From an uncultured Bacteroidota bacterium (GTDB lineage: Bacteria > Bacteroidota > Ignavibacteria > UBA10030 > UBA6906), in NCBI GenBank assembly GCA_963700635.1, contig CAVOYH010000003.1, positions 1-64,000 of the forward strand: a stretch of 64,000 bases of DNA, given 5' to 3'. This document shows positions 1-64,000 of this stretch, piece after piece. Below the pieces are notes generated by a model, which saw only the letters and a program-made list of their open reading frames with translations, did no database searches and was not told where the DNA came from. Within the stretch, counting starts at the first letter, position 1. Each line of letters opens with the position of its first letter. Position numbers and translations under genes: made by a program.

Positions 1-1009
1 CCGATTCTAGTAATGATGCTCCGCCAGGCGGCCCTGCTGCTGCTGGCGCACCCGGAGCAGCCGTCGTCGATGCTCGACATCAGCACGCTGTTCATCGACG
101 ACGCCGTTCGCGACCACCTGGTCAAGGGCGTCGAGGACCCGATCCTCTCAGAGTTCTGGCTGGGTGAGATGAAGATGGCGCGCTCGCAGGAGTGGCAGGA
201 GGTCGTCTCGTGGTTCCGATCGAAGTTCGAGATCTTCCGAACGTCGAAGCTCGTGCGCAACGTCGTCGGCCAGGCCGAGTCGACGATCTCGTTCTCCGAC
301 GTCCTCAACGAGCGCCGCATCCTCCTGGTCAACCTCTCGAAGGGACTGCTCGGTGAGTACAACAGCTCGCTGATCGGCCACATCGTCTTCACGCGCCTCT
401 GGTCGGCGGCACTCGAACGGGCGTCGGTCCCGACGTCGGCAGCGTCCCGACTTCTTCGTCTACGTCGACGAGTTCCAGAACATGACGAGCGACTCGCTGC
501 CCGACGTGCTCTCCGAGGCACGGAAGTTCCGCCTGCGGGATGACGCTCGCCAACCAGTTCTTCAGCCAGGTTCCCGAACGGACGCGCGACGCGATCATGG
601 GCAACGTCGGCAACCGGGTCACGTTCCGGCTCGGCCCCAAGGATGCCGGCCCTTCGCCACATGGCTCGGCCGAGAGGTCCAGGCCGACGACCTCGTCGGT
701 CTGCCGAACTACATCGCGATCGCGTCGCTCAGCGACGACGGCGTGCCGCTCGACCCGATGGTGCTTCGGACCGACCCGCCGACCGACGACGACGACCCGT
801 CGTGAGCGACCGCCGCTCGGACGTGTCGTCCGTCACCTGGGCCCGCCCGGTCGACGAGGTGGGCATGGCGCTTCTTCGCCCGCTGGCGGCACGTCCCGGG
901 CTCGGTCGCGTCCCAGATCGCCCGGAAGGTGCCCCCGCCACCCGAGGGCGGATCGTTCTTGGACGAGTGGCTCGCCCGCCGTGCCGCCGTGCTCGGCGAC
1001 GACGCCTGA
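1..1009 (+). CDS. VirD4/TraD/TraG-like type IV coupling ATPase, C-terminal part (5' truncated, frameshifted)
   Basis: Pieced across frames: RRILLVNLSKGLLGE, Walker B FFVYVDEFQN, DVLSEARKFRL, MTLANQFFSQ, DAIMGNVGNRVTFRLG. The tail ends SFLDEWLARRAAVLGDDA* (TGA 1007-1009). Confidence 0.8.
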
Positions 1010-1029
1010 TCGGTGCGGCTGGTGGACCG

Positions 1030-3100
1030 ATGACCATCACGCTCGACCACGACCTGCTGGCACGACTCGGCCTCGGCGAACTCAGCACCGCCGCCGGCAC
1101 CGAGGCGCTCGCGCTGATGCACGAGCGGCTCCAGACCCGGGTCGGCATCCGCATCGTGGACCGTCTGTCCGAGGCCCAGATGGCCGAGTTCGAAGCGGCG
1201 ATCGATGCCGGTGAGGCCGAGGCGTCCCGATGGCTGGACGTACACGTCGCGGACCACGTGGAGGTGGTGCGTGACGAGTTCCAGCCGTTGTGCGCCGAAG
1301 TGACGGACGCAGCACCGGCGATGCTCGCGGAGCTGTCCCGTCCGCCGGAGTCGGGTGACCCGCGGGCCCCCGCGCCCTCCGAGCCGGGGCCGACGCTCGT
1401 CGGCTCGGAGGACGAGCCCTGCCTGGTGGTCTCGCCGTCGGCCGGGACCGTCGTCGGCGTGAACGCCGGCCGCGACGAACTGTGGGCTCGGAGCGGCGAC
1501 CTGCCGCCCGTCGTGCTCCGGCTTCCCGTCGGCCACCGTGTCGACGTGACGATGCTCTGGTGCGGCGACGGGGGAGAGGTGCGCTCGCGGTCCGAGGAGG
1601 TCGACCACCGGTGGCAGGTGCCCTGGTCGGGCCCGGGTCCCCCGTGGTCGAACCCGAGGAGTGCAGCCTGCTCCAGCGGGCGCCGCTGGCGTGGACCGAT
1701 GTCCGGCTCGCCGGCGGCGGCCTTCGCCGAGTTCACCGAGGGCCCCTGGCACGTCGAGGACGGTCAGTACATCAAGGTGACGAACACCGTCAGCGAGCGG
1801 CGACTGTGGCTGGAGCAGCTGCACGACGGGCCGCACGCCAACGCCGTGCGGCCGCATTTCACCCCCGATGGCCGGCAGCTGGTTGCTGTGTTCAACGCTC
1901 GGGATGCAGCCGCGGCTAGCGGTCTGTCCGTGCTCGGTCGAGTATCTCGGTGTCGTCGAGCTGCCGCCGCCCCACGACGACGAGACCGACGAACCCGCCT
2001 GGGTGCCGTGGGAGCACTCGGTGAAGCCGAGCGCCGACGCCGAGACCGGTGACGATCCGTCGGTTCGCGGCGACGATCGCTTCCTCGACGACCTCGGCGC
2101 GACGACCCGTCGGTTACCCGGGCTGCCGTCACCGACGGGTCGCTGTGCACGTGCTGCGCACGTCGGACTGGTCGAGCGTTGGGGTGATCCGGCGACCGGA
2201 CCGCTGGCACTGACCGTCCGGGTGGGCTGATCCCCGGCGACGATGCGCCGCTCGTCGGCTGGGCGGGCCAGTCGGTGGTCGCAGCGGCGGGCGACGGGAC
2301 GGTCTGGTGGCTGAACCCACGAGCCTCGGCCGACCCGCAGCAGGTCGCCAGCTTCGAGCTCGACGACCTTCGGTCGCGGCGGTCGGGCTCGGCGACCGAG
2401 TCGTGCTGGCCCATGCGGACCGCAGGCTCGTCACCGTCGACGACGCCGGCGCGGTCTCCGTCCAGGAGCTGGCGGGCGCCGAGCCGCTGACCGCGGGCAG
2501 ACGCGACCACCGACGGACGGTTGCTCGTCGCGCAACGTGGACCCGGACTGGGAGCTTCTGGGCGGGCACGGTCCTGCACGCGGAGGTCGGGGTTCCTGGT
2601 GCCGGAATCGAACTGGGTGGCGGCGTGTGTCCGGATGTCGGAGTGGTCGCTGCTGTGGCTCGCCGACGGCTCGATCGCATCGGCGTGGTCCACCGGTCGG
2701 CGGATCCGGGTGATGGTTGACTGCCCCACCAGCGGGTCGAGGGCTTCACACCGACGGCGAACACAGCGCTCATGGTCGACGTCGACGAATGGTTCCTGGT
2801 GCAGGAGCGCACCTCGGAGAGGGGTGCGGCCGAGACCGTCGTCGCCGACCGCCGGATGGGTCGACGTCGCTGCGCACTGCTTGACCTTCGTGCCATCGGC
2901 AGGTCTGGTGGTCGCCGGTACTCAGCAGGGCCTGGACTTCATCTCGAGGTCGCTCTCCTGCCAAGGCCGCGACCGGTCGACCTCGGGGCGCCGGTCGGGT
3001 CGATCGCTGCGGGCGATTGTCCGCCTTGCTGGTCGTGGGAACGCCGGGCGCGATGTGGACGGTTCGCCTGCTGGGCATGAGATCGGCCGGTCGGAAGGGT
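1030..3100 (+). CDS. DUF5663-like N-terminal domain fused to a probable beta-propeller (frameshifted; end approximate)
   Basis: The N-terminus MTITLDHDLLARLGLGEL...LQTRVGIRIVDRLSEAQMAEFE...RWL...DHVEVVRDEF resembles DUF5663. Downstream are blade-like pieces (FTPDGRQLVAV, VVAAAGDGTVWWL, AGLVVAGTQQGL, DLGAPVGSIAA..LVVGTPGAMWTVRL). Confidence 0.5.
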
Positions 3101-3122
3101 TCGACCGACACAGGCCACGGCC

Positions 3123-3602
3123 TCAGCGCTGCCCTGCCACGAGGTCAGCGACGCAGGTGTGGATCACGTCCTGGAGCGCTCCGGCTGCGTGGCCCGCCAG
3201 GCCCATCGCGTGGGTGGGGACCGGTGCGTGCTTCCCGTACTGCACGCGGACGAGCCGATCAGCATGTTCGTCGAGGTGCTCGACCATCGCCGTGATCGCT
3301 TCCTCCACAGGGGCCAACGAAGGCGCCCGCTGGATCCATTCGGTCGTGAGGTGGTCTTCGACGAACCTCTCGAGGTGCTGGAGGAGGCCGGCTCGGATCT
3401 CGTGCTTGAGAGCGAAGGCGACGAACACGCCGTTCCCGCTGGCCTGTCCGGCGGTCAGACCGCCGTCGAGCTGATCGCGGGCGCTCCACAACAACCGTGC
3501 GGTTCGGCTCGCCTCCCCGAAGGAGGACTCGAACCACTCGACCAGAGCCTCCCTCTCGCCTTCGGGCTCGACTGATGTCGCCGTCACTGGGGTCTCCTGC
3601 AT
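3123..3602 (-). CDS. hypothetical helical protein
   Basis: Uninterrupted ORF with protein-like composition (MQETPVTATS...ADLVAGQR). No motif recognised. Confidence 0.5.
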   Translation of the reverse strand: MQETPVTATSVEPEGEREALVEWFESSFGEASRTARLLWSARDQLDGGLTAGQASGNGVFVAFALKHEIRAGLLQHLERFVEDHLTTEWIQRAPSLAPVEEAITAMVEHLDEHADRLVRVQYGKHAPVPTHAMGLAGHAAGALQDVIHTCVADLVAGQR

Positions 3603-3776
3603 CTGCCCGTCCGCTTCCAGCGGAGCATCCTTGGCCGCCTCTGCTGAGCCGCTCGTTCCATTGAAGACGGTGCGGGCGTTCACTGACAGGACCTGGAACG
3701 CGGCTGGGCCGTGGGTCTCCTGGGAGCGGGTCGCCGGAGGACTGGTGACGTGCATGCCGACGGCTGGGACTGCATC

Positions 3777-4184
3777 ATGACAGCGCTGGCCGACCCCGCC
3801 GTGTGCCAGACTGCTGGTCATGTCCGGGGCAGTCAGGATCAATTCTTCCGTCAGATATCGCTGAGGAGTTCATCTCCGGAGGAGACGTCGTGCCGTCGGT
3901 CATGACCCGCAGCATGAGCGATGTGGTCCAAGCGGTCGTCGACATCTCCAACGCCGGTGGCAGCATGGTCACCGTTGCCGCGATGGCCGCCGCCCTGCCG
4001 AAGGTGATGCGCCGTGTCGGCGCTCATGCGCGTACGCCGGCAGCCCGAGGGCCCGGCTCGCGTCGTCTCGCCTGCCGAACGGCCGGGACCTGGTGATCGA
4101 CGTCCCGCCGGAACTGTCGATCGACGACGTCGGCTCTCTCTGGCTCGCTCGTTCGCTGACGTGTCGAACGGTCCGCCGAGCTGA
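3777..4184 (+). CDS. small protein upstream of the CHAT protease (possible EACC1-like partner or substrate; frameshifted)
   Basis: Reconstructed LPSDIAEEFISGGDVVPSVMTRSMSDVVQAVVDISNAGGSMVTVAAMAAALPKVMRRV...LPNGRDLVIDVPPEL. Has a hydrophobic helical hairpin. Confidence 0.4.
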
Positions 4185-4212
4185 CGCGCCGGTGAGCGGC
4201 CGACTTCTGACG

Positions 4213-7200
4213 ATGTCGAGGGAGCGGAGGATCAGGCGGTGGGTCCGTGGTTCGATCGCCGCAGTCCTCGTTCTGTCCGGGCTCATCTGGCTCGAACCTG
4301 ACCAGTCGGCCTGCCTGCTGCTCCTGGTGGTCGTCACACTCACGGCTCTGAGGCTCGCAGCGCCACGCGGGTGGGACCTCCAGGCCAAGCGAGCGATGTC
4401 CGCCGTCGTTGCACTGCTCTGTGGTCGCCACCATCGCGAACAGCGTGCTGCCGTGGTGGCTTCCCGCGGTCACGGTGCTGTTGCTCGCTCCGCTTCCGTT
4501 CCTCGTGGGCATCACGGAGGACTTCCTCCACGACGAGAAGCCATCGGACCGGGCCCCATCGGGTGGGTGGTCTGGGCGAAGCTCCGTCGCCTTCTCCGGG
4601 TGAGCGCTGTGCTCCTTGCGTGGCTCATCACGTGGCGTGAGTCCGGCGACCTCGTTGCGGCTCTCGGTGCTGGCACCGGCCGCCGTCGCGACTGCGGCAC
4701 GCTGGCCATCGATCTCGTGTCGCGATGGTACGTGGTCTCGACACCGCTGGTCGGTGGCACCTCGGGATGGTGGGCGATCGGCATGATCTCCCTCGTCGTG
4801 GCGCTGAGCCACCGACGAATACGGCCTCCTCGTCGCTCGGTGGGCCTGCCCCTGGGTGCAGCAGTCGCCCGACACCCGGTTCTCCGACTGCGAATCGGGG
4901 TATCGATCGCAGGTTGCGCCACAGTGATTGGGAGGGCGCGGAACAGCGTTGCGCGCCGTCCTTTCGTGCTCCCGGCCCCGGAACCACGAGCGTCGGACTG
5001 CGGCTCGCCCGGGTGTGCCTCGAACGGAACGATCTCCAGGGCTCGCTCGACGCATTGGCCACGGCGTGGGTCGAGGATGACCTTCCGGTCCGCGGCAGCC
5101 GGTCCGGCGCCTCCAAGGGGAGGTCCTGACGCGGACGGCCCAGCCGGATGCTGCGCTGGGCGTGCTTCTCTCCGAGGCCCGGGCTCTCCTGCCGGGCGAC
5201 CCCGACCACGCTGCGCGGGTCGCCCTTGCCGCTGCCGAGGCGCTCGTCCACGTGGGACGCTTCGAGGAGGCTGCTCACCAGGCAGCGCTGGCTGCCGAGT
5301 GGTTCCACCACCGTCGCGACCTCGTCGAACGGTTCAGGTCCGCACGTCTGCTGGCATCGTGTTCTGGCAGCTCGACCAGCTCGACCGAGCTGTGGAAGTG
5401 ATTGACGAGTCGCTCGCGATCGTCATGTCCGTCCGTTGGCTGCGCCAGTACTTCAACATTACCGGCATCGGACGAGGTGACGAAGAACTGGTGTTCAGCG
5501 GTGAATCCGTGCTCCTCGTCGAGTGGACTCGCCGGCAGGTCCTCGAGCTGCAGATTCGGCTCGATCCGCGATTCGGGTCAGCGAGGTCGACGAGGTGCGG
5601 GACGACGAGGGCCGTCCACGACCTCGAGATGTACGGCGTCATGCTCGACATGGGCGGAGCAGGCCTCGAGCGTCGCCGATGTGGATCTGTTGACGGCCCA
5701 GGTGCTCGTGTTCGACCGGTCGCCCGAAGGAGGCGCTGACCGCCATGCTCGGGGCAGTGGCCGAACTCGATGGGATCCGCCACGGATTGCGTGCGCAGAC
5801 GGATCGGTCAGCGTGGTCCGCTACCTTCAACCGGGCGCTGGTTATGGCGCTCGAGTACGCGGTGGCCAGTCATGACGACGTCCGTGTCGCCGAGCTGATC
5901 GAGCTCGCTCGTGTCCAGGCGTACCCGCTTCTCGGGACCGGGCAGGGGCAGGAGGAGGTCGTGCTCAAGCCCCTCCGACGGTCCGCGTGCGAGGCCGGGC
6001 GAGCGTGGCGCGGCGCGGCGACGTGTCGACGAGCGGCCGCTGGGTTCGGCCGGTCGATCTCGAGCAGGCCGCTGCCGAGGCTGTTGGTCCGGGCGCATGG
6101 TGGCTGTCGTTCTGGCACGACGGCTCGACGTTGACGTGGGCGCTCGTTCCGCCTTCGGGTGACGTCCAGCACGGCCGTGTTCGAGGGAGCCGCTATGTCG
6201 AGCTGAGGCAAGCGTTGGCCGAGCTCGACCAGAACCTTCCGATCGCTTCGTGGTGAGAGCGACGCCGATGTCGATCTGAGACTCTTCGGAGCTGCGTATC
6301 GTCGTGCTCCCGACGCCGAAGCCCGTCTCTCGGCGGCGCTCGGCGATCTGTTGCTCCCGGAGCGTCTGCGCAGGGAGCTAACGGCGAGTCGGCCGGTTGA
6401 CCGCCCACCACTGCGGTTGGCGTCGGCTCCCGACCCGCTGCTGGCTCATGTCCCCTGGGCACTCCTCGTCGTCGCTGGCGTGACACCCGTCAGCGCCAGC
6501 GCAGTGCGATTGGTCGAGGTCGCCACCTGGGCGCTGGCTCCGTCCGCGACCCTCCTGGTGCACGCTGCGGACCGTGGCTCCGCCGCAACGAGTGGTGCGC
6601 CGCTCCGGTTGGCGGTGCTGGATCCGGCTGATGTTCCCGAACTGCCAGCGGCTCGTTCGCTCGCCGCACACCTCGATGGGGTTCGGGTACTTGGAGGCCG
6701 CCACTGGATGGCAGACCCGGCGACTCCGGCCGCTGTGTTCGATGCGCTGGCATCTGCCGGTCCGGACAGCACTGTCCTGTTCGGCTGCCACGCCGTCCGA
6801 GGTGATGACCGTCGGCCCTCCAGCAGCGTGCTGTTCTCGCCGTCTTCGACCCCACGGAGAGCGCAGAGCTCCTCACGGCAGCGGCGCTCTTCGACAGTCC
6901 GGTCCCGCGGGAGCAGTTCCCGGCGCAGGTATCGCTCCAGGCGTGCGATACCTCCGACCTGTCGTCGGCGGCGAGCGGTGAGTGGCTCACGTTGGCCCCG
7001 GCATTCCTGGCCGCCGGCGCACGAACCGTCGGCACGCACCCAGTTCCCCCTCGCCGACGTGATGAGTGGGGATGGGCCGGGCCGATTGGTCGACCAGCTC
7101 CGCGTCGGCGCGGATCTGGCCGAGGCGATTCGTCGGGAACAGCTCGATGGATTGGCCCGATGGCGATCCCATGACGGTTCGGCGCTGCCGCCGCTCGAGG

Positions 7201-7800
7201 ACTCGCCGCTGTCATGGGCCGCCCATGCGGTGTGCTCCACCGGCCGCGGCGCCGGCCCGGTGGCGGCGCTCGAACCGCTTCGCATCTCGACCCCTCTGCG
7301 GTTCGGGCGCTCGTGGCGGCTGCAGAGAGTGCGCTCGGCGGTCCCGACCGCACCGTGACGACCGCCCACCTGCTCAGCGAGTACATCGAACTCGACACCG
7401 AGCTCCTCGCGGGGGCCTGCTCCACGAGTTGTCGCGCTCGGTGATGCTCGAGTACCTGCCGAGGGTCCTGCGAGCGAATCGTGCGCCTGGACCGGACACG
7501 GGGGTTCGTCCCAGCGCCGAACTGCTCGAGGCTGTCCGGCGCGGTGGGCGTCACGCAGCGGCGGGGACGGGCTGGCTGCAGGCCGAACACATCGTCCAAG
7601 CGGTTCTCGACGGTCCATCGACTCCCGGACGGCGATTGCTCGGCGCACTGCGCGTCCGACGACGAGGAGCGCTCCTCCAGGTGCTCCGACGCAGCCTGCG
7701 GGAGGCACAACTCCAGACTCCATCGGAAGGCGGACGTGTGCCGACGGAGCTGCGAGCCTTCCTCGACGAGGTCGCCCAGCGGCACGGAGCGACGTCATGA
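4213..7800 (+). CDS. membrane-anchored TPR-CHAT (caspase-like) protease with C-terminal Clp-N-like repeats (frameshifted)
   Basis: Hydrophobic N-terminus at ~4213-4900 and TPR-like helices. CHAT motifs: LAELIELARVQ, APDPLLAHVPWALL, FGCHA (catalytic His), SLQACDTS (catalytic Cys), EWLTLAPAFLAAGARTV, PLSWAAH. C-terminal VTTAHLL and LQAEHIVQAVL repeats. Confidence 0.75.
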
Positions 7801-7984
7801 GCTTCGAGGAAGGGAGACCCGAGAGTCCGGGGGCGCCCGGTCCGCTGCCGCAGTGAGTCTGCGACAGCTCACCACAGCGCGAAATTCGGCAAGGTCCGCG
7901 CTCCCGGTTCTCGCTAACGTCTCCTTCTGCGGGAGCTTCCCGTGAGCGATCGAAGGAGTTGCGCCATGCGGTCTCGAAGGCAAT

Positions 7985-8043
7985 AGGACCGACAGAACGA
8001 GTAGGCCACACCCCGTGGCCCCGGTCGGTCCTCCGCCAGGAGG
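7985..8043 (+). promoter_or_regulatory. candidate structured 5' leader (nested stem-loops)
   Basis: aggaccgac (7985-7993) pairs with gtcggtcct (8024-8032). Inner stem ggccac/gtggcc (8004-8020). Competing hairpin cctcc/ggagg (8030-8043). Confidence 0.3.
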
Positions 8044-8082
8044 CCCGCCGTCGTGCGCAATCACGATCAGAAGAACAGGGAC

Positions 8083-8833
8083 ATGGCCCGGTCGATCCTG
8101 CCGTCGACCGCTCGCCACCGTGCCCGTGCCCGCAAGAAGGGTTCGGCGCGTCCGCGCCCGTGCCCGCCACCACGCCCGCATGGTGCGGCTCATGGAGCAC
8201 ATCGATGACCTGGACGGCTTCGAGGAGCAGCTCGACAGCTACGACCTCGACGACGTCGGATGGGACGGCACGGTCAGCGATCGTCGGGACGTCGGACAAG
8301 GTCGCCCCGATCATCCGCTGGGCCGAGGTCCGGATCGAGCGGACGCCTCGCCTGCACGACGGCGACTACTGGACGCGCCGCCACCATTTCGCCGGACTGC
8401 TCGGCGACACGGTGATGGGCCGGCACGCCCTCCAGCACCTGGACCACCTCTTCGGCGAGGAGAACCCGTGGGCGTACTGGGGCTACCCCGGTCGCCCGAC
8501 GTGGGAGGAGGGGAGCGTGCTCGCCGCGAGTCGGTCCGCGCGGAGCACCGGCGCCGCCGGCGTCTGCTGCTCGAGGTGCTCGCCGGGGCCGATTCTCACC
8601 GCCTGAACGCTCGGATCCGGGCGCTCACCCCTCCGCTCGAGCAGCGGAGGATCCGCGACGCCGACGGCGAGCCGCACCTTGTGTGGGTCGCCGTCCAGCC
8701 GTGGATGTACGACGGCGACTCCGAGCGCTGCCTCGCCGTCGGTCGTTCTGGGGTGACGACGGCCCAGGTGGTCGCGTTCGATGCGCTGGTCGAGGTCCAC
8801 GCCGAGATGTTCCCGGTCGGTGCTGCCCGTTGA
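8083..8833 (+). CDS. hypothetical protein with Arg-rich N-terminus (frameshifted)
   Basis: MARSILPSTARHRARARKK...SDKVAPIIRWAEVRIERTPRL...LLGDTVMGRHALQHL...EVHAEMFPVGAAR*, with an upstream AGGGA RBS-like sequence. Confidence 0.5.
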
Positions 8834-8959
8834 ACGCCTCGGAAGACCCGCGTAGGTTCACGCCACCCTGCGGGAAGGGGAGAAGCTTGATGGGTGATGT
8901 CGCCGAGGACGAGGTCCGGGTGGGCGTCGGTCGACGCTTCCTGACGTCGAGCGACCGGC

Positions 8960-9677
8960 ATGGTTGAGCTGCACTTGGTGATCCACATGAAGGGCGCCCA
9001 GCACGCTGTCCGAGCAGTGCGGCGTCGCCGTCGACGCGGGTGTCCGCTCGGTGTTCCTGATCGACCACTTCGGCGGCGGCGTCGATCTGCTCTGGGAGGC
9101 GGTGTCGGCCGTCCGGGCGGCTCACCCGGGGCTACGGGTCGGGGTGAACCACCTCGGTGGCGGGACACCGTCCGCGGTGATGCAGGCCATCGACGCAGCG
9201 GTGGTGGCCGGAGCGCTCGAGCGGGCGCCGGACTCTCTGTGGTGTGACCATTCGTGTGGCAGCGCAACGGGACTGCAGCGAGCGTGTGACGCGGCGTCGA
9301 TCAAGACGTCCCGGCGATCGCTGGACCCCATGACCTACTTCGGTGGTGTCGCGTTCAAGTACACCTCGACCTACACGGACGACCCGGCCGCCGCGGCCGA
9401 CGAGGCCTCCGAGCTCGCCCCATTCGTCGATGTCGTGACGACCTCGGGAGCGGGGACGAACCAGGCGGCGTCGGCGGCGAAGGTGGAAGCGATGCACGCC
9501 GTGCTCCCCGGGCGGCGTCTTGCACTGGCCAGCGGCGTGTCGCCGGAGAACCTCATGGACTACGCACCGTTCGTCACCGATGTCCTGGTCGCTTCGAGTG
9601 TCGAGACCGCGAGCTACTCGGGTGAGCTCGTCCCCGAGCGGGTCCACGCACTGGTCGCCGCGGCGGCTTCGCAGTGA
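8960..9677 (+). CDS. BtpA/SgcQ-family TIM-barrel protein (one frameshift)
   Basis: LVIH, FLIDH, RVGVNHL, YFGGVAFKY, VDVVTTSGAGT, LALASGVSPEN, DVLVASS. Confidence 0.7.
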
Positions 9678-9869
9678 AGCTCCGACATGTGAGCCAGTCC
9701 CGTCTTTGGAGGTATCTGCGACCGTGCCGCACCCGTTCCGTCCGTGACGCCCTCTCCTGACCAGAACAGCTTCCTGCACGAGGTCACTGCAATCGTTGAC
9801 GCAGTCGCAGATGATCTTGGCATCGGGCTGCTGTGATGGGGGCAAGGCAGAGTCAGGGAGGAGATCCGA

Positions 9870-10415
9870 ATGGCTGCGATTGAGGTGCTGATTCTGGCCG
9901 GTACAGCGGAATCCCGGTTGATGGGCGAGAGGATCGAGGCAGCGATCGCTCGCTGCGAACGTCTGAACAGGATTCCGTACTCGGACTCGAACGCGATTCG
10001 AGCGGCGTGGTCCGAGCTCACCGGTCAGGTCGTCGACGAGAGCTTCCGTCTCGTCCCGCCGATCCGCGTCGATCATGGGGTGAACCTCCGCGTCGGGCGC
10101 AAGGTGTTCATCAACCACAACTGCACGGTGAGCGACATCGGTGGAGTCGAGATCGGCGACGAGGTCCTGATCGCTCCCAACGTGAGCCTGCTCTCCTCGG
10201 GGCACCCGTTGGAGCCGTTCGAGCGAATTCGTCGGGTCACCGCAGCGCCCATCGTCATCGGCCGCAACGTGTGGATCGGCGCGGGGTCGACGGTGCTGCA
10301 GGGAGTCACGATCGGCACCGACTCGGTGGTTGCTGCCGGTTCGGTCGTGACCGGGGACGTACCGCCCGCAACCCTCGTCGGCGGGGTTCCTGCCCGGGTG
10401 ATCCGCGAGCTGTGA
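9870..10415 (+). CDS. sugar O-acetyltransferase (maltose/galactoside type, hexapeptide repeats)
   Basis: PPIRVDHGVNLRVGRKVFINHNCT, PIVIGRNVWIGAGSTVLQGVTIG, GGVPARVIR. Confidence 0.9.
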   Translation: MAAIEVLILAGTAESRLMGERIEAAIARCERLNRIPYSDSNAIRAAWSELTGQVVDESFRLVPPIRVDHGVNLRVGRKVFINHNCTVSDIGGVEIGDEVLIAPNVSLLSSGHPLEPFERIRRVTAAPIVIGRNVWIGAGSTVLQGVTIGTDSVVAAGSVVTGDVPPATLVGGVPARVIREL

Positions 10416-10464
10416 TGGCCGCCAAGTGCCGGTCGATTCGCCAGATCGAGATCGGGGTCGACGC

Positions 10465-11263
10465 ATGCTCGTGAGCGTGGTGAGCGATGTCCACGGGAAC
10501 GTCGAGGATCTCGTCCGGGTCGCTGACCGGGCGGAGTTCCTCATCGTTCTCGGCGACCTCCTCGAGTACGTCGACTACCACGTCCCGGAGGCTGGGATCC
10601 TGGGTGCGGTGTTCGGGGCGGACGCGGTCGCGGCAGTTCGACGTCCCTGCGTCGAGATGGGCGCTTCGACGAGATGCACGCACTCGAGCACGATCTGTGG
10701 AGGGGGCTGCCTGATCCGGCGGCCACCCTCGACGCCGTGGTCCGATCTCAGTACGGCGAGATCATCGACTGTCTCGGCCCGGCGCACGTTGGTGACGCTC
10801 GGCAACGTCGATGCGCCCTCCGTATGGGACTCGATGGCGCCGGCCCACCTGCGAGTTCGCGACGGCGAGGTCGTCGACCTCGACGGGTTGCGATTCGGGT
10901 TCGTCGCCGGCGGTTCGCTCAAGCAGCCCGTTGCCGGTGACCCCTGGGCCTATTTCGAGCGCGCGCATGACGCCTACCGGTCCCTCGTCGCCGACGTGGG
11001 TCAGGTCGACGTCCTCTGCACTCACGTGCCCCCTGACATCGAGGACCTGCGGTACGACGTCGTCGCCCAGCGCAAGGAGATGTACGGCCCGGGGACTCCT
11101 GGAGTCGATCGACCGTCATCGCCCGGCGCTCTCGATCTTCGGCCACGTCCACCACCCTCGTGCGGCTGAAGTGACACGTGGCGGGACCCGGTGCGTGAAC
11201 GTCGGGTTCTTCAAGCGGAACGGAGACGCGTTCGTGTTCGACACGGACACCCTCCGCCCCTGA
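10465..11263 (+). CDS. Icc-like metallophosphoesterase (frameshifted)
   Basis: VSDVHGN, LGDLLEY, TLGNVD, VLCTHVPP, FGHVH motifs. Confidence 0.85.
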
Positions 11264-11279
11264 ACCCGGGGGTGGCCCG

Positions 11280-11882
11280 CTACTTCCAGGCGTAGGCCCA
11301 CACGGAGATGGCGAACTTCTCCACGTCGGTCAGGTCGAAGGCGCCGGCGTCGATGGCGTCCTGGCTCGACACCATCATCCCCTTCATCAGGTAGGTCACC
11401 GATCCTGGGTTCCCCCAGGAGCCGGTCTCGACGGCTGAGTAGTCCTCGAGCAGCACCCGGTAGCCGTCCTTGGTGAAACGCCAGTAGTCCTTGGGCATGC
11501 GGTGCTCGGCGATGAGGAACGGGGAGCTCGTGATGAGGCAGCCGCCCGGCTTCAGGATGCGGCGCACCTCCTCGACCGCGATCCAAGGTCGGGCAACGTG
11601 TTCCAGGATCTCATCGAGGATGACGAGATCGAACTCGTCGGCCCGGTAGGACGAGAGGTCCTGCACGTCGATGGCGGGCGCGTTCGGCGCCACCTCGTAG
11701 GCGATCCCATCGAGCAACTCGGCGAGGAAGCCGTTGCTGCCGCCGAACTCGATGGCCTTGAGCCCTTCGTCGAACCTCGGGGCGATGTGTGGCGGACGAA
11801 CTCGATGTGGCTCAGGTACAGCGCGCAGCGCGGAGTACTGCTGCGCGCGAACCTCGGCGGGGACATCCGTGGGTGAGATCAT
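11280..11882 (-). CDS. class I SAM-dependent methyltransferase
   Basis: AIEFGGS, FDLVILDEILEHV, EVRRILKPGGCLITSSPF, DYWRFT. Confidence 0.85.
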   Translation of the reverse strand: MISPTDVPAEVRAQQYSALRAVPEPHRVRPPHIAPRFDEGLKAIEFGGSNGFLAELLDGIAYEVAPNAPAIDVQDLSSYRADEFDLVILDEILEHVARPWIAVEEVRRILKPGGCLITSSPFLIAEHRMPKDYWRFTKDGYRVLLEDYSAVETGSWGNPGSVTYLMKGMMVSSQDAIDAGAFDLTDVEKFAISVWAYAWK

Positions 11883-11885
11883 TGA

Positions 11886-12489
11886 CTACAGCTCCTCTGC
11901 TTCCAGGAACGACACGACCGGCCCGATCGTCACATCGACGATTTCGGTCGAGGCTGTGAGATGCCGTTCGAGAGGCACAGCACGGTCACGTTGGGGATTC
12001 GCGAGTCGAGCCGGAAGTGGCGCTCTCGCAACGAGAACTGGATGTGGAAGTCTCCGATCAGGGCCGCGATCCCGTTCTCCTGTTTGAACTGGTCGAGGAG
12101 GTCGGTGTCGAACCGGTCCTTCTCCGGTCGGGGAAGGTGGGTCGAGCGGCGAGGGACGAGGGACTTGAGCCAGCGGCGCCTGACGCGGTGGAAGTGCTGG
12201 GCGTTCGAAGGCTCCCGGAGGTCGAAGATCGCCGACGGCTCGACCGTGATGGCGGCCTCGATCACGGCCACCGTGGACTCGTCGAACTCCTGGTCGAGCT
12301 TGTCCCAGGCCTTGCACCTGGCCCACTGCGCTGCGCTGGTCCTCGGGTCGTCGAGGCCTTCGATGAAGAAGTAGGTGCCCTCGCCCAGCCAGTCGTCGGG
12401 GTTGTCGCTCGGGTAGATGCCCGATGTCACGGATGGATTCGACGCGTCGATGCGAGGGTGCCGTGGAATCCACGGTAGGTGGTCGTCAT
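11886..12489 (-). CDS. putative PARP-like ADP-ribosyltransferase-fold protein (frameshifted)
   Basis: Reconstructed MTTTYRGFHGT...ESIR..GIYPSDNPDDWLGEGTYFF, a HGT...WLGxGxYF pattern. Its ATG overlaps the upstream stop codon (ATGA). Confidence 0.55.
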
Positions 12490-12988
12490 GTCGCCCCAGG
12501 ACGGCGATCAGATTCAATGGGTGAGCGAGGATCTCGGCCGAGGGAGGGTACGTGGGAGCGTCGGCCCACCCGGCGCCGAGAAAGCGGACTTCGGCGCGAT
12601 GCGCAGGCCCGGTGGTCGACGAGATCGTCTCCGATGTAGAGCGGCTGGCCAGGAGGTGTCCCGAGCGTTCGGATCGCCAGGCGAGGAGGCTCAGGATGCT
12701 GGCTTGATGCCTGGCCACGTCCTCGTAACGTCACCATCACGTCGAACTCGACATGCGGGAGGGACCGTCGAGCATCTTCTCGACATACCAGCGTGGCGAG
12801 CTGGTGACGACACCAGTTCGGACGTCGGGGGTTTGGAGCACGGCATCGGCGACGCCGTCGTAGCAGTGCGAGCCGGCGAAGTCGGGGAGCAGATGAGGTC
12901 GCATGGTTCGGTACCGTGTCGCACCCTCGAAGTACTCTGTCGGGAGCATAGTCTCATCGAGATCCCACATGACCAAGTCGATCATGAT
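12486..12988 (-). CDS. HAD-family phosphatase (frameshifted)
   Basis: Motif I WDLDETM, motif II GVVTSS, motif IV LYIGDDLVD, then GAGW. Confidence 0.75.
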
Positions 12989-13883
12989 GTTCCGGGTCCA
13001 CCCCCTCAACCCTGCCAGCCCGCTGTCCGACGGATGCTACACGTGGTGGACAGTCGAGTTGCCACTTTGTTGGGGCTACTCGAGGACGAACGACCGCGAG
13101 GGACTCGGCCGCTCCGGGCGTGCGGCCAGGAGTCGATGGGAGCTGTCGGCCACGTCGGCAGGTTCGCGTCGAACGGTCAAGCCCGCGCACTCGCAGAGGA
13201 ATGCTCCTGCCGCGACGTCCCAGGCGCTGAAGTCCATCTCGTAATAGGCGGCATCGAAGCGTCCGAGACGCGGTCCATGCCAGGCCGAGCGCCGGGCTAC
13301 CGGGGCTGCGGACCTTGCCGACTCGGTGGATCAGTGATCCAGCAACGTGGCCCTGGCGACGACCGGAGGAGCGCGGTCCCCACCCGACGGCGACCATCGC
13401 CGCCGACAGGGAAGGAGGTGGTCCGAGGGACGTCCGCGAGCCGTTGAGCAAGACCCCGGAGTCCGCCGTCGCTGAGATCACCTCGCCGCCCGGCGGGAAG
13501 GCGACGACGCCGGCCAGAACCCCACGAGCGTCCATCGCCGCGAGTGAGATCGACCAGATCGGGATGCCGCGGGCGAAGTTGGCGGTGCTGTCGATCGGGT
13601 CGAGCACCCAGGAGACCCCGGAGGTTCCTTCGATCGATGTTCCTTCCTCAGCCAGCATCCCGTCGGCTGGCCGGTTCGACGGGGGCACCGTCGCGCACCG
13701 AACGCGCTCACTGGCGAGGTCTGCGTCGGTGACGACGTCTGCCGGCGAGCCCTTGGTGGAGATGCGGAGGTCGCTGGCCCCGAAGCGGTCGCGTAGGACA
13801 TCTGCTGCTCCGCGCACGGCTCGCTCCCCGAGCACTCGCAGGGTCTCTGCCAACTGGATCGGATCAGGCTGGGTGTGAGTCAT
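12985..13883 (-). CDS. inositol monophosphatase family protein (3' part frameshifted; end approximate)
   Basis: TKGSPADVVTDADLASE, MLAEEG, WVLDPIDSTANFARGIPIWSISLA. Confidence 0.85.
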
Positions 13884-13975
13884 CTTGACCGCAAGGATCC
13901 CGCACGTCGCGTGCACACGCGAGGTGGTGCAGCGCACGATCCAAGGACTGCGACCCGGGCGGCACCTGTCCGTCG

Positions 13976-15195
13976 ATGTCGAATACGGTCGCTGCTGTGG
14001 GTCGCATCGAGAAGGAACTGAGAGCGGTCGTCGCCGAGGCGATCGGACGGCAGCTTCGAAATCAGCGCGCCGCTCGGCGACGAGTCCGAGGATCAGCGGG
14101 CACAGCGCATCACTGCGCACCAGCTCGTCAAGGACGCACTCGCCGGAGGGCAGTTCGGTGCCATCACCGTCTCGGATCTCCATTCCTTCGCGGCGACGCG
14201 GCGATGCTCGTCACCGCGTCGACACCACGCTGACCTTCGTGGTGAAGGTCAACCGATCGCCATGGCTCGTCGGCGGAGGCCCACCGTCTCCGCTCCGCAT
14301 CCACGGACCCGCGGCTGCCCGAGGCGACGCGCCACACGTTCCCTCAGATCTTCGCCGTCGATGACGTCGGTCCGATCTACGGCTACCTGATGGAGAGCCT
14401 GGAGGACTACGCCACCTTCGCATCCCTGCTGGTCGACGATGACCCGGCGATGCGGGAGCGGGTCCTTGAAGCGGCGTGGAACGATGTCCTGGCTCCGGCC
14501 TACCTGGCAACACGCCAGAAGCGCGTGATCCCCAACGTCGTCGAGGACTACTTCGTTCGAGCCGAGAGTCGTCTCCGCCGGGCGGTCGAGCGGGGCCTGC
14601 TCCCGGCACCGGACACCCCCGTCGTGATCCGCTCCGGTGGCGTGGCGATCGAGATCCCGACCGGCTGGGGGCCGCAACTCGACGACGCCCGAGTGCGACT
14701 CGAGCAGGTCGCCCCGCCCTTCAGCACGTTCGTTCACGGCGACCCGAACCCGGAGAACATCCGGTGGGGCCGGACCGACGACGGCGAGCCCCGTGTGCGC
14801 CTGATCGACCCCAAGGACTGGGGTCACGGCGATTACCTCTTCGATGCAGCCAAGATCGGGCACTACCTGTGTGTCACCAGCCCGGTAGAGCACGACGATC
14901 CACCGGTAGAGGTCTCACTCGCTGCGGCGACCTCGATCGAGTACGACCGAGAGGTACTCACGGCCCATAGGCAGCTCGAGTCGAGCTTCCAGAATCTCGT
15001 CGCCGTCACTGCCGAAGACCACGCCCTTCCCGACCACGAGCGTTGGCGGGATCGCTACGAGCTGGCGACGGCCGCGAACCTGCTCGGGATCGTGGACGGG
15101 TTGCCCGAGCGGGCTGCCGACGGCGGACCGGCGACCAGGACTTCACCCTCGGCTGGATCGCCTTCGCCGAGGGTCTCCGCCGGTTGCTCGGCTGA
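13976..15195 (+). CDS. APH/choline-kinase-like phosphotransferase (frameshifted)
   Basis: FVVK, GYLMESL, FVHGDPNPENI, RLIDPK, GDYLFDAAK. Confidence 0.75.
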
Positions 15196-15926
15196 TGCGG
15201 AGAATCCAGTTCCACCTGACTTGGACCTGGCCGCCCTCGAAGTGATCCGCGTCAGCCCGGCGAGTCACCCTGGCCCTCGACGTTCGGCATCACGTCGCTG
15301 AGTTCGGCCTCGAACGTTCTGTCGATGTGTGATGGCGGGACCACCCCGGCTCCGTGCTGCTGACGATGAGACGAGCGTCGCCGATAGTCGATCTTCCACA
15401 CGCCTACTTGTTCGAGGGAGTGGAGAGCGACTGACCGATCGCTCACGTACCAGGTCGGATGGTCTGGATGCCTGTCGGCGATCTCGACGCAGCGATACAG
15501 CTTGGGTTTGTCGTACTCGTCGCGGTCATCCGACAAATGGCCCCTCAGTTGCGGCGCGAGCCGGCGATCGTCAATGAGGACGGAGGCGGCCGAGGCGCGC
15601 ACCACTTCGGCTGAGATCGCATAGATCGCGGCCACCGGGCCGACCTCGTGTTGGCGTCGAGTACTCGATGAGGTAGATCTGCGTCAGCAGTTCGTCGTCC
15701 CCGATGAGGAGGCCGTCGTTCCCCCGAAGGGTTCCGAAGTAGCGGCCCAGGTCGGAGCCGTGACGGCAGAAGTGATCGACCTCACGGAAGAAGGCGTAGC
15801 AGTTGGCCGCCTGCACCTCTGCGACTGCGGTACCAGCCGGCCTGACGCGGACCCCGACTTCGCGTTGACGGTTGCCTGAGCTGGAGGGCTTGGGGATGCT
15901 GGTCGCTCTGATCCTCGAGGAGAGGG

Positions 15927-16246
15927 ATGAGCGAGAAGAAGAAGTACCGGAGTTTCACGCCGGAGCAGAAGGCCGAGATCGTGCTGGCTGGGCTGCGCGG
16001 CGATCGGACGGTTCGCGACGTCTGTCGTGAGCACGAGATCGCCGAGACGCTCTACTACCAGTGGCGTGATCGGCTGTTGGAGGGCGGCAAGGCGGCGTTG
16101 TCGACGAGTCGGGACAAGGGCGGCTCGCCCGAGGCAGCCGAGCTGAAGGACTGCGCAAGAAGCGCATCGCCCAGCTGGAGCGGGCGCTCGGCCGCAAGAC
16201 CTATGAGTTGGAGGTTGCGGGGGAACTCTCGCGGGACTGGACGTGA
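15927..16246 (+). CDS. IS3-family transposase OrfA (HTH)
   Basis: MSEKKKYRSFTPEQKAEIVLAGLRGDRTVRDVCREHEIAETLYYQWRDRLLEGG, followed by a coiled coil. Confidence 0.85.
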
Positions 16247-17103
16247 GGGTCCGTGTGTCCAGAGCCCGCGCCGTGGTCGCCCACGGACACCGCCCGGCCG
16301 TCGTGGCCCGGGTGGCCGGCATCAGCCGCCAGGCGATCTACCGCACCCCGACACAACGCCCGGCGAAGGCCGGGCCGCCGTGGATGCGCCCGGGTGACGC
16401 CGGGATCGTCGAGGTCGCTCGGGCGAACCCGACCGACGGCACCCGCATGGTCGCCGCGATCGCGTCCCGGGAGCTCGGCGAGGCGGTGAACCGCAAGCGG
16501 GCCCAGCGGGTCATGCGAGAGCACCAGCTGCTGCAACCCGTCCGGGTCTCGACCGGCGCCGCCGGCCGGGCTTCTTCCGGGTGCACCGACCCGACGAGCT
16601 GTGGCACATGGACATGACCAAGGTCTGGATCGCCCAGCACGGCTGGGTCTACCTGCACGTCATCGTCGACTGCTGCACCCGCGAGGTCACCGGCTGGCGA
16701 CTCGACCTGCGCACCCGACCCGAGCGAAGCGATCGGCTGTGTCGAGCAGGCGATCACCACCAGGGCGGTCCCCGCCGGGGTGCTCACGCTCGGCACCGAC
16801 AACGGCAGCCAGTTCACCTCGCGGGACTTCCGCCGCCACCTCTCCGCGCGAGGCGTCACGCATCGGCGCGGCGGCTACCGCGACCCCGAGTCCCAGGCGT
16901 TCATCGAGTCCTGGTTCGGGCAGTTCAAGAAGCGATGCGCCTGGAGAGCCGAGTGGGAAACCCTCGACCAGGCCAGAAAGGAGATCAGCGACTACATCGA
17001 CCGCTACCACCACCGGCCCCACTCCGGGCTGGCCTACCGGACACCCGCCGAGGTCGCCGCGACCTGGCGAGACACGCAAGACCTACACAACGAAGCGACC
17101 TGA
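16243..17103 (+). CDS. IS3-family transposase OrfB (DDE; frameshifted)
   Basis: VNRKRAQRVMR, WHMDMT, TDNGSQF, FIESWFGQFK, YHHRPHSGLAYRTP. Confidence 0.9.
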
Positions 17104-17833
17104 ACCGACAACGCGAACGGGGTCCACATTCTCACGGCCCGTGCTCCCTCAGGACGGTGGTGCGTATAAGAACGGAAGGAAGGTAGATGAACGGCCGAAC
17201 CTTGGGAACGAAGCCAAGTTCGGCGGCAATCTGCCAGAGTCGCGAGCACGACTTCGAGGAAGGCGGCGCTGCCCGTGCCACCCATGGGCGAGCACACGAT
17301 GTACACCGCGATCGTCGGCTCCGGCAGTTCGTCGGAGGCGAGTCGATACGTGTTGCCGGCGTTCAACGCCCCAACTCATCGCGCGCCGGATGAGGTCGCC
17401 GACGTGGTCGCGCTTCCGGTGAACGGCGAGTCGGCCGAGCATTCGTTGGGCCTTCAAACCTTGGCTGAGCGGGCCTCGGTCGACCGACCGCGTGTACGAG
17501 GGATCCCACGGCTTCGGAGGACCGGATCCAGCTCGACTCGATCTCTCAGGTAGGCCGACGGGGTGAAGGGGTCGGCGGTCAGGTCCAGGTACTCGGTCAT
17601 CGCGGACGGTGAGCCTTCCGGCAGCGGAGGGCTCTGGAGCGCAACCGACACTGCGTCGATTCCGAGGAACTCGACACCGTCGAGCGACTCGGCGAACCGA
17701 TCCTGCATCAGTCCGCGCGGCCGGGAGACTGTCTGGATCCCGCTTCCGCCCAGCCCGATGAAGACGGCTGGAGGACCTGTTCGGGGGCACGGACCGCTGG
17801 TCATGCGCTCAAGGAGATGGGTGACCGCTCGTG

Positions 17834-18280
17834 TCACGGAGCAATTGCTGAACCCACGTGTGGGACGGCCCGAGGACAGCGGCGATGTTCGCGAAGGCTG
17901 AGCCCGTCGGTCACCAGCGCCGCGCTGATGGTCATGTGGCTGGGTGAACAGCAGGGCGAGCTCGGCGGCGTCGCTGCGTGCTCGGGTTGCCTCGGCGACC
18001 GCATCGCGGGACGACTCCCGGCATCGACGAGGTCGATGATCTCCGAATCGCGATGACCCTTCTGGAAGATGGCCGACCGCAGCTGCTCCTGGACAGCCGT
18101 GAGGCTTGGCCGGCCGCGTGGATCTCCGGTGACTCCTCCACGAAAGCCCGCCATAGGAGGTCTTCCTGGCGCTGGTAGTGAGCGGTGAGCCGTTCCACTG
18201 ATCCGACCTTACCTTCTGGCAAACCTACTTGCCAGCCACTGGACGACCGTCTGTACACTTGTCGCCGATGGCGCACTCCT
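17834..18280 (-). CDS. hypothetical protein upstream of the short tubulin paralog (frameshifted; ends approximate)
   Basis: Protein-like pieces SVERLTAHYQRQEDLLWRAFVEESPEIH and LTAVQEQLRSAIFQKGHRDSEIIDLVDAG. Confidence 0.35.
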
Positions 18281-18397
18281 CGAGACCTCGCTACGCCCGA
18301 CCCTCCCGGCTTGCCCGTGTACAGTCGGCGTGCGCGAGCGAGGAGGGGTGGGCGAGGTGGACAGGTGGAAGACGGGCCGCGACCTGCGGCAGCACCG

Positions 18398-20033
18398 ATG
18401 ACGCAGGGATCCTCCCGAGGGTGCGGAGGTTCTTCGGTTCGCGCGGTAGTGCTGCTCCTCTCAGCCGGCCGTTGCCCTGGTGCCGGTCGGCCCGGCTGGG
18501 GCTCAGAGCGAAGCGCAGGGCGACGAGGTTTCCTCATCGATCGACGAGTTGTTCACGTTGTTCGGCGTCGACGCCGTCGACGCGGACTTCGTCGTCGTCG
18601 TGGACACCTCCGGAAGTATGTCGCGGGGGAGAACCCGCCCTACCCGGCGGTCCTCAGCGCCTGCCAGTCCTTGGTCGACTCCATCCCTGAGGGTGACAAC
18701 CTCTCGGTCCTCACCTTCGACTCGTCACCCAATCTCGCTTTCCAGGGTGAGATCTCCTCGGAGACTCGGGAGCAGGCGAAGGCAGCGTTGCCACCCGAGG
18801 CACGAGGGCAGGCCACCGACATCGGCTCGGCGATCGATGCGACCCTCCGCCGACTCGAGCGCGCAGACGCTTCCGACGTCCAACTCGTGCTCTTCCTCAC
18901 CGACGGACAACACCAACCCGCAGCCGGGAGCGCCTACCCGGGCACGACCGGACCGGAGTGGGACGCACTCCGTCCGCGTGCCCAGGCGGTCGACGCGAGC
19001 CACGACACCCTCGTGCTCGGTGTCGGTCTCGGCGACCAGGGGGCTGGCGGGATCGAGCTGCTGCGCCAGGTGTTCGGCAACCCAGAGATCAACAGCCTCC
19101 CGCCGGAGCAGCTGCCCGACTTCTTCCGAGAGTCCGTCCGTCGCAGCCAGGTCGCGCGCTTGGCGACGCTGGTGGACGAAGAGCTGGCGAACGGCGTCGA
19201 CGTGACGTCGAGCAGCTCACCGCGATTGGCCGATCCGATCGAGGTCGAGGTCGAGATCACGTCGAACCTCGAGAAGCTCCCCGTCGACGTGACGATCGCA
19301 GGGGTTCAGGTCGAGGACGCCAAGGGTGATCCGGTCGAGGCTGAGATCGTGGGGGACCGTTCGCTGCGCATCGGACCCGACAGCACGACCACGGTGACCG
19401 TTCGGATGGCGCCGCAGGTCGAGGACCCTGGGTTCAAGGTCCCCCCCGTCACCGAGGAGGACCAGTTCGACGTCACCCTCGACGCCACCTATCAGGTGCT
19501 CCCGAAGGATCTCCTCGCCCGCGTCACCACCACGCCGACGACGGGGACCGTCGGCGGCACGCACGTCGTCGACGCCAGTCGGACCTTCGGTCGGCCATGC
19601 GCAGTTGTCTCCCTTCCCGGCGTCCTGCTGCTCCTCGTATTCATCCTGCTGTGGCTCTATCACCGCTTCATCCAGCTCCCGAGACTCGTCGGGGTCTTCG
19701 TGGTGGACAACGACCGGTGTCGATGCCGACCGCGCAGTCATCCCCCTCAAGGGCAAGCGTCAGCGACTCACCGCCAAGGATGTCCCGGGCGCCGGGCGGG
19801 GCCAAGGTCGAGGTGCTTCACCCGTCGCGGCAAGCCGAAGCGGGTGTATGCGAGGGTCGAGACCCCTCCCTTCTTCGAGGTCGAGGACCGTCGTCGCGAG
19901 AAGGTCATCACCGAGGAGACACGAGATACGGGTCAATCGTTATCGACTCGGGGGTGGCAGGATGAAGTTCCGGCCGAAGGCGCCGAGCGTGATTGATCTA
20001 CGGGGGCGGGAGAACCAAGCGAGGGAACCTTGA
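18398..20033 (+). CDS. secreted, membrane-anchored vWA-domain protein (frameshifted)
   Basis: Signal-like N-terminus, MIDAS VVDTSGSMS...TDIG...FLTDG, an Ig-like beta region, TM helix VLLLLVFILLWLY, and a small cytoplasmic beta domain. Confidence 0.8.
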
Positions 20034-23000
20034 GCGGACGCAGGACAGCACTGGATGAGGTCGAGTTCGGTGCAGCACCGATCCGCGGGTTGGCCGATGG
20101 CGCGGCCCTTCGGCCGATCTCGGCTGCCGTCGTCATCGGCATCGGCGGCAGCGGCATCCAGACCATCACCCGTCTTGTTCCACCGTGCCGCTGACCGGCC
20201 CGATCAGGCTGCGATCGACTCGCTGAAGTTCCTCGGGGTCGACGCCGTCGACCTCACCTCGCAGCAGCCCCCGCTCCCCGATGGGGTCTCGCTCGATGTC
20301 GGTGAGTTCTTCAACGTCACCGAGGACCCCGTTCCAGGCGTCGGTCTACGTGCCGGGCAGCTCCCGACCGACACGTACCTCCAGCAGTGGTGGGACTCCG
20401 ACTCCGACCGCCGATGGGACCGATCACCGAGGGTCTCGACCGCGAGCGGATGCTCGGCCGATTGGCGTTCCATCGGGTACGCCAGGACCTGGTCACCAAG
20501 ATCGGCCACACCATGAGCGGGGCCATCTCGATCAGCCAGCACCTCGGCACCGGCGGCGCGACCAAGGGTCTCCCGACCATCCCGGTCTACATCGCCTGCT
20601 CCTCCGCTGGTGGCACCGGCAGCTCGGGCTTCCTCGAGATCGTGTTCGCCGTCTGGCAGGCCGCGCAGTCGGGCGGCTACTACCCCGAGATCCGTGCCTT
20701 CATCTACCTGCCGTCGGTGTTTCGCAACGCCGTGACCAAGGCGCCGGGTGGTCTCGTCGCCGCCAAGGCGCAGGAGGCGAACACGTATGCGTTCTTCCAC
20801 GAGGTCGATCACTTCTGTCGGTTCAGCTCCCACCTCGGACGGTACTTCGGTCGCCCTACGAGAACGGTGGACCCGACATCCCCGATGGCGACCTGCTGAA
20901 GCAGGTCTACGTCATCGACAACACGCTCGGGGCCAGGCGGCGATCTCGTCGATCGGGGACATCTTCGAGATCGCCGCCGAGGCGATGTACCACTTCACGC
21001 TCACCGACGTCGGCATGCCACTCGTGGGCGTCGACGCCACTAACACCGATCGTGCACTTGCCGACTTCGACGAGTTCGACAAGCCGCGCCGGTACTGCGG
21101 CCTCGGCATCGCCAGGGTGGTCTTCCCGCGGCGAGACGTTGCGGTATCACCTCGTCAGCGGCTACATCGATTGGTTCCTCCGCGAGTCTCTTCTCGCCGT
21201 GCCCAAGGGACTGAAGACGCTGGTCCGGGACCACGACATGGTCGCCAAGTTGGAGGACCGCTTCAACACGCTCGAGGGCGAAGCCGGCTCTCTCGATGTC
21301 GACGATGACGTCCAGGACTTTCTTGGACATCATCGAGGTGGCGACGAGTGAACTCGAGCGAATCCCGGAAGCCGCCGAGGCGGAGAAGCACATCCGCCAG
21401 GTCGAACGCCGGTCCCCAGGAGCGATCCGCTCCGTGCAGGAGACCGCCCGAGGTCGCAACCGTCTGATGCTGGACGCCACCGAGGACTTCATCGAGGAGA
21501 CCATCTTCCAGTCGGGCTACGGCGTGGCGTTCGCGTCCCGAGGCCCTCCCGCGTTCTGAGCAAGCAGCTCAACTCCATCCTCGATCGCGCCGAGGGCGAC
21601 AAGACCCAGCAGGTCGCCGGACCACGTGGACAGCGGAGGAGCAGGTTCGCAAGCTGCTGAAGGACCTCTACGCCGCCAGTCGACGCAACCTCCACGAAAG
21701 GATCGCCGCCCGACTCGCGGCCGTCGTGGGCAAGGACGAGACCAAGGCGGAGATCGCTGCCGCGCCTCGGCCGCGCCATCCAGGTCTGGGTCCAGGCCAT
21801 CTACGACGCCGAGATCGCCGAAGCCAGGCTCGACCTGTTCCAGCAGCTCAACCGTCGCGTGCAGACCATGCGCCTCGAGTTCGAGCGGGCCGAAGACGCG
21901 CCTGAACGAGTTGGCGGAGGCCGCCCGACGCCACTGGAGCCAGGACACGCTCCTTGGCAAGGACGCCCGGTCCCCTCGCCACGACGACGCTCCTGCCCGC
22001 CGATGCACAGCCGCAGGTCGAGGACTAGCGATGGCGGGTCAATGGCTGACCGACATCAAGGACGAACACGCCGAGGTGCTCACCGGCGAACCCCTCGTCG
22101 AGTTCCTCGGCCGCTGGTCGAGCGAGAACTCGAACCGAGGGTTCTTCTCGCTCGGCTCGGACAATGAGGGAGAGTCGACGACGGCGGAACGCTCGCTGGT
22201 TGCAGCGCTCCGGTACCGGACAGCGCGGAAACCGCCCGCTCTACACGACGGATCCTGACAGCGATGACCGACCCCGCCTTCCCGGGGATCTCAAGGCCGT
22301 CACGGCCCACGATCCCGACACACTCCAGCTTTGCGATCGACGGGCTCGTCAACGAGTCACGCTCGGTCTGCTGGTCCTGGGAGGAAGGTCGGCTGCGGCT
22401 GTCATCGCCCGGCGATGGCTTGGCGAGCGACGACGTCACGCCCACGGTCACCACGGTCATAGCGCATCCGCCGTCGCTGGCCGACGTGCTCACCGGCGCT
22501 GCCGCGGCGGAGACGAAAATGGTGGAGATGGCCGACGACGAGCGAGTCGTGGCCCTCAGCTGTGAGTGGGCGGTGCCAATCCACACGCTGCACCAGATGC
22601 ACGTGGCGCGCCTCCTACCGCCAGCAGGCGGAGAACCGCAGCCGAGGGAAGCGGGCCAGGACGCCGCCGATGCACATCGATCGTCGGTTCGAGTTCGAGC
22701 TCGAAGAGCTCGTCCCGGAGTACTTCGAGCCGGAGCGGATCGGGGAGATGCTCGGCCAAGCGCTGGTGTTCGGCTCGCTGCTCGGGTCGAAGAACGAACA
22801 GGTCCTCGACGGCTATGACCACAGTCGCACCCGGCCGGCAGCGCCGCTGCTGACCATCAAGCCCGATGGGAACTTCGAGGGTCACGTGATCCGGGTCGTC
22901 GATGACCGACTCGTCGCGGACGACGGGGCCATCCTGCTCGGTGATTCCTGGACGGACTGCTTCACCACACTCGGATCCGACTCCCGGATGCAAGCCTCCA

Positions 23001-23209
23001 TCGTCACCGTCTCCGAGTGGTTGATCCGGACCATCGGAGCGAGCGAACTGCGCCGCATCGTCGACTCGTACGTCGATGACAAGCTGGAAGCACTCATCGA
23101 CGCAGTGGAGAAGCAGTTCAAGGAGGAGAACGTCCTCCTCCATGTGCTCGAAGGCCTCCAAGGCTACTGGGAGATCCGACTCCAGAGCCTCACCGCCACG
23201 GGGATGTGA
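20030..23209 (+). CDS. large tubulin/FtsZ-like GTPase (Tubulin_2-type) with long helical C-terminal region (frameshifted)
   Basis: AVVIGIGGSGIQTI, KFLGVDAV, RMLGRLAF, CSSAGGTGSSGFLE, EANTYAFFHEVDHF. Roughly 1,050 codons in span. Confidence 0.8.
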
Positions 23210-23375
23210 CTCTGCCGGAGGATCTGCCAGCTCTGCTCATCGCCCACGACGGCCTCGGCGCGGCCGCCATCGGCAGGGTCAGATGGGTGATCGAAGGTTC
23301 GGGCGCATCGGTCGTTGGGTGCACCACGGACGAGTTCACCGGTGACCTCGTCGAGCCAGCCCTCGCCGAGGTGGC
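23206..23375 (+). CDS. N-terminal fragment of the next operon gene (possibly a degenerate tubulin-like Rossmann start), cut at the junction
   Basis: GTG overlaps the upstream TGA. PALLIAHDGLGAAAIGRVR has a strand / Gly-loop / helix pattern. Confidence 0.4.
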
Positions 23376-23400
23376 GGGAGGTGCGGGCAACTGGCGGTAG
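23360..23400. other. abrupt junction between two unrelated genomes (probable chimera or concatenation)
   Basis: GC content, codon style and frameshift density all change here. ORFs on both sides are cut. No IS, att site or integrase is visible. Confidence 0.85.
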
Positions 23401-23909
23401 TTGATATGATAATAAAACGACTGCACTTCCTGGCCGGTTTCGTTCACGATCTCCATCCGGGCACTCCGGGCGAAAGGCATCGGAAAATAGCAGTAGTATC
23501 CGCCGCTTGACATTCCCAGAAACGGAGTAAGATAGTGTTTGTAGGCAAACCCCGTCCCGAAAAAATCACCTACCGGTACTTCGACCGACGGATGTTGCTC
23601 ACCATCCCAGTAGGCGCGCAGGACCAACCGACGCAGGAAGTGTTTATCCGGGGACATGATGGTGAACCACATCCCTACAATCACACCCGGGCCACGAATA
23701 TCCGCAATAACTGCAGTCTCACCTGGCGGAATCGCCACAAAGTCGCTGTTTTCACCCGACGTATCATTGCTCGAAAGCTGCAGCAAGCGGCCTTCTTTGA
23801 GCTGCGGCAAAAGTGCCGGTGAGAGGAGATTCTCCAGCGTGTGCTGCGCACGTGATTCGCCGGAGACAACAGCACACAGAAGTAGACCCAGAACAAAACG
23901 CCGTATCAT
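23375..23909 (-). CDS. DUF2961 / GH172-family glycoside hydrolase, 3' truncated at the junction
   Basis: Signal peptide, then IADIRGPGVIVGMWFT, LRAYWDGEQHPSVEVPVGDFFG, YCYFPMPFARSARMEIVNE, YYHINY. Confidence 0.85.
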
Positions 23910-23994
23910 ATGGTGCACCCTTTGGTGTTGAGATATGTGTCGTTGAACTTCCGGACTGACCTGCATCGTCCTGTCCGCCTCTGTCCGGATGTCA

Positions 23995-26796
23995 TTACCG
24001 GACGGCATCTTTCACGCAACGGAAACCCACCGTCCCACACCGATCGAACCCCGGTGCGACAAGCAGGAGGATTTGCGGGTTGTCAACCGGCTGGGGGCCT
24101 CCCCGTACATACCACCAGCTCGTCGTCGGACTGTAGTAACTTCCCCCCCGCATCATGACAAAATTGAACGTCCCGTTGTTGTACACGTCTCCGGTAAGCT
24201 GCCAGACGTTTCCCACAAGATCCATCACTCCGAACGGACTTGCCCCTGTCGGGTATGCATCCACCGCAGTTGTCGACGTGTTGCCATAGTTACACCGTGT
24301 CGAATCGAATTCCGTGCCCCATGGATACTTGCGGCCGTCACTGCCCTGTGCAGCATACTGCCATTCCACTTCTGTGGGGAGTCGTTTTCCGGCCCAGCGG
24401 GCGTACGCGTCGGCGTCACCACGATCCACATACACGACGGGATGGTTTTCCATACCCGGGGACGGACTTGCACCGTTCCAGTGTTTCAGGAAGTTGTCGG
24501 GATCAGAGGGCGTGTACTTCGTGGCGACAAGAAATTCTTTGAACTCAGCGTTGGTCACCGGGTACGTGTCCATGTACAACGCGGGGAGCTCAAATGTCTT
24601 TGGCTCCAGCGACCCGGGATATGGGATAACTTCGTTCGGACTCAGAAAACTCCGGGTGGACCGGTACGTGAACGATCCGGGGGAGATCCGCACCATGCCC
24701 GGCGGCACCGATTGTGAAGGCGCTGTCCGGAGTTTCCGGGATATCAACCGCGGGGTTGCAAGCGGAATCTCGAGCACACGTTCATCAATCAGGTCTGTGG
24801 AATCAAAGAGCTGGACGACAACCTTCCCCTCGTGCCTGCCAAGGCGGTCGAGAAGAGAAATGGCGTGGGTGCCTGCCGAAAGCTCCGCGGACCGGGCAGC
24901 GTACGAGGGAGCACCTGCCCACACGAGGATTTTTGTTCCGCGGGGAGCACTCACCATGAGCGAATCCTGATCCAGTGAGACCGAGAGTAACGTCGGGAAG
25001 ACCGCAATACAGTCGAGACTTCCTTCCCGGCGCGTCCCGAGCCACGATCGGCTGAAGCCCTCGGCCGTGACAGGAATTGCTACGCTGTCATTGGTGATAT
25101 CCACGGTGAGTTCTTCGTGATGCCAGAGATCAACGAGGTGCTCACCGGGTTTGAGTTTCGTGCGGAACAACGGACCGCTCCATCCCTCCGGGCGCAGGTT
25201 AAAGACGGTAAAGAGAGTCTTTGAGGGTGTCGGCCAGGCGTTCACCCAGATACTATCGGCCGTGGTGTGAAGCAAAGGGTTCCAGGAGGGACTGAGAAAC
25301 GCGGAGCTGTTTTCACGGAGGATTTTTGTCGTGCGCCCCAGGTAGCCGAGTTCCTCTTCTATCCAATCCGGCCGTCCCGGCCGCATGATGTTGAGTTCCG
25401 AACCGTAGCCGTTAAAAAAAGCCACGGCAACTTCCCGGTGAATTCTCCCTTCGGCAAGCTGGATCACTCTAAAAATGGCAAAATCCGGTTTGATCAGCTT
25501 GTTGAGGTTCAGCGGCGGCGGCATATAGATGGCGTCATGGACTCTTCCGGCAACGATACCCGGCATGTCTCTGGGCACGGCCATTCCTTCACTGTACATG
25601 ATGATCCCCGGCTTCACACGGTCGGCTGCACTCTGGAACTCCCCGCTCGATTGACCCCATGTATCAAGCACAACACCATCAGCCTGCATCGTGCGAAGCA
25701 TCCCCTCCATGCCGGCAAGATGGTCTTCCCGGCGCGTGCTTTCGTCCCACGGATTGTATGCGATAAAATAGCGCGTCCCCTGAGCCTGGGCAAAATGCAC
25801 CTGCCGGCGAATCTCTTCGAGTCCGCCGGGAAGATCACGGTACATGTCCCACTGGTTCCGCTGATCGACGCCAAGACGGGGCCAGGTGGGCCAGAGCATA
25901 TATGCTTCAAATCCACCAACCAGTGTCTCCCATTTTGAAAGGAATGTGTCAAACCGGTATCCCCCGGTCATCGCATCGTAGTAGTCCTGGTCCCAGGCAA
26001 ATTGGAGCATCAACAGATAACTCTTCCGGATCCAGGAAAGATCGGCGCGCTGGAACAACGTCGTGTCGAATGTCTCCAGATCATACAGCCATCGTTCCTG
26101 AAACATCATCCGGAGTCCGTCGCGCCAGTCGCCCTTATGATCATCAATGTACAGATTGTAGGTGACCCAACCCCGGGGCGGGATCAGAGCCCGGAACCGG
26201 CGGAGACCGGCGGATGCGGTATCCGAACGGCGAGCAATCGCGGTGAGTGACCGTCCACCACTCGCATGAACATCACAGAACCCCATCTCCCACGCATTAT
26301 CGGGGAGAACGACTCCGATGGGTCCCATTCCCGGACGGAACAGGGCTGACCGGCTCAGACGAAATTGGTACGATTGCGGTCCATGCGCGCGAATGAACAC
26401 GCGGTCAGCACTTTCCCCCAGCGGAACCACATTCGACAATTCTATCGTGTCTGCCGAAACATTCCGGAATGTTATGGATACATGCACACCGCGTGTCGAA
26501 GGGGAGGAAAACCGAAGCACACCTTCAAGGTGGCGGGGGGCTTTCCACCGCACACTGTCCCCTTCTTTCCATGATGTAAAATGTGCAGACGAGACAAGGG
26601 TGTCGTTCACCCAGAAACTCAACACTGGTATCGGCCTGTCCAGCCGGTTCAGCCGGCCGTCGGCGCCGGTATATCCGGTTATCATGAGTCCCCTCTCCGT
26701 GCTCACCTCCACGCTCCGGATATGCTGGGCAACACTGCACGCCGTTGCGATAATACAGACGAGCAGCACCCGGAAAATCAGCTGTCTCTTCATCAT
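23995..26796 (-). CDS. secreted protein with a GH-like central domain and a C-terminal FGE-sulfatase (SUMF1) fold
   Basis: C-terminus YPVTNAEFKEF, HPVVYV, GKRLPTEVEWQYAA, DLVGNVWQ, RGGSYY, GFRCVKD. Central LWPTWPRLGVDQRNQWD, YNPWD, ADGVVLDT. Confidence 0.8.
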   Translation of the reverse strand: MMKRQLIFRVLLVCIIATACSVAQHIRSVEVSTERGLMITGYTGADGRLNRLDRPIPVLSFWVNDTLVSSAHFTSWKEGDSVRWKAPRHLEGVLRFSSPSTRGVHVSITFRNVSADTIELSNVVPLGESADRVFIRAHGPQSYQFRLSRSALFRPGMGPIGVVLPDNAWEMGFCDVHASGGRSLTAIARRSDTASAGLRRFRALIPPRGWVTYNLYIDDHKGDWRDGLRMMFQERWLYDLETFDTTLFQRADLSWIRKSYLLMLQFAWDQDYYDAMTGGYRFDTFLSKWETLVGGFEAYMLWPTWPRLGVDQRNQWDMYRDLPGGLEEIRRQVHFAQAQGTRYFIAYNPWDESTRREDHLAGMEGMLRTMQADGVVLDTWGQSSGEFQSAADRVKPGIIMYSEGMAVPRDMPGIVAGRVHDAIYMPPPLNLNKLIKPDFAIFRVIQLAEGRIHREVAVAFFNGYGSELNIMRPGRPDWIEEELGYLGRTTKILRENSSAFLSPSWNPLLHTTADSIWVNAWPTPSKTLFTVFNLRPEGWSGPLFRTKLKPGEHLVDLWHHEELTVDITNDSVAIPVTAEGFSRSWLGTRREGSLDCIAVFPTLLSVSLDQDSLMVSAPRGTKILVWAGAPSYAARSAELSAGTHAISLLDRLGRHEGKVVVQLFDSTDLIDERVLEIPLATPRLISRKLRTAPSQSVPPGMVRISPGSFTYRSTRSFLSPNEVIPYPGSLEPKTFELPALYMDTYPVTNAEFKEFLVATKYTPSDPDNFLKHWNGASPSPGMENHPVVYVDRGDADAYARWAGKRLPTEVEWQYAAQGSDGRKYPWGTEFDSTRCNYGNTSTTAVDAYPTGASPFGVMDLVGNVWQLTGDVYNNGTFNFVMMRGGSYYSPTTSWWYVRGGPQPVDNPQILLLVAPGFDRCGTVGFRCVKDAVR

Positions 26797-26808
26797 TTGG
26801 CTCTTTCT

Positions 26809-29614
26809 CTATTCTGCGACATCACGCATCATACGTGCGATGATTCCGGCCCAGATGTAGGTTTTGTGATATCCGGCCCAGGCTTCATCCGGACTGTAGA
26901 ATTCCCAGAAATTGTGATCCTTCTTGAGCTGCGCGATCATCCCGGCAGCCACCCGGTCCACCAGTTCGCGGGCTTCAGCGGTGTACCCGTAGTTGATCAA
27001 ACCGCGTTCGATCAGATACATCCACTCCACCCACACGGGTCCGTTCCAATATCCTTTGGGATTATAATACGGATCGTCCGCAGCCAGCGACGGAACCCCG
27101 TACGGCCTCCAGAATTTCGAAGTGTCGGTCAGCTTTTGCACCAGCCGGGCGGCCCGGCTGGAATCGGCAATCCCGGCCCACAGGGGAAGAAATCCGATCA
27201 TTTCCTCGCGCTTCAGGTCGTCGGGCCGAAGGAACGTAAAATCGTTGTCTTTTTTGTCCACCTGGAAATAGAATCCCCGATCTTCATCCCAGAACGTATC
27301 GTTGATCCGCCCGGCACGCTCGTCGGCATCATGTTGCCAGGCATCTGCCTCGCTTTCACGCCCGAGTTCGCGGGCCATAAGGGCGAGTGCTTTTGCCTCC
27401 ATGACGAGCATGGTGTTTGCATCGAGCGCCTCGAATTCCGCGGGCCAGCCGACTTCATCCCAGATGGCAACCCGCGCATCACGAACTGACTCAAGCACTG
27501 CTTCGCCACCCCACTCGCACAATCCGTCACCGTCCGAATCTCTGTTCTGCGTATAGTACCGGTAGAACCGCGCACTCGATTCATACATCTCGGCAAGAAA
27601 GGCCTTGTCCCTTGTTATCGAATACACTTCCCAGTTCTGCCAAGCGTACCATGGCGCCGACGTGGTCAGCTGATTCTTGTGAGGGATGGTTTCATCAAGA
27701 TAGGGTCCGGTCCGGTAGTTGATGTACCCGTCGTCGTGTTGCCGCTCGCGGTAGATTCGCTGTGAGTTCATCGCGCTCACCGGGTCCATCAGGGCATACG
27801 CCAGCATGGTCAGACTTTCGTGGAACACCTGTCCGCCATGCCCCCACCCCCATTGAGGTTCACGTGAGAAAACATAATAGTTGTATCCGCACCTGGCTTC
27901 CGGGGGCAACATTACCTGACGCATCAGAGAGAATGCGCTCCAGTAGAGCATCTCCTTGTCGGGATTTGAGAACCGTGGAACCGGAATCCGGCTGTACAAA
28001 AGTTCGTTCGCCCGGCGATACTTCTCAAGTCCCTCTGTCATCAGGGCCGTCGCCACCGAGAGAACCGAGTCTCTGTTCTGTCCTGGCCGGTAGACAGCCC
28101 GGACTACGCGTAGATGTTCTGTCGCGCCGGCTTCGATGGTGAACTTTTTCCAGGCAGTGATCACCCTGGCCAGATCCCGCGCATCTCCCTTCACCTGTCC
28201 GGGATACTTCACGTCCGTAAGAAAATCACTTCCTTCAATGTTATTGACCTCGGGCGAGGGCAGACTCATATTCCCCCGCGCATCAACGGCGGTCACCACA
28301 TAGCCATAAATCTTGTCATCGGTGATATTCTTGTCCGTAAAAAACGTCTGCAACGTGCCGAGTGCGACGTTCTCATACACGCCTCCTGCACGGTAGTCCC
28401 TGCGGTACACATTATACTTCGTGCCCGGGCCACCATCGGTCCAGTACAGCCGTAGTTCCGTGCCGCTCCCCCATATGTCACGTTTTACACCTGTGGGGGG
28501 TGGAGGAAGCGCGGAGGTGTTGAGGAGCAGATCGATCCGGCGGTCGTGAGACGATGCAGTATCTCCCACAGTACCCCGAACCACACCTGCTTCACCGGTT
28601 TCTTCACAGGCAATCGTGACACGTACACTATCCCCCTTTCTCACGACCCCGAAATTTCCCAGTTCGATAGAGTAGTATCCATACGAACGGATATTCGGGT
28701 CTGCGCTGCCCCAACGGGGCGCGTTCTCAATGAGAAGCCGTTTGGGATCCCCATTCAGCATGACGGCCATCCTCACAGGCCGGGCCCGGTGTACACACCG
28801 CTCTTTATTCGGATGGGAAATGGACCCCCAGAAAACGAACACGGGCGGGCGGCTGAGATCCACTTCCTGTGGAATCGCCACACTCCCCCACCTGTAACTT
28901 CTGAAACTGGCAATCCGATCGGGTGGTTTTGAAAACACCAGGAGGTCCCGGACCTTGTCAACGTAGGGTACTCCGTGGCCGAGGACCCAGCTATCAGGCA
29001 ACTCTTCATGCTGAAACGACACAGCGTTTGTTTCCCGCAACGGCGTCACATCCCCGAATGCACGGGTCTGGTTCTGAAGGAACGGAATAACGTCAAGCGT
29101 AAGCCTGGTGGCTCCGGTATTGGTGATGGCAAGATCCTGAACAGCAAGGGAAGAGCTCTGGACGAGGAATGTTGCGTCAACGCGCACATCGGGGAACGGC
29201 AGGAAGTAGTACGCCACCATGTCAGCATAGGAGGCCGTGATAACGGGGGGCTGGCTCATCGAACCCACCTCGTACACGAATCGTGACCCCTTCCGGAATC
29301 CTACCGACCAGGTGCCGGCGTTGTCCGTGACAAATTCTGCTCCTCGCGTGGAGTCGTAGAATACGAAGTGGTATCCCTCATCCAGCGTGAACTCCGACCG
29401 ATCCAGCGCGGCCGCATAGGTTGTGTAAAGCGGACTCTGTGCGTTGGCCTGAAGACGGGAAAGATATGGCTGCTGCCCGCCGAGATCTGCTGCGGAGGAC
29501 TCCATTGGCCGGGTCTGAACTGCCGGGGGCCGGGACGATTGGCGCAAAAAGGATCTCCCCGGGGAGAATTCCGGCCGTTATCCAGAACAACAGAATGATC
29601 TTTGTGATATTCAC
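26809..29614 (-). CDS. GH63/MGH1-like (alpha/alpha)6 glycoside hydrolase with Fn3 domain (one frameshift in the signal region)
   Basis: Fn3 (YNVYRR...YGYVVTAVDARGNMS), RDSDGDGLCEW, FWDEDRGFY, YWNGPVW, FWEFYSP. The signal peptide lies in the 29378-29614 ORF. Confidence 0.8.
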
Positions 29615-29683
29615 GGTGATGCCCTTGTGTTTTTATCGTGAGTTTCTCTGTATCGCGCCGGACGGATCACCGGAACGAACCTC

Positions 29684-32092
29684 TTAGTACACCAGCTGAA
29701 CACGATATACCGTTCCGTTTCCTCCGGAGAACGACAAAACTCCTTCGCGTCCGGTTGGTGTCTCAACAATCTGCTGCCCGGTGGTTTGATCAATCATCCT
29801 GAGCACAACCGGAGACTCTGAGCTATACTGCATGGTCGAAAACACGTCACCCGATCCTGTCGCCCGGAGCGTTACGGTGAGGGTGAGATTACGGAATCGG
29901 AGGTTTGAGATTGTATATTCTCCCCCGTCCGCGAGGAACCGGGTGGGCAGACACGGTGCGAGCAGAAATGCAGACGCCGCCGGATGTTCAGTCTCCCTAA
30001 ATCCGAAAATGTTGCGGATAACAAAAAGCGGAAGCGTGGCGCCCCAGCCATAGTGTTCTCCCCCGGCAGGACCATCATGCACCGGCCAGTATTCGTTTGC
30101 AACGCCGGGGATCCGATACGAAAACGGATCCGGGCCCGGCACAACGGTGAGGGCGTCCGTCCGCCGGTACACCCTGTCTGCTGTTGTTGCGACCACGTTG
30201 GCGGCGCTCAGCCGTTCTCCCGCATTCCACGCTGCTTCGGCATACGTAAGCAATGATGGCGGCCACTCAAGCGCCCCGGGGGGTGAATCGGCAAACTGGC
30301 GAATCGCCGGTCGAATGGCAGTGACGTGGGCAGGCGGTGCCACACCACACGTCAACGGGGCCAGCATCATCACATCATACCCGTCTTCGTGAAGAATCGG
30401 TCTGCCGGTGCGTCCATCCACGTCACAATACCGTCCATCAAAGAACATTGCCCTTGTGTTCGCGATGCGCCGTTCCGCGAGAGTGTTCCACTGACGTGCG
30501 TCGGAATCCCGTCCCAGGATCGTGGCAAACTGCTTCAGAATCTCCAGGGCGCGGGCCATGCTGGCCTCCACATCCACTGTGCGAACGAAGTCCGCCACGG
30601 CCCCTTCGTTCTGTTCGGCGACGAGAAAACGCCGTGAACCATCCTGCCCCGATTCCCAGCTGTTGTTACAGTGTAACCATCCGTCCGTATCGGTTCTGTT
30701 CTCCAGCCACCAGAGTGCATACGCTTTCAGAAACGGATAGATCTGTCCGGCCCACGCCGTGTCTCCGGACATCGCAAACAATGAAGAAAGAACCTGGAAC
30801 GGATATCCCCACATGGGCGCCGTTCCACATTCTGAGCCATCGGCAGAAATCATATTCACACTGCCGTCTTCGCGGACGCAGGGAACATTGGGAGCAATCG
30901 CGTCCGCAAACGTTCCATAGAGTACACGCCGTGCGAGGTGCGGGTCCGCATAGCTCAGCGCCAGCATATCAATCGCCGTTTCCCCAAGCACCACGCGGGG
31001 AGCGTGAATCTGCATGCCATCCCATGGGTGACGGAAGATGCCCAGCGGCCGGCGGACTGTCATCCGGAGAGTTTCGTAGTCATAGACCCATCCGCGCTTC
31101 CAGTAGCCGGGCCAATCCCCTTGCAGGGTAGGACACGCGTCCCAGAACCGTGCATCGTCGGCGAGAAGGGCTCTGACGGAATCCATCGCCGACCCGAGTG
31201 CCCGGCGAAGTTCAATACGGGCAAGGGACTCATTTGTCGCGCGGCTCAGACACACCAGCATCGTCTTCTGTTCACCCGGCTGCAGTGCCATGGCGTACCG
31301 TTGTGCCGTAAATAATGGGCCGCGCCCCTGGACAAACGCTGCTGGAACTGAAACCGGATTTTGCTGCCGGATCCAGGAGGAGAGAGACTCTTCCGAAGCA
31401 GTCGCATAGTGCGCAACCGGAGAACCGGAGGCACCGAGGGCACAGACGTCGCCGTACGCCCAGATCTTGCTGATGCTTATGCCTGCGGCCGTATCGTAAC
31501 GCACCGTCAGGCCGTCGCTCCCCCACCACTTCGTCTCCCCCAGAGTGTAGAGGTGTCCCGAATGCAGCACGACAGAACGCGGGGCAGACGAAGTGTTCAA
31601 CACCACCACGTCACACGCCAGCGTATGTTCGGATGGCAGAAAATACCGGAGACTTACCACGACACCTTCCGCGGCCCAATCGTAACTCATCAGCGATTTT
31701 GTATGATACGAGGAAGACAACGGTGTATCCGCGGCTGAAACAAAATCCCGCTCAGTCAGGAAAGTCTTTCCCTCTATGGCCACAGCCATGCGCAGGATGG
31801 CGATGTAATTGACATGATCCCTATCGCCGGAGGCGTACGCTCCCTTGTGGAAATCCGTACGCCACCATCCGAACCCCAGGGGCGGGTAAGAGCGGACCAC
31901 GCCGCTGCGATTGGCAACCATGCTATGGTATGGATTGTCCAGATAGCCATGGGGAGTGTATGTATCGCGGGGAAAGGCTGATGGCAGGAGGGAGACAGGG
32001 GGGGGCGTGTCCTGACAAAAAGCCGGCACAACAGCCGCGGCCCATACCACGAGCCATACCGCGGGGATGAGACGACATAGCCGTGCGTGCAT
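29684..32092 (-). CDS. GH63/trehalase-like six-hairpin glycoside hydrolase
   Basis: Signal peptide, WWLENRTDTDGWL, SWESGQDGSRRF, VDVEASM, ANEYW, YGWGA. Confidence 0.7.
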   Translation of the reverse strand: MHARLCRLIPAVWLVVWAAAVVPAFCQDTPPPVSLLPSAFPRDTYTPHGYLDNPYHSMVANRSGVVRSYPPLGFGWWRTDFHKGAYASGDRDHVNYIAILRMAVAIEGKTFLTERDFVSAADTPLSSSYHTKSLMSYDWAAEGVVVSLRYFLPSEHTLACDVVVLNTSSAPRSVVLHSGHLYTLGETKWWGSDGLTVRYDTAAGISISKIWAYGDVCALGASGSPVAHYATASEESLSSWIRQQNPVSVPAAFVQGRGPLFTAQRYAMALQPGEQKTMLVCLSRATNESLARIELRRALGSAMDSVRALLADDARFWDACPTLQGDWPGYWKRGWVYDYETLRMTVRRPLGIFRHPWDGMQIHAPRVVLGETAIDMLALSYADPHLARRVLYGTFADAIAPNVPCVREDGSVNMISADGSECGTAPMWGYPFQVLSSLFAMSGDTAWAGQIYPFLKAYALWWLENRTDTDGWLHCNNSWESGQDGSRRFLVAEQNEGAVADFVRTVDVEASMARALEILKQFATILGRDSDARQWNTLAERRIANTRAMFFDGRYCDVDGRTGRPILHEDGYDVMMLAPLTCGVAPPAHVTAIRPAIRQFADSPPGALEWPPSLLTYAEAAWNAGERLSAANVVATTADRVYRRTDALTVVPGPDPFSYRIPGVANEYWPVHDGPAGGEHYGWGATLPLFVIRNIFGFRETEHPAASAFLLAPCLPTRFLADGGEYTISNLRFRNLTLTVTLRATGSGDVFSTMQYSSESPVVLRMIDQTTGQQIVETPTGREGVLSFSGGNGTVYRVQLVY

Positions 32093-32158
32093 GTCACCTT
32101 CGCTTAATCACACAAGCTGAATGAGGAACGGCCGCGGGCCTGGAGTGCAGCAGCAAAC

Positions 32159-33079
32159 TCAGAACGACACGCCGATGCCGATACGATGGCTTCCGCCGAG
32201 GGTCGTGTAGTTGCTGTACGAGTAGTCTGCCCGCAAGCCGAGTCCCTGCACGTCAAAGGCGGCGCCTGCGCCCGCGGACCATGTTGCGGTGGAATAGTTC
32301 AGCCGATATCCGCCCCGAAGAAAGAATGTATTCTGGTAGTTCCATTCTCCTCCCACCTGCCCCTGGGGTTCTCCTTCATTGGGCTTTACGGCAGCAAAAC
32401 TGACGAGGAATTTTTGATCATCGCCGTCGATGGCGTTCATGGCCATCCCGAATTGGAAATTTGTCGGGAGTGGATAGGATTCGTTCACGTACTGGATGTT
32501 CGATCCGAAGTCCGCAATCTCCAGGGCAAACCTGAATCCGCGAAAATCCGACACATACATCACGGCGATGTCAAGCGAAAACGCATCGGCGCTGAACTCC
32601 CGGTACAATTTCAGATTCAGATAGCTGAGCGTGAGACCGAAGGTAACGCGGTCGGTGAGAAACCGTGCATACGATAGGCCAAACCGGTAATTCCCCGCAT
32701 AGAATGTCTCTCCCGTTCCCTCCGGCTGCAACGGCGTGCGCACCTTCATTTCATCCGTGTAGAGTGCGGTAACCGACACGCCAAACGCACCGAGATCATC
32801 GAAATTCTGCGAGGCAGCGACAAAATCGTGGTTGATGCCGGCAAACCAGGATGTGTGCGTGAACACCACATCCCTGCTGGGTACCCACGGCAATGCCGCA
32901 GGGTTGTAATAGGTAGCCTCGGCACCCTGCACGGCGGCCAGGTATGCATCACTCATTCCCGTTCCGCGTGCGCTCACGCCAATCTTGAGGAATTGTGCAT
33001 CCGTACTGCCCGGACGGTTATACTGTCCGTACAGCAGGTGGGGGAGTAGTACCATCAATCCGATCAACATGTGTTTCAT
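32159..33079 (-). CDS. PorV/PorQ-family (FadL-like) outer-membrane barrel
   Basis: AQFLKIGVSARGTGMSDAY, YYNPAAL, HTSWFAGI, FFLRGGY, ADYSY, HRIGIGVSF (terminal Phe). Confidence 0.85.
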   Translation of the reverse strand: MKHMLIGLMVLLPHLLYGQYNRPGSTDAQFLKIGVSARGTGMSDAYLAAVQGAEATYYNPAALPWVPSRDVVFTHTSWFAGINHDFVAASQNFDDLGAFGVSVTALYTDEMKVRTPLQPEGTGETFYAGNYRFGLSYARFLTDRVTFGLTLSYLNLKLYREFSADAFSLDIAVMYVSDFRGFRFALEIADFGSNIQYVNESYPLPTNFQFGMAMNAIDGDDQKFLVSFAAVKPNEGEPQGQVGGEWNYQNTFFLRGGYRLNYSTATWSAGAGAAFDVQGLGLRADYSYSNYTTLGGSHRIGIGVSF

Positions 33080-33110
33080 CGTCTTCACCCTCGGTGGCAC
33101 GGAGGCACTC

Positions 33111-34883
33111 TTATTTAATAATAACAAACTTGCCGACCTGGACTTTTGCGTTGTGCATATCTTCAACGGTGAACAGGTAGATCCCGCTCGCAATCGCCTG
33201 GCCGATGGAGGATGTGAGATTCCAGTCTTCGTATCCTCTTGCTGCATCGGTGTGATCAATGGTGGTGACCAGATCACCCGCAAGGGTATAGACTTTAATC
33301 TGACAGTTGGCGGGCAGGTTGATAAACTGGATTCTGCGGTCCTGTTCCATCCACCAGGGCCTGTTTCCCTGCGGACGTTCCCAGGGGGGGTTGTAGGAAT
33401 TGTAGGCGATATCCCCGCGGTAAGGGTTGGGCACCACGGCAACCTCCCCGACAGTTTCCGGAGGCGCGGTTCCCGGGATCACGGTCAATGCGTTGGCCGA
33501 AATACTGGTTTCCTGCGACGGGAAATTGATAACGTTGTCCGGCTTTGAGAAGGCCGTCAAACCATAATAGTATTCCACATTGTTGAGAAGCCCGCCGTCT
33601 TTGTACGTGTACTGCAGGCCGGTATTATGCCCCTCCTGGTTGATCAGATCATATTCCGCCAGAAGGGTCCACGGCCCATCGGGGCCCTTGGTGCTCTTGT
33701 ACAGCCGGTATCCTTCGAAGGGGTGTGTGATCGTATCCCCCCGGTTCGGATCGCTGTAGAGTTCCGGATTCACTCTGCCCGGAAGCGGGGTCCAGTCGAG
33801 GGAGACTTCATGATTCGCCGTGGTTATCCTCACGGATGGACGTGGTGGCGGCGACGGGACACGGAAATTTTTGCTTTTCAGGAACTTCAGATACTCTGCG
33901 TTCCTCAGGGCTCCTGCAACGCCATACCCGAACACCTGGGCCATCTCCACCACAATCGTGTCACCCACATTGATCTGGAATGGGCCGAAAGCGAAGATGA
34001 TGTGCGCGCGTGCACGTTCGATACGGTCCGGCATGATCCGTCCGCTTGCCATGTCTTTGTAACAGGCGGGATCTTTGCTCGGCAGCTCTTCGTGTTCGTA
34101 GTAGTTGAAACTCCAGCTGGGTGATGTTGTGGGGGCCATCACGTTGAACCCGATCGGGCTTATCGCCGTCCCGTCCGTCCAACCGGGTGAATCCTCAGCC
34201 ATCGCCATCTTGTAGTCCGGGAACCACCGGGTGTATTCGTCGATGTAATTGTCGCCGGCGGCGATAGTCCCGATAGAACTGTGCATCCAGAAGCCGATGA
34301 AAGCGTCCTTGATCGGGATTTTTTTGGCCACGATGTAGTATTTGTGCAGCAGGAATTCGTTAAGCTGTCCCGAGCTCCAGGAATATGTTGTCTGGATGAT
34401 GTCCAGGTGGAGCGGCGTGTGGTTGTCAATATTCAACACATTATAGTCGCTGTACCGGGAGACAAAGTCCTGATCGGAAACACATTCATACTCTGGCCAG
34501 TAAGGGATGTTGAGGGTGTCTCCCTTTGAACCTGTCCAGATGGAATCCCAGTTGTTCTTTGTGGGATAAAACTCGTGGGGGGAGAAGTGCGCCTCTGACT
34601 GTGAGACAAGCGTATCGCCGGTCGGCGTTATCCCGCCAATCCAGATGCCACCCTGGTAGAGGTGCTCTTCATCGCTGCCGGGCGGAAACTCTGCATTGAT
34701 AAGGCCCGGGTATCGTGTCCGGCCCTTGGAGAAGGTTCCCATATTGGTGATAACCTGTCGGACATTCCCGACCGTGGTCATCCTCCAGTCCAGCTTCGCA
34801 TCGATAAACTGGGAAAACACAAGCGCTTCGGGCACCAACAACAGGATGCACGCCACAGCAAGGGATCGTCTCAACACACTCAT
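33111..34883 (-). CDS. secreted protein with Fn3-like domain and a variant T9SS-type C-terminal domain
   Basis: FEGYRLYKS, YYYGLTAF, then VAVVPNPY...RRIQFINLPANCQIKVYTLAGDLV...WNL...IASGIYLF...GKFVIIK. Confidence 0.75.
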   Translation of the reverse strand: MSVLRRSLAVACILLLVPEALVFSQFIDAKLDWRMTTVGNVRQVITNMGTFSKGRTRYPGLINAEFPPGSDEEHLYQGGIWIGGITPTGDTLVSQSEAHFSPHEFYPTKNNWDSIWTGSKGDTLNIPYWPEYECVSDQDFVSRYSDYNVLNIDNHTPLHLDIIQTTYSWSSGQLNEFLLHKYYIVAKKIPIKDAFIGFWMHSSIGTIAAGDNYIDEYTRWFPDYKMAMAEDSPGWTDGTAISPIGFNVMAPTTSPSWSFNYYEHEELPSKDPACYKDMASGRIMPDRIERARAHIIFAFGPFQINVGDTIVVEMAQVFGYGVAGALRNAEYLKFLKSKNFRVPSPPPRPSVRITTANHEVSLDWTPLPGRVNPELYSDPNRGDTITHPFEGYRLYKSTKGPDGPWTLLAEYDLINQEGHNTGLQYTYKDGGLLNNVEYYYGLTAFSKPDNVINFPSQETSISANALTVIPGTAPPETVGEVAVVPNPYRGDIAYNSYNPPWERPQGNRPWWMEQDRRIQFINLPANCQIKVYTLAGDLVTTIDHTDAARGYEDWNLTSSIGQAIASGIYLFTVEDMHNAKVQVGKFVIIK

Positions 34884-34911
34884 AGCATCGCTCTCACGGC
34901 TGTGATCAGAG

Positions 34912-37704
34912 TTAAAAATCGATTCTGAGGCCCAGTTTCGTCGTTCGTCCAGTGGAGAAGATACGCGGATCCCGGAGACTCAACATAGTATAATAGTCGT
35001 ACAGATTGTTTTGCGGCTTCTCTATGTCGCCGTATTTGTACGGTTCTCCGGTCCACGTGTTGAAACCGAGGTCCGATCGCACGGTTTGTACGTTCCGTTG
35101 ATCGAACAGATTAAACACATCAAAGGTCACTGCCAGGCGGATACCGCCCACCGTAAAGCCCTTTTCAAATTTCAGATCAGTACTGCTCGTGAACGGTCCG
35201 TAGGCTGTATTCTCCTGCTTCTGGGATTCCACCGGATTCAGTGAGGCCTGCCCCGGTGTGTACGGCGTCCCGCCCGAGAACCGGTAGAGCAACGTGAGGT
35301 TCCAGTCATCGGAAAGCTCAAGCCCAAAGACATTCGGGTGCTGTCCCTTTCCTGCTGCCAGCGTCGCCTGTACGATAATCTGATGGCGGACATCCCACTC
35401 CAGCGCGCGTTCGCGAATCGGGTAGGGGAAGTTGTTCGTGGAACGGACATAGTCGTCAAAAGCCGACGAAGAGTAACCGTTCGCCCACTGGATGGTGTAT
35501 GTCGCCCTCCCCCCGATGTAATCCGAGGGGTTCTTGACTATCTCGAACTCCAGTCCCCTTGTTCGCCCGTATCCCTTGTTATCGTACAGATCGATCGGGG
35601 TCCCCTGCGTGCTGTACACACGCGTGGTCCCGATCTGCTTCGAAATATCTTTTCCGTAATTTTTTATATCGATCGCCCAGTAGTCGGTCAACTGGTGTGT
35701 GAACCCGAACTCGTACAGGATTGTCTGTTCGTAATCCAACCCGGGGTTGCCGGTAAATCCGCTGCTGTACGGATCCCGGTAGTAATACTGCAGCTCGGGT
35801 AACTGGTTAAAGTGTCCGTATGAGAAGAACACAACCGTGTTTTCGGATATGGGAAACGACACACCGAACCGCGGACTGATTTTGAAGATGGACTGGTTCC
35901 AGCTCGGTTTGAGTCCCGTTGCCCGTTCCCACGTTGCCATCCACTCCTGTTGCATGACACTCTTGCCGAGATTGAAGTAATCGACCCTGACCCCCGCATT
36001 GATGACGAGGTACTCCAGTTCAAACTTATCCTGAAAGTACACCGAGGCAATGATCGGTTTGACGTCAAAGACCCACCGGTTCTGGCCAAACAGCGGGAAG
36101 GGCCCGGGCGGCGGTATGGAATCAATCCCCTGTCCGTACCGCGACAACTTGGCGCCCCCATCCTGAATGTCGATGTAGCTGATGGTGTTGAACGAACCTT
36201 CGATCCCGACCTTGATGAGGTGGGCGGGATGGACCTGGGAAGTAAGGTCCCCTTTGAACGTGTATGTCTTGGTGTGATCATCCCGCCAGATCGATTCCAC
36301 TCCCTGGGCGTCAAAGAAACCGGTACTCGGGTTGATGATTGGTGATGTGTAGAACGAAATGTAGCGTCCGGAAGTATCCTGCCGCCAGAACTCCGGAGGA
36401 GTCCGGCCGCCGAGAGAGCCTCTGTACTGCACATCCAGATAGCCTGCCATCAACGTGTAGTACGTGGACTTGGAAAGCACATTGCTGAACGATGCGTTGA
36501 GGGTGTAGTTGTTCCGACGATAGTCTGCAGTATTGTCCGGATTGTATTTCCACAGATAGGAGAACGAACTCCACTGTTTTTTGGATCCATGATAGCTCAG
36601 TGCAAGTTTGTGTTCCCCGCTGATATCCCAGTTCAGTTTGGCATTCAGATTCGTGGAATTGTCCTGCCGTTCGCGGATATTCCACGCGAACATCTCAAAA
36701 TCACGTCGTGACCGTTTGTTGTCGTAGGGCGTGTTTGTCAGCGTGGTGTTGCCGGAGAGAAAAAACGTCAGACCTTTGAACGGGTGTACGCCGAGAGCGG
36801 GCAACAGGGTCTGCGTGATGGGTTCCGGCCCACCGATGTAAAACGAACCGTAGTCGGTGGTGTAGGATTCACCAAAGACCCCCGCCTGGTCGGTTTTGAA
36901 TTCAATCCCTCCCTTGAATGAGTCGCCACCGCTTTTTGTAATAATATTCACAACCCCGGATTGCGCCTGACCGTACTCGGCGTTAAATGCGCCGGTGAGG
37001 AGTTCCACGCTCTCCACATCAACAAGATTCAGGTCCATGACACTGCGCCCGCCGTAAATCGGATGTGTCACCGGCATACCGTCAACCATATACAGGATTT
37101 CGCCGCCCCGGCCGCCGCGGATATGTACATCTTGGAGACTTTCATCCCGAACCTGCAGCTGTGTCCCGTCGGCAAGCCGGAGAGTCGGAGGCGCGGCGGT
37201 TAATACCGTACCCCCCTGAAGCTTGAAAATGTCGGTCGTCGCATCCAGGCCCGGTGTTTCGCGGATGGTGCTCTGCGAGACCGTGCGCCGGGTCGAGGTG
37301 ACATCTTTCTGCACCATTTTCTGCTCGGCCAGAACGGTCACGCCTTCAACTTCAATGGCGGATTGCTCCAGCTTTACGTGGAGTTCGGCCGTAAGATCCA
37401 CCTGGACGCGCACACCCTTAAATGTGATCCCCTGGTAACCCACGCTTGTAACCTGCAGATCGTGCACACCGGGGGGTACGCGGAGGATATAGAAGTGCCC
37501 TTCGATGTCGGTGGATGCGCCGAGTGCGGTCCCCTTCACCGCCACATTTGCGCCGACGAGCGCTTCGCCGGTACCTTTGTCTTTCACCGTTCCTGCTATC
37601 TTCCCCAAGTTTTGCGGAAATGCCGAGGGAACTATCAGCAGGACGGCAAGCACGACGGCCACCGGGTGAACAGAGAACAACCATTGAAGGGGGCGCCACA
37701 TCAT
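34912..37704 (-). CDS. TonB-dependent receptor with carboxypeptidase-regulatory-like N-terminal domain
   Basis: GKIAGTVKDKGTGEALVGANV, plug HIRGGRGGEILYMVDG, TGAFNAEYGQAQSGVVNIITK, ISPRFGVSFPI, C-terminal LRIDF. RBS AAGGAG. Confidence 0.92.
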   Translation of the reverse strand: MMWRPLQWLFSVHPVAVVLAVLLIVPSAFPQNLGKIAGTVKDKGTGEALVGANVAVKGTALGASTDIEGHFYILRVPPGVHDLQVTSVGYQGITFKGVRVQVDLTAELHVKLEQSAIEVEGVTVLAEQKMVQKDVTSTRRTVSQSTIRETPGLDATTDIFKLQGGTVLTAAPPTLRLADGTQLQVRDESLQDVHIRGGRGGEILYMVDGMPVTHPIYGGRSVMDLNLVDVESVELLTGAFNAEYGQAQSGVVNIITKSGGDSFKGGIEFKTDQAGVFGESYTTDYGSFYIGGPEPITQTLLPALGVHPFKGLTFFLSGNTTLTNTPYDNKRSRRDFEMFAWNIRERQDNSTNLNAKLNWDISGEHKLALSYHGSKKQWSSFSYLWKYNPDNTADYRRNNYTLNASFSNVLSKSTYYTLMAGYLDVQYRGSLGGRTPPEFWRQDTSGRYISFYTSPIINPSTGFFDAQGVESIWRDDHTKTYTFKGDLTSQVHPAHLIKVGIEGSFNTISYIDIQDGGAKLSRYGQGIDSIPPPGPFPLFGQNRWVFDVKPIIASVYFQDKFELEYLVINAGVRVDYFNLGKSVMQQEWMATWERATGLKPSWNQSIFKISPRFGVSFPISENTVVFFSYGHFNQLPELQYYYRDPYSSGFTGNPGLDYEQTILYEFGFTHQLTDYWAIDIKNYGKDISKQIGTTRVYSTQGTPIDLYDNKGYGRTRGLEFEIVKNPSDYIGGRATYTIQWANGYSSSAFDDYVRSTNNFPYPIRERALEWDVRHQIIVQATLAAGKGQHPNVFGLELSDDWNLTLLYRFSGGTPYTPGQASLNPVESQKQENTAYGPFTSSTDLKFEKGFTVGGIRLAVTFDVFNLFDQRNVQTVRSDLGFNTWTGEPYKYGDIEKPQNNLYDYYTMLSLRDPRIFSTGRTTKLGLRIDF

Positions 37705-37714
37705 CGCAATCTCC

Positions 37715-39199
37715 TTACTGTACATGCAAACTCCGGAGAATTTCCTGTGCCATCACCTGAGCATCCTGTTTCTTAATGAAGTACATCGGGAATCCAAGCA
37801 CCACGGCGTCAAAGACGGTTCCATAATATCGTAACGCAACGGCCCTGCCGCGATAGGTAACATTCGGACTGGAAAGGTCGTTTTCGTATGAATACAGGAT
37901 GTCGGTAAACCCGGCCATCGTGGTGATAAGATTCACCTGTGACAGTTTGCCGTCGTACGGGAAATTTGCAAGGCGGGCAGAATCCACCTGGATACTCGAA
38001 AACGACCCGGTCTTCCCTTTTGCTCCCGTCATATCACCGAGAATGTCGGTCTCTGTCACACCCCTGATGTGCAGATAATCATACACAAATGTACCCGGGG
38101 TGAACGAGAACGGGAAGTTGTTGTAGTATGCAAACGACTTCAGGATACGCCAGCCTCCCATCAAAAACTTCCCGCCGACCTTCAGGTAATCCGTAAATAC
38201 TTCTATGTTCGCCGGGTCGGAGATCTTGTGCGGCCTGCTCGCCGGCACGTCGTCGGCGTGCCAGACGATGAGCTTGTACTCGGCCAGGATCTCCCGCGGC
38301 GGCATTCCCCGGGTTTTAAAATCCCATTCCGTGGCTCCCGGGAAAACATCTGCGTAAAACTTGTCCACCACGCTGTCGGGAATACCCCAGGTGATAAACG
38401 GATTGTTAAACTCGTCCGTCTCATCGATGATGATCACGTTCTTGCTGAAGGAAGGGATCAACAGGGTGACCGACACGGAATCGCCGACAGGGTCGAGAAG
38501 ATTCGTATTGTTGCGTGAGGTGACCTTCAGTTTGTGGCGTCCGTTCAGGGAACCGGGAATCTTGTCCGGCGTGATGAAGATGGACGTGTCTGTCTGCCAT
38601 GTCCAGGGGCCGTCATCTACTGACCATGCATAATCCACAATTTTCCCACGGCCGGTGGGATCGGTGCCCTTGAATACCAGCAGGACTCCCTGCCACCAGT
38701 CGGTCACCTGCGGACTCACCAGAAGGGTTCCGTTGTTCGAGGGATAGAGTATCTTCGTAATCGGCGGACTGGTGCGCAATGTATACAGGATCCGCTCGGC
38801 CGGGGTCGGGTCCGGGTTCCCTGCATTGTCGATCGCCCGTACAAGAAACCGCTGCATGTTCAGCGCTTGAGTCGAATTAAAGGCAATGACCGCACCTGTC
38901 CCCGTGGTATCATGCCATGCCGTCGAGTCGTACAACTCCCAGAACGTTGAAGAACCGGGCGCAAGATGATACGTGAAATACCGGTACTGGTACCCCGCCA
39001 CATATCCGTCATTGTCACCACCGGTCCAACTCAGACTGACCAGCGCAAAGACGGTGTCTTGCTCCTTCGGCACATTGGCGAGCCGGGTATCGGGCGGACC
39101 GTCAGGATTCTCCGGAGCTACCGGACGCTCGCAGGAGAGCCAGAGAGGAACACAGGCTGCAGCAAGCAGCATAAGTGAAACCGCGGACCATCGTCTCAT
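37715..39199 (-). CDS. surface lipoprotein (Ig-like repeats plus a C-terminal alpha/beta domain)
   Basis: Lipobox-like WLSC. Repeated SWTGGDNDG / FKGTDPTG modules, RAIDNAGNPDPTPA. Confidence 0.7.
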   Translation of the reverse strand: MRRWSAVSLMLLAAACVPLWLSCERPVAPENPDGPPDTRLANVPKEQDTVFALVSLSWTGGDNDGYVAGYQYRYFTYHLAPGSSTFWELYDSTAWHDTTGTGAVIAFNSTQALNMQRFLVRAIDNAGNPDPTPAERILYTLRTSPPITKILYPSNNGTLLVSPQVTDWWQGVLLVFKGTDPTGRGKIVDYAWSVDDGPWTWQTDTSIFITPDKIPGSLNGRHKLKVTSRNNTNLLDPVGDSVSVTLLIPSFSKNVIIIDETDEFNNPFITWGIPDSVVDKFYADVFPGATEWDFKTRGMPPREILAEYKLIVWHADDVPASRPHKISDPANIEVFTDYLKVGGKFLMGGWRILKSFAYYNNFPFSFTPGTFVYDYLHIRGVTETDILGDMTGAKGKTGSFSSIQVDSARLANFPYDGKLSQVNLITTMAGFTDILYSYENDLSSPNVTYRGRAVALRYYGTVFDAVVLGFPMYFIKKQDAQVMAQEILRSLHVQ

Positions 39200-39256
39200 A
39201 GGACACCTACCATCTCTTCAATACTCCGGCCTGTTCTGTTTCGTACTAACCATGTG

Positions 39257-39916
39257 CTAGCGCGTTGTCACACGTGTAACGACCACTTTACGTTCGAACA
39301 AAAACTGATCCCGGTACCGTCGCAGGGACTCGTAAGGCCGAATTTCCAGCTGGACCTCGGTCACACCCTGTTCGTTCACGGTGAACGACGCGGGAAATTC
39401 CATATTCGGGGCGACACCCGGAGGGAGACTGACGGGATTGAGGTAATGTTTGGGGACAAAAATCTCCATTTCCGAAGCGGTGATGCTGAGGGATATCTTT
39501 GTGTAGTTCCCCGGGGGGACGTATGAATCAAAGATCACATGCTGGCGGAACCGGCTGTTTGCCGCCGTGATTACGGTGGTATCCTGGATCGTAATCGGAA
39601 TGCCGTTCAGCCATTCCCGTCCCAGAATATTGACAGTATCGCTCCCTTTGCGTTCGCTGGTGACGTTGTTATAGATATATGCGGAGGCATCGCTGCCCTG
39701 ATAGGCGCGTCCCTGGGCCACAATAACGTCAAACTTGTCCCATCGCGAAAACCGCGACGTATCACTCTGAATGATGATCGTCGTATCGCTGTCTGCACCC
39801 TTCAGCGTTATGCGCAGGACACCGGGTTCGGGGGATGGCTCCACGTTGGTCCTGCACCCCTGCACAGACCAGAGGAGAGAGCACACCGCAAGCAACAGAG
39901 TTACACTCTTCCGCAT
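39257..39916 (-). CDS. lipoprotein, DUF4382-like
   Basis: Lipobox-like VQGC, then GVLRITL...VPPGNYTKISL. Confidence 0.6.
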   Translation of the reverse strand: MRKSVTLLLAVCSLLWSVQGCRTNVEPSPEPGVLRITLKGADSDTTIIIQSDTSRFSRWDKFDVIVAQGRAYQGSDASAYIYNNVTSERKGSDTVNILGREWLNGIPITIQDTTVITAANSRFRQHVIFDSYVPPGNYTKISLSITASEMEIFVPKHYLNPVSLPPGVAPNMEFPASFTVNEQGVTEVQLEIRPYESLRRYRDQFLFERKVVVTRVTTR

Positions 39917-39950
39917 ACACGCCTCGTTTCCTTCATGAACACCTTCTGAG

Positions 39951-40040
39951 TACAGGGAGTAGGCAGTAGGCAGAATATCTCCCGGAGGGCCTGAGCGCCC
40001 GTTTCCGTACACACGTTCTGCCTACTGCATACTTCGTACA
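39951..40040. repeat. intergenic inverted repeat built from degenerate heptamers
   Basis: gcagtaggcagaa (39963-39975) and ttctgcctactgc (40016-40028) form a perfect 13-bp IR. Tandem agtaggc units on the left and 7-nt periodicity on the right. Confidence 0.65.
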
Positions 40041-40104
40041 GCACCTGCACTCCATCTACTCCCGACATCACATCTGCTCCAGCCCGCACTGCGGGCCGTA
40101 CTGA

Positions 40105-42243
40105 TTACCGCATCAACATCATCTTCATGGTCTTTTCATACTGACCGGCAGTCAGACGGGCAAAGTACACACCGCTGGCCACACCGAAGCCCGTGTCGCT
40201 GTTTCCTTCCCACCGGACAAAATGCTGTCCGGCATGGAGGTTTTCGTTCATGAGCGTCTTCACCTTACGACCCAGCAGGTCATAGACCACAAGCTGGGTT
40301 TGCAGGGCGGATGGGATCGTGAATGAAATCTGCGTGCTCGGGTTGAAAGGATTCGGATAGTTCTGCTTCAATTCGAACGTCCACGGGGAGTTCGGATCAA
40401 TCGGGCCTGATACGTCGGTAATACCAGCCTTGGCGTAGTTATAGAGCTGGACGTTATCCAGGTGCCCGCGGAACGGCGGGATGTACCACCAGTTGGATGG
40501 ATCCGTATAGGCACGCCCGATGCGCATCGTTGCCGGACCGACCGAACCGCCCATGATGGGAGGAACCGGAGCATCCGTTACCTGGAGATACTTCAACACG
40601 TCATTGGAGTCGCGCACCGAGAGAGCGACCTTTCCTGCCACAGAGCTCCGCTCGTACACTACGTGATACCATTGTCCAAATTGCGTGGCATTGGTATCCT
40701 GCAGGGCGATCATAGAGAGGTTATCTGCGCGGGAATATCTTCCCGTGATTGCGATCCGTCCCTGCGCGTTATTCCGGAAGCTGACTTCAAAGTTGTTGTT
40801 GTTCCAGTCTGCTTCGGTTTGCGCGTAGTTGATGATCCGTGATGCATGCTGTGTCGTGTCGGCACGCAGCCAGAAATCCAGACAGAACTCTTCTGCTGCA
40901 AGGAACGGCGAGGCTGCTTCCACCCAGCCGGAATCAATATCCGGCCGCGGATAGAACAGATACAGCGAGGCGTTTCCCTGTTTGCGGATAGTAGAATACG
41001 TCGGGATTCTTTTTGCCGTGATCACCGAATTGTTCGGTGAGTGGTCTATCGGCATGTTTCCCGTACCTTCTTCGAATGTCAGCCACAACGTCTGGGAATT
41101 CGGCTCGAAGATATAGAATGTATAGTACTGCGGATTCGATGGCTTTTCGGCAGTCAACGGGACCACCGAGCGCATGCCGTTGTTGTCCATTGCGGTGACA
41201 AAATACTTGATTTGCGAGCCGGACGGACGGGCGGGGATTGTCCCGGAGAAGTCGACCCCTGCTCCGGTCATGGTCAGGCTGTCCCACTGTGTGGTATAGT
41301 AATGCAGCTTTGCACTGGTGATTGTCCCACCCAGGTTAAACGGCTGGATCTTTGCATTGACCGTGTATCCCGTGGCTGTCGCTGGTTGATTTGCGAGCCG
41401 GGTCACGTTGGTGATAAGGGGCGGACCGGCAAAATTCCGGACCACCTTGCTGATCCGGATTTCATCCAGGAATCCATCCAGCCAGGAGTCGCCACTCGGA
41501 GAGGCATTCACTTTCGCGCCGGCCCATCCGATGTGAATCGGATTAATATTGGTCTTGGGGATGTCGCCCGGATTGAAGCCGGCGGCTGTAAACGAAAGAA
41601 GGTTCTTGTTTACATCGTGCACCATCTGTGCGATGATGCCGCGGGAGGCATCGCGGATGAACGTAAGGTGGACCCATTGCCCAGGAGCGAACATGTTGTT
41701 TTCGGAGCTGACGCTGACAAACGCATCGTTCTCGGCATAGTAGCCGGCATGGAAGAGGCGGTTGTCGCCCCACATTTCCAGCCAGTAGTTCGGATGCCAG
41801 AACACATCGACACCGGGTTTCATCACGACACGTGGCACCCAGCGATAGTCATTGGAGGCATCGCCGAATGTAAAGATATTTGCCCACGCCTCAATGGTCC
41901 ACGACCCCTGCATATCAAACGCAGCCGTGTCGGCAACGGTAAGATACGTCGAGTCCGTGATTGCTCCGTTGTCCAGACGTACACACTGACCCATACCGGC
42001 GACACCGGTATTGTTCAGGAAGTAGATCTTTGACGGGCTGGTGGTATTGCGGACGGCGGCGGTGTCGGTCTTGCCGAGTGCAGCCGCAGCATTTGCCATG
42101 TTACCATCGAAATGGAGAAGCAGGACAGTATTGGAATCAGCGGTATAGGGCCCGCCAATCGCCTCGAGAGCCTGCGCATGCAGCCCGACCGCAAACACCA
42201 CCGTCAGGATGACGATGGAAAAGAAGTAGAACCGGGATTTCAT
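40105..42243 (-). CDS. double LamG/ConA-like domain protein with canonical T9SS type A C-terminal domain
   Basis: LLLHFDG, WTIEAW, GQWVHL, GFLDEIRIS. Second LamG: GQWYHV, FRGHLDNVQLY. CTD LKQNYPNPFNPST...KMMLMR. RBS AAGGAGG. Confidence 0.85.
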   Translation of the reverse strand: MKSRFYFFSIVILTVVFAVGLHAQALEAIGGPYTADSNTVLLLHFDGNMANAAAALGKTDTAAVRNTTSPSKIYFLNNTGVAGMGQCVRLDNGAITDSTYLTVADTAAFDMQGSWTIEAWANIFTFGDASNDYRWVPRVVMKPGVDVFWHPNYWLEMWGDNRLFHAGYYAENDAFVSVSSENNMFAPGQWVHLTFIRDASRGIIAQMVHDVNKNLLSFTAAGFNPGDIPKTNINPIHIGWAGAKVNASPSGDSWLDGFLDEIRISKVVRNFAGPPLITNVTRLANQPATATGYTVNAKIQPFNLGGTITSAKLHYYTTQWDSLTMTGAGVDFSGTIPARPSGSQIKYFVTAMDNNGMRSVVPLTAEKPSNPQYYTFYIFEPNSQTLWLTFEEGTGNMPIDHSPNNSVITAKRIPTYSTIRKQGNASLYLFYPRPDIDSGWVEAASPFLAAEEFCLDFWLRADTTQHASRIINYAQTEADWNNNNFEVSFRNNAQGRIAITGRYSRADNLSMIALQDTNATQFGQWYHVVYERSSVAGKVALSVRDSNDVLKYLQVTDAPVPPIMGGSVGPATMRIGRAYTDPSNWWYIPPFRGHLDNVQLYNYAKAGITDVSGPIDPNSPWTFELKQNYPNPFNPSTQISFTIPSALQTQLVVYDLLGRKVKTLMNENLHAGQHFVRWEGNSDTGFGVASGVYFARLTAGQYEKTMKMMLMR

Positions 42244-42396
42244 TGGTTACCCTCCTTGTGATGATGGCATAACGTAAAGCATTAACTGCCGTGTGCGCAA
42301 GAGCCGCACGACCCGAAGGACGGCAGGACAGTAATCATGTGGACGTCGGATCACCTCCCTTCATTGGAAAACACGCATGAGACAATTGTTCGTGTG

Positions 42397-42415
42397 TTCG
42401 ATGTTAGCGCTAACA
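42397..42415. promoter_or_regulatory. LacI-type palindromic operator TGTTAGCGCTAACA, copy 1
   Basis: Perfect 14-bp palindrome at 42402-42415. The 19-mer ttcgatgttagcgctaaca is identical to the copy at 46166-46184. Confidence 0.8.
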
Positions 42416-42484
42416 CACCTGACCATACCGCTCGGAGATCAGTCTTCTGTGTCAACATTCTGGATGAATCGGGAGATTGCCTGA

Positions 42485-42513
42485 ATGCTAACGATTGTAT
42501 CCATAAAAGTCAA
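42485..42513 (-). promoter_or_regulatory. putative sigma70 promoter for the glycan locus
   Basis: TTGACT-N17-TAGCAT on the minus strand, upstream of operator copy 1. Confidence 0.4.
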
Positions 42514-42540
42514 CAGAAAAATGAACTTTCGGCACTCTTA

Positions 42541-43692
42541 CTATTTCGTCGAAAAACGGTAGACAATTTTAGATGAATATGACTGCCCCGGCTCCAACAC
42601 TACCGATGGAAAACCCGGCTTGTTGGGCGAATCCGGAAAATGCTGCGGCTCCAGGCAGAAACCATGACGGAATTCGTATTTCACCCCACCTTTGCCCACC
42701 AACGTGCCGTCCAGGAAATTCCCGGAATAGAACTGCACCCCCGGCTGATCGGACAATACCTCCAGCACCCGCCCGGTAGTTTCCTCCACAACCCGGGCAT
42801 TGACCGTCAGCGATTGTTGAGGCGAATTTAATACCCAGTTATGATCGTACCCTCCCGGTCCCAGATGTAACTGCGGATCCCCGGCACCGATTCTCGACCC
42901 GATCGCTGTGGGAGTCCGGAAATCCATCGGGGTCCCGGTCACGTCCCGCAACTCGCCCGTCGGGATCAAGCCACCGTCCACCGGCGTGTACCGGTCTGCA
43001 TCGATCATCATCAGGTGTTCGAGTATGCTCTTCCCCGAAGTCGCCCCTGCCAGATTAAAGTAGGAATGCGCTGTCAGATTGATCGGAGTCGGCCGGTCCG
43101 TGGTGGCCGAGAAGTCAATCACGAGCTCGTTCCCCGCCTTGAGTGTGTAGACCACCTTCGCACGGAGATTGCCCGGGTACCCCTCTTCCCCGTCCTTACT
43201 CAGGTAGCTCAGCACAAGAGACTGGCCGTCAGGTGCATTCACCTGCTCGGCATCCCACACAACCTTGTCAAATCCTTTCAGACCACCGTGGAGATGGTTC
43301 GCCCCGTCATTCACGGTCAGTTGATAGGCCCGCCCCTCGAGCGTGAACCGCCCCTTGTCGATCCGGTTCCCGTACCGCCCGATCAGCGCGCCAAAATACG
43401 GAGTTGACTTGAGATAGTGCGCCAGCGAGTCATACCCCAGGACCACATCATCAAACTTCCCGTTACGGTCCGGGACGCGCATGGTGACGATAATCCCGCC
43501 GTAATTTGTGATCGTGACTTCCATACCGGCCGCGTTTTGTAATGTGTACAGGAAGACCTCCCGTCCATCCGGTGTTTTGCCAAATGCTGCAGCATGGTGT
43601 TTCATAGGATCCTCAGATGTACGTGAACAGCCCGTCATCCATCCCGCCGATATCACCAGCAGGCTGACAAGACCAGTGCGAACGACACTCAT
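42541..43692 (-). CDS. galM: aldose 1-epimerase (galactose mutarotase), with lipoprotein-like signal
   Basis: DDVVLGYD, GRYGNRI, HLHGG, NLTAHSYFNL, YDHNW, QFYSGNFLDG, CLEPQHFPDSPN. Confidence 0.95.
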   Translation of the reverse strand: MSVVRTGLVSLLVISAGWMTGCSRTSEDPMKHHAAAFGKTPDGREVFLYTLQNAAGMEVTITNYGGIIVTMRVPDRNGKFDDVVLGYDSLAHYLKSTPYFGALIGRYGNRIDKGRFTLEGRAYQLTVNDGANHLHGGLKGFDKVVWDAEQVNAPDGQSLVLSYLSKDGEEGYPGNLRAKVVYTLKAGNELVIDFSATTDRPTPINLTAHSYFNLAGATSGKSILEHLMMIDADRYTPVDGGLIPTGELRDVTGTPMDFRTPTAIGSRIGAGDPQLHLGPGGYDHNWVLNSPQQSLTVNARVVEETTGRVLEVLSDQPGVQFYSGNFLDGTLVGKGGVKYEFRHGFCLEPQHFPDSPNKPGFPSVVLEPGQSYSSKIVYRFSTK

Positions 43693-43739
43693 AGGAATAC
43701 CTCGCCGAAGTTGTGAACGTGAACTGATCAGTGACATAT

Positions 43740-45056
43740 TTAGTGCCCCCATACCGCCGTTCCGGTTGCGCGGAGATCAAGCACGCACAGACTATCCGAA
43801 CCGAAGACCTGTTCCATCAGACTCCGGTATCTTTCCACTTCGTTCCCCGGCAGGATCGTAAGCACGGTGCCTGCGAACCCTCCTCCATGGACACGGCATG
43901 CGCCCCGCTCCACCGATGCCAGAAAACCTTCCGTTAATGCCAGGGCAAGCGAAATGCCCTGTTCCGCGGGCGTCATGGGTGGAAAAGAATTCTGCAACCA
44001 CATCGCTGATGACCGGCCCGAGGCCTGTACCTGCGCGAGAAAATCGTCCGTTCTCCCCTCTTCCAGAGAACGTACCTGCTCGGACACACGTGTGACTTCC
44101 CTGACAAAATGCAGCGCCCGGAGAATGGCCCTGTCTCCTGTCGTTCGCCGGAGTCCCGGCAGAGCCCGGATGATTTCTCCTTCATCCACAATGTCCCGAC
44201 ACACGCTTCCACCCAGCGCCGTTGCCACAGCCTTCATTTCCGCCGGCACCGACGCGTACTCGCCGGTCAGCCCCGCATGACTTGCGCCGGTATGGACGAC
44301 CACGAGGCGCAGGCCCGACGTGCCAAGGGTGTGGCGTATCTGATGGACCGCGGGATGTACGGGATCCCCAAAATCAATCGCCACAATGCCCCCTACCGCA
44401 CATGCCAGTTGGTCCATCAGCCCGCAGGGTTTGCCAAAAAACACATTCTCTGCATACTGCCCGATCATGGCGATCTCATCCAGCGGAATCCTGCCGTTGT
44501 TGTAAAGAGCATTAAGAATTGTCGCAATAAGGACTTCAATGGACGCCGAGGAACTCAGCCCCGAGCCGGCAAGTATCTGGCTTTCCACGTGGGCGTGAAA
44601 TCCGCCAATGCTGTATCCTGCTTCCGCACACCGGGAGGTTATCCCCCGAATGAGCGCCGATGTTGTGCCGCGTTCATTTACGAGCGGCCGGAGATCTTCC
44701 AGCGACACTTCAAATGGCGAAGGATACGCGCTCGATGAGAATGTGATGGTATTGTCGTCTGATGTGTGCGCCGCAGCCACGGAATCGAGGGTCACACTTG
44801 CGGCAATAACACGCCCGTTGTTATGGTCGGTATGGTTCCCTCCGATCTCCACACGGCCGGGCGTACTGACGAAGAGCGAGGGTTCCTCCTGAAAAAGTGA
44901 AGTGTATCGCCGTCCGATCCCCGCATACCGGGTGAACGCATGTTCAGCATCATTCCCATATAGATGCTGAAGGAACTCCATCACACCGGCGTCTTTGCCG
45001 GCGAGGAGAGTCTTTCCCTGTTTTACTGGATGACCGATTCCAGACTGCGTGCCCAT
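43740..45056 (-). CDS. galK: galactokinase
   Basis: PGRVEIGGNHTDHN, GSGLSSSAS, GKPCGLMDQ, RVHGGGFAG. Confidence 0.93.
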   Translation of the reverse strand: MGTQSGIGHPVKQGKTLLAGKDAGVMEFLQHLYGNDAEHAFTRYAGIGRRYTSLFQEEPSLFVSTPGRVEIGGNHTDHNNGRVIAASVTLDSVAAAHTSDDNTITFSSSAYPSPFEVSLEDLRPLVNERGTTSALIRGITSRCAEAGYSIGGFHAHVESQILAGSGLSSSASIEVLIATILNALYNNGRIPLDEIAMIGQYAENVFFGKPCGLMDQLACAVGGIVAIDFGDPVHPAVHQIRHTLGTSGLRLVVVHTGASHAGLTGEYASVPAEMKAVATALGGSVCRDIVDEGEIIRALPGLRRTTGDRAILRALHFVREVTRVSEQVRSLEEGRTDDFLAQVQASGRSSAMWLQNSFPPMTPAEQGISLALALTEGFLASVERGACRVHGGGFAGTVLTILPGNEVERYRSLMEQVFGSDSLCVLDLRATGTAVWGH

Positions 45057-45075
45057 GCACCTGGTCCTTCTCTTG

Positions 45076-46140
45076 TCAATTGTTCCCGCGGGTCAACACG
45101 GACGCACAGACGCCCCTCAGAACATCCGCGGCAGATTCGGGAGTAAGATCCCGTTGTGGCTCGGCGAGCATTTCGTAGCCCACCATGTACTTCCGGACTG
45201 TCGCCGAGCGCAACAGCGGAGGGTAGATGTGTGCGTGGAGCTGCCAGTGGTCAACGTTCTCCGGTTGGTATGGGGCTCCGTGCCATCCCAGCGTGTAGGG
45301 GAATGAGACTGAAAACAGCGCGTCGTATCCGGCAAGCACTGTGTGCAGGAGTTGTGCGAGCGTCTCCCGTTGTACGATGTTCAGATCAGGAAGTCGCAGG
45401 ACGTGTGCGCGCGGCATCAGCAGGAGTTCGAATGGCCAGACAGCCCAGTACGGGACCACGGCAACCCACTGTTCATTTTCTGCGACCACACGTTCCGCGA
45501 TCGCACGTTCCTGTGCGCAGTAATCTTCCAGCAGGATGGATCCCTGCAGGGTGAGATATTTCTGCTGGGCGGCATGCTCTTTTAAGGGCTCATTCGGAAG
45601 CATCGAACCCGCCCAGATTTGTCCGTGGGGATGCGGGTTGGAACATCCCATCATCCCCCCCTTGTTCTCAAACACCTGCACCCATCTGTACTTCTCACCG
45701 AGCACCGCCGTTTCACTCGCCCAGGCATCCACAACGTTCCGTACGTCCGTCTGAGGAAGTTCCGCCAGCGTAAGGTTGTGCCGCGGAGAGAAGCAGACGA
45801 CGCGGGAGGTCCCGGTGACGGTTTCCCGCTGGAAGAGCGGATCTGCCCGGGGTGACCGGGCGACAGGTTCCGGCGGATGTATTACCCCCGTTATGCCCGG
45901 AAGGAGCGCGGGAAAGTCGTTGTCAAAGACAAACGTAGAGGAGTAGTCGGGATTGATCTCCCCGTTGGCCCTCGTATTCCCCGGACAGAGGTAGCACTCC
46001 GGATCATAGGCAGGCAGGGAAACGGGAGGGAGAGCACCTATTTCCCCCTGCCATGGTCGCCGGTTTCGTTGAGGGGAAACCAGCACCCATTCTCCTGTAA
46101 GCGGGTTCCGTCGGCGGTGTGGGTGTTGTATGGAAGTCAT
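45076..46140 (-). CDS. galT: galactose-1-phosphate uridylyltransferase
   Basis: [59 protein letters not shown]. Confidence 0.96.
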
Positions 46141-46165
46141 TACGGTACGAATTCGCTCTGCAACC

Positions 46166-46185
46166 TTCGATGTTAGCGCTAACAT
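46166..46185. promoter_or_regulatory. LacI-type palindromic operator, copy 2, upstream of galT
   Basis: atgttagcgctaacat is a perfect 16-bp palindrome at 46170-46185, about 30 nt before the galT ATG. Confidence 0.8.
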
Positions 46186-46195
46186 AAGAAACCTA

Positions 46196-46222
46196 CAAAA
46201 ACCCCCGCTGCGCATCGGGGGC
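46196..46222 (-). terminator. intrinsic terminator-like hairpin
   Basis: Minus strand cccccg-atgcgcag-cggggg followed by TTTTT. Confidence 0.55.
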
Positions 46223-46235
46223 AAACTCTGGCCTC

Positions 46236-46264
46236 ATCATACAAAGTGAAAAGTCAAATGTCAA
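46236..46264 (-). promoter_or_regulatory. near-consensus sigma70 promoter upstream of galT
   Basis: TTGACA (46264-46259), 17-nt spacer, TATGAT (46241-46236). Confidence 0.65.
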
Positions 46265-46284
46265 GTCACCCAGGAAAAAATGCC

Positions 46285-48210
46285 CTATCGCATCAAAATC
46301 ATCTTGCGCGTGCCCGTGTATCTCTTCCCGGGATCTCTCCGGGGCGTCGCAAGCAACCGGTAATAGTAGACGCCGGACGTAACGTCTGCTGCCCAGGTTA
46401 CATTATGAAAACCCCCGTCCTGCTCCCCGTCAACCAGCAAGGAGACCTGCTGGCCCAGCGTTGTAAACACCTCCAACCGGACGTGACACGGCTCCGGAAG
46501 TGCATAACGAAACGTGGTCGTCGAGTTGAAGGGATTCGGAAAATTCTGAAACAACTCGAATTCCCCCGGCAATTCGCTCCGCCCGCCCGATACCCCCGGT
46601 GGAACCCCGTCACCGTTGAGTGGAATCTGGTGCGGAGACTCCATGGCGTTGCTCACGACAATCAGCGTGTCCCGAAAGTGCCGGACGCTGTCGGGGAAGA
46701 AATACAGCGGCAGCCGGAGGGTGTCGCCCTGCACCAGGGTTGCCGGAAGCGCCGGACGCGTGAACCGGAATGCCCGTGTTGTTGTCTGAATGGATTCAAT
46801 CCGCAGCCTGCTGAGAGAGCCGTTGGTTATCCGGACTACTACTCCCGCCGTATCCCCCCTGGACACGGGAGGAAATTCGATCCGGTTGACACCGGTCACC
46901 AGGCGAGGATGGGGTGTGATGCCCAGAACCGGTATCCTGACCGGCCCCCACCAGGAGTTGTTGTAGAGTACCATCGTGTCGGTGTGTGTTCCGAACTGCG
47001 TGGGCGTGTACCGGAACGAAAGCATCACCGTATCTGCCTGTCCCACGTGCACCCTCTTGACCAACGAACGGAACGTCCTGTTCCTGTTTCCCACGGAATC
47101 AATGCGCAGCGTATTCACCGATCGGTTCGTGACACGAAGCACCACAAACGTTGTATCGTATGCGGCGACCTCGCCAAAATGCAGAGCCGGCGGCTCTATC
47201 CAGAGCCTGGGAGACGGCGACTCACCGCGCAGGACCACCCGGCCAAGTCCGCCGTCACTCTCCACAAAGCAGGTATCCGTGTAACTGCCGAACGCGTCGG
47301 GCCGGAACGCCCTGAGATGAAACCGGACCGGAACCCGCAACGTATCGCCCGGCTCCAGTTTTCGAACAGGTAGAAATGAAGCACTGAAAAATTCTGTCCG
47401 TGTCCACACCCTTCGCACCGTCAGCTTATTCAACGGTCCGCCATTGACAAAGACCAGCGCAGAGGCTGCGGAATCAGTCACCGCAACCGGACCCAGCGTT
47501 ACCTGTGACACGGCCGACAACAGCACCGGGGGGGAGCAGCGTGCGAGAAGCGGCACTGTGCACATGCCCTCGTCCGTATAGAGGACAACGGTATCAATCG
47601 CACTTCCAAACTCCAGCGGCCGATACCGGTAGTGCATCACCACACTGTCTCCTGCCGGGAGCACCGCAGGCAGGATTGTGCCGGAACGGAGATGCGGATG
47701 ACGGGAGAGCGAATCGACGATAATCGGGAACCCTGAACGATTACGCAGAACTGCAAAGGCGACCGTGGTTTCGTTTCTCCGCGAGTCGGGTATCACGATC
47801 GACCCGCTGACCGGAGATGGCCCGGTCACGAAGTCTCCCCTCGTGGAAAACCTGACCACGCTGTCCCGGCTGCTCACCCCCACCCGCCAGAAATAGTGCG
47901 TGCTGTTGAGAAGCACCTTGTCCGGCAGGAACGTGGTATCGCCGGCGGCCAACCTGTACTCGATCACATCCTCAAAGAGCGTATCGGCAGCGATGTCAAG
48001 AACTACAAACTCTGTTCCGTACCCACCGCTCCAGCGGAACTGCGGCCTCACGGAGACTCCGGCAGAGCCTGAATCCGGCGCAAGGAGAATGGGGGCCCGG
48101 AGTGTATCAGTGCGACCCACCCCCATCCGGGACTGACCCTGGCTGAAACACAGTCCACCACAAAGAAGCATCAACAGTACAGGGCCTGACGCCCTTGCCG
48201 CAACATACAT
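46285..48210 (-). CDS. Ig-like repeat (ASH/choice-of-anchor-D-like) surface protein with T9SS C-terminal domain
   Basis: About four repeats of the type LHFGEV...LRVTNRS..LRIDS...FRYTP..FG...DT. CTD LFQNFPNPFNSTT...SGVYYYRL...KMILMR. Confidence 0.75.
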   Translation of the reverse strand: MYVAARASGPVLLMLLCGGLCFSQGQSRMGVGRTDTLRAPILLAPDSGSAGVSVRPQFRWSGGYGTEFVVLDIAADTLFEDVIEYRLAAGDTTFLPDKVLLNSTHYFWRVGVSSRDSVVRFSTRGDFVTGPSPVSGSIVIPDSRRNETTVAFAVLRNRSGFPIIVDSLSRHPHLRSGTILPAVLPAGDSVVMHYRYRPLEFGSAIDTVVLYTDEGMCTVPLLARCSPPVLLSAVSQVTLGPVAVTDSAASALVFVNGGPLNKLTVRRVWTRTEFFSASFLPVRKLEPGDTLRVPVRFHLRAFRPDAFGSYTDTCFVESDGGLGRVVLRGESPSPRLWIEPPALHFGEVAAYDTTFVVLRVTNRSVNTLRIDSVGNRNRTFRSLVKRVHVGQADTVMLSFRYTPTQFGTHTDTMVLYNNSWWGPVRIPVLGITPHPRLVTGVNRIEFPPVSRGDTAGVVVRITNGSLSRLRIESIQTTTRAFRFTRPALPATLVQGDTLRLPLYFFPDSVRHFRDTLIVVSNAMESPHQIPLNGDGVPPGVSGGRSELPGEFELFQNFPNPFNSTTTFRYALPEPCHVRLEVFTTLGQQVSLLVDGEQDGGFHNVTWAADVTSGVYYYRLLATPRRDPGKRYTGTRKMILMR

Positions 48211-48235
48211 GGTACCGCCCGTCCAATCCGGAATG

Positions 48236-50026
48236 TTATCCAGTAAAATAGAGATACGCCGCAAGAATAAGGAGGACCACAATCACTGATGCGGCAACAT
48301 CCCCTCGTGTCCAGCTGGCCCGGCTGGTTTCACGGTCTTCAGAGGAAAGCGTGCCGTATGTCAGCCCGCTGATCTTTTCGTACGCAGGGGGAGCCGTCAT
48401 CATGCTCACAACCACCATCACCAGCGCACTCAGAATGAGGATAACGATACTATAGTATTGGAAGAACATATTGTTCATTATCCAGAAAAATGATCCGGGC
48501 GCATACACAAATCCCTCGACTAGCTTCACCGGTGTGTCGATGGCCAGCCGTGCCAGGCCGAGAATAAAGCCGGTGATGAGTGCTGCAAGAGCACCCTTTG
48601 CATTCAGGCGTTTGAAGAACACACCAAAGAAAAACACGACAAAAATCGGCGGTGCCAGATAGGCCTGGATTCCCTGGAGATAGTCGTAGAGACCCTTCCC
48701 GCCCTGGATCACGGGTATCCACGCCAGACCGATCAGCACCATTACTCCTGTCGCAACCCGACCCACCCAGACGAGTCTTTCCTGGCTGACATTCGGCCGG
48801 AGACGTGAATAAAAATCCATCGTGAAGAGCGTCGATGAGGCATTAAAGACCCCCGCCAGTGAACTCATCAGTGCGGCGAGCAACCCCGCCACAACAAGCC
48901 CGCGCACGCCTATCGGCAATACCTGTGTCACCAGCAACGGAAAAGCTTTCTGAGCGTTATCCCGGATCACCTGTCCGTCCGGACCGACGAGCTGTTCCTG
49001 GAGGGACGGGTTCAGGCCTGATTTGGCGAGCGCGATGGCAATGATTCCAGGGATGATGAAGATAAAGACGGGGAGCAATTTGAAGAACGAGGCGGCAATC
49101 GTGCCGCGCCGGGCCTCGGATTCATTCGGGGCGCCGAGCGTGCGCTGCACGATATACTGATCCGTGCACCAGTACCAGAGTCCGATTATCGGTGCACAGA
49201 AAAGCATGCCCAGCCACGGATAATTGTCGTTAAAATACCACGCCATCCGTCCCGCCTCCTTCACCGGAGCCCAGGTGCTCTCCAGACCGGCCGGCACGAG
49301 GGGCTTCCAGAGGTTGAACATCTCCGGGTCAACGAGTGAACGAAGTGCGGACCATCCTCCAAGAGCCTGGAGGCCAAAGATCGTGACGAGGGCCGAACCG
49401 AGAATGAGGATGATCGTCTGCAATGCCTCCGTGTAGGCAACCGCACGCATACCGCCGACGGTGGTGTACAGCCCGGTGATCACAATCACGAAGATCGACC
49501 CCAGCCAGAAACTGTCCATCCCCATAAATCGCAGGTCCGGAAGGAGTACGGAGAACACGATACCTCCCGCAAAAATCCCGACGGCAATCTTGGTCAGAAC
49601 ATACGCCACGAGCGATATCACGGAGAGCACCGTTCGGGCCATCGGCGAGTACCTGCGTTCCAGAAATTCCGGCATGGTGAACACCCGTGAACGCATATAG
49701 AATGGAACCATCACCCAGCCGAGGACAAGCAAACACCATGCATGGAGTTCGTAGTGGGCCATGGCCACACCATCGGTTGCCCCTGACCCGGCAAGTCCGA
49801 CAAGGTGCTCCGAGCCGATGTTGGAGGCAAAGATCGAAGCGCCCACGATAAACCACCCGAGATGGCGGCCGGCAAGGAAATAATCAGCGGGTGTCTCCTG
49901 TTTCTTCCGCATCACCCACCATGCAATGCCAAGAACAATGCAGAAATAGGCTGCGATGACAAGCCAGTCAACAACGGTGAGGATTTCCAAAGCAGGGCCT
50001 CCTGTGTGAATTGGTTCGTGGATCAC
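48236..50026 (-). CDS. sodium:solute symporter (SGLT-like sugar transporter)
   Basis: DYFLAGR, SIFASNIGSEHLVGLAG, TMPEFLERR, GGMRAVAYT, WYWCTDQYIVQR, AALMSSL. Confidence 0.95.
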   Translation of the reverse strand: MIHEPIHTGGPALEILTVVDWLVIAAYFCIVLGIAWWVMRKKQETPADYFLAGRHLGWFIVGASIFASNIGSEHLVGLAGSGATDGVAMAHYELHAWCLLVLGWVMVPFYMRSRVFTMPEFLERRYSPMARTVLSVISLVAYVLTKIAVGIFAGGIVFSVLLPDLRFMGMDSFWLGSIFVIVITGLYTTVGGMRAVAYTEALQTIILILGSALVTIFGLQALGGWSALRSLVDPEMFNLWKPLVPAGLESTWAPVKEAGRMAWYFNDNYPWLGMLFCAPIIGLWYWCTDQYIVQRTLGAPNESEARRGTIAASFFKLLPVFIFIIPGIIAIALAKSGLNPSLQEQLVGPDGQVIRDNAQKAFPLLVTQVLPIGVRGLVVAGLLAALMSSLAGVFNASSTLFTMDFYSRLRPNVSQERLVWVGRVATGVMVLIGLAWIPVIQGGKGLYDYLQGIQAYLAPPIFVVFFFGVFFKRLNAKGALAALITGFILGLARLAIDTPVKLVEGFVYAPGSFFWIMNNMFFQYYSIVILILSALVMVVVSMMTAPPAYEKISGLTYGTLSSEDRETSRASWTRGDVAASVIVVLLILAAYLYFTG

Positions 50027-50058
50027 GTGAGCATAAGAACACCGGACACAGGCATCTC

Positions 50059-51438
50059 CTACTGTCCCGCCCGGCGGGACGACGCTACGATGGGAGGCGG
50101 ACCGTGTGTCAATTGAAACATCTTTTCTGCGTGACGCTTCAGGATGTGCACCGTTGTGGAATCGGTGTCATACACCGCATTAAACCCCTGGGGCTCATGG
50201 GGGGGATCGCCAAGAAGCTGGTCACCCGGTTTCCACACACCATCGTTGCGCACGCCGTGCGCTTCACCGCCCCAGGCCCAGAAATTTGATCCCGCTATCG
50301 GCGCACCGGAACGCGCAGAGTCATGGATCGCGGAAGTAAGAAATTGAAAGTACTCGTCACGCGCAGCGGTAGGCGATCCGGGTTGGATGTCACCCCTGTC
50401 TCTGCTGAGCCCGAACTCTTCCAGGACGATGGGTTTGTTCAGCTGTTTCGCGAGAGCAAGGTGCTGTAGGAGATACTGCCGGCTGCTGTCCATGGCTGCC
50501 GGGAGCGTCTCCGTGGGTTTTAACGGGTCGAACCACCGCCAGTTGTACGGCCAGAGGTGGAACGTGAGATAGTCAACATGCGGTGTTCGGTGCGCACGAA
50601 GGTAATAATCCTCCGAAAGAAGACATCCAACCGTTCCTTCACTTCCGGTCGATACGAGATGATTCGTGTCCAGCGAGCGGATGTACCCTGCCGTTGACAC
50701 GATCCATTCGAGAAAGTATGGCAGGTTTTTCTCTCCTCCGGGGCCCACCATGCCGGGCCGGGGTTCATTCGCCAGTTGCCAGGACATGATCGCGGGATCT
50801 TCGCTGTAGAGACGGTCGTTGACCGTGTTCCGGCGTGTGATAATACGCCGGATATGATCCCGGTAATAAACATTTGCCTGCTGGTTCGTATAGAATGTTG
50901 CGGCATACTCCACAAAATCACCCCAGAACCGGGATGTGTCGGATGGATCCACACCCGGCTTCCCTTCAACCCAGGCCACATATGCAGACATGCCCCCCGA
51001 CCATTCCCAGAAATTGTTCAGGTAAAGGACCGCACGCATGCCACGGTCGGCCATCCCGGCGAGGAGAAAATCGAGACCGCGGAGGAGGTCTTCGTCGATT
51101 TCTCCGGGGCCCCTCTGCATGGCGGGCCGTGTCGCCCTGGCAACATAGGATGATTCACTGGCAGCGAGAATCCGGAGATTGTTGATTCCATGCGACGAGA
51201 GAAGGTCCAATTCACGGAGGAGGCGATCCCGGTTGCCTGTCGGACCGGGAGAGCCGAGATAACACCCGTACCACATATTGGCACCGGCAAAATAGTACGG
51301 AGATCCGTCTATGGTGAACCGGGTTCCATTCACCCTGACAAAATGTTCGTTCATATCAAAGAGTCCGATGCCTGAGCAGGCACCAAGAAAAAGAGCGGCC
51401 GCGGCACAGAGTGGGACGCGAAGGTAGCTGAAGTTCAT
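50059..51438 (-). CDS. GH5 beta-mannanase/mannosidase (GH5_7-like) lipoprotein
   Basis: Lipobox LGAC, YFAGANMWY, LNNFWEWSGGM, acid/base WQLANEPR, nucleophile VLEEFG, NFWAWGG, GDPPHEPQG. Confidence 0.9.
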   Translation of the reverse strand: MNFSYLRVPLCAAAALFLGACSGIGLFDMNEHFVRVNGTRFTIDGSPYYFAGANMWYGCYLGSPGPTGNRDRLLRELDLLSSHGINNLRILAASESSYVARATRPAMQRGPGEIDEDLLRGLDFLLAGMADRGMRAVLYLNNFWEWSGGMSAYVAWVEGKPGVDPSDTSRFWGDFVEYAATFYTNQQANVYYRDHIRRIITRRNTVNDRLYSEDPAIMSWQLANEPRPGMVGPGGEKNLPYFLEWIVSTAGYIRSLDTNHLVSTGSEGTVGCLLSEDYYLRAHRTPHVDYLTFHLWPYNWRWFDPLKPTETLPAAMDSSRQYLLQHLALAKQLNKPIVLEEFGLSRDRGDIQPGSPTAARDEYFQFLTSAIHDSARSGAPIAGSNFWAWGGEAHGVRNDGVWKPGDQLLGDPPHEPQGFNAVYDTDSTTVHILKRHAEKMFQLTHGPPPIVASSRRAGQ

Positions 51439-51557
51439 AGGAAGGTATGGACTATTGTGTAGATTAACTGTATAATTTCCATAAATGCAACATGTTTTCA
51501 CGGATTGACTTTTTTTCACACTGATCCTGTGAACAACCCGACATCAGAGGAGCAGGA

Positions 51558-52124
51558 ATGACGATCCAGCACCGGCTTACACGGACTGATTTTGAAGCAG
51601 CGCTAACCCCCGCAACACTTCGCACCATGGCAATACTCCACATGGCCCTCGCGGCTGCGCCCCTGTTGTACGTTATACCTTTGCTGATCCTGCTCCAGGG
51701 CAGCGGTCTTACGACGCCACGCGATGATGACTTCTTCCTGGTCAACATTCTGACACTTGCTCACCTGCTGGTGCTCCTGACTGCCCTCTATCTGGGAACG
51801 TTTCTGTTTCAGCGCTTCTTTTCACCTTCGCGGCTGGTTGACACGGAAGAGTCCGGGCCCGGACACCTGGCGTTGCGTGTCCTTGGGCTCCTGCGGAGTG
51901 CAATTATAGCCCGCCTCGTGCTGCTTGAGGGCGCTTCGTTTTTCGGGTTGGCCGTCTGTATCATCGCCATCCTTCGCGGCGTCGCTGCCGTTGAACCATT
52001 GTACTATGTCAACCTGGGGTCGATTTTTGTCCTGGCCGGGTACGGTGTGCTGACATTCCCGACGAAGGAGAGGCTTGTTATGGTGTTCGAGGAGAGTTTT
52101 TTATCAGGCCGCGCGGCGGGCTGA
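51558..52124 (+). CDS. hypothetical four-TM membrane protein
   Basis: Four hydrophobic segments. RBS AGGA. Transcribed divergently from the GH5 gene across an AT-rich spacer. Confidence 0.7.
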   Translation: MTIQHRLTRTDFEAALTPATLRTMAILHMALAAAPLLYVIPLLILLQGSGLTTPRDDDFFLVNILTLAHLLVLLTALYLGTFLFQRFFSPSRLVDTEESGPGHLALRVLGLLRSAIIARLVLLEGASFFGLAVCIIAILRGVAAVEPLYYVNLGSIFVLAGYGVLTFPTKERLVMVFEESFLSGRAAG

Positions 52125-52328
52125 GTGAGATGGGGGAAGGAAGATGGGAATTGAAACGTTATGATGTCGCGCGCGCAATGCAGATGCTTGACTACTCCGG
52201 GTGTAAGAAGCACTGGAATCCGGTAGGGTTACCAACCAGACTAAACGTTCGGGAGTTAAAACGTGTGCTCCGGACACCCGTGGCGCACACACCCGGCTCC
52301 CGCCAGCCTCCCCGTAGCATTACTTACC

Positions 52329-53312
52329 CTACCCCCCCGGCACCAGAAGCCAGCTGAACTTTTCTGATCCCGTGAGGGACACCCGCCCTGCCATCTTTCG
52401 GTACCGCTCCGCCAGGCCGCAAACATAATCCTGAGCTTTTGCGGCAAGATCTGAAAGCCCCGAAAGGCGTTCGACGTTCCAGGTCCTGACAAGGTCATCC
52501 ACGATGTCCGCGTAATCTCCCGCCGTGTACACACCAGTCTGCTGGGCCACCTTTGAGAACTTCGCAAAAAGGTGCTCATCGACCCCATCGTACATCAGTA
52601 CGGCAGGCATGGTGATCTTACGTTTCATCATGGTCGAAAATGCGAGGACGGCCTCGGCGGGATCCAGTTCAAACACCCTGTTCATGAACAGCTTGTACGC
52701 CTTTTCATGCCGGGCTTCGTCGCCTGCGATGACGCCGCAGATAGCATGAAGGGTATCCTCGCCGGCACGTTTCGCCAGGGTCGCGACGTTCCGGTGGGAG
52801 ATTTTTGTTGCCCGTTCCTGAAATGACGTGTACACAAAACCCAGGTACGGATCGTTTTCGGCCTGCGGGTCAAAACCCCGGTTCAGTAGATGGTGTATCG
52901 TGGTCTCCACCGCCCGCATATTAACCCGGCCCGTAAATGTAAGGTATCGGTTCAAAAGATCCCCATGCCGGTTCTCCTCAGATGTCCAACCCCGGCTCCA
53001 CTGCGCCCATGGATTGTCGCTGACCCCGGTGGGGTCAACAAGCCCGCGCAGCCGGTTCAGCCAGCTCTGATATGTGGGCAAGGCTTCTTCCGTCACCATA
53101 TCCCCCACCAGGACAGCAAGGATATCCTCGGGAAGAACCTTCGCGCGTTCGCGGAATTCGGTCAGGCGCTGTGCCCAGTCCTCCGCATTCAGGTCAGGAA
53201 GGAAATCTGAAGGTTGCCAGCTCTCCTCCACCGGCTTCAGCAACGAACCAATGTGTTCGCGCACAAAGCCCTGCATACTCTCAACCACCTCTACATGGCG
53301 TTCCATCGACAT
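52329..53312 (-). CDS. soluble di-iron acyl-ACP desaturase (plant/mycobacterial DesA-like)
   Basis: WQPSDFLP, TEEALPTY, WTSEENRHG, FQERAT, DEARHE. Confidence 0.92.
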   Translation of the reverse strand: MSMERHVEVVESMQGFVREHIGSLLKPVEESWQPSDFLPDLNAEDWAQRLTEFRERAKVLPEDILAVLVGDMVTEEALPTYQSWLNRLRGLVDPTGVSDNPWAQWSRGWTSEENRHGDLLNRYLTFTGRVNMRAVETTIHHLLNRGFDPQAENDPYLGFVYTSFQERATKISHRNVATLAKRAGEDTLHAICGVIAGDEARHEKAYKLFMNRVFELDPAEAVLAFSTMMKRKITMPAVLMYDGVDEHLFAKFSKVAQQTGVYTAGDYADIVDDLVRTWNVERLSGLSDLAAKAQDYVCGLAERYRKMAGRVSLTGSEKFSWLLVPGG

Positions 53313-53448
53313 AACTTGACCCTTCAATTGACTATACTATGGTACGAGTTTTGGGAGTTTCGTCCAAGCACAAAACGGCATCCCGCCTCCCGGCGTGCAG
53401 CGGAGCCGGTCGCAACCGCATCCGGTCAGCAGGAACCCTCCGTGCATT

Positions 53449-54114
53449 CTACGCGCGCCGGATCTGCCTGATAAATTCGTCAAGTTTATGGCCATCCAGC
53501 ACTCCATCCGTTCGCACACCACTGCACACGTCCAGGCCGAATGGACCAACTTCCTCGATGGCTTCACGTACGTTTTCCGGGCGTAGACCACCGGCAAGAA
53601 ACACCGGAACATCAACCGCCTCGCGGATGGTCCGGCTGACCGACCAGTCGTGTGTACGCCCGGTACCGCCCAGCTCCTTTACCGCCAATCGGGGATTTCC
53701 TGAATCAAGGAGAAGAGCATCAACGTGTGCCGCCGCATCCAGAGCCTGATTCACCGATTCCGGACCGGTTATGTGTATTACCTGGACGAGTTTTACGCCC
53801 GGGAGTTCTTCACGGAGCTGGACATAGGTGCCCAGCGTAAGGGTATCCACAATCTGAATGGCTGTCGTACACATGCGCCGGTGTTGCTCTATTATACCGG
53901 CCGCCGATTGTCGGGACGTCAACAGAAATGTCGCCACGGGCGGCGGCACATATCGCGTGAGGTCCGCTATAAGCGCCTCATCAATCACTCCGGGTCCGCT
54001 GGGCATGGCGCTCACAAGCCCGATGGCGCTCGCTCCGGCGCGGATAGCAAGCATTGCCTCCCGGCGGCTCTGGATACAACACACCTTAAGACGGGGATGA
54101 CGTGTCGGCTGCAT
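53449..54114 (-). CDS. trpF: phosphoribosylanthranilate isomerase (stand-alone)
   Basis: LKVCCI, ALLLDS, LGGTGRTHDW, FLAGGLRPENV, GLDVCSGV. Confidence 0.88.
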   Translation of the reverse strand: MQPTRHPRLKVCCIQSRREAMLAIRAGASAIGLVSAMPSGPGVIDEALIADLTRYVPPPVATFLLTSRQSAAGIIEQHRRMCTTAIQIVDTLTLGTYVQLREELPGVKLVQVIHITGPESVNQALDAAAHVDALLLDSGNPRLAVKELGGTGRTHDWSVSRTIREAVDVPVFLAGGLRPENVREAIEEVGPFGLDVCSGVRTDGVLDGHKLDEFIRQIRRA

Positions 54115-54212
54115 CAGCCCACTTCTGATTGGTGAAGGGAATTCGTAAACGACCGGCTGCTCCGTACCCACCTCTGGCAATTCTCCCCCTCCCCGGCGCG
54201 GGGCATTGGTCA

Positions 54213-55608
54213 CTACCGGAGCATCACAATTCGCCTGGTCAGACTCTGCTGCGAGGACGCCAGACGGCAGAGATACACCCCGCTTGCGAAGCGCCCCCCA
54301 TCGAATGGTACCGTGTGAACCCCCGCGGATTGATGTCCATCCGTGAGCGTAACCACAGTGCGTCCAAGTAGATCCAGGATCTGCACGACAACGCGCCCGT
54401 CCTCCGGCACGCTGTACTGAATCGTCGTAACGGGATTAAAGGGATTCGGGTAGTTCCAGAGGGAGTAGTCTTTCGGGCAGCGCCGCAAAAACCGGTCGCG
54501 CGGTTGAGGCAACTATTCCCTTAAGCCTCATGATTCTTGCGTACGAATCGTCGATCCGCTCTGAGGAAATCACGCCGTCCAGCACCGCACGCTCCAGGAC
54601 AGTGACGACGCGCCGCGCAAGGGAGTTGCCCAGACTATCACGGTTGCTGTTGTAGAGCAGGACGTCAACACCCGCGTTAACGGCAAGAATCATCGCTTGA
54701 TCAAGACCGTAGTGGGTGGAGATGGCTTTCATGCTCATCTCGTCGCTCACCACGACGCCGTCATAACCAAGCTGACTGCGCAACAGGCCGGTAATCGTCG
54801 CAAACGAGAGCGTCGCCGGGTACAGAGAATCGATGGTTGCATTGTACAGGTGGCCGGTCATGATAGCATCCACCGCATTGCCGGCGATCAGCCGGGCGTA
54901 CGGGTCAAGTTCCACACTCGACCAAGTGGTGGTCACGTCTGTCAGGCCGAGGTGCGAATCAGCAGTAGCGCTTCCGTGCCCCGGAAAGTGTTTTAGTGTC
55001 GTGAGGATCCCTTTCCTCCGGAACTCATCGATAAACCACGAAGCATGCTGGACGACCACACCCGGGGCCGGGGAGAAGCTCCGATACAGCGCCCCGATGG
55101 CCGGACTTGCAGGATTTATATTCAGGTCCACCACCGGAGCCAGGTTCATGGTGAGCCCGGTCTGTGTAAACCAGCCCGCCATCATGGAGGCCGTGGCACG
55201 CGTACTACTTTCCTGATTCAACACAGTGCCGAGCTCGTACGCCGATGGTGATGCGGCAAACCCATTCGACGGGCTGAGCCGGGCCACTCTCCCACCTTCC
55301 TGGTCGATGGCAAGGAGGAGAGGGATATGCGCACGCTTCTGCAGTTCGGATGTGAAGTGTGCGATCTGTCCGGGGCTTTTGAGATTGCCGCTCCAGGTGA
55401 ACATAACAACACCACCGACCAGATGCTCTGCAAGATCATTCTTCAGCGTATCCATTGAGGGAGAAGATCTTTCTACGGAATCTCCGGTCACCGTAATCAT
55501 CACCATCTGACCGAGTTTAGCGCGGAGGGGAACCTGGGAGAAAGCAGACAGGCAGCCGAGTGGCAAAAGGACGCAACCCAGGAACACGCGTAGACGGATA
55601 GACCGCAC
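54213..55608 (-). CDS. GH3 beta-N-acetylhexosaminidase (NagZ-like) with T9SS C-terminal domain (one frameshift at ~54475)
   Basis: AIDQEGGRVARL, NLAPVVD, KHFPGHGSATADSHLG, GVVVSDEMSM. NYPNPFNP CTD in the adjacent frame. Confidence 0.85.
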
Positions 55609-55666
55609 AGAATCTCTTTCTATTGTTGGTTCAAAAACAGCGTTGTGGCGCGCAGATGGAGAGGGA

Positions 55667-57406
55667 CTATTTCGTCGCCAGCTTTGCCCCCAGCCCCGAC
55701 ATTCGTTGGGGCTTCCGGCCGATCCCGGCGCGAATCACGGCCTCCGTCCCCCATACTTCACACCGCCGCCTGGCCCGTGTGATGCCGGTGTACAGAAGAT
55801 TCCGCGTGATCACCGGACTCTCGACATCGGGTATGAGGAGAAGGATGTCTTCAAACTCGGACCCCTGGCTTTTGTGCACCGTTGTGGCATACGCCGGCAT
55901 ATGGTCGGGCAGCCGCGCGGGCGGATACGCTCTGAATGTCTCCGCTTCTCCGGGAAATACCACCCGGAGATTCTTGTCCGCATCCGCCAGCGTTATTCCC
56001 ACATCGCCATTAAACAGGTTAAGGGTATAATTGTTTGCTGTAATGATCACCGGTTTGCCGGGGTACCACTCCTGCCCGGTCGTAATGATTCCCTGCCTCT
56101 TGAGCCATTGCTGCACCAGCTCATTGAGCGCCCCGACACCGCCCGGACCATCCCGAAGCGGCGTTAAGAGTCTGAATCTGGCGAAGGCTTCGAAACATTC
56201 CGCTTCTGGCGCTTTCCCGTGCACGAGGTCAAAATACGGCTGGAGCCAGTGAGCGACCGCGTTCTCCGGAAACACTTCACCGCCTCCGCTCACCGTCTTA
56301 TGCCAGATCAGCTCACCGCTTGCATCCGAACTGAGAATCCGGATTGCTTCGTCATCATCTCCTGCATTCACCGCCCGCGCCAGGCGCCCGATGCCGCTGG
56401 CCTCGCCAAACCGGTAACTCTTCGTGAGGATGAACAGAGCATCCCTCAGACCGGCTCCGCGGGAGGGCGGCACGCTGATTTCACCAAGGACCTTTCTCGC
56501 CAGCGCAAGAAACTCGGGTGTGTACACCTGTTCTCCACACAGCTCGCCGAACACACTGCCGGGCTGCACGGCATCGAGCTGATCTTTATCGCCCAGAAGA
56601 ATAAGCCCGGCTCCCGGACGCAGCGCCTCCACCACGCGCGTCATGAGCGAGAGATCGATCATCGAGGATTCATCCAGCACGATAAGGTCTGCATGGACCG
56701 GATTGGAGGCATTATACGCCGGGCGGCCGGACTCATGGCGGATACCCAGTAGCCGGTGTATGGTGGAGGCTTCATCCGGGATCAGCCGCCTGGTTTCTTC
56801 CGGCAGGTCCATTGTTGTTTTCGCCCGGCTGATCGTTTCGCGTAACCGGTCGGCCGCCTTGCCCGTGGGTGCAGCCAGCCTTACAACATATCGGGACCCC
56901 GGAGGGCGCAGCATCACTTTGAGTGCAAGGATCCGGGACACAGTGGTTGTCTTCCCGGTGCCGGGACCGCCGGAAATGATTGCCAGATTTCGTACCGCCG
57001 CCCCGAGCGCGGCAAACACCTGCTCGTTATTTGTCCACCCTTCCGGGAACACCCGCCGCAGACTGGACCGTAGCGCCTCTTCCCCCGGCATCGTCTCCAC
57101 GGGGACCGACAATTTCCTGAGCGCCGACTCCACCGTGTGTTCGTAATACCAGTACCGCGCAAGGTAGAGCCGGCGTCCATCCAGTATCAGCGGCTTGAAC
57201 TCTCCGGGCTCCCCCACGATCGTGCGCAGTTTCCTCAGGGCCGCTACTGTCGCCTTGATCTTCTGGTCCGAATCAACATCCAGACACACGTGCCCTTCTT
57301 CCAGACCGGAAGCCAGCGCAAGCACTGCTTCATCCAGCTCCGGCCCGGCCGTGGGTTCAGACTTCCTGAGAAGCGCCGACAGTGACCGCGCAAAAAACTC
57401 CATCAT
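55667..57406 (-). CDS. recD: exodeoxyribonuclease V subunit alpha
   Basis: RLYLARYW, GGPGTGKTT, AAPTGKAA, DESSMID, LGDKDQL, FNGDVG, TVHKSQGSEF, LLYTGITRAR. Confidence 0.95.
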   Translation of the reverse strand: MMEFFARSLSALLRKSEPTAGPELDEAVLALASGLEEGHVCLDVDSDQKIKATVAALRKLRTIVGEPGEFKPLILDGRRLYLARYWYYEHTVESALRKLSVPVETMPGEEALRSSLRRVFPEGWTNNEQVFAALGAAVRNLAIISGGPGTGKTTTVSRILALKVMLRPPGSRYVVRLAAPTGKAADRLRETISRAKTTMDLPEETRRLIPDEASTIHRLLGIRHESGRPAYNASNPVHADLIVLDESSMIDLSLMTRVVEALRPGAGLILLGDKDQLDAVQPGSVFGELCGEQVYTPEFLALARKVLGEISVPPSRGAGLRDALFILTKSYRFGEASGIGRLARAVNAGDDDEAIRILSSDASGELIWHKTVSGGGEVFPENAVAHWLQPYFDLVHGKAPEAECFEAFARFRLLTPLRDGPGGVGALNELVQQWLKRQGIITTGQEWYPGKPVIITANNYTLNLFNGDVGITLADADKNLRVVFPGEAETFRAYPPARLPDHMPAYATTVHKSQGSEFEDILLLIPDVESPVITRNLLYTGITRARRRCEVWGTEAVIRAGIGRKPQRMSGLGAKLATK

Positions 57407-60400
57407 GTTCTCCCCGTCTCCATCAGACACGTTTCCAGTGCCCGGACGAGCTCCGGTCCAGGTCGATCATAGTAGACGCCGGTCTGCTCTCCCTGACGCA
57501 TACCCCTGAGGAACAGGTAGATCACTCCCCCAAAATGGTTGTCATACGAATACCCCGGTACACGCGTCTGAAGATACCGGTGTACGGCAATACTATAAAT
57601 GAGGTACTGGAGATAGTAGTGTTCGTGTGCCATGACTTCGGTGAGAATCAACCCGTCATACTGTGCGGGCGAGTTCCCGAGTTGATTCGATTTGTAGTCC
57701 AGAAGATAGTACTTCCCGTTCTGTTCAGCCAGCAGATCGATCGTGCCGATCATAAATCCGCGCATATCGCGCTCTCTGAGTTCTGCTGCGGCCGCTGAGA
57801 ATACTTCCGGGAGTCCATGCCGTGGATCCTGTACTATCTCTCGTATATGATCGATGTTGAGCCGGTCCATACGATACACAAAATCAAGTTCCCGCACACA
57901 CTGTCGTTTCTCTACATTCCGCAATTGAAGTCCTCCGGGCCCGAGCGGAACAGAAAGTGCAGCGGCGACCATCCGGGAGAGCGCAGGAGCGAACTCCTGC
58001 CGGTACCCGCCTCTCTGCAATGCCCGTGTGACGCGTGCCTCGATCTGGTCATCGGAACTCTGGAAATCCAGCTGTTCAAACAACTGATGCCACATTCTCC
58101 CTGTCCTCGCTCCGGCCGGGAACGAAAAGATGGACCATTCCTCCGCGGGAGGGAGTGGGCTTTCCCTTGTTCCGGCGTCGAGATCCCGCCCGGATCTGAT
58201 CCAGTCATTGGTCAGGGATGTATAACTTGTATAACTCCAGGAGGGAAATATTAATCCCCTTCTGAAGGTCCTTGGCTGCAATTCATCCCCGGTGGAGGTT
58301 ATGGCTGAGCGCGTGTTCGTCCCGGGTTCCGGGTGTGACGTCCCCAGGACGGAAGACGACATCGCGCCCTTCAGGCCCTTGACCAACTCGTGCACCGGCC
58401 GTACGACATCTGCATGGGCGAGCTTCTTCATGTTCGCACTTTTCCCGCCACAATCCTCGAAGAAGAGCCAGGAAAGCGCCGCGTGTTCCATCTTATTGGC
58501 CTGCCCCCATACAACATAACACCGTTGGCGGGCGCGTGTCAGCGCCACGTACAGGAGCCGCAGACTTTCTGATTGCCGTTCCTGTTTCATTGTCTCGAAA
58601 TGGAGATCCCACTCGGGGGAACCGATGTCAGCAGTGAGCACCGGCATCTCCCGCGATTTCTTCTTTCCAACGCTCTTTTCCTGGTGGTAGAAGACCGGCG
58701 GTCTATTGGATCGGGCTTTTTTCTCCTCCTTCCCTTCCCAGGCATACGGACAAAAAACCACGGGGTATTCCAGACCTTTGCTGGAGTGTACGGTCACGAT
58801 CTGCACCCGCTTCGCATCACTTTCCAGCCGGATGCTGGTTTCATCCGACTCCTCTGCTGCATCCGCCACCTGTTCCTCCAGCCATCGGAGCACATGGTCA
58901 TGACCGGGATGCAGGATGCTTTCCTGATGAAGCAATTCGATCAGGTGGAGCAGATCTGTAAGCCGGCGTTCCGCATTCACATACATGAGCAGGTGTTCGG
59001 AGATGGACTTCCCGCCGGCGGCAATCCCGTTGCCATAGAGCAATTCCATTGACATCCGGATGAATCCATTCTCCGCGTTTTCCCAGATCCCGCGTAACCG
59101 AACAAAGCGGTCGGCGATTTCCCCGTATGCAGCCGAGTTTTGTTTGATGGCGGCAATACCCGCCGCCGTGTACCCCACCGTGGAAGAGATGAGAGCGGTG
59201 GACAGCGAGGACTCGTGCGAGGGTGATACGATGGCGCGCAACAGCAGAAGAAGGTCCTTTGCCCCTTCGGACCCGAACACGTTCCCCATGGCCTTCACGA
59301 TGGAGGGAATTCCTGCCGAGCGAAGAACTTCCTGTACCGTGTTCGCCTGGGCGTGGGTGCGGACAAGAACCGCGATATCACCGTGAGAAAGTTCCCCCTC
59401 TGCTGGATCCTGACTCGGAACAAGTTGTCCAATCTCATCCGCCACGGCCCGTACAGCCATACGTTGTGCGTCAGGTTTACTCCACCCCTTCTGACTGCCT
59501 TTCTTATTCTGGCGTTGTGGCGCCTCCGGCAGAAGAAACCAGTGTAATGCGGACCGACGGGGGATCGCCGGCAGCCGGACAGGAGCTTTTCCCTTATCGT
59601 GTTGGGCACGCACAGGAGGATATCCTGTCTTTTCCCCATCGAAAAACGGATATTCCTTCCCCCCGAATGTGAAGATACCCGTTACGGCCGTCACAAGGTC
59701 CTTTGCAGACCGGTAATTCACGGACAGGGTGGTTTTCCGTGACTTTGGAATGGACGCCGTCGCCCCGAAGTACGCAAAAATATCTCCTCCGCGGAACGAA
59801 TAGATCGCCTGTTTCGGATCACCCACGAACACAACCGGATGGTCTGCACCTTCGTAGATCCGGCGGAAAATATCAAACTGAAGCGGATCAGTGTCCTGGA
59901 ATTCATCGATGAGTGCTGCGCGGAATGTACTTTGCAGGGCGGCAGCAAGCCGGACGCCGCCCGGTGCAACCAGGGCGTTGTGCACGTGCAACAGCATATC
60001 ACCGAAAGAAAGGACTCCCTGCTCCCGTTTGCGCCGCGCAAAACGCTCCCGTACATAGGCGATAAGATCATGTGTTACCGCGAGGGCCACGTTCGTTGGG
60101 TCTTTTGTCCTGCGCGCCGTCTCCAGTTGAATCGCCGCCGGTACTAACTCGAGGAACGGATTACCGGCAATTTCACGGAGCTTCTTCAACCGGCCCGTGG
60201 TCATCAGCCGTCCCGTGGTCCGCCAGTCGGACTCGGAGGCACCATCAAAGAAAGCCGAATGTTCCACGCACCAGCCATACTCCTCGACCGACAGATGTCC
60301 GAGATGCGTGCGGGCAAAGTCGGCGACAACGGATTCCAGAATCGGCAGGTCGTCGGTCAGGACTTCAGCTGTAAAATCCATGCCCGAGGAGAATGCCTGC

Positions 60401-60768
60401 TCGCGGAGAACACGCCGGCAGAACCCGTGAATCGTGAATATGGCAGCCTCATCAAACGCAACGAGTGCCGCTGCCAGCACTTTTTCCGCCTGCGTCAGGG
60501 TTTCCTCTGAACAAAGAAGCTGTTGGAGCCGGGCCTGCAGGTCATGGTCCTCGAGCGTCTCCAGGGACCGGGCACTGATCGAATCGCGGATTTCCCGGAT
60601 GCGGGAGCGGATACGGTCACGCAGTTCAGCAGTCGCAGCTTCGGTGAATGTCACCACCAGAATCTGACTGACCTGCAATTTCTGCTCGACAAGGAGCAGG
60701 ATGTACCTGCTCGTAATCGAGTAGGTCTTCCCTGTTCCCGCGCTTGCTTCGATCAGTTCAAAGGCCAT
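57403..60768 (-). CDS. recB: exodeoxyribonuclease V subunit beta
   Basis: IEASAGTGKT, VTFTEAATAEL, DEFQDTD, GDPKQAIYSFRG, LLYVALTRAR, nuclease motif GTIDL...DYKSN. Confidence 0.95.
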   Translation of the reverse strand: MAFELIEASAGTGKTYSITSRYILLLVEQKLQVSQILVVTFTEAATAELRDRIRSRIREIRDSISARSLETLEDHDLQARLQQLLCSEETLTQAEKVLAAALVAFDEAAIFTIHGFCRRVLREQAFSSGMDFTAEVLTDDLPILESVVADFARTHLGHLSVEEYGWCVEHSAFFDGASESDWRTTGRLMTTGRLKKLREIAGNPFLELVPAAIQLETARRTKDPTNVALAVTHDLIAYVRERFARRKREQGVLSFGDMLLHVHNALVAPGGVRLAAALQSTFRAALIDEFQDTDPLQFDIFRRIYEGADHPVVFVGDPKQAIYSFRGGDIFAYFGATASIPKSRKTTLSVNYRSAKDLVTAVTGIFTFGGKEYPFFDGEKTGYPPVRAQHDKGKAPVRLPAIPRRSALHWFLLPEAPQRQNKKGSQKGWSKPDAQRMAVRAVADEIGQLVPSQDPAEGELSHGDIAVLVRTHAQANTVQEVLRSAGIPSIVKAMGNVFGSEGAKDLLLLLRAIVSPSHESSLSTALISSTVGYTAAGIAAIKQNSAAYGEIADRFVRLRGIWENAENGFIRMSMELLYGNGIAAGGKSISEHLLMYVNAERRLTDLLHLIELLHQESILHPGHDHVLRWLEEQVADAAEESDETSIRLESDAKRVQIVTVHSSKGLEYPVVFCPYAWEGKEEKKARSNRPPVFYHQEKSVGKKKSREMPVLTADIGSPEWDLHFETMKQERQSESLRLLYVALTRARQRCYVVWGQANKMEHAALSWLFFEDCGGKSANMKKLAHADVVRPVHELVKGLKGAMSSSVLGTSHPEPGTNTRSAITSTGDELQPRTFRRGLIFPSWSYTSYTSLTNDWIRSGRDLDAGTRESPLPPAEEWSIFSFPAGARTGRMWHQLFEQLDFQSSDDQIEARVTRALQRGGYRQEFAPALSRMVAAALSVPLGPGGLQLRNVEKRQCVRELDFVYRMDRLNIDHIREIVQDPRHGLPEVFSAAAAELRERDMRGFMIGTIDLLAEQNGKYYLLDYKSNQLGNSPAQYDGLILTEVMAHEHYYLQYLIYSIAVHRYLQTRVPGYSYDNHFGGVIYLFLRGMRQGEQTGVYYDRPGPELVRALETCLMETGRT

Positions 60769-60774
60769 TGTCCG

Positions 60775-63700
60775 CTATTTTTTCTTCTTGGTGAAGTCTG
60801 TCTCTATCATACCCCGTCTGGCCGTCACGGCGATCATTCTGGCGAGTGCCTCGAACTCTTCGTTGATGGCCTCTTCGCCTGAGCCAAAGGCCCGCGCATA
60901 GTACTCGTCCAGACTCTCACTATAGCCACCGTACCTGTTCGGGTCATCCCAGGACTCCCTGAACTTCGCGAGCACTTCCCCGGGGTCTTTTTCCTCAGTC
61001 TCCTGCGCATACTTCAATGCCAATCCCGGGAAAAAGTGGAGGGGTCGCCGGAGTCCCTCGCCATACCAGAACAAGAGCTGCTCCAGGAGCTTCTCCGGGT
61101 CCTTCACCTGCGGGAATTCCTTCAGACCATTTACACCCAGAAGGCTCCCGCACAATCCGCCCCTGGTATGGTGTGGATGGAGAAGGCAGACGCTCAGAAA
61201 CCGGATCCAAAATGAAATCACATCCGCATCGTGAATTTTCCCCGGTTTTACGAGAAACATTCCACGGGATGTGACGTCGGGCTGGTACACTTCCAGCACC
61301 CAGTCTCCGACAACAATTTCGCCGGCAATAGCCGGAAGTCGTGGCTCTGCAGTCAGTGCCTTGAATGAAGTCACAAAGGCATTGGCTTCTTTCATGACGG
61401 AAGTAAATCCGTATGATCCGGGCACGCCAACGGGCAGCCGGCCGTCGGCAAGGAGGACGGCGAGTAATTCCCTGTCAACCACCTCCCCTTTCGGAAGAAG
61501 CTGGATGAGGGCCCGGTAGATCGCCCGCGTCTCCACCTTCCCCACAGCGAGGGGTTCCTGCGATTCCACTGCATCTGCTTCTTCCCGGTATCGTACGCCA
61601 AGACGTTTTTCGAAGAGCGCTCGCGTGGGGTGCTCATAGAAGCGGCACAATTCATCCAGTCGCACTTTTTTGAGTTCGATTCCTGCATCGGGCAGCACGT
61701 CGGCGAACAGCGAATGATGTATTTCTGAACCGGTCCCAATGCCCCTGCTGATCCGGCAGGCTTCAGAAGAATAGCTGAAGAGTCGGGGATCAAGGCCGTC
61801 AAAATAGCGGGAGGAAAACGACTGCAACGGATGGGCGATGTGCAGCGCGGCCATCGCTTCCTTCACCGGGTCCGCATTTCTGTCCGGATCTCCCGCGTAC
61901 CCGATTTCTGCCGCAAACTCCAGAAGCTCGGCAACCACCGGTGACATCGGACGGGCTCTGCCCGTCTTCACGTCCTCCCCGATATATGTCATGAGCAGCC
62001 GTTCACGAGCGGAGAGCAGAAGTTCCAGGAAGAGATACCGGTCGTCCAGACGGGCTGACCGGTCCCCGTGCCGGTAATACGTCTGCATCAGGTCAAAGCT
62101 GGGCGGTTTTACGTTGCGCGGAAACTCGCCGTCGGCCATCCCCAGCAGCGCAACCACCTTGAAGGGAAGCGGCCGCATGGGTTTCATCGAACAAAACGTA
62201 ATCCCGCCTCCAAGAAACCGCATCCAGGGAGCGGATTCCGACTGTTCCGCGGAAAACAAGGAGCGGAACACCGCACTCTCTACGGCGCCAACATATCCTG
62301 CGTCCTCGCTCGCAGACACGGCCTTTGTGATGATCTCACGTATACTCTCCCGGCTTTCAAGGTACTCCCTCGTCGGTCCGATGAACCTATCCAGCCACGC
62401 TGAGAGAACCCCTCCCCATTCGGTCATCGTCCTCGGGTTTCGGAGATCTCCCACCCAATCCTGCAACGCGTGCACAAACGTACCAAAGCGGTCCAGAAGG
62501 TCGACCTGCTGTCCCTCGATGGTATCAAACGGAAGAATCCCATGGAACATCGGGACGGCATCTCCGGCGAGCGCACGGGGCAACCCTACGCCGAGAATCA
62601 TCCGTTCAAGACCCCATGACCAGGTGAACTGCTCGGACTCAGGGAGTTCCCATTGTTGTTTTTGCCCACCGCTCATTCCCCACCTGATACCCGACTGCTC
62701 CACCCAACCGGCAAGTGTGTCCAGTTCATTCACAGCGATGGCAAATGTGTCGCGGACAGGTCCGGTTCGGAGAAGATCAAGAATCAGATCGGCATCAAAC
62801 CGGGTCGCCGGGAGGTTCAGAAGGCGCGTCCAGACATCCACCACGGTATCGATCTGTCCTCTTTCCCGGTCGGTGATATCGTAGGGAAGTATCCTGCGCG
62901 TGGCGGATGCGCCGATGTCGCTGTGTGATGCGCGGGGAAACACGGCCTCAACATAGGGCGCGTACATGTTGATATCGGGAGCGAGTACCAGGATGTCCGA
63001 CGGCAGGAGCACCGGATCCCGATCCAGCATGGCAAGCAATTGGTCGTACAGTACTTCCACTTCACGCATACGTGTATGACAGCTATGGATCCGGAACGAA
63101 TCATCGTCCTTTCGTGCGGGAACGGGTTCTTCCGAAAGGGAGAGAATCCCGGTTTGAAGCGTATGCAGAAGTGTGTTCTTGCCGGGGTCTTCAAAAAGTC
63201 CGACCGTGCCTGCCCCGACGCCTTCCGTTTCCACGACAAACCGTATGAAGTCGCGTCCTTGTTTTCCAAACGATCCCAGAAGGGCATGCGGCACATCCAC
63301 GTGCATCAGTTCGGCGGAATACACGAGGTCGGTCCTGACCCGCATCCGCTCATCAGCTATGTCATCCCACTTCTCGCGGCAGGGGTTCAGTACATACGCA
63401 CACACAGTGGTTTGTGCTCCCAGGGCATGCAGAATATCCACGTAGGCGGGAGAAAGAGAACTTATGCCGAATACGCTTACCCGTTCCGGAAGTCCCTTGA
63501 CCGGATTCTTCAGAGCCTGGAGGAATGATTGGAAAAGGCGGGCGCGATGAGGATGTGTAATCCCGGCTGTTATTCGTTGCCAGAGTTCCGCCTGCCAGAG
63601 CTCATCGTTGCCAAGGTTCAGCCTGGTGCCGGCCTCCCATTTTTCAAGCCATTCCATGCGGTAGACAAGATACCGGTTGAAGAGTTCGGCAAGGCGGCCG

Positions 63701-64000
63701 GCCAGATCAAAGCGTCGGGCACTGTCACCCTTCGTGAGATAGGTGTGAAGCGGCGGGTGTCGGCTCACAAACTTTTCGTCTTCGAGGATCCCCAGAATAT
63801 GCCATTGGAGGATATCCACGTCATACACGGAACGGGAGGGCAGATCGGGATTGACGATGCGGTAGAGATCCCAGATAAACTGGCCCGGACTCCGGTAACA
63901 CATGTTTGCGGATATGCCCTGTGTGCGGGCAAGCCGGATGTCCATCCACTCACCCACGGTCCGGTCATGCACGACCACAAGTTCCGGCACCAGGGGCGCA
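60775..64000 (-). CDS. recC: exodeoxyribonuclease V subunit gamma (5' end beyond the window)
   Basis: FGISSL, LNPCREKW, HSCHTRMREVEVL, MRPLPFKVVALLGM, DDRYLFLELLLSARERL, HPLQSFS. Confidence 0.93.
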   Translation of the reverse strand, partial: APLVPELVVVHDRTVGEWMDIRLARTQGISANMCYRSPGQFIWDLYRIVNPDLPSRSVYDVDILQWHILGILEDEKFVSRHPPLHTYLTKGDSARRFDLAGRLAELFNRYLVYRMEWLEKWEAGTRLNLGNDELWQAELWQRITAGITHPHRARLFQSFLQALKNPVKGLPERVSVFGISSLSPAYVDILHALGAQTTVCAYVLNPCREKWDDIADERMRVRTDLVYSAELMHVDVPHALLGSFGKQGRDFIRFVVETEGVGAGTVGLFEDPGKNTLLHTLQTGILSLSEEPVPARKDDDSFRIHSCHTRMREVEVLYDQLLAMLDRDPVLLPSDILVLAPDINMYAPYVEAVFPRASHSDIGASATRRILPYDITDRERGQIDTVVDVWTRLLNLPATRFDADLILDLLRTGPVRDTFAIAVNELDTLAGWVEQSGIRWGMSGGQKQQWELPESEQFTWSWGLERMILGVGLPRALAGDAVPMFHGILPFDTIEGQQVDLLDRFGTFVHALQDWVGDLRNPRTMTEWGGVLSAWLDRFIGPTREYLESRESIREIITKAVSASEDAGYVGAVESAVFRSLFSAEQSESAPWMRFLGGGITFCSMKPMRPLPFKVVALLGMADGEFPRNVKPPSFDLMQTYYRHGDRSARLDDRYLFLELLLSARERLLMTYIGEDVKTGRARPMSPVVAELLEFAAEIGYAGDPDRNADPVKEAMAALHIAHPLQSFSSRYFDGLDPRLFSYSSEACRISRGIGTGSEIHHSLFADVLPDAGIELKKVRLDELCRFYEHPTRALFEKRLGVRYREEADAVESQEPLAVGKVETRAIYRALIQLLPKGEVVDRELLAVLLADGRLPVGVPGSYGFTSVMKEANAFVTSFKALTAEPRLPAIAGEIVVGDWVLEVYQPDVTSRGMFLVKPGKIHDADVISFWIRFLSVCLLHPHHTRGGLCGSLLGVNGLKEFPQVKDPEKLLEQLLFWYGEGLRRPLHFFPGLALKYAQETEEKDPGEVLAKFRESWDDPNRYGGYSESLDEYYARAFGSGEEAINEEFEALARMIAVTARRGMIETDFTKKKK

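Follow-up and report, generated by a model that had tools for sequence, protein, structure and literature searches.

A six-gene TonB-dependent receptor cassette with a variant-CTD protein and a private PorV/PorQ-family barrel

The window analyzed here, a 64,000-nucleotide stretch of an Ignavibacteria genome, contains six co-oriented genes that are fairly likely to act as a single nutrient-capture unit of the outer membrane, with a TonB-dependent importer at its core. Its probable role is the capture of glycans in bacteria without the SusD lid known from Bacteroides. It draws on two known themes, a TonB-dependent transporter (TBDT) with a surface partner and PorQ–PorZ-type anchoring; their combination is undescribed in the literature searched, where no account of a triad of TonB-dependent receptor (TBDR), variant-CTD protein and barrel was found.

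Gene content of the cassette and its surroundings

The locus had been read from its sequence as a co-oriented run of these genes followed by glycoside hydrolases. All six genes were found on the minus strand, with two GH63-like genes directly after them. The six are tightly spaced, from an 11-nt overlap between the stop of the 494-aa lipoprotein gene and the TBDR start up to ~185 nt. Promoter and terminator scans gave signal no better than chance. The features are:

40105–42243, minus strand: secreted, concanavalin-like LamG protein with type A CTD, 712 aa (PF13385, 56.4 bits; TIGR04183, 38.8 bits, cut-off 23)
39257–40012, minus strand: small probable lipoprotein, 251-aa ORF (220 aa from the likely start at 39919)
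37715–39199, minus strand: 494-aa probable lipoprotein (two Ig/FN3 domains and a ThuA/class-I-amidotransferase-like alpha/beta domain)
34912–37725, minus strand: TBDR, 937 aa (CarbopepD_reg_2, PF13715; plug, PF07715; barrel, PF00593)
33111–34883, minus strand: 590-aa secreted protein with variant CTD (N-terminal domain, FN3-like domain, CTD)
32159–33079, minus strand: PorV/PorQ-family barrel, 306 aa (signal peptide followed by QYNRPGS; NF033709 match)
29684–32092 and 26809–29547, minus strand: two six-hairpin GH63-like hydrolases, 802 and 912 aa (PF22422), directly downstream of the barrel
23190–26796, minus strand: 933-aa FGE-sulfatase-type protein and truncated DUF2961 gene (PF03781, PF11175), the end of the co-oriented run
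42541–50026, minus strand: upstream context of galM, galK, galT, an ASH/DUF1573 protein and a sodium:solute symporter (Pfam matches)

The barrel ORF had been listed as 32159–33442 (427 aa), a call that was rejected, as it runs into the 590-aa gene; translation almost certainly begins with the ATG at 33079, since the alignment with 23 orthologues sets in there. The small protein, in which a cysteine follows VQG and the methionine at 39919 is the likely true start, is by these features a probable lipoprotein, and no Pfam or NCBIfam family matches it. An Atlas feature search links it to DUF4382-like clusters (0.95), as a lead only. The 494-aa protein, whose Cys23 is invariant among 23 orthologues, is also a probable lipoprotein. 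In its AF2 model (pLDDT 88.2), residues 252–494 resemble 5xb7_A (Z 15.7, rmsd 3.4 Å, 197 residues aligned) and the ThuA-like 1t0b_A (Z 14.5, rmsd 3.4 Å, 207 aligned); a SusD fold was rejected for this protein, which is modeled as Ig/FN3 plus ThuA-like domains. The genome contains no paralogue of either lipoprotein. The LamG protein, whose CTD (residues ~628–712, with YPNPFN) scores 118.1 with the type A hidden Markov model (HMM) of this genome, is probably sortase-attached because this CTD is of type A.

Downstream of the barrel, PF22422 matches the 802-aa and 912-aa hydrolases with 45.4 and 164.9 bits, respectively, and the latter scores 106.6 bits against the PRK10137 alpha-glucosidase model, below its cut-off of 625. 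The 933-aa protein has a C-terminal FGE-sulfatase-type domain (PF03781, 138.9 bits). The DUF2961 match (PF11175, 94.9 bits) is confined to profile positions 1–92, and a GC break at ~23,400 interrupts this ORF. Upstream, the Pfam matches are PF01263, PF00288/PF10509, PF01087/PF02744, PF15780 and PF00474, and the secreted ASH/DUF1573 protein (46285–48282) bears a type A CTD. The substrate of the cassette is probably an alpha-glucoside- or galactose-containing glycan.

The variant CTD and its barrel

The 590-aa protein, to which no Pfam family corresponds, was analyzed through an AF2 model (pLDDT 82.9) and comprises three parts:

33858–34805, minus strand: N-terminal domain, residues ~27–342, predicted galactose-mutarotase-like beta-supersandwich
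33474–33857, minus strand: FN3-like middle domain, residues ~343–470
33111–33473, minus strand: variant CTD, residues 471–590, plus the stop codon

The modeled N-terminal domain aligns with 9ju0 (Z 19.9, rmsd 5.3 Å, 266 residues), glucoamylase 1lf6_A (Z 19.0, rmsd 3.0 Å, 230 residues) and glucodextranase 1ulv_A (Z 18.9, rmsd 3.1 Å, 233 residues), in every case with their N-terminal domains, and its fold is that of N-domains of carbohydrate enzymes and of mutarotases (Z 16–20). It also resembles YidC P1 (Z 13.1, rmsd 4.0 Å, 210 aligned). We infer sugar binding by this domain rather than read it from the fold, because the supersandwich is common to non-catalytic enzyme domains and even to YidC P1. 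For the middle domain, an FN3-like fold is indicated by a Foldseek list dominated by FN3 arrays and by the strand pattern of the model, and this domain plus the CTD is the stretch that the protein shares with the larger middle proteins of the sister modules described below. The modeled protein thus combines a mutarotase-like supersandwich with an FN3 domain and a CTD like that of PorZ, and has no SusD-like fold.

The sequence-only reading had called this CTD non-canonical, which the profile scores bear out. For the 590-aa protein, HMMs built from the CTD proteins of this genome give 123.4 (variant model) vs 18.4 (type A model); on TIGR04183 it reaches only 14 bits (cut-off 23). The three remaining CTDs in the window (40105–42243, 46285–48282 and 54213–54512) are of type A (88.9–118.1), with YPNPFN or FPNPFN. 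Aligned with 13 sister and 6 type A CTDs, the variant CTD reads VVPNPY, a conserved insertion of ~28 residues, then RRIQFINLP ... GKFVIIK, and the insertion after PNPY spans 13–30 residues across the variant CTDs in the alignment.

In sequence and modeled fold, the variant CTD is nearest to that of PorZ. It is matched by the PorZ C-terminus model NF052228 (E 1.6e-6), and its model superimposes on the PorZ CTD 5m11_A (Z 11.6, rmsd 2.8 Å, 88 aligned, 26% identity). In the PorZ model, the portion covering the CTD is matched by six proteins of the genome besides PorZ, five of them variant-CTD proteins; for canonical PorZ, the variant model gives 24.4 and the type A model 0. No matches to the type B models TIGR04131 and PF13585 were reported for the cassette proteins, and we classify the variant CTD as derived from type A rather than from type B.

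No other part of the protein is as conserved as the CTD and its insertion (identity 0.76 and 0.79 vs 0.59 for the N-terminal domain), a contrast only moderately larger than that between the type A CTD and the body of the LamG protein (0.54 vs 0.46). The insertion is a low-confidence loop in the monomer model (pLDDT <50 at 490–499 and 510–513); low confidence together with high conservation fits a segment that becomes ordered on a partner.

The neighboring barrel falls within the NF033709 family (182 bits, cut-off 90) and scores far below the cut-offs of the PorV, PorQ, PorV2 and PorP equivalog models; among PDB entries, only F. johnsoniae PorV (6h3i_F, E 3.9e-13) is related to it in sequence. 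It had been proposed to be a private paralogue, and its 60.8 bits on the PorV model agree with this: the cut-off of 250 is passed by a single ORF, the housekeeping PorV located directly after PorU (C2:143765–144772, 255.9 bits). PorU (973 bits), SprA, PorZ (330.5 bits) and PorQ (227.3 bits) are likewise encoded away from the cassette, so that the genome has a complete housekeeping T9SS and the window barrel was ruled out as its PorV. A maximum-likelihood tree splits 13 module barrels from PorV, PorQ and others with weak support (63/84). According to PMC10202324, PorQ binds the PorZ CTD, which is not cut off, and cognate PorV-like barrels have been hypothesized to shield CTDs from cleavage.

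Conservation and repetition of the module

We surveyed 65 loci with an orthologue of the 590-aa protein (49–83% identity), labeled as Ignavibacteria, Calditrichota, KSB1, Marinimicrobia and others. The TBDR gene is directly upstream of the 590-aa family gene in 59/60 loci and the barrel gene directly downstream in 56/57, which makes the triad singled out by the sequence-only reading a conserved one. The 494-aa lipoprotein is kept in 54/54 loci, the small lipoprotein in 47/50 and an upstream LamG orthologue, in the same order, in 46 of the 48 with sufficient flank. Among 44 loci whose flank reaches at least 3 kb, 22 have a GH63-like homologue (at least 45% identity) downstream, and 12 and 13 have homologues of the 933-aa and DUF2961 proteins there. 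Of 19 loci where the flank before the LamG gene measures 1.5 kb or more, 10 have a Leloir gene upstream.

The triad is also repeated ~14 times within the assembly. The genome-specific HMMs separate 14 variant-CTD proteins (62.9–132 bits) from 131 type A proteins, whose top score with the variant model is 33.5. All 14 variant-CTD proteins are located within modules containing a TBDR and a barrel. Fifteen of the 19 PorV-family ORFs follow a TBDR, 14 of them in the order TBDR, variant-CTD protein, barrel, and variant CTDs and barrels match one-to-one. Four modules carry split genes, and two of the 15 may be foreign to the genome because contig C6 is probably from a second organism. A Toluene_X match to one sister barrel is weak, at 27.3 bits, and stays under the cut-off.

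The three genes co-diversify. Over 13 modules, Mantel correlations are 0.93 for TBDR and barrel, 0.91 for TBDR and CTD and 0.88 for CTD and barrel (P = 1e-4 each), and without close or possibly foreign pairs (n = 9–11) r is 0.60–0.81 (P ≤ 0.005). Linkage and co-diversification need no physical contact, because duplication of the operon as a unit yields both.

Several sister modules have peptidase, murein-peptide, two-component or LolA/FtsX genes as neighbors in place of glycosidases, so a glycan role cannot be extended to all members of the module family. The idea of an alternative PUL architecture outside Bacteroidia holds as regards its placement outside that class, but the unit comprises six genes rather than three and some of its sisters lie beside peptidases.

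Searches for SusC and SusD covered the whole assembly (completeness 97%). PF07980, PF14322 and PF12771 (SusD families) have no match in it, none of the 20 SusC matches in the genome exceeds the cut-off, and profile searches assigned no cassette protein to a SusD-type family, consistent with the earlier statement that no SusD-like partner follows the TBDR. PorV-family matches are present in 30/30 genomes of the same class, from 3 to at least 16 per genome, and SusD matches in only 6/30; in a phylum sample, ten genomes with at least 16–17 SusD matches have 1–3 PorV-family matches.

A proposed mechanism, its alternatives and related systems

We hypothesize that Sec and, subsequently, the T9SS of the genome export the 590-aa protein. 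By analogy with PorQ and PorZ, its PorZ-like CTD would stay uncleaved and be held by the barrel encoded next to it, so that the supersandwich, carried on its FN3 stalk, would remain surface-exposed next to the TBDR, where it would capture an oligosaccharide and pass it to this receptor. Further cassette-specific components may be the LamG protein and both lipoproteins, and periplasmic GH63-like enzymes, Leloir genes and the symporter would complete the pathway. The proposal that the barrel holds the variant-CTD protein in place of the SusD lid is borne out as to the private barrel and agrees with the PorZ-like CTD, but as lid candidates the conserved lipoproteins are equally good.

The CTD–barrel pairing is explained equally well if the two proteins form a self-contained T9SS cargo/anchor pair, merely co-regulated with the TBDR and neither contacting nor gating it. 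PULs commonly include genes for surface proteins that leave the transporter uncapped, as is established for Bacteroides utilisomes (compare PMC7618045), and in one module (C3:404626–414926) the TBDR and two other genes separate the variant-CTD gene from the barrel. We nevertheless consider such a detached pair rather unlikely: variant-CTD proteins occur nowhere in the assembly but in TBDR modules, adjacency to the TBDR persists across phyla, and TBDR distances follow those of the CTDs and barrels (r 0.67–0.93). The TBDR linkage seen here is tighter than the usual SGBP–SusC linkage.

It is doubtful that one of the two lipoproteins is the real lid, with the 590-aa protein an accessory binder. 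Both are conserved immediately ahead of the TBDR gene, the model of the 494-aa protein shows Ig/FN3 domains of a kind typical for surface proteins, and non-SusD lipoprotein lids beside non-SusC TBDTs have been proposed in Bacteroides (10.1101/2023.03.17.533168). However, the lipoproteins have no counterparts in the other modules, where a CTD protein and a barrel are universal. The residues after their cysteines, ERPVAPEN and RTNVEPSP, presumably do not constitute an obvious Bacteroidota lipoprotein export signal.

Very improbable is an arrangement in which the module does not import with the help of an anchored partner and the TBDR-like protein instead exports or assembles its neighbor, as Oar does for PopC in Myxococcus, or the FadL-type barrel is a hydrophobic-substrate channel: a carboxypeptidase-regulatory-like N-domain is also found in Oar-type receptors (compare PMC6434023), PorV is a FadL homologue (PMC12578637) and a sister barrel has the sub-threshold Toluene_X match, but a full T9SS with >130 CTD cargoes already serves CTD export, the neighbors are catabolic enzymes and inner-membrane sugar transporters, and a curated model assigns the barrel to the T9SS PorV/PorQ family.

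Read as a capture unit, the cassette resembles SusC/SusD (RagA/RagB) in having a TBDT with a carboxypeptidase-regulatory-like N-domain beside a surface partner, amid glycosidase and sugar-catabolism genes, and in its many paralogous copies per genome. In contrast to SusC, its TBDR fails the SusC/RagA model TIGR04056 (76.8 bits vs a cut-off of 368, over the N-terminal 207 model positions), and the partner is neither a lipoprotein nor an alpha-helical TPR protein; a third gene, for the PorV/PorQ-family barrel, is required as well.

In PorQ–PorZ and PorV–PorU of Porphyromonas gingivalis, a retained CTD is bound by a PorV-family barrel (PMC10202324), as proposed for the cassette. Unlike that system, the cassette genome has ~12–15 extra barrel/CTD pairs besides canonical PorQ, PorZ, PorU and PorV, each tied to a TBDR, the variant CTD has its insertion, and the cargo heads are unrelated to the PorZ propellers. 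Type B CTDs with PorP/SprF (Flavobacterium; P. gingivalis PG1035) pair an uncleaved-CTD protein with a dedicated, neighboring barrel as its anchor (PMC10202324), whereas the cassette CTD derives from type A and its barrel reaches 17.2 bits on the PorP/SprF model (cut-off 90.55). A further likeness is with the non-SusD lipoprotein lids BtuG, XusB, HmuY, DUF4249, DUF4625 and DUF4876, surface partners non-homologous to SusD that are encoded beside, and conserved with, a non-SusC TBDT (Price et al. preprint 2023, 10.1101/2023.03.17.533168). Those lids are exported as lipoproteins, whereas the universal partner in the cassette is a T9SS cargo with its own barrel; the two cassette lipoproteins may resemble them. 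TBDR linkage is not known as a feature of type B CTD systems.

BamG–BamH of the Bacteroidota BAM serves OMP biogenesis, and its function and partners are unrelated to the cassette. Its barrel, 14-stranded and FadL/PorV-like, is docked on BamA, itself a barrel, and uses its extracellular loops to hold a surface protein (PMC12578637), a structural precedent, in arrangement only, for a barrel, a second barrel and a surface protein.

Six-gene unit and its conservation

The cassette comprises six co-oriented genes, all on the minus strand within positions 32159–42243 of the window, with intergenic spacing ranging from an 11-nt overlap between the genes of the 494-aa lipoprotein and the TonB-dependent receptor (TBDR) to approximately 185 nt. 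From upstream to downstream, they encode:

Minus strand: LamG protein, 712 aa, with a type A C-terminal domain (CTD) of type IX secretion (T9SS) cargo (PF13385, 56.4 bits; TIGR04183, 38.8 bits against a cut-off of 23)
39257–40012, minus strand, likely start 39919: small probable lipoprotein, assigned by eye from the sequence
Minus strand: 494-aa probable lipoprotein, assigned by eye from the sequence; Cys23 is invariant in 23 orthologues
Minus strand: TBDR, 937 aa, with CarbopepD_reg_2, Plug and barrel domains
Minus strand: 590-aa secreted protein, no Pfam family matched
Minus strand, ATG at 33079: PorV/PorQ-family barrel, 306 aa (NF033709, 182 bits against a cut-off of 90)

A start of the barrel ORF at 33442 was rejected in favor of the ATG at 33079: the longer ORF runs into the gene of the 590-aa protein, and the alignment of 23 orthologues begins at residue 1 of the short form. 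The signal peptides predicted by eye for the LamG protein, the 590-aa protein and the barrel (regions of 42243, 34883 and 33079, respectively) end in A, S or G, followed by an invariant Gln (Q19 in the barrel, Q25 in the 590-aa protein). This residue recalls the 'Q-rule' described for Bacteroidetes signal peptidase I substrates, which is reported not to hold for the FCB group as a whole (PMC5837995).

The cassette is preceded by galM, galK, galT and the genes of a CTD-bearing ASH/DUF1573 protein and a sodium:solute symporter. Downstream of the barrel lie the genes of two six-hairpin GH63-like hydrolases (PF22422), then one whose product has an FGE-sulfatase-type domain, and last a DUF2961 gene that is truncated. 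Scans of window positions 23000–42800 returned 12 promoter sites against 11.7 expected and 20 terminator sites against 17.0 expected, both at chance level. The promoter-like site at 42513–42485 (minus strand) before the LamG gene comes from this chance-level scan, whose sigma-70 consensus may not fit the lineage.

A pattern scan of one genome per species returned 259 stretches with a relative of the 590-aa protein, and the best 80 of the 259 yielded 65 distinct loci in which the relatives are 49–83% identical. The taxon labels are those that the submitters gave to their metagenome-assembled genomes, and some are surely wrong. An orthologous cassette, at 54% identity, is present in a record labelled Melioribacter roseus (L051).

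Loci with relatives of the 590-aa protein, by submitters' label
Ignavibacteria or Melioribacter type: 17 loci
Calditrichota or Caldithrix type: 15 loci
Generic Bacteroidetes or Bacteroidota: 14 loci
KSB1: 4 loci
Unlabelled 'bacterium': 4 loci
Rhodothermales or Rhodothermaceae: 2 loci
Cytophagia: 2 loci
Neomarinimicrobiota, Fidelibacterota, Zhuqueibacterota, Chitinophagales, Deferribacteres, Spirochaetota, Archaeoglobus: 1 locus each

Neighbors were counted if co-oriented and in the same order, in loci with enough flank for a call. By this measure, the TBDR lies upstream of the 590-aa gene in 59 of 60 loci and the barrel downstream of it in 56 of 57. Of the two lipoproteins, the 494-aa one accompanies it in 54 of 54 loci and the small one in 47 of 50, and the LamG protein does so in 46 of 48. 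As to the misses, locus L075 is rearranged, L031 and L041 have inserted genes, and L069 has no barrel within its 1450-nt flank. The sequence-only reading had singled out a triad of TBDR, PNPY-type CTD protein and barrel; the triad is indeed conserved among these best-matching loci, and the window copy is a six-gene unit whose order is conserved across lineages, not a triad alone. The flanks are far less constant than this core: a GH63-like homologue (at least 45% identity) is found downstream in 22 of the 44 loci whose flank reaches 3 kb or more, and a Leloir gene upstream in 10 of the 19 loci with at least 1.5 kb before the LamG gene.

The gap between the TBDR and 590-aa genes is approximately 1.8–2.1 kb in about 20 loci, and in four loci a gap of like size separates the 590-aa gene from the barrel. 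One such TBDR gap (locus L033, 8074–9930, 618 aa) holds a second, tandem paralogue of the 590-aa protein, with the next copy at 9950–11728. In L043, the 590-aa gene (9619–11421) is followed by a second paralogue (11492–13282) before the single barrel. Since two tandem paralogues stand between the TBDR and a single barrel in these loci, two CTD proteins may share one barrel, or one of them alone may be anchored.

Barrels and variant CTDs of the sister modules

The barrel matches NF033709 over positions 2–326 of 326 with 182.2 bits (182.7 in a whole-genome search), above the cut-off of 90. Its scores with the models of PorV (NF033710; 67.4 and 60.8 bits against 250), PorQ (NF033711; 61.2 and 61 bits against 220), PorV2 (70 bits against 325) and PorP/SprF (TIGR03519; 17.2 against 90.55) are all below cut-off. 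In the PDB, F. johnsoniae PorV (6h3i_F, E 3.9e-13) is the one sequence relative that it has. PorV proper is the housekeeping shuttle, and its gene usually follows porU. In the assembly, the only PorV above the cut-off (C2:143765–144772, 255.9 bits) lies directly after PorU (973 bits), and the canonical PorQ is located at C1:348926–349810 (227.3 bits). PorZ scores 330.5 bits, and SprA is recovered as three matches in one frame (802, 221 and 59 bits). The five components of the T9SS host machinery that were sought, the translocon SprA/Sov, the sortase PorU, PorV, PorZ and PorQ, are thus all predicted to be encoded, away from the cassette. The cassette barrel was rejected as the housekeeping PorV or PorQ, being far below both cut-offs with canonical counterparts elsewhere; its earlier description as a paralogue, and not the genome's sole housekeeping PorV, holds. 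A maximum-likelihood tree of 18 PorV-family proteins tentatively parts the module barrels from PorV, PorQ and three others by a branch with a support of 63/84, in a tree where long branches meet.

The assembly has 19 PorV-family ORFs, and 15 of them sit directly downstream of a TBDR; PorV, PorQ, an orphan ORF and two in tandem on contig C5 depart from this placement. In 14 modules, the order is TBDR, variant-CTD 'middle' protein, barrel; at C3:404626–414926, the barrel directly follows the TBDR and the variant-CTD gene lies three genes upstream. With lengths of 590 to 1283 aa, the middle proteins have in common only an FN3 and CTD end. No Pfam family was found in the middle proteins when 143 ORFs around 12 other modules were scanned.

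Module counts are affected by probable contamination and by frameshifts. The rpsD–rpoA pair occurs twice, on C6 (L089, 15518–17161) and on C3 (L088, 2361–4004), each time adjoining a syntenic module, and the two RpoA proteins are 89% identical. Given this second pair, its RpoA identity and an estimated contamination of 6.73%, C6 (182 kb), which carries two modules, is probably a second, related organism in the bin. Four modules contain split genes, with TBDR or middle proteins interrupted at C3:141420–144624; C4:60512–63161 and 64321–66756; C3:1798795–1801291; and C3:1651013–1653999 and 1654095–1657558. These may be assembly indels or pseudogenes; as the assembly has only six contigs, long-read indel error may account for them rather than decay.

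Gene neighbors of the sister modules
LacI, GH31 and a MalK-type ATPase
GH97, GxGYxYP, GH38 and a sugar ABC transporter
Rhamnosidase-like enzymes and oxidoreductases (twice)
GHL10 enzyme
NlpC/P60, MR_MLE epimerase, D-Ala-D-Ala dipeptidase and M14 carboxypeptidase
Histidine kinase/LytTR regulators with LolA-like/FtsX genes (two modules)

Because these neighbors are so varied, the module is best described as a general uptake device, among whose copies that of the window stands out by its GH63-like and galactose genes. The GH63-like and Leloir neighbors suggest alpha-glucosides and oligosaccharides of the kojibiose or nigerose type and of Glc-Gal as candidate ligands of the 590-aa N-domain. On C3:130001–165000 (stretches L078 and L079), three modules lie within 40 kb together with NlpC/P60+SH3, MR_MLE-type epimerase and D-Ala-D-Ala dipeptidase genes. 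Neighbors of this kind are characteristic of murein-peptide recycling, and what these copies import may therefore be fragments of peptidoglycan, not plant or algal glycans.

The CTD of the 590-aa protein scores 14.0 bits with TIGR04183, below the cut-off of 23, and has no match to PF18962 (cut-off 27 bits) at E ≤ 0.01. Type A CTDs occupy the extreme C-terminus, fold as seven-stranded Ig-like β-sandwiches and carry PNPF/Y and C-terminal K/R motifs. Residues 474–590 of the structural model superimpose on the PorZ CTD (5m11_A) with Z 11.6 and an rmsd of 2.8 Å over 88 aligned residues (26% identity), and the domain is predicted to have the type A fold, with motifs that line up with those of type A CTDs except for an insertion, while scoring below the type A cut-offs. 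No type B CTD (TIGR04131/PF13585) was found in the 590-aa protein at E ≤ 0.1 (NCBIfam) or ≤ 0.01 (Pfam), in searches whose HMMER filters may drop very weak matches.

We aligned the 590-aa CTD with the C-termini of 13 sister proteins from the same genome and six type A CTDs. The type A framework (PNPY/F, I-F-x-NLP, an I-x-I-Y/F strand, SG-Y and a terminal K/R) is preserved in the variant class, whose peculiarities are V-V/R-PNPY followed by an insertion of 13–30 residues and a GK-x-x-I-I-K ending. The 590-aa protein scores 123.4 with a variant-class model versus 18.4 with a type A model of its own genome, which gives 88.9–118.1 bits to the three window ORFs with YPNPFN or FPNPFN CTDs, in agreement with the earlier remark that its CTD is unlike theirs. 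The canonical PorZ, whose C-terminal ending is similar to the variant class, has a score of 24.4 for the variant model and 0 for the type A model. Besides PorZ, the CTD part of the PorZ family model matches six proteins of the genome; five of them are variant-CTD proteins, even though the genome has 131 type A and only 14 variant-CTD proteins. The 14 ORFs recovered by the variant-CTD model (62.9–132 bits) are all inside modules, and the next best match has 33.5. As the model was trained on 13 of the 14, their scores follow by construction, and the informative results are the absence of further matches and the recovery of the 14th, frameshifted member.

Co-diversification was assessed from pairwise distances among 13 modules of the assembly, using the last 600 aa of the TBDR, the last 115 aa of the CTD protein and the barrel, with 9999 permutations.

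Mantel correlations between module components
TBDR and barrel: r 0.93, P 1e-4
TBDR and CTD: r 0.91, P 1e-4
CTD and barrel: r 0.88, P 1e-4

When the C6 modules and then, stepwise, the closest pairs were removed (n = 11, 10 and 9), r was 0.60–0.81 with P from 1e-4 to 0.0053. Co-evolution of the triad, which the proposed function calls for, is thereby borne out: at the sequence level, the distances show that the TBDR, CTD protein and barrel duplicate and diverge as a unit. They do not speak to contact. Within this one assembly, variant CTDs and barrels match one-to-one, with separate canonical PorU, PorV, PorQ and PorZ. We regard it as an unlikely explanation that the CTD protein and barrel are only a co-regulated surface pair.

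Predicted capture protein, lipoproteins and SusD

SusC/SusD is the accepted model of glycan capture in Bacteroidota, and the prediction of polysaccharide utilization loci depends on the pair. Large environmental lineages of polymer degraders have many TBDRs and T9SS and few or no SusD genes. The SusD/RagB fold is all-α and TPR-like, spans about 500 residues and is carried on a lipoprotein.

No cassette protein matches SusD (PF07980, PF14322 or PF12771), and each of these families has zero matches in the 97%-complete assembly, with the B. thetaiotaomicron control positive each time. The TBDR matches SusC/RagA (TIGR04056) with 76.8 bits over model positions 2–207 only, against a full-length cut-off of 368.25. 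None of the 20 SusC/RagA matches in the assembly exceeds the cut-off (best 93.6 bits against 368), and all are confined to the N-terminal extension and plug. We also sampled, from the same GTDB phylum, 121 genomes with a completeness of 90% or more, scoring up to 16 PorV-family matches per genome. All 30 sampled genomes of the window's class have 3–16 PorV-family matches, and six of the 30 have SusD, with one or two matches each; the ten sampled genomes with at least 16–17 SusD matches have 1–3 PorV-family matches. Both are present in two families, and neither in one family of 25 genomes; the relation seen between the two is inverse, and as kin are not independent, the counts are given without a test statistic. 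The single susCDE operon noted in the M. roseus genome paper (PMC3534657) agrees with this sample.

A word-indexed search with the 590-aa protein scored 8000 candidates and gave 566 proteins at E ≤ 1e-3; among the best 120 of these, every named one is 'hypothetical', and precomputed Pfam domains are absent throughout. When 1.84 billion cluster representatives were searched exhaustively, 3636 matched at E ≤ 1e-3, 1136 at ≤ 1e-10 and 147 at ≤ 1e-30. In the AlphaFold2 model (alignment of 35 sequences, mean pLDDT 82.9), residues ~27–342 form a galactose-mutarotase-like β-supersandwich and residues ~343–470 are FN3-like. The best match of the N-domain is the N-terminal domain of dextran dextrinase (9ju0; Z 19.9, rmsd 5.3 Å, 266 aligned), followed by those of glucoamylase (1lf6; Z 19.0, 3.0 Å, 230 aligned) and glucodextranase (1ulv; Z 18.9, 3.1 Å, 233 aligned), and it also matches the N-terminal domains of many GH65, GH94 and GH116 enzymes. 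With more than 15 entries of this supersandwich (N-domains of GH15, GH65, GH94 and GH116) at Z 15–20 over ~220–266 residues, the N-domain is predicted to belong to it, a membership assigned by fold alone. A catalytic N-domain was considered, as the model also resembles GH174 fucanases (8jd7_B, Z 13.3, 3.6 Å, 227 aligned; 9k1g_B, Z 13.3, 3.5 Å, 220 aligned) and lyases (5xq3_B, Z 14.4; 3a0o_A, Z 12.5; 5no8_A, Z 12.3); these rank lower than the non-catalytic N-domains.

The CTD is the most conserved region of the family: mean identity to the window protein is 0.76 in the CTD and 0.79 in its insertion (residues 489–516), a low-confidence loop in the monomer model, versus 0.59 in the N-domain. In LamG orthologues, the contrast is smaller (type A CTD 0.54, body 0.46). 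Being small, very conserved (49–83% identity across phylum-level labels) and confidently modeled, the 590-aa family is the member that lends itself best to work on structure and binding.

The model of the 494-aa lipoprotein (pLDDT 88.2) contains two Ig/FN3 sandwiches and a ThuA/class-I-amidotransferase-like α/β domain, the latter matching 5xb7_A (Z 15.7, 3.4 Å, 197 aligned) and 1t0b_A (Z 14.5, 3.4 Å, 207 aligned). The small lipoprotein has ~200 residues when mature and is predicted to be too short for a SusD fold; a feature search pointed with high confidence, as a lead only, to DUF4382-like clusters. Two candidates for a divergent SusD were rejected on their modeled folds, the 590-aa protein being β-rich (supersandwich, FN3 and CTD) and the 494-aa lipoprotein combining two β-sandwiches with the ThuA-like domain; SusD-type entries are absent among the fold matches listed for both. 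The description of the cassette as SusD-less agrees with the sequence searches and with these two models. Lipoprotein lids other than SusD are described in a preprint (10.1101/2023.03.17.533168), and one of the two lipoproteins could be the real lid of the TBDR. The 494-aa lipoprotein is as constant a neighbor as the TBDR; we consider a lipoprotein lid quite improbable. Export-type or channel-type alternatives are very unlikely.

Candidate capture assembly

The reading that we favor, and consider probable with all its steps taken jointly, is T9SS-delivered, barrel-held substrate capture beside the TBDR. The 590-aa protein would cross the outer membrane via T9SS, and its CTD would be kept and bound by the adjoining barrel, as PorQ keeps PorZ. 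The barrel-bound CTD would hold the supersandwich domain beside the TBDR for substrate capture, and the lipoproteins and LamG protein would complete a larger surface assembly. According to a T9SS review (PMC10202324), PorU and PorZ retain their CTDs, which are bound to PorV and PorQ, and cognate PorV-like barrels are hypothesized to shield CTDs from cleavage. The modules look like this principle, a retained CTD bound by a PorV-family barrel, reused many times. BamG–BamH on BamA of Bacteroides offers a structural precedent, in which a FadL/PorV-like barrel docked on another barrel holds a surface protein (PMC12578637).

A wider version, extending to SusD-lacking or SusD-poor relatives of the Bacteroidota, is more tentative, and we doubt that all its parts hold jointly. 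Ignavibacteria, Calditrichota, KSB1, Marinimicrobia and others would deliver the capture partner of their TonB importers by type IX secretion, not lipoprotein export. An uncleaved PorZ-like CTD with a lineage-specific insertion would plug into a private PorV-family barrel, which would dock on the side of the transporter, as BamG on BamA, to give a stable three-protein import machine. The two lipoproteins and a sortase-attached lectin would make it a six-protein 'utilisome' with three surface-attachment chemistries.

No description of a module of TBDR, CTD protein and PorV-like barrel was found in the available parts of open-access papers and bioRxiv preprints, including PMC5317091 and PMC13543919; in this literature, as far as its text was available, the nearest concepts are non-SusD lipoprotein lids (10.1101/2023.03.17.533168) and the cognate PorV-like barrel hypothesis (PMC10202324). 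If true, the wider version would constitute a second, independent solution to the SusCD problem, possibly the older one. A conserved, multi-copy module of a TBDR and a T9SS-delivered, barrel-anchored partner would explain the feeding of SusD-poor lineages, and the module would serve as a marker for their utilization loci. It would also add the holding of a transporter's partner to the functions of the PorV/PorQ family, and the variant CTD would define a further CTD class, retained and not cleaved.

Elsewhere in the window, the GC content is 0.66–0.70 over positions 1–23400 and 0.56 in the remainder, against 0.55–0.57 for all six contigs. GC changes abruptly at ~23,400, inside the DUF2961 ORF (23190–24008), which matches profile positions 1–92 of 235 only. 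Four of the 18 long ORFs scanned in the high-GC part have a Pfam family (DUF5663, Inositol_P, APH and VWA_2), and this stretch represents either foreign DNA or a chimeric join made in assembly. At 54436–55608 (minus strand), a 390-aa ORF with a GH3 N-terminal domain overlaps a 99-aa ORF (54213–54512) that is a complete type A CTD; the pair resembles a single GH3-CTD enzyme interrupted by a frameshift or an assembly indel. RecD-, RecB- and RecC-type genes follow in a row at 55667–63990 on the minus strand (PF13245/PF13538, PF00580/PF12705 and PF04257/PF17946), an ordinary recBCD-type cluster with no relation to the cassette.
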